Source of the DNA: Folioceros fuciformis | Lineage: Eukaryota | Assembly: GCA_049999805.1 (NCBI GenBank) | Contig: JBNGIO010005394.1 | Span: forward strand, 1 to 37,575 | Length of the DNA: 37,575 nucleotides | Reading direction: 5' to 3' | In this document: piece after piece, positions 1 through 37,575 of the stretch | How positions within the stretch are numbered: the stretch's first letter is position 1 | How the letters are laid out: each line of letters starts with the position of its first letter | Notes under the pieces: model-generated | Databases searched by the model: none | What the model was told of the DNA's origin: nothing | What the model saw: only the letters and a program-made list of their open reading frames with translations | Program-made: the position numbers and the translations under genes

Positions 1-189
1 AAAAGTTTATAATAACAAAAAAAAAGAAAAGAGATACATAGTAACTACAAAGCCTAAACCCTAAACCCTAAAAAACAAACACCGAAACGCCAAACCCAGC
101 AAAGCAAACGAAGGCAAAAAAACCCTAAAACCAAGCTTAAGGACCACAAAGATGAAACACCAACGCCGAACCCAGAACCAACCAACCCT
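1..189. repeat. Partial copy of the A-rich repeat unit also found from 5192 and 5653; contains short telomere-like AAACCCT motifs
   Basis: 1-189 (aaaagtttataataac...gagatacatagtaactacaaagcc...accaaccaaccct) aligns by eye with about 5206-5383. Similarity stops abruptly at 189/190. Confidence 0.85.
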
Positions 190-685
190 CAGCCCCTCAA
201 CCCTTCGATGGCTCCAGGATCAGCACCCACTAGTGGCTTACTTGCTAGAAAATACACGAGCTCAACTGGATGCTCGTCCACAGTTATGCCAAGACATGGG
301 TGTCATTCAGCAGGTCATTGGCACGCCATTCACCATGGATGCTGCCCAAGTGGGCAGCTATGCTAACAGACTTAGGAATTACTGGACAAATCTGGCCTCA
401 TTACCTATTTTGAACTTGGCCTTACAGGAGCAACAGCGGGATCCTACTCGACTCCTACAGGATGTGCTAGATGACAATCATACCCCTAAACCTGTCACAG
501 CCAAAGAGAGGGCCCCATGGTTTCCTACCAACACACCAGGTCAGCCAAGGAGGACCTTGCCCACAGTGGTCAGTTATCCTAGTTCCTATGCATATAGGAA
601 TAACGGCCATGGTATGCTCTTTAATGAGGATACCAAGGTGTGGGAGGAACCTATAGTGGAGGAGAGAGAACGGATAATGGGGAGC
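190..685 (+). pseudogene. DNMT3-like C5-cytosine methyltransferase fragment (motifs VI to IX) directly upstream of a Gypsy RT
   Basis: ORF 152-736 has LLEN (motif VI, ~245-253), DAAQVGSYANRLRNYWTNL (motif VIII, ~338-394; compare DNMT3A DAKEVSAAHRARYFWGNL), LPTVV in the target-recognition region and EERERIMG (motif IX, ~659-682), in the expected order. Motifs I-IV and X are not present. Confidence 0.75.
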
Positions 686-3540
686 ACATGTCTCCCAAAC
701 TTGTTTTTGCTGCGTCGAAGCTGGATTCAGGACTAGGATTGTCAGCAGCTATCAAACCTCCACCTACTGCGGAGGCCTTTGATTGGATTATGGGTCCTCA
801 GCGAGACTCAAGGTAGAAACAGCAAATTCGGGCCCTGCTTTCGCTGTACTCGGACTGTTTTGCCTTCAACAATGAAGGATTTGAAGAGGTGCAATGTTAT
901 GACGTTCAGGATCAACCTCAACACTACTGAGCCGATCTATAGGCGCAGGTACAGGTTGAGCCAATCTGAATGGGAGATTGTGGAAGCACGCTGCCAAGAG
1001 CTGTATTGGGCTGGACTGATTAGGCCTTCTAGCTCTGATTACGCAGCCGCCACCGTCCTTCCACCAAGAAGGACAGCCAGGGCTTTTGGACTGAAAAGCG
1101 AGGACTACCATCCCATCAATGCAGCAACATCACTCGATAGGTATCCTATGCCTACGCCGGAAGAGTAGTTTGACAACATTGGACAGTCCAAGTTCTTCTC
1201 TACGTTGGATCTGCGACAAGGTTTCAACCAGGTGCCAGTGGCAAAGGAGGATATACCCAAGACAGTATTTCATGGAGCTCACCAGCTGTGGGAGTGGCTG
1301 GTCATGCCTTTTGGGTTCAAGAATGCACCAGTGACCTTCCAAAGGGTCATGGACAAGGTACCTGCAAGGGCCCCTCACTTTCTGTGCTACATAGATTATG
1401 TGCTGGTCCACAGTGTGGACTTTGACACTCATCTAATCCATCTGGAGGACCTATTTCGAAGGCTGCAAAAGGCTCAGCTAACGTGCCACCCAGCCAAGTG
1501 TGAATTCACCATGGATACAGTGGCCCACCTAGGGCACAGGATCCTACCAGATGGTATAACACCACATGTTGCCAAGGCTCAGGAAATCCAGCAGATCTAG
1601 GCTCCAACCAATGTGTCTACTCTTAGGGCATTCCTAGGACTGTGCAATTACTACAGGGTCTATGTATAGACCTTTAGCAGGATTGCTAAGCCTTTGAATG
1701 ATCTATTGCGCAAGGAGATAGCTTGGGACTGGACAGACAATTGTCAAGCTACATTTGAAAGTTTGAAAAGCAAACTGATGCAGATGCCAGTTATGGCCAA
1801 GCTTGACTTTGCCAAGCCATTTGTTCTCCATACAGACTGGAGCACTTTGGGGCTGGGAGCTGTTCTAGCACAAGTGGATGCTGAAGGTTAGGAGAGGGTC
1901 ATTGCCTATGCCTCAAGAAGCATCAATAGAGCAGAAGCAAACTACTCCACCTATGAAGGGGAGTTGCTTGCAGCCGTGTGGGCAATCTATCATTTTTGGC
2001 CTTACCTGTATGGACGAAAGTTCACATTGGTAACAGATCACCAGCCCTTGAAGTGGCTGATGTCCAACACCAAGCTTAGCAGAAAGCTTGCAAGTTGGGC
2101 TATGATACTCCAGGACTATGAGTTTGAGGTGGTTCATAGGCCTGGAACTAAGCACCATAATGCAGATGTGCTGTCACGTCAGCCTAGGCAGAGTAGTGAG
2201 GACAACACTAACGCTCGCCATGACAGTGACATGGAAGAGGCACCTAATGCTGCAGCTTTGGTGACTATGCTGTGCTTGGCACAAGGTTGCACCAACAGTC
2301 GTTTCCAACCACACAAGGATGTGTGGAGTGATGAAGTCATGCTACAGTATGTGAAGACTGGACACATGGATGCCAGCCTGGATGCACACCAACAAGAGAG
2401 GGTGCAGTATAAAGTAGCTCGCTATGAGTGGAGGGATGGCTATTTGCTGAGAAGATTGGCCAACGGGACTGAACGATTGGTGCCACCACTATAGGAGCGT
2501 GCAGGACTGATTAATAGAGTACATGAAGACTTAGGTCACTTTGGTGTGAAGCGCACCTACAGCTTGCTTCTTCCCCATTTCCATTGGCATGGCATGTTCA
2601 CACAGGTGCGTGAGGAAGTAGCCAAGTGTGCTCAATGTGATAGAGTCAAGGCTTCCTTCAGCAACCCCCACTCAAAGTTACAGCCGCTGCCTATCATGGG
2701 ACTGTTTTTCAGGTGGTCCTGTGACTTGGCTAGGGAATTCCCACGCACACCGCGTGGAAATGTTTATATCATGGTCATGATTGAACATATTTCAAAGTGG
2801 GTGGAGTTGGTGGCGCTGCCAGACAAGGCATCATGCAGCACAACTCAAGCATTCTTACACAATGTGCTTAGTCGGTTTGGGAGCGGCGCCGAGTGTTTGA
2901 CTTACCAGGGGGCTGAATTCAGGGGTGAGTTCCAGGACTTGCTAGATGCTGCACTCATTGATCACCGGCGCACCAGTCGTGATCACCCTCAGGCAAATGG
3001 ATTGGCTGAGAGGATGGTGCAAACCATCAAACGTGCATTGAGGAAGCTGTGTCTCACCAAGCCTAAGACAGATTGGGACTTGGCTTTGCCATACATCGCC
3101 ATGGGCTATAGGATGAGCAGGCATGCATCACTGGCCAACTTCTCACCTTACTTTCTTCTGTTTGGGAGAGAGCCAATACCACATGTGGCCATTGCCCGAT
3201 AGATGCAGGAGGTGCTGAGCTTGGATGATCCAGCAGCATGGGCCAAGGCCATTGGAGAACGTGCAGCCTTATTCAGATAGGTGATGCCAATGGCCATGGC
3301 CAACCTCAGGATAGCCCAGCATCATGATACGCTTAGGTATGCTCACACTAGAAGTGGGAGCTTCCACCCCAAGGTCAGGAAATTTCAGCCAGGGGACTAC
3401 GTTTACCTACAGCGGCAAACGCAGGATCCTTGGAGCCTAGCACCAGCACACATGTGTTACGGGTGTGAGAGGTGCGCAAGAATGGAATACTGTTGCTGGA
3501 AGGATCAGATGAGAGGGTCACCACCGACCACATGAAGAAT
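190..3540 (+). mobile_element. Decayed Ty3/Gypsy LTR retrotransposon pol: DNMT fragment - RT - RNase H - integrase
   Basis: RT motifs PSSSDYAA, DRYPMP, DLRQGFNQ, MPFGFKNAP, YIDY (YxDD mutated). RNase H motifs LHTDWS, VTDHQPL, HHNADVLSR. Integrase HHCC (HEDLGH..CAQC), CDLA, HPQANGLAER, SPYFLLFGR. Order RT-RH-INT is Gypsy. Many in-frame stops and frameshifts; truncated near 3540. Confidence 0.95.
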
Positions 3541-3549
3541 TGGATTAGA

Positions 3550-3712
3550 ACTTGCAAGGGCTACCACTTTATTTGATTGGTTTCCAATTTGCCTCACGGT
3601 CACTTTCATGACCACCAGGCTAGCTGGAAAGCGAGTGCCCAGAAACTTTCTCTTTCACACAACCCTGCTGATTCACAGCCACCTGATCAGGTTGACGCTG
3701 TTTAGCATGACA
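3550..3712. repeat. Terminal ~160 bp of an LTR-like repeat, a direct copy of 5031-5191
   Basis: acttgcaagggctaccactttatttgattggtttcc...tttagcatgaca matches 5031-5191 (...tttagcacgaca). Both end in CA. Confidence 0.85.
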
Positions 3713-3714
3713 GT

Positions 3715-5191
3715 TGTTAGGCCATGGTGATTAATTAGGGCATCTAATTAATCAAATATGTGTAATTAGACTAATCGCATGTAAATTAGTCTAATCATAT
3801 AATTAGGTAGATCATAGATAGCTAGGTAGGGAACGTGTGATGCGTTTAGGGCTCAGAAGCATCATTGTGCGAAACGGTGGGGAGGTTACGAGCGTGGGTG
3901 GCATGGCACCGACGAAGAAGAGGAGGACTGCGGGCAACGGCCAAGAGCAAGCATGACAGATAAGCGTCAAACTTCTAGGCTTAGACACACAGTTGTTAGA
4001 AGTCCTCTCGTTGAGCCTAAGCCTGCGGTCAAGATGGCTGGCCAAGGAATTGCTTGTGAATCCACTGCTCAAAATCAAAGCGAAAGCGCTAATGAGTTGC
4101 ATCGCGGTGTGAGTATGTGTGGCTGACAATGTGAGCGTGCCACTCCGGGGCTAGGTGGAGGACTTACTAAGACTCGCAAACACAGTTGTTGAGATTGCAG
4201 GATTGGGATCTGGCTCACAAACCTCAAGATTCAGCCAAGCCAGCTCACAAGGGCCGTGGTGCTCCGTCGCGGGCATCAGCACAGCACCAGTGAACGACAA
4301 CGCTAAATGTTGAGTTGAGATTCTCAACTCAAGTGCCAGGAGAGCTCACGCACGCTGTGGTGCCCCGTCGCGGGCATCATGGCAGCACCAGTGCACGGCG
4401 GTGCTGAGCGTTGGGCTGGTAGACAACAACGAACTTGTGCGTGTGTGAGCACTAGGAGTTGGGTGGGAAAAACCCCATTGAGTGCGGTTTGAGGCCGTCC
4501 ATGAATCCGAGCTGATTGTGTGGAAGACTCGCTCACGGAGCTGCGGATGTGACTGCACGCCCTGTGATCTAAGGGGCATCCAAGCGGATCTAAACTCGTT
4601 TAGCCATGAACTGGAGCCGGCACGAGCATATTGTGTGTGGGTGTCAACGTCCGTACACACGCAAAGCTGCAGCTGCCGTTTTCAGGACTAAGGGGCTTGG
4701 GTAGACAGCACTGTGCCTGGATCGTGGCGCTGGCTTGGCCTGGGCAGGCTGTGAGCAGGGTGGTCTTGAGTCACTGACGAAGCTGTGGGGACGGTAGCAA
4801 GCACCGTCAACGCTGTTTGTGGAGGTCACCATCGGGATCAGAATCAACGTCTTCGGGACCGCCGTGGTGACGCCGACATGTGCAGTAATTCGTGTTGCGC
4901 ACGCTAGGTGTGAATGGACGGTTGAGAGTCAGCCAGTTGATGCAAACAATCGCTTTGGCTGGACATCACTTGAGAATGTTGTGAGGCTGAGACTGTGTGG
5001 TGACGCTTTTGTATATGATGCCAGATCAGGACTTGCAAGGGCTACCACTTTATTTGATTGGTTTCCAATTTGCCTCACGGTCACATTCATAACCACTTGG
5101 CTAGCTGGAAAGTGAGTGCCCAAAAACTCTCTTTCACACAACCTTGCTAATTCACAGCCAATTGATCAGGCTGGCGCTGTTTAGCACGACA
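3715..5191. mobile_element. Putative ~1.48 kb LTR (TGTT...GACA)
   Basis: Starts TGTTAG at 3715 and ends GACA at 5191. Its end is duplicated at 3550-3712. No recognisable coding content; a ~100 bp internal duplication lies at about 4255-4430. Confidence 0.5.
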
Positions 5192-5816
5192 TGGGTACAA
5201 ACTCCAAAAGTTTGTAATAACGAAAAAGAAAAGAGATACATAGTAACTACAAAGCCTAGACCCTAAAAAACAAAAACCGAAACACCAAACCCAGCAAAGC
5301 AAACGAAGGCAAAAAAACCCTAAACCAATCTTGAGGACCACAAAGATGAAACACCAACGCCGAACCCAAAACCAACCAACCCTGCCTGAAACCTGTCTGT
5401 GCACAAACTGGAAGGAGGAAGGGAAAGAAACTAAAAAACTCATAGCCCATAACTCACTCACGAATTCACAACATTAAGTAAGAAAAGAGATACATAGTAT
5501 TTCTAGAAAGTTCCTAAGGAACCACAAAGCCAAAACCCACCAAGCATGCTTGTTTCGAAAACACCATCCATCCATCCCTTGTACCGAACATGAAGGGTTG
5601 GTTTAGGCTCTTAAGAAGTGTAGCCTACACAACCAACAAACCAACAAGGGGGTGGGTACAAACTCCAAAATTTTATAATAACGAAAAAAGAAAAGAGATA
5701 CATAGTAACTACAAAGCCTAAAGCCTAAACCCTAAAAAACAAACACCGAGACGCCAAACCCAGCAAAGCAAACGAAGGCGAAAAAACCCTAAAATCCTAA
5801 AACCAAGACCCGAGGA
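5192..5816. repeat. Tandem direct repeat: 461 bp unit (5192-5652) plus partial second copy (5653-~5816)
   Basis: tgggtacaaactccaaaa...gaaaagagatacatagtaactacaaagcct starts at both 5192 and 5653. A third partial copy is at 1-189. Confidence 0.85.
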
Positions 5817-5819
5817 CGA

Positions 5820-6371
5820 ATGTTCAACTTCATTTGAGGTAACTTGAACCAGAAGGTTAAGAGTGTGGATGTGGGTATGTGAGGTGTTTGAGTTGGAAGG
5901 TGATGAGTTGAGAAAGGATTTCTTTTGAAAATTATGGAGTTTTACAGCAGTTAAGAAATTGAGGGACCCAAGGTATGATGTTCATTTATCTGAAGAATAT
6001 TTTAACTCGAGAGATAGAATCATTTTCACCAGAGAGTTTTTACTAGAGAGATTTAATTGATGTCTATCACACTTATCAACTAACACAATCTTTTTTTCCG
6101 GATTCGCTAAAGGTTTAGATGAGGAGTTCTACAATCCACTCTTGAAGATTCTTTCTCCTCTCTTCGAGTTTTCCAATCAGCAACTTTTGAAGCGAGTTTC
6201 TTCTCCCTGCGTGCTCTCACGAGCCAATAAAGTGCTTATAGGTTCTTCCTCTCTTCCCTTTGTTTGTCTAATTGTTTGTCTAAATGCGTATACAGTATCC
6301 AGTTTACTGAAATCTGTTAGAAGTTCGAGTGTCCAATCTCCTCTAAACTTTTTGAGGTAATCCCTGGACAT
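5820..6371 (-). pseudogene. Decayed ORF, possibly the N-terminal part of a Penelope-like or other non-LTR retroelement
   Basis: The frame from ATG 6371 continues past several stops and includes LNLSSKNSLVKMILSLELKYS, resembling the NLS...LxLGLKF segment upstream of Penelope-like RTs. No RT motifs are visible. Confidence 0.25.
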
Positions 6372-6447
6372 AGTTACGCAAAAGAAAACAGCCTCTCAAG
6401 GAGATTGAGCATACTTTCTTCACTCGGTCTTTCCGGTCCTGCCCTTC

Positions 6448-6647
6448 AGCTAAGAAAACTCACGTTATGTAGCTGAGAAACTCTTGTTATGTAGCAAAGA
6501 AAACTCACGTTCTGTAGCAAAGAAAACTCACGTTCTGTAGCAAAGAAAACTCACGTTATGTAGCAAAGAAAACTCACGCTATGTAGCAAAGAAAACTCAC
6601 GCTGTGTAGCAAAGAAAACTCACGCTATGTAGCAAAGAAAACTCACG
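6448..6647. repeat. 23-bp minisatellite, about 9 copies
   Basis: Unit gtagcaaagaaaactcacg(t/c)t(a/c/g)t repeated head to tail with no spacers. Confidence 0.95.
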
Positions 6648-7013
6648 GGAGGAGGTGACACATGGTACAAGTATTCTAAACAACCACTGTAGACGTACAT
6701 GATCGTAACCAGCTAACCATATGTTGAAAGATGATCAGATACATCCACAAGGACCTCCTGTAAATACAAATATGAAACAAAATCTTTCAAATTATGTCAC
6801 AGCCAGGAGCACCAATGCTTGTGAAGTACCAAGACACGTCCTACTTTATCTCGTACACCTTGGGGCATGGACCAGGCATAGGCTAGCTCCAGCACAACAC
6901 ACCCACGCCAGAAGGAAAGGACTCTTCGAATTGCTGCTGGTGTGACTAGCAGGCAGACTTTCTCATCCAGGTCTGATCATGGTGGTCGCACACACCGGCC
7001 CACGGCCCAAGTA

Positions 7014-10000
7014 TCAAACCACCGTTTCAGACGATTTCACTAGCTGCATTAGGGTCAGTAGCACCTCCACCCTGTGCATGTCCCTTGAGGCCTGCATCTC
7101 ACCACGGACCAACCAAGTCTAGAATTACCCACAGTGCTCCGGTGCCAACCCCCACCAAAGTTACTATCCTCACAAAGGTATTGACAAGGAGCATCCAGGA
7201 CCATGTCACATGCATAGCCATCTTAGACCTCACCTCTACAACGAACTGTGCCCGAATTTTGTCACAACAGACTTCCATGAAGCCCTTAACGATGGTCAGC
7301 CCAAGACCTCGGATCTGATCAGCCAATTGTAGCAAAAGTCCCCGCTTTTCACACATCATCTGTCCGCACCACAGATTAACCCCCAACATCAGCCCTCGTC
7401 AGAAAGCAACCTTCTGTCCCCCATCTCCTTCCCTCTCGCCCTATAAAGTTGGAGAAGGATACTTGCCTCCACCAGCATTTGGCGTGGCTGACTCAAGTTT
7501 TGGACGACAACCTCCCTGCCATCATCCACGGTCAACTTTTGGCTGCCGTTCTGGTCACCCTGCACTTCATCCTGACCACTGGAACAAATCACACCAACTG
7601 ACAAACACACGCTAAAGCTGTGCGGTAAGATGCTGGAAAAGGACAACCTAACCTTCCCCAAAGGCTGTTCCCTACAATTTACCTTGAACCTGCCCTCTAT
7701 ACGTGCAACAGATTGCAGGAGATGGACATGTTTGATGGTCCTTTCCAATAGCGCATCTATGCTACACTGTACACAGCCAACACAAAGGTCACTTTTTCAG
7801 TTGCAGAAGCCTTCCAGTCAAACCTCAAAGCTAGTGGTCCAACCTTCTTCGAATTTGGTACTATCTCTCGCAGTTCTTTCACACGGTCTTGTATTTGCTG
7901 TCGGTCCTTAGGCCGTGGCCTTGGTGCTTCATTGGGCCTGCACCTCTTCCTACAGGCCTTTCCAGCTGATGACTGATCAAGCTGCTTTGTCACCGGTGCA
8001 TCCATGGTTGTCTCATCGTTTAGCAGAGGCGGCCCTGGGCACCAGCTGCTCCCACTCTCGATGCGCGTCTGATCCTGTACCACCTCCTGCAGGGCCTCTC
8101 GACACGACTCATCCATTGTCTTATTCAAGTGATGTCCCTTGAATGGAGGGCATGGTAGTGATGAGTAAGTCCCTGGACTATGCGGGACAGATGCCTGCAT
8201 CATAGTATTCCCTGAAGTAGAGGGAGGATCATTAACCAGCACACGGACAAACTTCACAGGTCAACAATCGTCACACAGTGGCAGCGTGTGTGACCAATGG
8301 CACCAGCGCCGTGTCAACAGTTACTTTTAAAAACATGAATACGAACCAACCAACGGCATCTCTAAGCTTGTTACAAGTCACATAATTCTTGGGTCTCCAG
8401 AAGGAACAGTTTGTCAAACAATCCAGAGGTACGACAGCTATACAGCAGAATGATACAAAGCACACCACACATGCATTACACTCCAACGACAGAACAGGAA
8501 AGAAAGATGCAAAAACGTTAAGATATGGTAGACTCTAGCTCTCAAAAAGATATTCAAGCTGTGCACTGGGAAGGGGAGCAAACCATTTGCAACCGTTGTA
8601 CAGGCTCCTGACACCATGATATGCTGGCTATGAATATTTGAATTTTCACAGCTGGGCACCCATGATAGGCATGAAGGCTGAATTGAATGCTGAGTTTGGG
8701 TCCCAAGGACTGACAACAGTTCACCTGCACGGATGTAGTACAAACCAAGGTCAACTTTGCAGAAAGGGAGGATTGGCGCCATGTAACTTCAGAAGTTCAG
8801 AAGGTCAGTCACCTGAGCTGACATGAAGGCCATCAGACCCCACAAACTGATTTTCTGAAAGTAACCTTGGGGTGCCAGTCAAGCAGGGTTCACCAAACAC
8901 TCCCTGCATATTTTTTGGCTGTTGTGACACCTCATCTCGAAGTCCAGCCACTCTTTGGGTCTTGTAGGAACGGTCCTCCAAATTCTTTTGACATTCTACA
9001 TTTGCCATAATCTGCTGCAGTCTGCGGCTCCCTCCCTGCTGGTGCAAACGTTCCTGGCAAGTGGCATTTCAGTATATATGGACTGGCGACATTTTCACAA
9101 ACTACCGAGGTTTGAAATTCAGCTCTGCTGTGAAGGGCTCACCTCACTTTGCGTGGCACATAGCATCATGTTCAGAGGACAGGGTGGTCCCCTAAGTCCC
9201 ATAGGAGAAATCGACTTGAAATCAGGATCTGTAGCAACAGAAGCTGATCTGACTGGCATGGGTTGGGCTCTTGCAGCCACATGGGGCAGTGCAGTTGGCA
9301 CAGGGAGACCTTGAGATCTGGTACCAGTGTTAGACGGGGATGGCAAACCTTCCGCCAAATCTTTAGAAGATAGGAACAAGCTCTTGACATGAGCCACAAG
9401 ATCCAGATCCTCCATAACCTGACGGCCCACAAGAAAATAGAGAGTCAACGCTACTGTATTCGTACCAAAAAAAAAAGAACCCGTCTAAGCCAAAACATGA
9501 AATACCCAACTATTTCTGTGGAGCCCAGCTGGATTACGCCCTGTGAGACGGCGATTACAGCAATGGTCTGCACGAGGAGAAGCTAGTAAGCAAAACATCG
9601 TAAACTAATGCATCGTGAGAGCGAGGTATAGCTGTCAAAGAAAACGACCGCCAGTCTAGAAGGCATCCCGCTTACCTTGATACCGGCTGCGAACTGATTT
9701 TGCCATCCAGAATGATACTGCGAGCATCAAAGATGTACAATTTCGAAGATAAAGCATCAGGGGAAAGAATAATAAAAGAAAGGAGAAGAAGAGAAAGAGA
9801 ACAAGGACGTAAGACATGGCCACCCTACCTCCATGTTTGGACGGCCAAATGGGCGGGAGCCACCAGCTCCAATAACCCCTCCCTTGTCTCCCCCGCCGAA
9901 GACCCACTGATGCTTGGCAGTGAGAGCCACCCGCCCGATAATTCTGAATGCAACACACTAGTAGTGAGTGAGGAGCACGTTAAGTGAAAGGCAGGGTGTG

Positions 10001-10531
10001 GGGAGGCAAGTACGGTACCCTTCTCCCAATGAATAGACATGATAGGACATTTTGGCGATAGCCTGCCGCAAGGGGTCCTGCTGTTGGGCGTTGCCGATGA
10101 TGGTGGCCCCCGTGCATTTCCTCAGCTCCGTGCTTTGTTGCACTTCATTTAATGGGCAAAGATTGGCACACTGGTAGAAGCCGTCCTCCCAGGTGAGCAC
10201 CCTGCAAAACGGGCAGAATAAGTTCATACTGATCCCCCCTTTCCTTCATTTCTCCATTCCATCCTTCGTTCCTTCCTTTCTGCCTAGTCACATCACATTG
10301 CATCCGTGTCCAATACCATTCCTTCCCACGCAGGCAGGCAAGCAGGCGAGAGAGCTACATGCGGTTGCGGCGCTTGAGCTTCCACATGACAGCGTAGGAC
10401 CATCCGGACTTGAGGCACAATCCTCTCAAGCTTTGGTGCAAACTGGACGCCATATTGAGCTGCGCTGCCTGCTCCGGCTCCTGGCCCCGCTCCTGCTCGG
10501 CTTCACATGTCCTGCTTCTGCTTATCGCCAT
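7014..10531 (-). CDS. LHW: LONESOME HIGHWAY/EMB1444-family bHLH transcription factor (bHLH-MYC_N/GAF-like N-terminus, bHLH, ACT-like C-terminus), multi-exon
   Basis: Exons read in frame across splice sites: 10531 (or 10453)-10359 (LRGLCLKSGWSYAVMWKL), 10201-10019 (LTWEDGFY..MSYHVYSLGEG), 9943-9829 (IIGRVALTAKHQWVF), 9717-9676 (WQNQFAAGIK), 9567-9511 (TIAVIAV..GVIQLGST), 9418-9143, middle exons from 9053 uncertain, ~8240-7844 (RPRPKDRQQIQDRVKELREIVPN), 7766-7683 (CSIDALLERTIKH), 7571-7467, 7359-7234 (IRGLGLTIVKG), 7091-7014 (HRVEVLLTLMQL, stop). Confidence 0.92.
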
Positions 10532-11268
10532 GGCGTCACTACTACGGCTATCGTGGTCGCATGAGCGCACAACATGACGCCCTCCACCGAGCCTGGGCGA
10601 CTGTGAGAAGCATTCTTTCCTGTCCTGGAGGCACAGATTCAGACCCGGGGGAAGCCTGGCAAAAGGAAGGCAGCGCAGGGCCGGCCAGCACACGCCAGGC
10701 ACCTACCCACCAACAAGACTTGCGCTACCATGTCCCAGGACAAACAAAGGGATCTGCCGTGCCCCTTACCCTTGTCTACACTGCACTATGTTCTCCCTCA
10801 ATCTCTCTCCTCTTTCTAAGCCTCCGCAGTTGTTTATTATTCATGTGGACTGCCCTCGTTAACGGAAACCCTGGGACGGCATCAAACTGTATTACTATTG
10901 ATAAAAGCGTTTTCCATCATAGCAAATTTTCTACTAGTTTTAAAATTAAATATATAGAGATTATGAGCGATGGCGATTCTATTTAAAAAGAAGAGAACGG
11001 GAGACTTCCTCCTCTCGCTAGGAAATTTTGTTTTCATCTGTGCAGAATTTTTTTCACCCCCATAATAATATCAACGTTGTCCCTATACTGGAGAAGTGGG
11101 AAATGATAGTTCTTGTATCTAGTCCATGAATATTTGTTCAGCTTGTGAACGAAAAGCAAGCGAAGGAAAGCCAGCCTCTTACTTTTAAGTTTACGTGGCT
11201 TTTGCAACAAGCAATGCAAGTCTCTTACTTTACATACATTTTGTGTGGCTTATGTAGTGGAGCGATTT

Positions 11269-11515
11269 GAGCCTCTTACTCAAGAGTCTAAGTAACTTGT
11301 CCAATGCCCACACAACTCGTGTAGCACAGCAATGTGAGCCTCTCACTCAAGAGTCTAAGTAACGTGTCCAACACCCACACAACTCATGCAGCACAGCAAT
11401 GTGAGCCTCTTACTCAAGAGTCTAAGTAACGTGTTCAATGCCCATACCGCTCATGTAAGGGAGCTTTGTGACCCTCTTACTCAAGATTCTAAATAACTTG
11501 TCCAATGCTCACGCA
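11269..11515. repeat. 67-bp tandem repeat, about 3.7 copies
   Basis: gagcctcttactcaagagtctaagtaac... recurs at 11269, 11336, 11403 and 11470. Confidence 0.92.
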
Positions 11516-11971
11516 ATTTGGCAACCTTATGTGCATTAGTGAAAAGTACACACTATTCCATTGAATTGCAAACTAATCCACGTGTACACAATGCATTGCA
11601 TTGGTACATAAAGTGATAACATGTAGAGAGGAAATGGACTCTCAACATTGATAAGAAAAGACATTTTACGATTTAGTTTTGATTCATTGTTGATTTGTTT
11701 ATGCACATCTGCGTAAAATCACTTTAGTGACACTCCAATATAGTTGTTCGTTCTCTCTTTCTCTTAAACATGGGTGCATTGGTTATCAACGCAATGTTTG
11801 TACAAGACCCTTGTGAGGGATTGGAAGCATTTTGATGGATCGAGAGTCCGAGTATACTTGAAGGTTAAGGATACCTAAACAATTCAGTTTAACATGTAAG
11901 AAACCATGAATGAATGAGAGAACTTAGGCTCCATGAATTTAACAAGAAGATGGAGTATCACAAATATAAAG

Positions 11972-12504
11972 TCATATACAAGTTATGATATTCCTAAGGT
12001 GAAGGTGAAGGTGAAGACTAGAGTAAAGAGGCTTGTCATTACATATGTGGGTGGTAGCTATAGAGTCGAGGTACCAAACACCATCATCATGCGAGGAACT
12101 TGATAGGAAAACAATGTAGAATCCAATTGTTGGCTTCTTATCTCCTAACGGACTAGACGACGCCATGTCTTTAACAATAACACTTGCGGATTGTTTCAGT
12201 TGTTTCTATGGTTTGCTTGCTTTCTTTTTCTTGCAGTCACGAGCCCAATGGCCAGGGATACCACACCAGTTGTAATTCCCCTGGCGCTTAGGGTTTCCAC
12301 TGGTGTTGGATTCACCCTTATATCCTCCTAAAAATTTCCTTTTGTTTTTGTTAGGGTTAGTTATGAACTTAGCTGCTAGGACTTTGTCGGCCTTGACTTT
12401 AGACCCAATAGTGAATGACCTACTTTGTTCCTCCTAGAACAAGGCACCGATCACCTCTTCAAGGGATAGCGTGCTTGTCCTTCCTTCGGCAACAGTAGTA
12501 CATG
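11972..12504 (-). mobile_element. Ty1/Copia gag-protease remnant; continues at 18700+ on the far side of an insertion
   Basis: Minus strand reads TLSLEEVIGALF*EEQSR, a degenerate Zn knuckle (YNWCGIPGHWARDC) and protease WYLDSIATTHICND. Similar to the gag at 36624-36968 (TLTLSELTSALFQEEQSR). Confidence 0.85.
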
Positions 12505-15500
12505 TGTCAGCCTCAAAAATACATCGGAGCTCTACTCCGATGGAACACCGGAGCGTTTTTCCAGAGTCCCTCCAAATTTCAACGAACTAAGGGAACTAAG
12601 GTAAAAGTATCAGTTAAGTCGAGTCTTCGGAGTAACCCGCATGCCGGAGCTCACTCCGTCGAATAAGGCATCAAACTGACTGTCAGGATAGTTTGATCAA
12701 GAACAGGTACAGTAACAATCATGTAGATGGTGGGGCATAACCGCCACAGACGGTTGTAGGCGTGCCAGAATTGGAGTGTAAACATTTACTCTCGCCTTAC
12801 TCTTGCTTATGTTTGCTCCCGTTCAACCCCATTTGTAGATACAAGGAGGACTCTTGTGCTCTGCCTACTTTGCCGACAGCAGGCTGGCTGGCGGCCGGTA
12901 GGTAGGCGGTTGCACAGGCCTGAGCCAGACAAGGGCTGGCCACAAGTGCGAGATCTTGGTCGGCAGCTTAGCCAACTGGCTGTAGGAGGATCCAGGCGGC
13001 TAATCGGATTCGGCAAGATAGGCCAGGAGCAGCTGATGGCGGGATCCTAGGAGCTAGGCCAGGGCGGATCAGTGGCTAGGCAACCAGCAGACAAGTGCGC
13101 AACCGGTCCTCAGTCGGCCTGGCCGAAGAAGTAGACCGGTAGGATCCGGGGCGGTGGGATGGATCTGGTTGAATCTAGGGCAGGCAGCGCCTGGCCTCTG
13201 GCCAGGGGCGGATCCTACAAGGTAGCTGGCGGCGGATCCTGGAGAGGAAGGCCTGGACGGGTCGCCAAGCTAGGTGGTGTGGCTGTCTGATCCCAACTAG
13301 CTAGAGGCCAGGCGGCGGACCCAGCAAGCAGGGTGGCGCAAGATCTAGGCAACGACGCTGAGCCTAGACGACCGGAGCGGTTTGAGGCAAGCCAGCCTGG
13401 CGGGTCGGGGGCCGGATCTAGGGATGGGTAGCAAGTAGGATCCCAACAAGTCGTTGGCTAAGGCTGGCTGGCTAGCAAGCCCCAGGCAGCTTGGCTGGAT
13501 CCAGACACTATGAGAGGATCGGGATGCCAGGCCGCCGGAGTGCGTGATTGCAACCGGGGTGGAGTGGCTAATCAGCATCCCTTCAAGCTCATAGCCCAAG
13601 GGTTTGGCAGCCTTGTGTTTACAGCGCAACGCCTGGGTTCAACCTGTCTTGGGGAAGGTCTACGAGCTACTCAAGCCTCTGTCTGCCATGCCAGTTCGTG
13701 TCCATGGATCATGTTATTACCTCACTGACCCGAGAAAAATGAGAGTGTCGTGCAATCTCTCGTGGGCGCTCATGTCGTCTTGACAAACCTGCATGACCAC
13801 CTATGTGGAGGCAAACATGAGGCTATGTGGTGAAGTCTTCGCATTTGTGGGACTGTTGGAGTGGGGAGGGGAGCTCGAAGAGGACTTGTTACATTCCTCC
13901 ACAGGGTACGGGGCAAGGATATGAAGCTAAAGGGTTGTGTCTAGATTACAGCTGCAGGGCGGATCGTCTTGGCCAGCCAGATGGCATAATTAGCATTGAG
14001 GTTTCTATCCGCAAGTAGCTCGTCCGGTTGCTCGCAGGCGGAAAGCCTAATGTTAATCATGGCAACAATGGATTGTGGAATGTCACTTCTGGGTTCGCCA
14101 TGCTTACAAGGCTACCTCAAGAGTACAAGATGAGGTAGCTCTGGTGGACCAAGGGGGTCTCCCTAGCCAGCAGGATGGGGGTGGGAGGACTTGAAGAAGG
14201 TGGATGCCCTGAGCAAGGTATAGGATGATTTGAGGGAGGTGAGGGAAGTTGTGGAGATGCACTGATGATTTGGGTAGGGGGGTAACCAGTAATGAGTGTC
14301 AAAGGGACAGCTGGCAACCCCTCATAGGTCGGCATTACGATTAGATTTAGGTCGAAGTTAGGGTTAGGGTTTTGGCAAGCGTGAGAAGGATTATCGAGCG
14401 TGTGACTAATGCTAATCCTATTAGACAGTGATGGGGGTTCTTGGCCAAGATAGTATAAGGGGCCAGACCAGTCATTGAGGAGGGGGCAGTCTTTTGGTGT
14501 GATTCCCCTTGTCTCTTGTGTGCAGGCTGCCGGATTAGGACACTGATTTAGCGTGAAAGTGCACCTTGGGCTTGATCCCCTTACCACTAGGGGAACGTGG
14601 CAGATCCTTAGGCTACCAAGATGTGTGTGGCCAGATCCGCAGTTGCTGACTCTTTTTGCATGCTAGCTGAAGTGCCTTGACGTCCCTAGGTAGGTTTCCA
14701 AGGTAAGAATTGCCAGGCTGTGAGCTAAGGAGGCTATCCTACCCAAGACTTCACATCTTTGCCTTAAGGCTGCAAGTAGGGGAGGTTGCTGTGTTACAAA
14801 TTCTAGGGTTGGATAGTTTTGTTGCACATTTAAGGGTGCTGAAGATTGGAGATTGGAGCTGAAGGTTGGAGATTGGCATTAGGGTAGGAGTTTCTATTTT
14901 CAGCCGCTGAGGTAGCTGGTGCTAAGAATAAATCTACGGAGCTAGATCTAACTATTGTAGTTGCTGTTAAGTTTAGGTAGGGGCTGATAGGTAGGATCCT
15001 GTTAGTGCGTTAGGGTGGTTTAATTGATTGCCTTGGCAGGAGATCACTCCCTTGGGAACAAATCTCAAGACTGCAACGACAGTAAGAGCTAATGTGGACC
15101 TTTTGGTGATTTTTGGGTTGAAGGAATCACTCCACATGGAGGTTCAACCAACGAGGCATTTAGCAGCTTGCCTCTCGAGGCCTAGAATTCCACCAAAACA
15201 TCCCTGACCTTCTCACGCCGCCCTGCCCTAGGGTTCCACGCTCCTCAATATCCCTAACCCCGAAAGGAACCCAGGCCCGTTACCTTTCGACCACAATCAC
15301 TACTTAGACCCTAACCATCCTACCTAGCCCAATTCCCTAATTATTTCCCCATAAACTTCAACCAAAACAAAAATTCCCCATAAACTTCAACCAAAACAAA
15401 AAAAAACAATCTCTATCATTTTTCTAGGGAATCTATCTGCCATGTGGACTCCACACTCCAGCACTTGGACTGCTTCCTTGCTTGCAGCCTTGCTCAAATT

Positions 15501-18500
15501 CATGGAGGCCAAGCTCTTGCCTCATAGTCAATGGCCTTTGTTGGTGTTGGCCAAGCTGGGAAGGCTGGGAAAGTTAGGAGGCAAGTGTTGGGAAGGCTAC
15601 CTTCGGGAAGGTGTGGGACAACCCCACGTGGTGGATGGTCCAAAAGATGAGAGAAGTTTACCGGCATCCTGCGGAGGAATGAGGTTGACTCTACCTCAAC
15701 TCCTAGCGAAATAAGGAGCTAGTGAAGGAAGACGCAACAACTCTTTTAGCAACGGACTCCTCCAAGACCACCAATGGGTGGATGATACACGACTTGAAGA
15801 ACCCCTACATCTGAGGAGTGGTGCACTTGACAATCAACTGGCTGTTGGTCACCAAAACGTACCATATACCTGACGGGGTGTTGTTGCTTCTCTACGGACT
15901 AGTGAAAGGCACTCTGGTGGATTGAGGGAAAGTGGTAGCTCATCGGATTTAGTCCGATGTCCACAAGCTTAGGTAGGAGAAACCCCCACCCTCCGGGTTA
16001 GCGCCTTTCCTTTCCACATTCGGGACCATTACAAGTTCCTGACAGATTTGGAAAGGGCGGCCCTCGCTCAATTGCCACCAGCCCGACTACTTCAGCCCTC
16101 GCTCCTCGTAAGGTGGCTGCACTAGTGGCATAGCCCAAGGCTCTCCCAGCCGCACCAGATCCACTGCTCGTGTCAGAACCGTCGGAGGACAGCAGCCAAG
16201 CTGCCCCAACTTCTCCTTCCATGACATCGGCACCCAACTCTCCTCCTCCAAAATGGAAGGTGGAGGCTCCATTAGCTCCGGCACCCCCACCCAAGCGACG
16301 CGCTATCCAGGCGATGTCTACAGTGGGCTAGAGGATTCTCCTTCAGAGCACTCCACCTCCACCGAGTCCGGAGCCAGAAGACTTTCTGACTCTAGCAGTA
16401 GGGGCAACAAGACCACCTAAGACTTAGGAGGAAGCCGATTGGATGGAATTGGTTCGGTTGGCGGCCCAGCTCGATTACAATGAGAAGCATGGAATTGGGC
16501 CGATCGGGATGAACAGCTCCCTTCTCCGCATGGGAGAAAGAAAGGTCGGGGACCTCGTTCTCCCAGTCCGCCACCCACCAGAGTGATTCGACTTCTGTCC
16601 CACAACAGGCCCAAGAGGAAATCGACTAGCAAAAAGCTTTGCCGCAGTCGATAGTCTTGGAGGACCTTATCGAAGGAGGGATCACGGATGTAGAGGCCAT
16701 GAGGAGGGCCATCTGGGCGTCTTTTGGAAGGACTCCCCGACCTCCTAACTATCAGTTCTACATCGGAGCAACTGCAGAAAGAGTGACGCAACCAGCCCAG
16801 GGGATCGTAACTAGTATAGCGGAGGGGCTAGCTTGGTCCTTCGGGCAGGTTGTGGCCAGGGAGGGCAAAAATATTGCCCTCCGAAGAAGGATGACTGAAT
16901 TGGCAACTCAATTGTCTGCTTTAAAGGAGAGGGTTATTGGGCACACCGCGGCACTCCAGGAGGAGTCTGAGAAACATCGGCGGGAGCAAGATCAGTGTTG
17001 ACAGGAGTTCGAGGAACTCAAGGCACAGGTGGCCAATCGGACAGCCGACTTGGAGAAACAACGAGCAGAGGCACAAGAAGAAAATGCCTAAGCTCAGGTA
17101 CTGATGGAGGCCATCCACTCGAAGGAGCGGCAGGCATGGAGAAACGGGAGCTTGACACCTAAGAGACCTACAGATGGCATACAACGGACCGTGATAGATA
17201 CCGGAAGGAGCAAAATCGAGCCCTGGAGGCCAAGAAGGAAGGAGTCCGAAAGTTAGCGAAGTCAGCTCAGCAACTGGAAGAAATGAGGGTCAAGCTTCGG
17301 GTAGTCTAGGTCAAAGAGAAGACCGCCCAACAGGAAATTTGGACTCTTAAGGTGGACCTGGTTTAGATGCGGGAGAGCATGAAGACTCATGGAGATATGT
17401 GGAACGGGAAGCAAAAGGCACTCCTGAACAGGTCCGACGCATTGCGGACCCAGGTTCAGGATTTGGAATTGCAACTCGTGGAATTTGGAGCTCGAGAGGA
17501 ACATCAAGAGGTGGCCCTACTCCGGGCACAGACAAAAGTTGTCGCCAACATCCGACTCCGGGAATCTGTCACAGCCACTTTGGTGGCTCCCGAAGAGCTC
17601 CGGTGTTATGTGGCCTTGGCCATAACATAGAATGCGGACCTTGTAGAGGGTAGGTGGCATCCAAAGTATCGAACACTCTAGAGGATGGTGGTGGACGTTA
17701 TCCAATAATTAGACAACATCCACACCTTCTTCCACGGCGAGGTGCTCCGGGTCCTGAGCGAAACAGCGGAGTCCGTAGCTATTGCAAATGAACTGGACTT
17801 ACCCCTTGATGAGCGGACCGCCCCGATTAGTCCAATGCTCCGGTTACCCAACCCCCTTTCGCCAAATCTAGATTTGCGTAAGGTAGTTTGCTCCCCTCGG
17901 GCTGGTTCTGCCAAGCTACCCATACCCATTGGCGGCGCAGAATCCTCCCCTAGACCCACCTCACTCGTGAGACCCGCGGGTGCTGCTCCTTCGCCGGACC
18001 CCACCCCGCCCACCCCACCCACCCCGCCAACCTCCCATTAAGGCTTCGTGGCATGATCTAGTTGTTACACACTCCTCCCTAGGTAGCTGTAGTCATGTAG
18101 TGCTTAGCTTCCTTTTTGCAGTTATGGCCGCCGTTCAGACTTGAGATTTGGCCCTGTATAAATGTTCTTCAGTTAAATGAAAGAAAGCGCCTCAGGGATT
18201 ACACTCCATTGCTCCACGTGCCTCTCCCTTACGACGTCCTCCATCCCATCATCGCGACTCATCTCTATTCCGTGCAGGTGCCTAGAGGAGCTCTCGGGCA
18301 ATCGCACATCCCTTCCTAGGGCCCCCCTCAAAAGCAACCCAAGTGCACATAGGCAAGAGGCATGCTCTGGAGGTCCTAAGGGGCAAGTGAGAGCAGGCTC
18401 ATAGTGGGGAGTCGACAAAGAGCCACGATGCTCAGGGAGCAAACTCGGCAAATCGGACTACAGCGACCTGATCAGGTAACTCCACCTTAGTACGACGTCC

Positions 18501-18699
18501 ACCCACGCCACAACATAGGGATCCCCTCACGAATCGACACTTCCGCCTTGTCGCCCACGATCCGTTCTGCCCTCCGTCCCACCACACCCACGTTGACGCG
18601 GCCTCCTCGTTCCTTCATTTTCTCTTCGTTCTTTACCGACCGGGCCACCGCTGCGTTTTCTCGCCTAAAAATTTTAAGCAGCCCTCTGGTTGAAAGGCA
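12505..18699. mobile_element. 6.2 kb TG...CA insertion with CATG target-site duplication; probably a Gypsy-derived non-autonomous or deleted element
   Basis: Left junction CATG|TGTCAG, right junction AAGGCA|CATG. Removing the insert plus one CATG restores an in-frame reading (..SKITTCTTVAEGRTSTLSLEE..). No gag/pol or paired LTRs recognised inside. Confidence 0.75.
15770..18041 (+). pseudogene. Decayed accessory ORF of the insertion: transposon-protein-like N-terminal part, Pro/Ser-rich linker, long coiled coil, Pro-rich tail
   Basis: Stop-interrupted frames: LLYGLVKGTLVD*GKVVAHRI (~15885-15950), E/K/R/Q/L-rich helical segments (16639-17630) and a PTPPTPP tail. The architecture resembles extra ORFs of plant Athila/Tat-type Gypsy elements. 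Confidence 0.5.
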
Positions 18700-19479
18700 C
18701 ATGTAGTGATCTTACTTGGACAAAGAAGCTCTACACTAGTCATCGCAAAGTCAGCATGATTAGAGTCTACATTAGCGTCATCATCCTTATCCCTTGAGGA
18801 GGATGCTCTTGCACTAGTCGACTCGATGAAGCCACGTTGCTTGCTCAACTTCTTGTTGATTGCCTTCTTGTCGTTTATGTAAAGAGGTTTCCAAAGGAAA
18901 TTAAAATTTGAAAAGGTTTTTATGAATGTTTGCCAAATTGGTAGTAACAACAAGTCTTTTGGTCTTATACATCAATTGTACTAGGAACTCTGGAATTAAG
19001 CACCCTATGAACGGATAAAGATTGGGATGGGGTCTTATAAGATAGGTTTTTAGTGCGATTTTTGTGCATAGTGCAAAAGAATTGGTGAAAAGGGGACGTG
19101 AAGGAAGACAAGACATTGGTGAAAAAGAGTGGCTAGTGCCTTGTCTCCCCTCACCTCCCCTTTTCACCAAGCTATGAGAGCCCAAGTAGTGAGCGCGCCG
19201 ACCTACTGGTGGCCCATAATTTATTTATTTTTTGCTCTGCAAACGAGGATTTATGTGAACACCTTTAAACCTGAAAACTATTGTTCCCTTCCCATTTGTG
19301 CAACAATTAAAAGATAGCGACAACCTCTCTCATCTCCTTAACGACTTCTAGCATTTTATATATGAGTGAAAAATGGAAGGGCCTAAAGGTTCATCGCATA
19401 GGTCTATTCGTGTTTTGGGTTAAGGTATTCAAATTGTGCATCAACGGGGTGGACTACATAAAAGCAAATGTAGTTCCAT

Positions 19480-19770
19480 TAAAAATTTGAGTTAAGAGTT
19501 GAAGGATTTTTGCTCCAAAGTCACTAGATTTTTAAGTCCTTTCATGAGAAATGGTCATAATGGATAAGCAACATCCCCAATAATGTATGAAGGCACAAAA
19601 ACATCTTTTAGCATGGTAATAAGCTCTCTCAATATGTTCTTTCCGATGAGCAGTTACCATAAACTACTGTTTACTAATATTCCTGCATCATTAGACACTC
19701 CAAGACTCTTGTAACCTCAACTGCCAAAACTGTCTGTTTCAACCATTGCCAACATTATGAAAGAAATGAT
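19480..19770 (-). mobile_element. PIF/Harbinger (HARBI1-like DDE) transposase remnant
   Basis: Minus strand reads IMLAMV...GVSNDAGILVNSSLW and YIIGDVAYPL*PFLMKG...EQKSFNS*L, matching the D..S and GDxxYPL...FN motifs of DDE_Tnp_4. Not called in the ORF track because of stops. Confidence 0.7.
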
Positions 19771-20493
19771 TATATTACTTGATAACATATCATCACTAGA
19801 CATGCTAAAATATTGACTTAAAAAATTATTAAGAGAATATCTTGATAGAAGGCTGAGGAGAAAAAACCCCTAACTTCATCCATAGCCAAAAGCTCAAAAA
19901 TCACAAGCAACCAACAACGAACAAAGAAGAAGGCACAAAGAAATGAAGTGAAAATACCAAGACAGCTGAGCTTGATATTAACCAGGCATTCAGGTTCACC
20001 ATTTAGTTGGCCCATAAACTCAGGTGAAAAACACTCACCCTCCGTCACCCACTATACGTATGGACATGGGCTTGCGGATGGACCGGAGGGCAATTTCAAT
20101 GTAAACACTACTTGAATATGGATGTACGTAGACAGAGTGATATACATACATGCATACATATGTACAGTACATGGAGTCAGCTCAACCTGAGTATGTACAG
20201 TGCATACTGAGCGGTCAGCCCTAATCGATTCGGTTCGAGGCTAGCCTAGGCTACGCTAGGCTGTGCATCGAGCACCGTCGCGGTGGATCTGTTACGCCTA
20301 GCCCAGCCCAGCCCACGGCCACGGCCTACGCCCACGCCCCAGGCCCGGCCTTGCCCCTCCTTCCCCACCACAGCCTTCCTCAAGCCTGTGGGCCGAATGC
20401 AGCCCAGCTGCTGGCCGTCGTCAAGCTGCCGCCAGCCCCAGCTGCTGCTGTCACTGACTGGTGCTGCTGCCAGCCAGTGTACTCTACTGCCTC

Positions 20494-20558
20494 GAGCTGA
20501 GCTGAGCTGAGCTGAGCCCAGCCCAGCCCAGCCGAACCGAGCCGAGCCGAGCCGAGCC
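20494..20558. repeat. Compound pentanucleotide microsatellite (GAGCT)n(CAGCC)n(GAGCC)n upstream of the DRB gene
   Basis: Directly visible. Confidence 0.9.
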
Positions 20559-20769
20559 TTCATCACGGCTCGCTTCCCGTGACATCAAGGGCACGTTCTT
20601 CTCTGCAGGAAGTGAGCATCCTGTTGCTCAGGAGCTCCCGCGCACAGGATACTGCCTAGGCTCTTGTTTGTGTGAGCTAGTTTTGTGGCTAGCTGGTGTA
20701 AGTGTGTCTCGTCGTGGGTGTGAGTGGGAATGCGCTTTTTTTTCCTAAGTGTGGGATGGATGTGCAGGA

Positions 20770-22518
20770 ATGTACAAGAACCAGCTTCAGGAGCTAGCTC
20801 AGAGGAGCTGTTGCAATCTTCCGGCCTATGCTTGCATCCGAGAGGGTCCTGACCATGCCCCACGCTTCAAGGCCACCGTGACCTTCAATGGGGAGACGTT
20901 CGAAAGTCCCACATACTGCAGCACTTTGCGCCAAGCCGAGCATGCTGCTGCCGAAGTGGCCCTCAATACCCTGTCCCGGAGGGGTCCATCGCAATCCTTG
21001 GCTGCAAGAATTCTGGTGGGTGTTGCCCCACCGTCCCACTCGTCTCCTGCCTTTGCTCGCACTTGACTTTCTGGCTGCCAATGTGCAACGGAGGTTGGTG
21101 GTGTTGGTGCTGGGCGCAGGACGAGACGGGGGTTTGCAAAAATCTACTCCAGGAGACTGCTCAACGGGCTGGAGTTTCCCTTCCTGTCTACACCACCACG
21201 CGCTCGGGACCAGGGCATTTGCCTGTGTTCACCTGCACGGTTGAGGTCTCTGGGATGGCATTTTCTGGAGAAGCCGCCAAGACGAAGAAGCAAGCAGAGA
21301 AGAATGCTGCCCTCACTGCGTGGTCTGCTCTCAAGCAGTGTAAGCGCGCCATACTCACCTCCTCCTTCAAGCGTGTAGCTCCCTGTGTTTCTTCGGTGTG
21401 TTGGAATTTGTTTGTTTTATTGTCATGGGTACTGTTTCTTCCTTTCGTGAATCAAAGTTTGCGAGCTCTGTGCGCTCCTTGTTTATGAATACCTTGCAGG
21501 CTCATCTGTAGTTGTGCATTGCTTTCATACACAGATTTAGGTAGGAATGTGATGCGTATTTGATGAAGAAATTGTGAATGTGTCTGTATGTGAATCACAT
21601 GCAGTTGTAAGTCAAGGGCGGTCTTCATCACAAGCTTTGGATACGGAGGTGAGTGAAGAGCAAGAGCAGAACACAATTGCGAGGGCTCTTGCGTATGTCC
21701 ACAGCAAAGAGGAGATGGGCACTTCTACGGGTGTGGAGTGTAGCCCTCTTCAGCAGCAGCTTGCTCCTTGGCAGCATCCGCTAGCCTCAAAGGCTCCACC
21801 TTCGAGGTCAAAAGTGCTGTCTGTTCACGAGGGAGGTGGGCCGGGTGTAACACGGCAGTATCGCAGCAGGGCAGCCTGGTTGCACGGCGATGCAGGACCT
21901 GTGGGCCCCATGTCGGCCACAGGCTCAATGTCGGCCAACAACCAACAGCATTCCAAGAATATGGTAGTGAAGAGTGGGCAGAGCTGCCAGTCGCTTATCA
22001 CCCGGCCTCATCACTCTGTAGTGTGTGGATCGGGCTCCTCACTGGCCAGGGAAGTTGTGGGCGCCAACAGGCATATGGGTCGTATAAATGCCATGGCAGG
22101 TCGCAGCGTGGAAGCTTGTGGAAGCAAAGATATCGGTGAAGGGTCTCTGTCCATGGAAGCACATTTGAAGGATGACGACGAGTGGCTTCAGCCGGACACT
22201 CGTAAATCAAGCAGTATCGGAAGTAGTGGTATGATTGAATCCTCCAATGTGAGCAGACATTCGCTCTGTGGCTCCTACAACCCCATGATGTGGGCTGGTG
22301 GTGGTAGTTCGGACTGGTGGAATTGGCAGACATCCAACCTATCAGCTGCTCACCGTGGGAACATGCATGTTGGCTCTAGTTTAGCTCCACCCGTGTGTGT
22401 GCGGTCCATGGTAACTGTCCATGCCACACCTCCAAGAGTAGTTGCGGATGAAACGGAGAGCATTTCCTGCGAAGGGGAACAAGCTACTAGGCAGGTGCTT
22501 TGTCAGCTGCGGCTTTGA
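20770..22518 (+). CDS. DRB2: Double-stranded RNA-binding protein, DRB2/3/5 clade (two dsRBDs plus C-terminal region), 3 coding exons
   Basis: Exon 20770-21015: MYKNQLQELAQRSC.NLPAYACIREGPDHAPRFKATV...LAARIL. Exon 21120-21339: DETGVCKNLLQETAQR...GPGHLPVFTCTVE..AKTKKQAEKNAA. Exon 21605-22518 ends APPVCVRSMV...LCQLRL. GT-AG introns are in phase. Clade-level call; exact orthologue uncertain. Confidence 0.93.
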
Positions 22519-24079
22519 TGATGCTGGTATGCATGTGACAGATTCATTCGTTGCACTGACCATGAAATCGAGATGGTTTTTGTTCAGTGCTTGCCACCTT
22601 TTTAAAGATTGCTGCCAACAGGTTTGAGCAACTATTTTGAGTTTATACATGTAAACCTAGTGTGCACCTGAAAGTGCGCGCGGCTTTTACTTCTGACCAT
22701 GTAAGTGACTAGTTGATTGTTTTTGTTTCATGGGGTTGTGACAATCTTGGCCATCTCTCCTGAGCTTATTCAGCCAGCCAGCCAGCCGCTTGCGCCTCTC
22801 GAATTCTTAAGCAAGATGAGGGCTCGTGGCAGCAGAATGCATACTCTAGATAGTGTGTATGTAGTTTGTGGGTGTGTGTGTGTGGGGTGTTTTGTCTATG
22901 AGGACACGAGGTTGGGGATAGTGAAGTGTGTGAGACGAGCAAAGCTGGGATGGTAGTTGATGGACCTCAGTTTTTTGTTTCGTGTACAATACATGCACGA
23001 AAGTGGAATGAAAACGTTTCATCTTCTAGGGACTGACATCATCAGTGAATGCGTAGGAGAACTGTCTGTATATGTATGTCCACATGAGCCTCCTGAACCG
23101 GGTGTGGAGTAATGCGCCACAGAAGCAGACTTGATGCTGGGTGGCATATACACCGCGGGAACAGAGGAGTACCTAGTCCAAGGAAGTAGTGACTGAAGAT
23201 ACATAATATGCGTAGGTTGTTAGGGAGGAGGAGGTGTAAGAATATGGAGGACGATTCTTTTGGAGGTAGTAGGCCAGAGGAGGTGGTGCTTCCATGTACT
23301 GGCGGTGGTTCAGCACCGTGCACAACATTCATGTAGGATGCTGCCGTCGCTGGCTCTCTTCCAGCTCTGGCTCTTCGTGTTGCTGGCTCTGCCTGCTTGT
23401 CAGGGTTTGTTGTGCTTCTAGCCGGTCCCTGCATTCTAGCAAGCGGGTGCTGTTTCGATGCGCTCTGCACGATATTGTTGAAACTCCGAGGCACCTTGGA
23501 GCCGCGCACCACTGTCGGGCCCCCAAGCTCGCTACTTTGGGGCCGATGAGACGTAGAGCAAGCACGACTTGGCCGGTGGCACCAAACCTCGTGTGGGGCT
23601 TGGACCGTCGGTTCGGGCGGGAGACGGGCTTTGCGGAAAATTTTGGGTGTAGGTAACGTTTGTGGTTGGAGAGCGAAACGTTTCTACACTCGTCAAGACG
23701 ACGCAGTCCGGATGCGCTCGCGCTAGCCTGAGTGTGGCCTGCAGACACGACTGCCTGGGCTTCTCCGCCTACAGTATACAGTCAGCCTCTGGTCCATCGA
23801 TAGGGCAGGACGCAGCACGACGATGGTAATGACTCTTCATGTATGCCTGGACATTGCAATCTGGAAAGGAATTATAATCTGTTGTCTGAACAGAGAGTTC
23901 CCTTCTGTTTGCTGTCGACGTCGGTCGCAATCTTTGAAGTGTGGCGGTGAGCGGCAGAGGAAGAGGAGAATGGATGCTCCATGAAGGAAGCCGATAGGTT
24001 ATTTGGTACAAGTGTGGTTGGAGATGGTGGTATCATCAACATCAGGAAGGGAGCAGGTAGCAGTTAGACGAAGGGGGAA

Positions 24080-26335
24080 ATGCTCCTGGCAGAGCAGCTG
24101 CCGTTGCTGTTGCGGCTGCAGCCATGCTCCCCTTCGCCGTCAGCACCTGCAGGATTGGCCGTCAAGACAACAACAATGGCCTGCAGTAGCAACAGCAGCA
24201 GGGAACGGCAGCACGTGCTGTGGCACCACTTCTTTGCCGACCCCAGTCAGTGGTGGGACAACAGGGCGGAGAAGAAGGGTCCGAGCCATCCGGACTTCAA
24301 GCACAAGGGCTCCAAGGAGGCCTTATGGCTGGACAATGCCAGTAAGCCCGAATGGGTGGATTTGCAGCTGGCCGTGTGGGATGCCCGCATGAGACTGACC
24401 GCAGAGGGTGTAGAGAGGTTGAGACAACTTTGTGAGCAGGGCCGCCCGTTGCAGGAGGCTGTGGAAGCGCTGGAGCTCCTGGTGCAGCAGGGGAGTTGCT
24501 CTTGCGCTCTCACCACCAATTCCCTCTTCTACCCAGTGCTTAAGATGTGCAGGCGTGGAACAGGTGCGGAGTTTGATGAGCAGGATCTGGGCTTGGCCAG
24601 GCGAGTCCACGCTCTTGCGGTGGCCACCGGCTTTCACGCGGACGCGTTTCTGGCCAACCACATCATCTCCATGTATGCGTCACATGGGGCTGTGGGCGAG
24701 GCGACGAGCGTCTTCACCGAGGTCACCGAGCCCAATGTCTACATGTGGGCATCCATCATCTGGGCGCATGCGCGACACGGGCAGCCCCAGCGTGCCATCC
24801 AGCTGTATCGGGACATGCGGCAAACTGGACTAGTGAAGCCGGACTCGCGTACCTTTGTGGGTGTTCTCACGGCTTGTGCCTCTGCGCAGGACCTGTGGGC
24901 CGGCAAGGAGGTGCATGTCCATATTCAGCAGCAGCAGCAGAATCAGCAGGAGCAGGAGCTGGATGACTTCGTCTCCTCCAGCTTGGTGCATATGTATGCC
25001 AAATGCGGCAGCCTGGAGGATGCTCGCAAGGTGTTCGACCAGCTGTCCACTAAAAATGTGGTGACATGGAATGCCATGATCGCAGGGTATGCCAGAGTAG
25101 GGATGGGCCGGCAGGCGCTGGACCTGTATGCAGGGATGCAGATGCAGGGCATGACTAGGGCAGCAGCAGCAGCTGCAGTAGGTGATCAGGTGACACTGGC
25201 CTGCCTCCTCCGAGCATGCGCCACCGTGGGAGCTGTTCAGCATGGGAAGCAGCTTCACTCACAGATCCGCGAGACAGGCCTGGAAGGAGACGCCGTGGTG
25301 GGCACTTCCCTGATCGACATGTATTGCAAGTGCGGGAGCTTGGAGGATGCTCGAAGGGTCTTTGATGCACTGCCCAACAGAGATGTGGTGGCATGGAATG
25401 CCATGCTGAACGGGTACGCTGAGCATGGGCTGGCGGGCATGGCCTTGGAGTGCTTCGGGCAACTGCAAATGCAGGTGGAGCAAGGAGGCAGCATCCGCCC
25501 GGATGCAGCAACCTTCGTTTCTGTCCTGGCTGCCTGCGGTCATGCTGGTCTTGTGCAGCAGGGCCAGGTCTACTTCCGGATGATGGTGGAGGAGCACAGC
25601 ATCCAGCCCACTGATCTCCACTATAACTGCATGGTCCATCTCCTGGCCCGGTCTGGCCTGCTGGAGGAGGCGGAAAGCATGTTGCTCACCACGTCCCTTG
25701 GCGACCCCGTGGTGGGCTGGACTGCATTGCTCACCGCTTGCAGAAGCTTTGGGGATGTGGAGCGAGGAAGGCGATGCTTCGAGCGTCTTGTGGAACGGGA
25801 GGCTCACGATGCCAGCTGTTACGTGCTGTTAGGCAACATCTACGCCAATGCAGGCAGGTGGGAGGATGTGGGCAGAATTGAGAGGCAGAGGAAGGAATCT
25901 GGAGCCAGGAAGTTAGCTGCCACGGCCTGCATCGAGGTGGAGGAAGAGATACACGAGTTTACTGTCGGGGACGTGAGGTTCAGCAGGCCCAACATCATCT
26001 TCAAGCTCAAAAGCGTGAATGCGAGGCTGACGGAGGAAGGAGGACACGTTCCCCACACGGAATTAGTACTGAAGGCTGTGTCTGAGCGGGAGAAGAAGGA
26101 TGCCCTGTGCGGGCATGCCGAGAAGCTGGCCTTAGCCTACGGTCTGCTGAACACTCCGGAGGGCACTCCTCTGCTCGTCACGAAGAATCTGCGCATGTGC
26201 AGCGACTGCCACAGCTCCACCCAGATCATGTCACGACTGGAGAGGCGGGAGATTATTGTGAGAGATGCTCATCGGGTGCACCGTTTCCTGGATGGATCTT
26301 GTTCCTGCGACGACCGCCGGATCCTCATTCCTTGA
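24080..26335 (+). CDS. Intronless PLS-class PPR protein: likely transit peptide - PDF (OSB-type) motif - 11 PPR motifs - E1/E2 - DYW:KP-type domain; candidate U-to-C organellar editing factor
   Basis: 751 aa intact ORF. PDF motif at aa ~47-97 (WWDNR..HPDFKHK..ALWL..PEWV). PPR array L-S-P-L-S-P-L-S-P2-L2-S2. DYW domain: KLAATACIEV, HAEKLA, NLRMCSDCH, HRFLDGSCSCDDRR. Confidence 0.95.
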   Translation: MLLAEQLPLLLRLQPCSPSPSAPAGLAVKTTTMACSSNSSRERQHVLWHHFFADPSQWWDNRAEKKGPSHPDFKHKGSKEALWLDNASKPEWVDLQLAVWDARMRLTAEGVERLRQLCEQGRPLQEAVEALELLVQQGSCSCALTTNSLFYPVLKMCRRGTGAEFDEQDLGLARRVHALAVATGFHADAFLANHIISMYASHGAVGEATSVFTEVTEPNVYMWASIIWAHARHGQPQRAIQLYRDMRQTGLVKPDSRTFVGVLTACASAQDLWAGKEVHVHIQQQQQNQQEQELDDFVSSSLVHMYAKCGSLEDARKVFDQLSTKNVVTWNAMIAGYARVGMGRQALDLYAGMQMQGMTRAAAAAAVGDQVTLACLLRACATVGAVQHGKQLHSQIRETGLEGDAVVGTSLIDMYCKCGSLEDARRVFDALPNRDVVAWNAMLNGYAEHGLAGMALECFGQLQMQVEQGGSIRPDAATFVSVLAACGHAGLVQQGQVYFRMMVEEHSIQPTDLHYNCMVHLLARSGLLEEAESMLLTTSLGDPVVGWTALLTACRSFGDVERGRRCFERLVEREAHDASCYVLLGNIYANAGRWEDVGRIERQRKESGARKLAATACIEVEEEIHEFTVGDVRFSRPNIIFKLKSVNARLTEEGGHVPHTELVLKAVSEREKKDALCGHAEKLALAYGLLNTPEGTPLLVTKNLRMCSDCHSSTQIMSRLERREIIVRDAHRVHRFLDGSCSCDDRRILIP

Positions 26336-27089
26336 AAGATGGGGATGCAGGGCAGTGCAATGCAACGCAAGGGCCTCCATATACCGTACTACACGCAGAA
26401 AGCTGGGACCGTGTCGTTTACACAACCCTACTCACGCGGGGTCGAGAAGACGACAGAACACGAACTGTACAATCATCTCACAATTCTTTTTCAACAACTA
26501 CAACAACTTCTTCATGCTGAGAAAGAAACGCCTCACGAGGAGAGTACTGTATCGGGAACTCGTGGAGATGGAAGCTAATCAAAGTCATTCCCAAGTACTG
26601 TACATAATAAACGAGGAAAACCCTTGTGTAGAGAATCTGGGCCTGGGCTATCAAAGGGACTGTTCTGTTCACAGGAGCCGTAGGAGGGGTGCTTAAGGTC
26701 TGCCAACTGCAAAACTGGTCCCCAGTAGCGAATAGGTGACCAACTGGGAATTAGATTCCAAGACATTTAAATTCGAAAATATTGTATGTAGTATACTTTT
26801 TCTTCCGTTCGATCGTCCATGGCTCTGGCTCTGGCTCTGTGCAAGGTCGAACATCGACAGTCGCTTGTCACTCACCCTGAGGCATCCTATGACACCCCAC
26901 CCAAAGAATACTGTACGCACCGCCAACTTGGGAACGGTACACCGCACAGCGACCAAAGAAAGTACATGCTACCTTCAGCATCGGAGCCCCCTATGCGTGC
27001 AGTGCAGGGATGTAATAATGCACTATACATACCTGGGCATCCTTGCTAGTCTGTTGTTAGACTCACGTTCTAACAGCGGTATCTGAATC

Positions 27090-29652
27090 ATGGCCACAGT
27101 ATGGCTATCGATGTGTGCATAGGGATTGTACTAGGAGCTCCCGCTCACCTCATTGTAGGGAGCCAACCCCCGGCAACCAAGGCCTTCAGTTGCAGCAGTC
27201 CAAGGAGCTCGGCATTCCCGCTCCCCAAAACGACGCGTGTGGGTGAGAACGGGTCTCCCAGCGATGCCGATCGTTACTAGGAGCACGAGCGCTTGTGGCA
27301 ACAAGTTTTTCTGGACCCTACCCTGTGGTGGGACAACAGACGACATGAGAAGAGCTCTCGCTCTCCTGACTTCCGGCGTATGGGGTCTGGCGAGGGGCTG
27401 TGGTTAGACAACATGTTCAACCAGCTTGGGTGGATGACCACCTGCTTTCCTCCGGGCTGCAGATAGTTCAAGGTGCTTCTCCTTGCAAGCCGAGACCTCG
27501 GGATATCCTTGAACCTGGTGGGCGTGGATGATCTGTAGTGGGCTCCATGTGCAGCAGTGTAAGGAACTCAACACCTTGCACTCCCGGGAAAATGTGTGGG
27601 TGGGGACGGGTTTTAGGGTTCAAGCCAGCTTGGGTTGACAGCACCTTGTCTCCTTGGATGCGCAGATGGGTCCCTCTCCTTCCAGGTCGACCTCCCCGGG
27701 TAAGCCTGAACTTGGCAGGCGTGAAGGATCGGACATGGATGTCGTCACGGCTGGAACGGTGAGCCTGTTATGTTATCAAGGAAAGCTTTCTGACGCCGTT
27801 GGATCCCTGGAATCTCTGGCGCAAACACACACTCTGTTATTTCTCGGACTCTGCTTTACACTGTGCTGAAACTGCGTTACAGCTAATAAGGATTTGGTTT
27901 TGGGGCGAGGGGTCCATGATCTCGCCATCAAACTGGGATACGAGTCGAGTGCGTACTTGGGGAACCATATCTTGCGCATGTATGCATCTGGAGGTAGGCT
28001 AGAGGAGGCCATGGGTGTGCTCATCAGAGTGAGGAAACCGGACGCCTTCATGTGCTCTTCCATCATCTTCGCGTACGCGAAGCATGGGAAACCTAGTGGG
28101 GCTGTAAAACTGTACCATGAGATGTGTAGGTCGGGAGTGAAGGCGGATGCTCACGTCTTTGTAGCTGCCCTTCAAGCTTGTGCATTGGCCGCCGACTCGG
28201 AATCTGGCAGAAAAGTACACGGTGATGTAGTGCACAGTGGCATTCCTACTAATCTATTTGTTGGCAATTGCCTGGTGGACATGTATGCAAAATGTGGTGA
28301 AATGAAAGATGCACGCCAGGTTTTTGACAGCATGGCCATAAAGGATGTGGTGACATGGACGGTGCTGATCGCCGGGTATGCACAGCAAGGGCTCAGCCGA
28401 GGGGCGCTAGTTGTGTATGGACTGATGGAGGAGGCGGGCCTCATTTTGCCTGACCGTGTTACCTTCGCTTGCCTTCTGAAGTGTGCAAGCACCTGTGCCT
28501 TACACACGGGCGTGCAACTGCACTCACAGATAGTCCAAAGGGGCCTGCTGGAAGACGTTATGGTGGGCAACTGCCTGGTGGACATGCACGCAAAATGTGG
28601 CAAACTAGAATATGTTCGCCAGGTATTTGACAGTATGGACACCAAGGATGTGGTGAGTTGGACCGCCCTCATTGCTGGGTATGCACAGCAAGGACTTGGC
28701 CAAGAGGCGCTTGCTATGTATGAACAAATGGAGGAGGCGGGTGGCGTGGACCGCCCTGATACCCGGATATGGTACTTGTGATGAAGGTCTCAAGGCACTA
28801 GCCTGTTTTGAGGAAATGTTAGGTGCTGGTGTTCAGCCTAATGATGCTACTTTTACTTGCCTTCTTGTAGCATGCAGTCATCGGGGACTTGTCCAAGAGG
28901 GTCGCAAGTACTTTTATTCCATGGCGGACCAGCATGGTATCAAACCTACTATTCAGCATTACACCTGCATGATCGATCTTCTTGGGCGTGCTGGCCATTT
29001 AGACGACGCAGAGAAGATGCTGTCATCCCTCGAGGGCGAAAGGAATGTTGTAGGCTTGATGTGTTTGTTGAACGCCTGCAAGAGTTACGGGGATACAGAG
29101 AGGGCAATGTGGTGTTTTGAAAGCATTGTCAGCCTGGACCGTCAGAAGGCTCCCGCCTATGTTCTCATGGCCAATGCGTATGCAGATGCAGGTAGGTGGG
29201 CCGATGTAGACAAGATTGAAACACTAAGGAAGGCAGCAGGAGCTAACAAGGAACCTGCAGTGGCTACCATTGAGGTGAAGAAGGAAGTACACAGATTTCT
29301 GGTGGGAGAAAGGAGAGAGGATATTGCACTAAAGGTGGAGAGCACGAGTGCCCGTTTGGAGAAGGAAGGAGGTCTTGTACCTCACACAAAATTGGTGTTG
29401 AAGCCACTGTGTGCGAGGGGTAAAGAAGAAATGTTTTGTGGTCATGCTGAGAAACTAGCTCTGGCCTTCGGTCTCTTGAACATTCCGAGTGGGACGCCTC
29501 TGGTGGTAACTAAGAACCTACTCGTGTACAGTGACTGCCACAGTTCCACGGAGATAATGTCGAGGCTTGAGAAGAGGGACTTTGCTGTAAGGGATAGGTT
29601 CCGTGTTCATCGATTCACAGCTGGTTGTTGCAGTTGTAACTGCCAACCGTGA
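27090..29652 (+). pseudogene. Disrupted paralogous PDF-PPR-DYW:KP gene
   Basis: Several TAG stops in the 5' part. PDF motif LWQQVFLDPTLWWDNR..SPDFRR..GLWLD at ~27293-27415. Frameshifts near 27420, 27640, 27830-27880 and 28740. PPR array in ORFs 27894-28781 and 28672-29652. DYW domain KEPAVATIEV, HAEKLA, CxxC changed to YSDC, ends CSCNCQP. Start position is tentative. Confidence 0.85.
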
Positions 29653-30166
29653 GGAGACAGGATGAGTTTCGCCAGCGTGCATACCGGTGACCGGGTTTCC
29701 GGAAGCGTGTACTTCTGGGGATCAATTTTTTCACACGTGCCTCTTTACTATTGATCAGTAACAATTGCGACAGATGCCTTCCGCGATACTTTGTCGCAAG
29801 GCTTACGGTTCGGAGTTATAGGGTTTAAATCCTAAGCCCTAAAACGTGGGCATTGGTTTCATCCCGTGGCCTTAGACTCAGTTGCAGTCAACAGGGCGTG
29901 TGTCATTCTCGTGCTTGTGTGTCATACTTGGTGGATACATGTCATCGTAGGATACTTGCGTGTGAGATCATATTTGGATACTTATGAGATCAAATATGTA
30001 AGTATTTGAGCTTTGCCACAGCCGCTATGTGTACCTACCTTACTAGCTTTGGCTTTGGCTAATGGCAATACTTTGTGGCCTCATGTATCACATGTAAGTG
30101 GCCTCATGTCATCCGCCATTCCATCGCCATGTGACTAGGGTGCGACCCACCCGTGTAGGTTCCATG

Positions 30167-30277
30167 TTGATCATCGCCCTCACTCTCACGTTGCTCATCA
30201 CCCTCGCTCTTGCATTGCTCATCGCCCTCATTCTCACATTGTTCATCGCCCTCGCTCTCAAGTTGCTCATCACCCTT
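30167..30277. repeat. 24-bp tandem repeat, about 4.5 copies
   Basis: tcatc(g/a)ccct recurs at 30171, 30195, 30219, 30243 and 30267. It explains the repetitive ORFs 30098-30283 and 30104-30352. Confidence 0.9.
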
Positions 30278-30409
30278 ACTTAGATCTTCGAGCTGCCCTC
30301 CTACCGACCTTCCAATGCACTGTTGAGGGGCTGGCCAAGGGCTTGGTGCCAATTACTCTAAGTATTGTGGCCCATCACCATGCCATAAAGCTCACTCTAA
30401 AAGCAATTT

Positions 30410-31405
30410 TTGTCGGCCTTGGAGAAAGCTATGGCCATTACAAGTTTGCTCAATAACACATCAAAGAAGGAAGATTTGTCTATTGAGAAGGAAACTCTGT
30501 CTTATTTATATATGCTTACTCAAGCATCTCGATTTGTGAATGTGAAAGGCAAATGTCATTGCCCTTTGTACTCATGGTTATCTACACTTTCTAACATGCA
30601 TCTACATGAGTTCATACAATTGCTACATACTGCACATCCAGGTTTCAAGTTGGTCTCAAGACGCTATGCAACATCCTTAGTAACAACCAAGTTTTCTTTA
30701 ATAGCTCTAATTGTTCTCAGAGTCAGGTTGCTTGGCAATTAGGAGTTACTTCATGTAGATTTAGAGCTGCAAAAAATGGAGCAAACATTGGGAAAACATG
30801 TCAACTATTTCATATTGGCCATGGCACCATTGTGAAAGGGACCCAACTTGTGATCATTATTTTGCTTCATATGCGCCATGAGTGGATGAAGTGGCTAGAT
30901 GAGAGTAGACGATATGAGATTAGTGAAGTGATACGCCTAAAGGGTTTTGAGGGATGTGTTGGCTTCATTAATAGAACAACTTTGTCATGATCACAAAAGT
31001 GTGGCATTTGTAGTAAGCAATATTTCTTCATTATCACAAAAGTGTGGCATTGGTGGTGAGCAATATTTTGTCATTATCACAAAAGTGTGGCGTTGGCGGT
31101 GAGCAATATTTTAAAAGGAAACGGATGTATGCCCTTAACATCTCACAAACATCAACGACCTCAAACTTTCTTCATTTAGGATTGGAACACTATTTTCTAT
31201 GTATTCTATGAACCTGCAAGTTGCGTGTGATGTCGACAAAAGAATCACCTCTCTACATGTTGGTTGTCCTAGCTCTAATCATGCTACATTTGTGTTTCAA
31301 AGAATGAGTATTTATAAAGATCCAACAACACATTTCTCAGCAGGGAAATACCTTATAGGAGATTCCACGTATCTACTATCACATTTTTGTGTCCCATTAT
31401 GTTGA
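30410..31405 (+). mobile_element. PIF/Harbinger (HARBI1-like) transposase remnant
   Basis: FHIGHGTI, GFEGCVGFINRT (degenerate GxIDGT), YFKRK, YSMNLQVACD..LHVGCPSSNHA, YLIGDSTYLL. Stops and frameshifts present; left boundary uncertain. Confidence 0.85.
30982..31110. repeat. 43-bp triplication inside the Harbinger remnant
   Basis: tcacaaaagtgtggc... occurs at 30991, 31034 and 31077. Confidence 0.9.
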
Positions 31406-31428
31406 GGTCCTTTCTCTAAGGAGAATCT

Positions 31429-31724
31429 TGTTAGAAAAAGTAGGAAATCAAGGATCAACTCTATTCAGGGGCCTAGGCGCCGATAGCGTAATTTAAGCAG
31501 TCCAAAAAGCAAATCTAGCAAGTATCCCGTCTAATAATGCGTAAAACGGGCGTAGGTGAGAGCATACAGAACTTTGATAATTGGAAATGAATTAACAATC
31601 TCAATGACAAAAACATTTAAATACTATCCATGTGTCCATCGACCAAACAACCCTAAGTCCATGTAACCTGAATATAATCAACTATGCGTTAGGTTTAACT
31701 TCTAAGCTAACACCCCCTCTTAAA
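31429..31724 (-). mobile_element. 3' LTR (31429-31712, 284 bp) with polypurine tract of a minus-strand Copia-like element
   Basis: Inverted termini TGTTAG...CTAACA. The minus strand reads tttaagaggggg|tgttag (PPT immediately before the LTR). Confidence 0.75.
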
Positions 31725-32498
31725 CTAACCACTGTTAATTTAAAACTCAAACCCTAAGATGAAGGACTTCTTACGGGGGATGTGACAAACAGGCATCACG
31801 AGGAATAGTCTCTCGCTCATGCACGCTTGAAAGTAATCCGGTGGTTGGAGTTGACGATCCAGATTCTGCTCTGCAATCAAGGCTGCGACTACAAGAATGG
31901 AGCTCCCCCTTGCTGTGCTCATCATCAAATCTCAGCTTGTGCTCTTCTTCTTCACGCATCTGTAATTTTTTATTCTCTGATTGAGCATGAGAAGGAGCGG
32001 CATGGAAGTTCGAATTCCTTCTGAAGGGAGGCAGAAGAGGAGTGGAATTGTTGACAACCATCCTGCTAACTCGCAGTCTTCATCAGCAACGAGAACGGAG
32101 GCGTCCTCCTCATCAGAGGTTATGCCTCTGAGTAAAGGGGAAGCAATCAAAGGCTGGGAATGGGACAACAACACGTGGTCGGCCAGCATGTGCGCCTGGG
32201 GAACTACCATGTGGAACTGAATGTGTCCTTGGTGATAAGCAAAGTCAAGGACATGAATACCCACATCTCCGAACCTCCAACTCGTGAGCAAACTGAGGAA
32301 AGGAGACAGGGTCTTGTCAATGAGCTGGAGAGCACTATCAGAATGTTGAACAAGCTCAAGGGGGTGGACTTTTACGACTAAAACAAGTATACAGATGATT
32401 AGGTATGTCCCTCACGCTTCATCCATCTGACCCTATGTTTTTTTTTTTTTAGCAGAGGGGCACATGTTTCCACCACCCTCCATCCAGATGAGTGACTG

Positions 32499-34804
32499 TC
32501 ACTCAAAATAGGCAGAGTAGTCCCTCAGTCCCATGCCCTCCATGTGATAATAATGTTTGTATTTGGGCAACCCTTTTGTGAGGATGTCGGTAGTGTTTTC
32601 ATCTGTCTGTATGTATTCCAATTTAAGAACACCTTTGTGAACCACATCTCGTATGTAGTGGTGTTGCACTTCAATATGTTTTGTACGAGCATGAAATTTT
32701 GAGCTCTCTACTAACTCAAGGGCTACGATGTTATCACAGAGCACGAGAGTGGGCTTCTCCTGCGGCTGTCCCAAATCTTGGAGGAAGCTACGTTCCCACT
32801 CAGCCTCTTTTGCTGCTTCAGTCAAAGATTTATACTTCAGAGGAACTGAGAGCAACATATGCTTCCTTTTTATAGCTCCATGTAACCGCTACTGAGCCCA
32901 GTACATAGCAATATGTGGAAAGACTCCTTTGTGCATCGGAATCCGAGGCCCAGTCAGCATCTGTGAAGCCTCTCAAAATAAGTTGCCTTTGCCCTGTGCT
33001 CTTGTACATAAGTCCGCATTTATGCATGCCTCTGAGATAACTAAATATCCTTTTGACAGCTACCTAGTGTACCTTAGCAGGATTTTCCAGAAACTGCAAA
33101 ACTATACTAACAGCATATTGTATGTCAGGTCGAGTCCAGTTCGCAACAAAAATCAGAGACCCAACAGCATGTCGGTAAGGTATGTTCTACATGTCCAACT
33201 TTTCAGCTTGTGACTGTGGGCACTGGTACTTAGTCAATTTCGTGCCAGCAGCATAGGGAGTGGCAGCTGGCCTGGCCTCATCAAGGTGGAACTTTCTGAG
33301 TATCTCGATTATGTACTTGTACTGGTGGATAAACAGTAGCTCTTCTTCCCTTACACAAAGCAATTGGATTCCCAAACATAATTTCAGCTCCCCTATGTCT
33401 TTCATGTCGAATATGTTGCTGAGTTTGTCCTTCACACTTGCTAATAGCTTTTGGTCGTTTGTGGCAAATATAACATTTTCCACATAAAGTGCTAGGATGA
33501 CGATTGATGCTCCTTAAGTGAGCTTGTACGCATTGCTGTCGGCTGCATTTTGGACGAAGTCAATACTAAGCAGGTACAAGTGCATTGTAATGTACCAAAC
33601 ACGCACGCTTTGTTTCAGGCCGTATATGCACTTCAAAAGCTTTAACACTTTGTTAGGATGCTGCTTGTCTTCGTAGGCTTCAGGCTGCAACATATACAAC
33701 TCCTTTTCAAGGGTACCATACAAAAAGGCAGTGCAAACATCCATCTGTTGCAGGTCAAGGTCAAACTCAGTGGCATAAGCAAGCAGAATTCTAATCGACT
33801 GTGTACAAACAATAGGCGAGAAGGTCTCTTGATAGTCAAGGCCTTCCACTTAGGTAAACCCACGAGCCACGAGCCTTGCTTTGTATCTGGCCACTCGTCC
33901 ATGTGCATTGAACTTGATTTTAAAAACCCACTTACAGTTGATCGCCTTTCTTCTAGGTGGGAGGTCTGCAAGTACCCATGTCTCATTTTTTATGAGAGAT
34001 TCGTACTCATCCTCCACTGCAGCCTTCCATTGTTCACTCTATGGACCATTGAAGGCCTACTGTAAAGTGGTAGGCTCCTCTGGAACTTCAGGGCTAGCAG
34101 TAGCCAAGGCAGCAGCTTTAGCAAAAGAGGTTTTCCGAAAATCAATGGACTGGTAACGGGGTTCTGCCCATTAGTCAGGAGGTGGCCTGTGACGTGTAGA
34201 GCGTCTAAGTACAGGCTCTTGTTCATGTGGCTCGTCAGCAGTGGCTATGCTTTCCAGAGCATGATGTCCTACAACCTCCCCCTCATCGTCTGGAATGGGA
34301 GCAGCATCCCCCTCGTAGACTGGAGGATAATCATTTTCCAAAACATTATGTAGATCATCCTGCAGGTTCATATTGTTTTCATGATCAGTATCGGCAACAT
34401 TAGGCACATCAAGTGCCACTAGTGGAGGGTTTGCCAACACAACATCACCTCCATGTCCGTCAGCAAGATCGTCAAATGTTTCGGGATCAGCAGGATCCAT
34501 ATCATCAAGTGGGTAAGTGGCTGGGACTCCCTCTATTTCATCTGTTTCCAACAGATCGGAGTATCCTCCTTCAGCAGTTTGTGATAAATTTGGAGATGGC
34601 TGTGTGGCAGGGGCACTGGGCTCAAGAAAGGTGATGCTCCGGGCGAGAAGCATGGCACCAGTCTTAGGATTGTAAAGTTTGTAGGCTTTGGTTCTTTCAC
34701 TATAACCTACAAAAAGTAAGCCCTTTGCTCGAGGATCCAATTTCCTTCGTTTCTCAACAGGTATGTAACCAAAAGCCCGTGCTCCAAAAACTCGCAGATG
34801 TAAC
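32499..34804 (-). mobile_element. Decayed Ty1/Copia pol (integrase C-terminal region - RT - RNase H)
   Basis: HLRVFGARAF..KLDPRA..FVGYS, LRRSTR, GLDYQETFSP, QMDVCTAFLYG, IYGLKQS, YVEN (YVDD mutated), GFTDADWA, KHIEVQHHYIRD, DILTK. Many stops and frameshifts. Confidence 0.95.
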
Positions 34805-34963
34805 TGTTCGGGTGTAGAAACCCTAACATGATTAAATATACGATTAAGAGTTAGGTTAACTAACCAATCGACACCTTACAATTTTGCTTCTTAAACTCTT
34901 ATTTGTTAATTAAATGTTGTCTTTGTGAAATATGCTTCCGCAAGTTTTTCATGGTATCAGAGC
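34805..34963 (+). mobile_element. 5' LTR (34805-34951) and tRNA-Met PBS (34952-34963) of a Copia inserted into the minus-strand Copia
   Basis: TG at 34805 exactly where the integrase-region frame ends; ...TTTTCA followed by TGGTATCAGAGC. Confidence 0.8.
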
Positions 34964-35966
34964 CCTTTAAAATGACTATGAGGTTAGGTGCAGAGGGACT
35001 GCACAAGCATAATATATACAGCTGCCATCTTGGTTAGATGTAGTATAGTATGTTGAAGCAGTCACTTTACACTTGTATCCTAGAATCAACATAAGTAGTT
35101 TCTTCATAAAACTTCTAAGGAAGATTCCTATGAAAAACTACAAATGATCCTAAATCTAGTTTCGCAATGGCACGCTGGAGAGTAAGGTGCCCTGATGTGT
35201 CTCTATACAAGAAGAGAATCAGTTCTTCTGGGGTCTTCAAACCCTGCTTGTGAGATGTTCTAAGCCAAATTCAACAGGGCGAAGAACTTCTACTCTACAG
35301 TGCCGTTGCAATCACATTTTCAGACAATCTCAGCTTTCAAAAGACAAGGAAGATCTAAACTGGGAAATTCCAGTTTTGCGAATTTAGATCTTTTTGTAAG
35401 AATGCTGGAGGAATGCCTATTAATTATTGAGGCTCACCTTGTGACAACAATTGCTGACCAGGAGGAGTTTGCGCTTGTTGTCGTTTGCTATCACTGGGGA
35501 CTACTGATAAATTGGATCTCATCAGTTTGCAATTCTGTTGACAATTTCCTGGAGTTGCTGTGCAGCGCATTTGCGAGCAACATAAGTGGAATTTTAGCAA
35601 GGGATCAATTAGCATCACTTCAATATGTTGTGAAGATCCTCGTGCATGAGCAGATTTTCTCGACCTCACTCTAATCTCAGTTCAGACCTGTATAGGCGCA
35701 TTTGTGAGTGGCGCCGATTCATCCCCATGCCAGCGCTGCAGCATCTGGATCTCAAGGGTTGTCAAGATTAGTCTTGCCCCTTCATCTGGCAGCCAACTTA
35801 GCAAATTCGACTACGTTCACAAGTCGTTTTGAGGTCAGGAGTGTCCATTCAGTTTTCGTTTTTAGGGTTCCGCTGAAAACCAACCGTCATGAAGGGGTAC
35901 TTACCGTTTCACTTAAGTTTCAGGTTGCTCAATCTTCCTTTGCAGACACTTGGCATTGTCTAGAGT

Positions 35967-36968
35967 ATGTCTGCTGAAGATAGTGACCTGGACACAAATT
36001 TCTCGCCCACTCGATCTGCGTTAGTGAGCAGTGTCGATTTTGATCAAGAAGAGGAGTCTCAGATCTCAGACTTCCTTAGAAGCTACCTGAGGAGTTTAAT
36101 TACTGGGTCAGTTGGCTTCATGCCTACTAGTCAACCTAGTCAGATATCTGGGCAGACTCCTGCTAATATGACAACAGCACAAGTACCTACCTTTGTTGGA
36201 GTCACCTACTCAGGTGACTTTAAAGAAAAAGACAGGTTTGATGGCAAGCAGAATCGGTATGAAAGTTGGAGAGCTCGAATGAAGGCTTTTCTCAACGCGA
36301 GAGACGTCTGGGAATACGTTGATGGCTCTTTGGCAGATCCCAACAAAATCCCAGCCTCTGCATCTGTTCAGCCAACTGCAGATGAAAAATCAAAATGGTA
36401 TAAGGGCAACAAAATTGCTTATGCCATTCTTCTCTCTGGCCTGGATGAATCTATGGTCACAGAAGTTGATTACCTGGATATTGCTACTGATGTCTGGAAA
36501 CAGTTGAAAGATACATATCAGGTGCAGAATATACTTACCCTTGTGACTGCAAGGAATGAATTCCACTCACTAAGGATGAGAGAAGGGGACTCTGTCGGAG
36601 TGCATGTTAGTCGCTTCTGATTCTTGAGCGCACAGCTGGCCTCTCTTGGCAGCAAGTTGACTAAGAATGAAGCAGTTGCTCAACTGCTCTCCAATCTTTC
36701 GCCTTCCTATCATAACTTTGTCTCGTCTCAGAATTCAGCCCTACGTGCTTCAATAGCGGCTGTCACTGCTGGACATGCACATACGCTCACTTTAAGTGAG
36801 CTCACTAGTGCCCTCTTTCAAGAAGAGCAGTCCCGCCACAGATCTGGAGGACATGGACAGCGAGTGAAGAGTGAGAAAGTTTTGTTTGCTGCCGAAGGAA
36901 AGCTGTTTGCAAAGGGGAAAGGAAAAGGAGGAAGACCACCTCATCCAAGTTTGGGTTCACGTTCTTCA
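35967..36968 (+). pseudogene. Copia gag with one in-frame TGA (36618-36620), cut off by an LTR insertion before the Zn knuckle
   Basis: RFDGKQNRYESWRARMKAFL..DVWEYVDG, VWKQLKDTY, LRMREGDSV, LLSNLSPSY. ORFs 35967-36620 and 36624-36974 share a frame. Confidence 0.9.
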
Positions 36969-37273
36969 TGTTGAGTTATCGAGCTCTATATGAGCTAAAC
37001 TCATGTGGTGTTAGTTATCCCAGTTGGGTTCATACTAGACTAGTTCTAGTTATTAGTGAACTTAGGATAGTGTAGATTATCCCATATTGAACCTGGAAGT
37101 TGTGTAGCCCTAAATGTACTACTTAAATGGAGACCTCGGACCTCCATAGAAAGACAGTGGTGATGTGTATTGTTTTCATGGTTGTGATCACCAATACCAC
37201 CCTCTCTTCTCTCCTCTCCTCTCCTACACTTGCACGTAGACTGGAGTCGATCCTATTGACATGGTATCAGAGC
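36969..37273 (+). mobile_element. 5' LTR (36969-37261, 293 bp) and tRNA-Met PBS (37262-37273) of a third nested LTR element running off the window
   Basis: TGTTGAG...TTGACA followed directly by TGGTATCAGAGC. Confidence 0.85.
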
Positions 37274-37575
37274 CCGGTGCAGGCGGTGGAAGATCGGCGT
37301 AGGAGGTGCTGCAAGAGGCAGCAAGAGTGCACACCAGAAGCTAGAGCAGCTACGAGAAGTTGGAGCAGCTTGGAGGGAGTTCGGCAGCCAGCGTCCCGGC
37401 AGCTAACTCTCATATCGGTGTGTGCAGGAAGTGAGGAGAAGGGCGACAAGGCCTTGTCAGCTTACTGGACTAGCTGTTGATCCCCAGAGCTCTGTGGAAG
37501 GGCTGACAAGTGGAGGCAACAGCTGCAATAGCCTTAGCAGCTGCAAGAAAGTGTGCTAACCCTAGCTTGGCAGCA

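Follow-up and report, generated by a model that had tools for sequence, protein, structure and literature searches.

The window, a 37,575-nucleotide stretch of Folioceros fuciformis DNA, holds at its left end a multi-copy element with reverse transcriptase, RNase H and integrase domains, together with two PPR-E-DYW genes and an exon of an LHW bHLH gene 4–25 kb from it. The features in and beside the element are:

1–189 (no strand): host flank with a low-copy local repeat, X (repeat comparison; contig depth)
203–682 (+): predicted C-terminal half of a DNMT3-like C5 cytosine methyltransferase domain (phmmer E = 4.5e-31; alignment with the related protein P0152; profile against DNMT3A)
683–765 (+): scar of an internal deletion, with a frame change and a stop at 734–736 (P0152 residues 161–292 unmatched)
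766–870 (+): linker directly upstream of the reverse transcriptase, frame 1 (TAEAFDWIMGPQ...CFAFN; P0152 residues 293–327, 48.6%, E = 4e-8)
869–1600 (+): reverse transcriptase of Ty3/Gypsy type, RVT_1 at 1175–1543 (PF00078, 2.5e-24; Ty3 RT, 1.8e-39)
1670–2170 (+): RNase H, RT_RNaseH at 1805–2119 (PF17917, 6.4e-38; PF17919, 3.6e-35)
2495–3202 (+): integrase, H2C2 zinc domain at 2498–2653 and DDE core at 2711–2989 (PF17921, 2.3e-13; PF00665, 5.4e-9)
3203–3542 (+): C-terminal part of the integrase (alignment with the related protein P0289)
3543–3712 (+): terminal repeat B1 (90.0% identity to 5024–5191 over 170 nt)
3713–5023 (+): putative terminal repeat A2, the segment between B1 and B2 (analogy with related loci L019, L020, L028 and L058; depth 61–324)
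5024–5191 (+): terminal repeat B2, right end of the element (B1/B2 identity; depth 77, then 14 in the bin that follows)

The reverse transcriptase (RT), RNase H and DDE integrase stand in Ty3/Gypsy order, and the RT is Ty3-like (Pfam; PDB profile search). No tyrosine recombinase was seen in a Pfam search of the window, which found an integrase zinc domain and rve core instead, and an Rfam search of the window gave no match. The copy is cut at base 190, so that the 5′ part with repeat A1, gag, protease and methyltransferase motifs I–IV is gone, and it has lost ~104 residues internally, including motif X. Alignment with related polyproteins found neither gag nor aspartic protease in it; both are present in the related protein P0282 and in a read-through of L058. 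Damage in the remainder comprises frameshifts, one of them near 3430, and nine in-frame stops: besides that in the scar, they lie in or beside the RT (1166–1168, 1598–1600), RNase H (1667–1669, 1889–1891), integrase (2492–2494, 3200–3202) and integrase C-terminal part (3278–3280, 3533–3535). The conserved RMCG of the RT has been lost through small deletions, other copies having extra letters at 1063 and 1101. P0289 matches 980–3427 at 60.7%, with its last ~75 residues unmatched; the PHD finger that they contain, which ends this closest relative, has no counterpart in the window copy in this alignment. Judged by its letters, the copy in the window is dead and would make nothing; it is of itself only a fossil.

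The segment upstream of the RT shows three motifs of C5 methyltransferases on the plus strand, in one frame and in the order of that enzyme class, each where the original prediction had placed it: motif VI, LLENT, at 242–256 (Glu at 248–250), where ENT is a frequent variant among relatives; motif VIII, DAAQVGSYANRLRNYWTNL (...ANRLRNYWTNL), at 338–394; and motif IX, EERERIMG, at 659–682. The catalytic PC motif and motif X had been called missing, and so they are. Homology begins at 203, just past the place of motifs IV and V, and both the SAM-binding motif I (F-x-G-x-G) and motif IV (P-C, with the catalytic Cys) are absent from this copy, relatives having LSLFSGIGS or LELFGGIG at the former and GWPCQG or GWECQG at the latter. 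Motif X (G-N), which in relatives reads LGRAMD or LGRGMD, is deleted: the 83 nt at 683–765 stand in place of ~104 residues that in relatives comprise motif X and the hydrophobic stretch after it.

Searched alone, the fragment gave no Pfam match at E ≤ 1, PF00145 included, and no DNMT match in the PDB. With phmmer against 1.84 billion representatives it gave 577 matches at E ≤ 1e-3 and 319 at E ≤ 1e-10, the best at 4.5e-31, a homology far beyond chance; P0152 residues 1–160, for example, match 203–682 at 45.6%. Because the relatives that match the fragment carry PF00145 (P0277 at 60 bits and P0282 at 54 bits, cutoff 22), we assign it to the C5 methyltransferases, although alone it passes no curated profile. 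The profile check proposed for the segment thus failed for the fragment itself and succeeded through its relatives, the family profile matching DNMT3A at 6e-21. In that PDB search, whose profile included the window, DNMT3B followed at 1e-18, DRM at 6e-12 and HhaI at 5e-10; scores were 66–78 bits for DNMT3A, 3C and 3B, 39–48 for DRM and 41 for HhaI, and no DNMT1 was among the best 60. The predicted DNMT3-like class is therefore favoured over DRM and HhaI, and the profile search supports calling the domain DNMT3-like. In the structural database, the family profile is closest to cellular DNMT3A, 3B and 3C and plant DRM2. The family differs from them in lacking PWWP, ADD and UBA domains, in having mostly ECQ at motif IV, and in setting the domain within a retroelement polyprotein; its catalytic motifs run in the unpermuted order I, IV, VI, VIII, IX, X, not permuted as in DRM.

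RT homology begins at ~869, ~180 bp downstream of the methyltransferase segment, close to the ~200 bp first estimated. A piece of a DNMT3 gene of the host might by chance have come to lie beside an ordinary Gypsy element, and the window copy taken by itself gives this idea some footing, with half a domain that is out of frame with the RT over 683–870 (frame 2, then frame 1 at 766–870, then frame 2 again). Against it, the window is colinear with whole polyproteins of the same domain order. Residues 1078–2199 of P0282 (2318 aa) align to window positions 200–3427 in one HSP, and this protein has a zf-CCHC at 517, a protease at 784–876, PF00145 at 966–1208, RT from 1412, RNase H from 1629 and integrase from 1885. 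Locus L058 reads through in a single frame, with X at stops, as CCHC-PR-DNMT-RT-RH-INT. The copy depth of the DNMT bins is as high as that of the RT bins, and the segment has no PWWP or ADD (DNMT1- or DNMT3-type host domains) and no flanking introns. The DNMT tree groups the window with P0152, P0271 and P0151, and the RT-RNase H tree gives the same placement; this agreement shows co-divergence of DNMT and RT. We therefore regard the chance meeting with a host gene fragment as extremely improbable, and the data support the segment as part of the retrotransposon pol.

In the single polyprotein of the family, a gag zinc knuckle and an aspartic protease precede the DNMT3-like cytosine methyltransferase, and RT, RNase H and integrase follow it, with a PHD finger added in the closest relatives. 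DNMT lies upstream of RT in at least 18 relatives and comes first in 18 of the 67 proteins that have both DNMT and RT-RNase H. In none of the 84 multi-domain proteins among the 150 best matches to the fragment does DNMT precede RT; in every one it follows RT/RNase H or stands ahead of integrase. A reading of the DNMT-before-RT order as a rearrangement was considered and dropped; junction searches turned up the DNMT-first order. Gypsy elements in which RT comes first, known from metagenome proteins and from Chlamydomonas eustigma and Cymbomonas tetramitiformis, have a homologous DNMT domain (35–45% identity to the fragment), belong to the same RT super-clade, and end in a PHD finger, as do the closest relatives of the window element. 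Their order, in contrast, is RT-RH-DNMT-INT, against PR-DNMT-RT-RH-INT here, and RT and DNMT trees alike keep the two orders apart; one Cymbomonas tetramitiformis protein has DNMT before integrase. Relatives with the same polyprotein, together with the cut at 190, the nine stops and the frameshifts, bear out the earlier view of a decayed DNMT-Gypsy copy. With a probability of roughly 88%, we read positions 190–5191 as an old, inactive copy, reduced to its 3′ half, from a Ty3/Gypsy-type retrotransposon family with its own DNMT3-like cytosine methyltransferase.

The right end of the element consists of repeats, B1-A2-B2, at 3543–5191, the 5′ end with A1 having been lost. Two identical LTRs flanking the coding region were not found in the window copy, and related loci have no B copy upstream of A1. 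The termini are better described, by analogy, as split direct repeats (A1-coding-B1-A2-B2) than as plain LTRs. The analogy is needed for 3713–5023 because A1 is not present. The complete A1..B1-A2-B2 layout occurs in four related loci (L019, L020, L028 and L058); counted strictly, it is found in 3 of the 17 loci with enough DNA on both sides, the fourth locus having the layout with less upstream DNA, and the B pair occurs in only 10 of the 41 related loci with enough downstream DNA. Segment A is 1311 bp in the window, against ~290–335 bp in related metagenome loci. An earlier reading of two repeats, X and Y, as the halves of an LTR was rejected, because X is at single-copy depth and because B1 and B2 flank the second repeat A in related loci. 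Two further stretches of repeat X lie beyond the right end of the element, at 5206–5383 (89.9%) and 5667–5794 (94.6% over 130 nt), and contig depth over 1–189 is ~11, against 72–118 in the adjoining bin.

Retrotransposons with a cytosine methyltransferase have been published for dinoflagellates and one charophyte (de Mendoza et al., 2018, PMC5890265). As described there, KnitGypsy-Dnmt3 of Klebsormidium nitens has an intronless Dnmt3-type domain within the Pol ORF, Gypsy domains and a streptophyte host, and the legend of Figure 4c gives its repeats as ‘A-coding-B-A-B’, a description that the repeat layout proposed for the window would match, supporting the comparison. By all indications the window element is of the same kind, a kinship based only on its architecture, the layout of its repeats and its RT clade; it differs in its land-plant host and in being a truncated, dead copy. 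SymbioDIRS-Dnmt3 of Symbiodinium likewise combines A-coding-B-A-B repeats with a Pol that includes a Dnmt3-type domain; in the account of that paper, de novo CG methylation has been demonstrated for no other retrotransposon DNMT class (PMC5890265). It has a tyrosine recombinase and a DIRS-type RT in place of the DDE integrase with H2C2 zinc domain and the Ty3-type RT of the window. Ordinary plant Ty3/Gypsy elements (chromoviruses, Tat, Athila) share the families and order of RT, RNase H and integrase. They lack the extra DNMT, and have two identical LTRs where the window family has split direct repeats and a chromodomain where its relatives have a PHD finger; angiosperm Gypsy proteins gave distant matches only, at 33–39% identity.

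The element family is multi-copy in its host, with contig depth of 72–236 over the element and ~11 in the flank. Fuller copies exist in the same species: one contig extends at least 255 nt to the left of 206, reading GLFRDLVQVL, and another continues to the right of 678, reading GFHTHSTAAP. Diverged copies are present in a run that we guessed to be RNA; none of the listed runs that contain the stretch is recorded as RNA. Most of the relatives with named sources come from algae (Closterium, Klebsormidium, Chlamydomonas eustigma and Cymbomonas), as would be expected had an algal contaminant or a mis-joined contig been its source. We consider such an origin very improbable. Land-plant genes stand on the same sequence 4–25 kb away, and the named matches of its PPR genes are from land plants only. 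Two sequencing runs of the same organism contain 76–77% of the words of 150–3750, their contigs cover every bin of 1–6000, and the closest named RTs come from a liverwort. The embryophyte host that the original prediction assumed agrees with the PPR-DYW and LHW-bHLH genes, which support a land plant as the host of the element. The host of the related metagenome loci was sought in the same way, and their 891 kb yielded no PPR-DYW genes.

Among named sources, the liverwort Calypogeia fissa supplies the closest RT relatives, and a land-plant clade unites the window, P0157, two C. fissa proteins and the P0151 family. The Klebsormidium RT proteins P0207 and P0313 fall with the window in one large clade (95% support). 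Within it, IQ-TREE leaves the Klebsormidium, Closterium, land-plant and RT-first clades in a deep polytomy; FastTree sets the land-plant clade beside the Klebsormidium clade at a support of 82. The latter placement would suit a horizontal entry into land plants from a streptophyte alga, as would the fact that the land-plant clade is not sister to the elements of Closterium (Zygnematophyceae), contrary to what the host tree would lead one to expect, and that among named sources in the matches it was seen only in C. fissa and the window. The polytomy, however, means that vertical descent since before the origin of land plants is not rejected, the 53–65% identity of the window to its nearest relatives speaks for long residence, and named plant genomes are thinly sampled in the databases used. 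On balance, horizontal entry seems to us quite unlikely.

What the domain does can be approached through intact members of the family, in which the Pol-borne DNMT might act on the element itself, methylating cytosines in DNA that has just been made or newly integrated, a proposal that we hold at slightly less than even odds. Median dN/dS in the related family is 0.42 for DNMT, 0.35 for RT, 0.43 for RNase H and 0.60 for the linker (366–368 pairs), values that suggest constraint on DNMT and have no power to tell catalysis from binding. The domain could instead be a conserved non-catalytic module, acting for example in DNA or chromatin binding during integration, which we judge somewhat unlikely. 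Motif IV is dominated by ECQ over PCQ, with Glu and not Pro before the catalytic Cys in most relatives (14 of 19 assessable DNMT-first proteins, 23 of 53 RT-first proteins), and the Klebsormidium domain gave no methylation in yeast, both of which would fit such a module. Yet the yeast result is called inconclusive in the same source, human DNMT3B having failed too (PMC5890265), and most relatives retain motif I (F-G-G-I-G in L058), the catalytic Cys, the motif VI Glu and the R-x-R of motif VIII. Each of the 71 related loci spanning the DNMT region has at least one stop there.

The window shows the DNMT-Gypsy lineage as a multi-copy family in an embryophyte genome. Our literature search, with subscription journals and supplementary files outside its reach, returned no report of a DNMT-carrying retrotransposon in a land plant; Closterium gene sets contain complete DNMT-RT polyproteins that have gone unremarked. 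Given an embryophyte family, liverwort RT relatives and these Closterium polyproteins, plants, with their strong methylation genetics, make three questions testable: the age of the Gypsy-DNMT3 partnership, the activity of the enzyme and the effect of self-methylation for a transposon. It is a rather unlikely prospect that land plants, this species and leafy liverworts at the least, still harbour transcribed, possibly mobile Gypsy elements encoding a DNMT3-type enzyme, with DIRS-like split repeats and a DDE integrase. If they do, a transposon-borne de novo methyltransferase would be active in embryophyte nuclei, where it could label its fresh copies or spread to host DNA; DNMT3 genes might also have been exchanged between it and the host lineage.

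The left part of the element contains an open reading stretch in which all three C5 cytosine methyltransferase motifs named in the original prediction could be located in the frame 2 translation:
65-736, + strand, open stretch in frame 2, reading ...LRWLQDQHPLVAYLLENT...MDAAQVGSYANRLRNYWTNL...EERERIMG
248-250, + strand, Glu of motif VI
338-394, + strand, motif VIII
659-682, + strand, motif IX (EERERIMG)
The anticipated C5 methyltransferase profile was found in most scanned relatives, not in the fragment by itself, which gave no Pfam match at E ≤ 1 and a sole, unrelated PDB match (E 1). When 1.84 billion representative proteins were scanned in full with HMMER, 577 matched at E ≤ 1e-3 and 319 at E ≤ 1e-10 (best 4.5e-31), the long ones being mostly retroelement polyproteins. 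PF00145 was present at E ≤ 0.01 in 15 of the 18 matches scanned with Pfam, 11 of these 15 above the 22-bit cutoff, and reached 60 bits in one protein, P0277. Since a family profile of 11 relatives and the window fragment, searched against proteins of solved structure, matched human and mouse DNMT3A (6e-21), DNMT3C and DNMT3B (1e-18) ahead of tobacco DRM (6e-12), M.HhaI (5e-10) and Arabidopsis DRM2 (2e-9), the label DNMT3-like is justified for the window domain at the level of profile similarity. The RT part of the profile matched Ty3 RT (1.8e-39).

The linkage of DNMT and RT was at first doubtful. Among the best 150 DNMT matches, 84 were multi-domain, and in all 84 the DNMT followed RT/RNase H or preceded integrase (complete RT-RH-DNMT-INT in 28); none of the 84 had it before RT. 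This doubt was overturned by a junction search (query window 191-1600, stops written as X), which found DNMT followed by RT in eight mid-length proteins, and a search for longer proteins also recovered whole polyproteins in that order. In P0282 (2318 aa), a zinc knuckle (517), an aspartic protease (784-876) and PF00145 (966-1208, 54 bits) are followed by RT, RNase H and integrase, which start at 1412, 1629 and 1885, respectively; P0281, from Closterium sp. NIES-53, has the same domain order. Window 200-3427 aligns with P0282 residues 1078-2199 as one HSP in one frame (39.9% over 1138 columns). In the DNMT-domain tree the window groups with P0152, P0271 and P0151 (support 87), all DNMT-first, and a 47-row clade (support 99) takes 47 of the 49 RT-first proteins. 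The RT-RNase H trees agree, with the window in the DNMT-first group in both, and the methyltransferase has therefore long travelled with this RT. Colinear polyproteins and concordant trees thus bear out the proposal that the methyltransferase is part of the Gypsy element; the segment is native to the retrotransposon and not a stray host fragment.

Polyproteins with a retroelement DNMT come in two domain orders, PR-DNMT-RT-RH-INT and RT-RH-DNMT-INT-PHD (named hosts of the latter include Chlamydomonas eustigma and Cymbomonas tetramitiformis), which split apart in the RT and DNMT trees alike. That their DNMT domains are still 35-45% identical to each other suggests one DNMT capture, then a move within Pol.

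The window copy is decayed, as had been proposed. Homology to relatives starts at 203, and repeat A1, gag, protease and DNMT motifs I-IV are gone upstream. After ERIMG, relatives have ~130 residues before the pre-RT linker vs. 83 nt in the window; the ~104 deleted residues include motif X. The PC motif and motif X are both missing, as originally noted. The reading shifts to frame 1 at 766-870 and returns to frame 2 at ~869, and frame 2 has nine stops (734, 1166, 1598, 1667, 1889, 2492, 3200, 3278 and 3533). The RMCG motif of the RT is destroyed by small deletions that have no counterpart in other copies. The closest long relative, P0289 (60.7% identity over 821 residues), ends in a PHD finger without counterpart in the window.

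Direct repeats with 90.0% identity over 170 nt lie at 3543-3712 and 5024-5191. Relatives are encoded by at least 468 stretches in metagenome contigs, and the closest DNMT-first family supplied 80 loci for repeat comparison. Most related loci are too decayed or short to reveal the repeat layout; the B pair was present in 10 of 41 with at least 2.6 kb downstream. One locus, L058, has the complete layout:
5196-5488, repeat A1
14228-14391, repeat B1, with the coding region between A1 and B1
14394-14686, repeat A2
14687-14850, repeat B2
The complete layout also occurs in L019, L020 and L028. All four are DDE-integrase elements with DIRS/PAT-like split direct repeats. The arrangement is that given in passages of de Mendoza et al. 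(2018, PMC5890265) for the Symbiodinium element SymbioDIRS-Dnmt3 ('A-coding region-B-A-B') and, in the Fig. 4c legend, for the Klebsormidium element KnitGypsy-Dnmt3, though the domain set of the latter is that of Gypsy. By analogy, window 3543-3712 would be B1, 3713-5023 A2 and 5024-5191 B2. The element limits are supported by contig depth, which drops outside them (~11 at 1-200, 72-236 over 201-3400, 61-324 over 3601-5000, ≤14 immediately past 5200). A host repeat, X, flanks the element:
1-189, X left of the element, low-copy
5206-5383 and 5667-5794, X right of the element
Plant telomere-like CCCTAAA motifs occur in an A-rich stretch of X (50-135, 5255-5330, 5720-5800). Because X is present on both sides, the element would have inserted into this short local repeat, a later deletion taking its 5' half. 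B1 and B2 have diverged by 10% (Jukes-Cantor distance ~0.11), which marks the insertion as old.

In two sequencing runs of one organism, 76-77% of sampled words of window 150-3750 were present, and 542 and 495 contigs, mostly of 80-95% identity, matched window 1-6000 at 80% likeness. The element is a diverged multi-copy family in the host. Fuller copies exist, since contigs extend past both edges of the DNMT fragment: one, from a run under the same species label that may be of RNA, extends leftward past 206 by at least 255 nt, and its final 30 letters give GLFRDLVQVL, the relatives' sequence between motifs IV and VI, and another runs right past 678, reading GFHTHSTAAP, the continuation missing from the window copy.

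An RT-RNase H tree of 49 rows, computed with IQ-TREE, joins the window and P0157 (65% identity) as a pair within a 10-row clade (support 99), to which the P0151 family and two proteins of Calypogeia fissa also belong. P0153 (C. fissa) shares 84% identity with residues 402-820 of P0151; as its gene model opens at a Met a short way ahead of RT, the model is silent on any DNMT. Every row with a clear DNMT signal except the Tetraselmis group (P0292, P0300) falls into one clade (support 95), which also includes RT-only models whose DNMT status is not assessable, is separate from animal and oomycete Gypsy elements, and has no resolved branching order among its Klebsormidium, Closterium, land-plant and RT-first groups. 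Vertical descent within streptophytes would be the simpler reading. The Tetraselmis-group proteins lie outside this clade; P0292, P0293, P0295 (Tetraselmis) and P0300 have a DNMT-like stretch upstream of RT by phmmer only, with PF00145 not on record. Public gene sets list such elements as 'unnamed protein product': P0153 and P0154 in C. fissa, models that begin just downstream of the expected DNMT position, and P0281, P0283, P0284 and P0166 in Closterium, which include full DNMT-RT polyproteins.

The window also holds host genes and other repeats:
6455-6670, tandem array of ~9 copies of a 23-bp unit, AAAACTCACGTTCTGTAGCAAAG
7757-8260, - strand, LHW-type bHLH exon (PF23176, 7.5e-11) of an intron-bearing host gene
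20853-21488, + strand, dsRNA-binding motif exon (PF00035, 6.8e-16) of an intron-bearing host gene
24068-26335, + strand, PPR-E-DYW gene 1, intronless
27870-29652, + strand, PPR-E-DYW gene 2, intronless, in two overlapping frames (27870-28781 and 28657-29652)
34171-34875, - strand, copia-type fragment, retroviral SH3-like integrase tail
35964-36620, + strand, copia-type fragment, copia gag
The PPR-E-DYW genes are 1.5 kb apart, and the second, being split over two frames, appears frameshifted or a pseudogene. Land plants (Diphasiastrum, Cryptomeria, Ginkgo, Calypogeia, ferns, Selaginella) account for all best matches of the PPR gene that have a named source, none of them above ~52% identity.

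The methyltransferase of the window copy is non-working. For the family, activity is favoured by the catalytic Cys, motif VI Glu and motif I retained in most relatives and by a median pairwise dN/dS of 0.42 for DNMT in the related metagenome family (RT 0.35, RNase H 0.43, linker 0.60; 366-368 pairs). The family's DNMT would then methylate the element's own new DNA, to which we give a probability somewhat below one half. A non-catalytic role of the DNMT-like domain we consider rather unlikely; the residue preceding the catalytic Cys is mostly Glu, not the Pro of canonical P-C-Q (66 ECQ vs. 39 PCQ in motif IV among 137 assessable proteins). Like the observations that follow, this counts against activity or is neutral. 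None of the 71 related loci covering the DNMT region is stop-free there, the stops being scattered CAG/CAA/TGG/CGA-to-stop changes like those in the rest of the element. Passages of de Mendoza et al. (2018, PMC5890265) report CG methylation by SymbioDIRS-Dnmt3 domains and none detected in yeast for the KnitGypsy-Dnmt3 domain, a result the authors call 'inconclusive' because human DNMT3B failed too.

Searches of the openly accessible literature found no published report of a methyltransferase-carrying retrotransposon in land plants. The original prediction is upheld in its observation and main interpretation. The window element is a fossil member of an already known kind of element, in a host group for which those searches gave no report, and is of moderate worth as a starting point for surveying the whole genome rather than as a functional locus.

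Follow-up and report, generated by a model that had tools for sequence, protein, structure and literature searches.

The gene at positions 24080-26335 (forward strand) of the window, the whole stretch of 37,575 nucleotides of Folioceros fuciformis contig JBNGIO010005394.1 (assembly GCA_049999805.1) that was analysed in this study, encodes a PPR protein in which an OSB-type PDF motif is fused in frame ahead of the repeat array. We infer the ligand and the role of this motif from its sequence and position: with a probability of roughly 0.6, the PDF would be a sequence-independent, single-strand-binding cap adjoining the PPR array.

Organization of the focal gene

The coding sequence, delimited by the ORF listing, its translation, Pfam and the X1 contigs described below, runs free of interruption over 751 amino acids plus the stop codon, in the order presequence, PDF, PPR array, E motif and DYW domain (KP-like). 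Two in-frame methionines, M1 at 24080 and M33 (ATG) at 24176, are candidate starts, neither of them fixed, and aa 1-43 (24080-24208), which hold 7 S, 5 P, 5 A, 8 L, 3 R, 1 K, 2 E and 0 D, would on this composition form an organelle-targeting presequence. The PDF motif follows as a single copy at aa 44-102 (24209-24385), placed by a local PDF HMM, phmmer, alignments and AF2. The first PPR similarity appears at aa 106, and the PLS-type array extends from there to about aa 557 (24395-25750; Pfam PPR, PPR_2, PPR_1, PPR_3 and PPR_long). It is succeeded by the E motif (E1/E2 region) at aa 558-613 (25751-25918; PF20431, E 9.2e-16, profile positions 2-57 of 63) and by a KP-like DYW deaminase domain at aa 611-751 (25910-26332; PF14432 at aa 655-745, E 1.7e-34). 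The in-frame fusion of the PDF with PLS, E and DYW parts, which an earlier note on this DNA had claimed, was borne out by the Pfam matches to PPR, E and DYW within one ORF. Moreover, the PPR and DYW parts showed no departure from RNA editing factors in Pfam, and the domain order is that of a PLS-class editing factor: the PPR array leads into an E motif, after which comes a DYW domain containing HxE and CxxC. The gene product is probably a PPR editing factor of the PLS class and organelle type, with putative targeting to an organelle. The Pfam scan found no significant family in aa 1-107, and the SSB domain PF00436 was absent from the 751-residue protein. Judged by its domains, the protein is not an OSB: it has no SSB-like OB fold, and PPR repeats come after the PDF.

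The contigs agreed with a fused reading frame. In X1, a spliced-contig run whose RNA label is only guessed, three contigs (23680-25085, 25061-26209 and 26185-26756) were identical to the window, and the first of them spans the PDF-PPR junction, unspliced there. Two GT..AG introns (21340-21604 and 27559-27665) were skipped in X1 and kept in X2, a DNA run; X1 gave no cover at 17000-20203 and 30350-33000, both of which X2 covers. A contig of X4, which is from a related organism, was colinear with the window over 23972-25085. The wrong joining of an OSB gene to a PPR gene was rejected for the window on the single ORF, the single contig and the missing SSB domain; joining of gene models is likely for some database rows, such as a Kingdonia PPR + SSB protein and a Coptis kinesin.

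Identity and fold of the PDF motif

The earlier note had recognized an OSB-type PDF motif in this ORF, and the recognition was correct. The peptide that it quoted lies at aa 47-93, beginning with LWHHFF (24218) and finishing with PEWV (24358), and the local PDF HMM aligned aa 44-102 at 85 bits (positions 2-60 of 61), with the P-D-F signature inside this match at aa 71-73. When aa 41-107 were searched with phmmer against 1.84 billion representatives, 728 proteins matched at E<=1e-3, 242 of which reached E<=1e-10; the named proteins among the 728 included the OSB2-like P0155 (E 1.6e-17), OSB3 P0177 (E 2.5e-11) and a Marchantia SSB protein, and liverwort SSB-domain proteins were also found. BLASTP matched both repeats of P0155 (E 9e-16 and 2e-14) and the Marchantia SSB protein at E 2e-23 with 55% identity. 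Six of the ten non-PPR matches scanned with Pfam carried SSB N-terminal of the motifs, two of them above Pfam's cut-off. Furthermore, an invariant core (F20, W26, D28, R30, P39, D40, F41, W51 and W60) was common to the mixed and the PPR-only alignments, and the focal motif has every column that is invariant in alignments A1 and A2. By these comparisons, aa 44-102 and the OSB PDF motif were established as truly homologous, at a level far beyond chance; the E-values, together with the confident fold and the invariant core, led us to reject a chance similarity or a piece of presequence. A separate region search with aa 34-140 against proteins of similar length returned two matches, and the window's own protein was not among them. 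The PDF motif is described in review passages as about 50 residues with a conserved Pro-Asp-Phe signature, and the binding of ssDNA is attributed to the OSB PDF motif in passages of reviews that cite Zaegel 2006.

In the AF2 models, the PDF formed a confident small domain (pLDDT 84.1), and a 300-residue model (pLDDT 89.6, pTM 0.79) placed helix pairs directly after it, with a single helix (residues 59-87) bridging the PDF and the array in the predicted geometry. Foldseek with an 85-residue model gave no match in the PDB at E<=1e-3 (best E 3.3), and VIA-align against 48,161 chains reached a best Z of 4.7, with generic helical hairpins throughout. On these models the PDF cannot be assigned a known fold, and fold novelty does not follow from failed matches. 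A PDB sequence search with profile A1 returned bacterial-type SSB chains only (E 0.012-0.79), which were discounted because the similarity lay in OB-fold columns that OSB rows bring into the profile, outside the PDF columns. Phage gp49-like clusters of the ESM Atlas reached a best score of 0.82, under the level for a lead, and were discarded.

The DYW domain

The focal domain was aligned with nine PG-type DYW domains and with that of the neighbouring paralog. Its HxE and CxxC are intact, with HAE at aa 679-681 (HAEK at aa 679-682), K702, and CSDC at aa 707-710 (CSDCH at aa 707-711). The KP subclass takes its name from a Lys-Pro pair that stands in the N-terminal box instead of Pro-Gly. Passages of PMC11845758 and PMC9478123 characterize the subclass by Ala or Cys in place of Ser after the catalytic His, by the absence of xHP and by an unconserved DYW triplet. 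In the focal protein, alanine instead of serine follows the catalytic histidine, PG and SW are absent from the aligned domain, HP is missing at the aligned place, and the tail after C-S-C is a triplet other than DYW. The N-terminal box reads K-L-A-A-T-A, as against K-E-P-A-V-A in the neighbouring paralog; the lysine is present, and the eponymous KP proline is replaced by alanine. The earlier assignment to DYW:KP stood with respect to HAE, the missing PG and xHP and the non-DYW tail, and of the Lys-Pro pair the lysine alone is kept. The domain is here termed KP-like, and its U-to-C activity is putative; a passage of PMC11845758 describes natural KP proteins as still of unknown activity.

A tandem paralog

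A tandem paralog was detected by HMM, tblastn and Pfam at 27149-29640 on the same strand (+), with a PDF at 27284-27412, PPR, E and a KP-like DYW. Its PDF scored 45.9 bits in the HMM (positions 2-44), the focal protein aligned to it in tblastn colinearly across three frames with 36, 43 and 51% identity, and PPR, E and DYW were all detected by Pfam. The frame of the PDF closes at a stop codon (27464-27466) ahead of the GT..AG intron at 27559-27665, and in the DYW domain Tyr replaces the first Cys of CxxC. The paralog is apparently disrupted, a decayed copy with the layout of the focal gene.

PDF+PPR proteins as a class

An N-terminal PDF had been taken in the earlier note to be atypical of PLS factors, a view that, outside seed plants, the 121 other PDF+PPR proteins retrieved do not support. 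They came from lycophyte, fern, moss and liverwort, and the named carriers were Diphasiastrum, seven Sphagnum species, Ceratodon, Calypogeia, Adiantum, Pteridium and Riccia. PPR proteins made up 100 of the 106 long PDF proteins. Each of 135 proteins had all of its PDFs on the N-terminal side of the array, the copy number in the class ranged from one to three (two or three copies in 34 of the 135), and the median gap between PDF and array was 8 residues; among the 121 other proteins, the first PDF started at a median of residue 61. A DYW domain was present in 49 of these 121 and absent in 72. All 49 were of the PG/HSE/DYW type, with HSE in 44, HAE in none and a DYW-like end triplet in every one, and no further KP-like PDF fusion was found among these 49 retrieved proteins; a specific co-occurrence of the PDF with DYW:KP was thus not supported by the retrieved set.

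One carrier, P0141, named Riccia sorocarpa, showed PPR families in Pfam without an E or DYW family. Riccia presumably falls in the liverwort group reported as lacking RNA editing, and a carrier without E and DYW from such a plant argues against an editing-specific role of the PDF. The abstract of PMC5295000 speaks of complex thalloid liverworts only.

With 210 motifs placed on a tree, the PPR label required 8 changes, as against 61.7 for shuffled labels (0 of 500 shuffles as low), and the five rows nearest to the focal motif were four PPR-linked motifs and one 162-aa fragment; this tree is built on 61 columns, stars mark only 7 of the 207 inner branches, and the labels are confounded with taxonomy. 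The focal gene is probably a member of an old and widespread PDF+PPR class of non-seed land plants, and its PDF, as the tree and the distribution suggest, a domain that was not recently captured. The source names of the PDF+PPR proteins were 'hypothetical protein', 'unnamed protein product' or a generic PPR or DYW-domain name, and never the PDF motif; the missing Pfam model for the motif may be a reason why the class went unnoticed.

Discussion

PPR arrays bind RNA with the N-terminus facing the 5' side, which would place the PDF just 5' of the sequence-specific footprint. We propose a sequence-independent cap that would hold single-stranded nucleic acid where the PPR footprint has its 5' end and that may add affinity or on-rate; as its ligand, the RNA strand bound by the array is more likely than ssDNA. 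According to a passage of one review, OSB1 and OSB2 prefer ssDNA over dsDNA or RNA, which favours ssDNA as the PDF ligand and speaks against an RNA cap.

The earlier note had offered as candidate roles a tether to nucleoids or R-loops, an RNA chaperone and an activity directed to ssDNA. The alternative that takes up ssDNA binding, and which we hold to be unlikely, is that the PDF binds it as in OSBs and tethers the PPR protein to nucleoids, at transcription bubbles, R-loops or replication intermediates, so as to allow co-transcriptional processing or editing. The invariant core is equal in OSB-linked and PPR-linked motifs, and PPR carriers without E or DYW, such as the Riccia protein P0141, fit a general localisation role. 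However, one would expect a tether to hang on a flexible linker, and the PDF instead abuts the array, with a median gap of 8 residues and a continuous helix in the predicted structure.

Solenoid proteins often need capping helices, and it is conceivable that the PDF in its PPR context binds no nucleic acid and serves either as a structural N-terminal cap shielding the first PPR helices or as a surface for protein-protein contact or oligomerisation. The tight junction with the first PPR helix, the confident modelled attachment and the need of solenoids for capping all agree with a structural cap, and a passage of one review, in which OSB2 is a tetramer, agrees with an interaction surface. Nevertheless, we consider this quite improbable: the PPR-linked copies retain in full the invariant aromatic and basic residues (W, F, R, K, H) of the OSB motifs, for which simple capping would have no use, and the two or three copies in 34 of 135 proteins fit additive binding better. 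Finally, it is highly improbable that the PDF is a KP-specific addition that aids the U-to-C reaction in a MORF-less lineage or redirects the enzyme to ssDNA, for although both PDF+PPR genes of the window are KP-like and the failure to find another such fusion may mean that the combination is lineage-specific, KP-like domains occurred in 0 of the 49 other PDF+PPR+DYW proteins, 72 of the 121 proteins were without DYW, and the PPR and DYW parts are in Pfam as in RNA editing factors.

The single-strand-binding cap can be extended, tentatively and with the odds against the whole of it, to a wider picture: an ancient PDF+PPR class that spans the non-seed land plants and is rare in seed plants or has been lost from them, in which an OSB-type domain rigidly fused at the 5' end of the solenoid would be a built-in helper, either an RNA affinity clamp or a nucleoid-ssDNA anchor, that does what MORF and similar helpers do in trans in seed plants and is combined here with a U-to-C (KP-type) domain. 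In published passages, moss PPR56, which is not established as a PDF carrier, edits in E. coli without its N-terminus except 14 residues, and an N-terminal module would thus not be generally needed for catalysis. Published passages also present PPR editing factors as being engineered into programmable C-to-U and U-to-C RNA editors; if the PDF is a natural cis booster of PPR-RNA binding, it would offer a 55-residue part usable in designer editors. The testing of moss, fern and hornwort factors would then change as well, the N-terminus of PPR56 having been removed before the assay. Moreover, the fusion brings together OSB, part of the machinery of organelle DNA maintenance, and PPR, part of that of RNA processing, and it defines a large protein class that bears generic names at most and whose motif is without a Pfam model.

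Comparison with known systems

OSB proteins resemble the focal protein in a PDF of roughly 55 residues with an invariant W/F/D/R/P-D-F/W core, present in one or several copies. Their order is different, with an SSB-like OB fold at the N-terminus and the PDF copies at the C-terminus, whereas in the focal protein the PDF is N-terminal and PPR, E and DYW follow. The other PDF+PPR proteins also carry the PDF directly N-terminal of the array, and the focal motif groups with theirs; however, those with a DYW domain are of PG/HSE/DYW type (49/49), in contrast to the HAE, the missing PG/SW and HP and the non-DYW tail of the focal protein.

PPR-DYW:KP proteins, to which published passages assign a candidate role in U-to-C editing in hornworts, lycophytes and ferns and which include the designer proteins KP1-KP6, share with the focal protein the Ala after the catalytic His, the lack of a PG box and of xHP, a non-DYW C-terminus, and an intact HxE and CxxC. 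They have the eponymous proline where the focal protein has alanine; the designer proteins begin at the PLS array, and an N-terminal PDF goes unmentioned in the passages of the KP-protein accounts. OSB is not mentioned in the passages of the main text of PMC13386178, and no account of a PDF motif on a PPR protein was found in the literature searched, with Zaegel 2006, Gutmann 2020, Gerke 2020 and supplementary domain tables outside its scope. There is a likeness in concept to MORF/RIP, ORRM (RRM) and OZ proteins and to the RRM-PPR fusions described in passages of PMC13386178, in which a non-specific module or helper is likewise joined with a sequence-specific PPR array; these helpers are of other folds and families, whereas the helper of the focal protein is fused in cis at its N-terminus.

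The N-terminal segment of the focal protein and its homologs

In this study, the fusion of an OSB-type PDF motif to a PPR array, which the earlier note had read as an unusual feature of one Folioceros fuciformis gene, was found to be real and widespread, and apparently it had not been described before. The focal gene is a single uninterrupted ORF of 751 aa at window 24080..26335 on the forward strand (ORF listing and translation), in which Pfam placed PPR families over the central part, followed by an E motif (aa 558-613, E 9.2e-16) and a DYW deaminase domain (aa 655-745, E 1.7e-34), and found no significant family in aa 1-107. The peptide quoted in the earlier note is present from aa 47 (window 24218) to aa 93 (window 24358), and its placing of PDF motif, PPR array, E motif and DYW domain in one ORF was confirmed. 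Ser, Pro, Ala and Leu abound in residues 1-43, which include four basic and two acidic residues, a composition compatible with an organelle presequence. A further in-frame ATG, a possible alternative start, lies at 24176; the contig of X1, a run guessed to be RNA, begins at least 400 nt 5' of the first in-frame ATG, and this leader (23680-24079) carries upstream ATGs, one of which opens an overlapping ORF of 122 aa (from 24024, in a different frame). Two PPR repeats of the focal protein (window ~24930-25260) contain a Gln-rich and an Ala run, low-complexity inserts of a kind unusual within PPR helices.

When aa 41-107 were searched with phmmer against 1.84 billion representative proteins, 728 matched at E<=1e-3; the number fell to 242 at E<=1e-10 and to 21 at E<=1e-30. 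Many of the 728 had 2 to 13 matched stretches. Six of ten non-PPR matches scanned with Pfam carried an SSB family N-terminal of the motifs (two of the six above Pfam's cut-off), three had no family and one was a kinesin; the six thus have the same order as OSB proteins, for which reviews give an SSB domain followed by the PDF motif. The named matches of a word-indexed search included a Triticum dicoccoides OSB2-like protein (E 1.6e-17), OSB3 of Aegilops (E 2.5e-11) and SSB-domain proteins of Marchantia and Riccia. With BLASTP, both repeats of the OSB2-like protein aligned to the focal segment (9e-16 and 2e-14), as did the lone motif at the C-terminal end of the Marchantia SSB-domain protein (55% identity, 2e-23). 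Moreover, W16, F20, W26, D28, R30, P39, D40, F41, W51, P58 and W60 (numbering of the 85-residue query) were invariant across the focal and 40 single-motif proteins. By sequence homology, then, the segment is identified as a PDF motif, as had been proposed. Pfam held no model matching the motif in the scan of the focal protein, which may be why it goes unannotated in database records. In angiosperm records the motif also turns up in odd settings (P0002, P0072, P0038, P0215, P0225): a Kingdonia protein of 1160 aa with 13 PDF repeats, a kinesin of Coptis, a protein of Striga under the name ICR2, a Cuscuta protein with Ty3-capsid and SSB domains and a Kingdonia protein with PPR and SSB domains; some of these are probably merged gene models.

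Probable transcript evidence for the fusion

Four sequencing runs were compared over window 17000-33000. The RNA label of X1 is the tool's guess only; its contigs skip 21340-21604 and 27559-27665, both GT..AG stretches that the DNA run X2 contains, and X1 was therefore treated as a transcript assembly. Its contigs over the focal gene (23680-25085, 25061-26209 and 26185-26756) are all identical to the window, and the first passes unspliced through the presequence, the PDF motif and the first PPR repeats. The breaks at 25061-25085, around which copies of a PPR repeat lie (24971-25149), and at 26185-26209 are present in the DNA run too and therefore look like assembly breaks. X2 may itself be the source of the window and does not count as independent support. 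Furthermore, a contig of X4, a run of a related organism, is colinear with 23972-25085, from which it differs by 77 letters and 15 gaps. Upstream lies a spliced gene (20209-23246, forward strand, GT..AG intron 21340-21604), whose 267-aa ORF at 21715-22518 has no Pfam family; in the related organism, one X4 contig continues from the counterpart of this gene into the PPR gene.

Distribution and descent of PDF+PPR proteins

Among the 150 phmmer representatives listed, 13 showed PPR similarity, and Pfam found PPR families in all ten of these that were scanned. A profile search returned 106 PDF proteins of 722-2060 aa, including 100 PPR proteins and 48 proteins with a DYW domain. Over all searches, 121 PDF+PPR proteins besides the focal one were retrieved (25 isoforms fetched as cluster members are omitted from this count). 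By source name they come from the lycophyte Diphasiastrum complanatum, with dozens of loci, the mosses Ceratodon purpureus and seven Sphagnum species, the liverworts Calypogeia fissa and Riccia sorocarpa, and the ferns Adiantum capillus-veneris and Pteridium aquilinum. The view that typical PLS factors have no such module was not borne out outside seed plants, given these 121 other proteins. Of the PPR rows retrieved, a single one is from a seed plant, Kingdonia; it bears an SSB domain as well and may stem from the merging of gene models. Where a source names these public proteins, the name is 'hypothetical protein', 'unnamed protein product' or a generic PPR or DYW-domain name. No description of a PDF motif on a PPR protein was found in the literature searched, whose scope left out supplements, Zaegel 2006 and Gutmann 2020, and the word OSB is absent from the main text of a kingdom-wide survey, published in 2026, of domain fusions in editing factors (PMC13386178).

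Each of 135 PDF+PPR proteins, a set that takes in isoforms and the focal protein, has all its PDF copies N-terminal of the PPR array, with one copy in 101, two in 29 and three in 5. In the 121 other proteins the first motif starts at a median residue of 61, and the gap from the last motif to the first PPR-similar residue has quartiles of 5 and 21 and a median of 8 residues; the PDF envelope of the focal protein extends to aa 103, and its array begins at aa 106.

A quick ML tree of 61 columns was built from the best near-full-length motif per protein, with 252 unique motifs reduced to 210 by dropping rows more than 85% identical; its support is weak, with 7 of 207 inner branches starred. The PPR label, which is confounded with taxonomy, required 8 changes, compared with an average of 61.7 for shuffled labels; none of 500 shuffles was as low. 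The five rows nearest to the focal motif are the PPR-linked P0007, P0076, P0129 and P0085 and a 162-aa fragment, P0074. The motif of the Riccia SSB-domain protein has OSB-type rows as six of its eight nearest, and that of the Riccia PPR protein has only PPR-linked rows (8/8). The few label changes and this sorting by type tentatively suggest one old inherited fusion and not repeated capture.

Relation to the DYW:KP type

The marks of the KP type, as given in PMC11845758 and PMC9478123, are a KP pair replacing the PG box, an Ala or Cys that follows the catalytic His, a C-terminus that varies and is not DYW, and the usual absence of xHP. The focal domain has HAE, lacks PG, SW and HP and has a tail other than DYW, all of which agree with the proposed DYW:KP assignment; the assignment falls short at the eponymous proline, which is missing from the focal box (K-L-A-A-T-A versus K-E-P-A-V-A in the neighbouring paralog). 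Specificity of the fusion for DYW:KP, for which the earlier note had asked a test, was not supported by the proteins retrieved: none of the 49 other PDF+PPR+DYW proteins has HAE, 44 have HSE and five fell outside the search pattern, PGxSW or PGxTW is present in 36, and the C-terminal triplet is DYW-like in every one of the 49 (DYW, DFW, DSW, GYW or NYW). Among the proteins retrieved, the PDF motif is thus a feature that many PPR proteins share and not one that marks U-to-C enzymes; save for its KP-like catalytic domain, the focal gene is typical of the class.

A second PDF motif (27284-27412; 45.9 bits, positions 2-44 of the PDF HMM) belongs to a tandem paralog at 27149-29640 on the forward strand, with the same layout of PDF, PPR, E and KP-like DYW. 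The focal protein as tblastn query aligned to it colinearly in three different frames (36, 43 and 51% identity). A stop at 27464-27466 in the PDF frame, upstream of the GT..AG intron removed in X1 (27559-27665), a change of frame near 28700 in the PPR part and a Tyr for the first Cys of CxxC suggest decay, and X1 contigs over 26867-27968 cover at least its 5' end; the paralog is probably a transcribed pseudogene. The PPR pair lies between transposon remnants, since ORFs 2594-3202 (integrase core domain, rve, E 4.3e-09) and 35967-36620 (copia-type gag, E 6.5e-19), both on the forward strand, are retroelement fragments. Four overlapping copies of a 48-nt unit with 24-nt spacing occupy 30167-30286, which translates to Leu/Ile/Thr/Ala-rich repeat ORFs in several frames.

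Predicted structure and proposed role

The AF2 model of aa 33-117, built on an alignment of the focal segment with PDF proteins, confidently predicted a small domain (mean pLDDT 84.1; 41 of 85 residues at 90 or more) of a helix, three short strands and a long helix, the strands carrying the W-W-D-N-R and P-D-F-K-H-K segments. In a longer model, which covers aa 33-332 and draws on 64 other PDF+PPR proteins (pLDDT 89.6, pTM 0.79), a single helix (residues 59-87) continues from the PDF motif into the array, with junction blocks scoring 85-91, a predicted geometry that agrees more with a rigid cap than with a bead on a tether.

When PPR arrays bind RNA, their N-terminal repeats face the 5' end and the DYW domain is placed at the base to be edited. 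A PDF motif rigidly joined to the N-terminus would therefore be positioned just 5' of the PPR footprint, where it might clamp that RNA strand without sequence specificity, a reading to which we give a probability of about 0.4. The ssDNA binding that reviews citing Zaegel 2006 report for OSB proteins would instead favour a tether to ssDNA in nucleoids, which we consider rather less probable than the clamp. A purely structural or protein-binding cap could make use of the same rigid junction and seems unlikely. A KP-specific or DNA-directed role, which the KP-like domains of the focal gene and its paralog might recall, is very improbable, HAE being absent from the 49 other DYW-bearing proteins.

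The motif also occurs on PPR proteins in which no DYW domain was detected, which speaks for a general role in PPR action rather than for one in catalysis. One such protein, P0141 of Riccia sorocarpa, has neither E nor DYW family in Pfam, and we take Riccia to belong to the liverwort group said to lack RNA editing, which the abstract of PMC5295000 names as complex thalloid liverworts. The homology, fusion, position and recurrence of the motif are shown by these data. Moss PPR56 is able to edit in E. coli from a construct that lacks the native N-terminus, so that an N-terminal module such as the PDF motif, where present, would be at most a helper.
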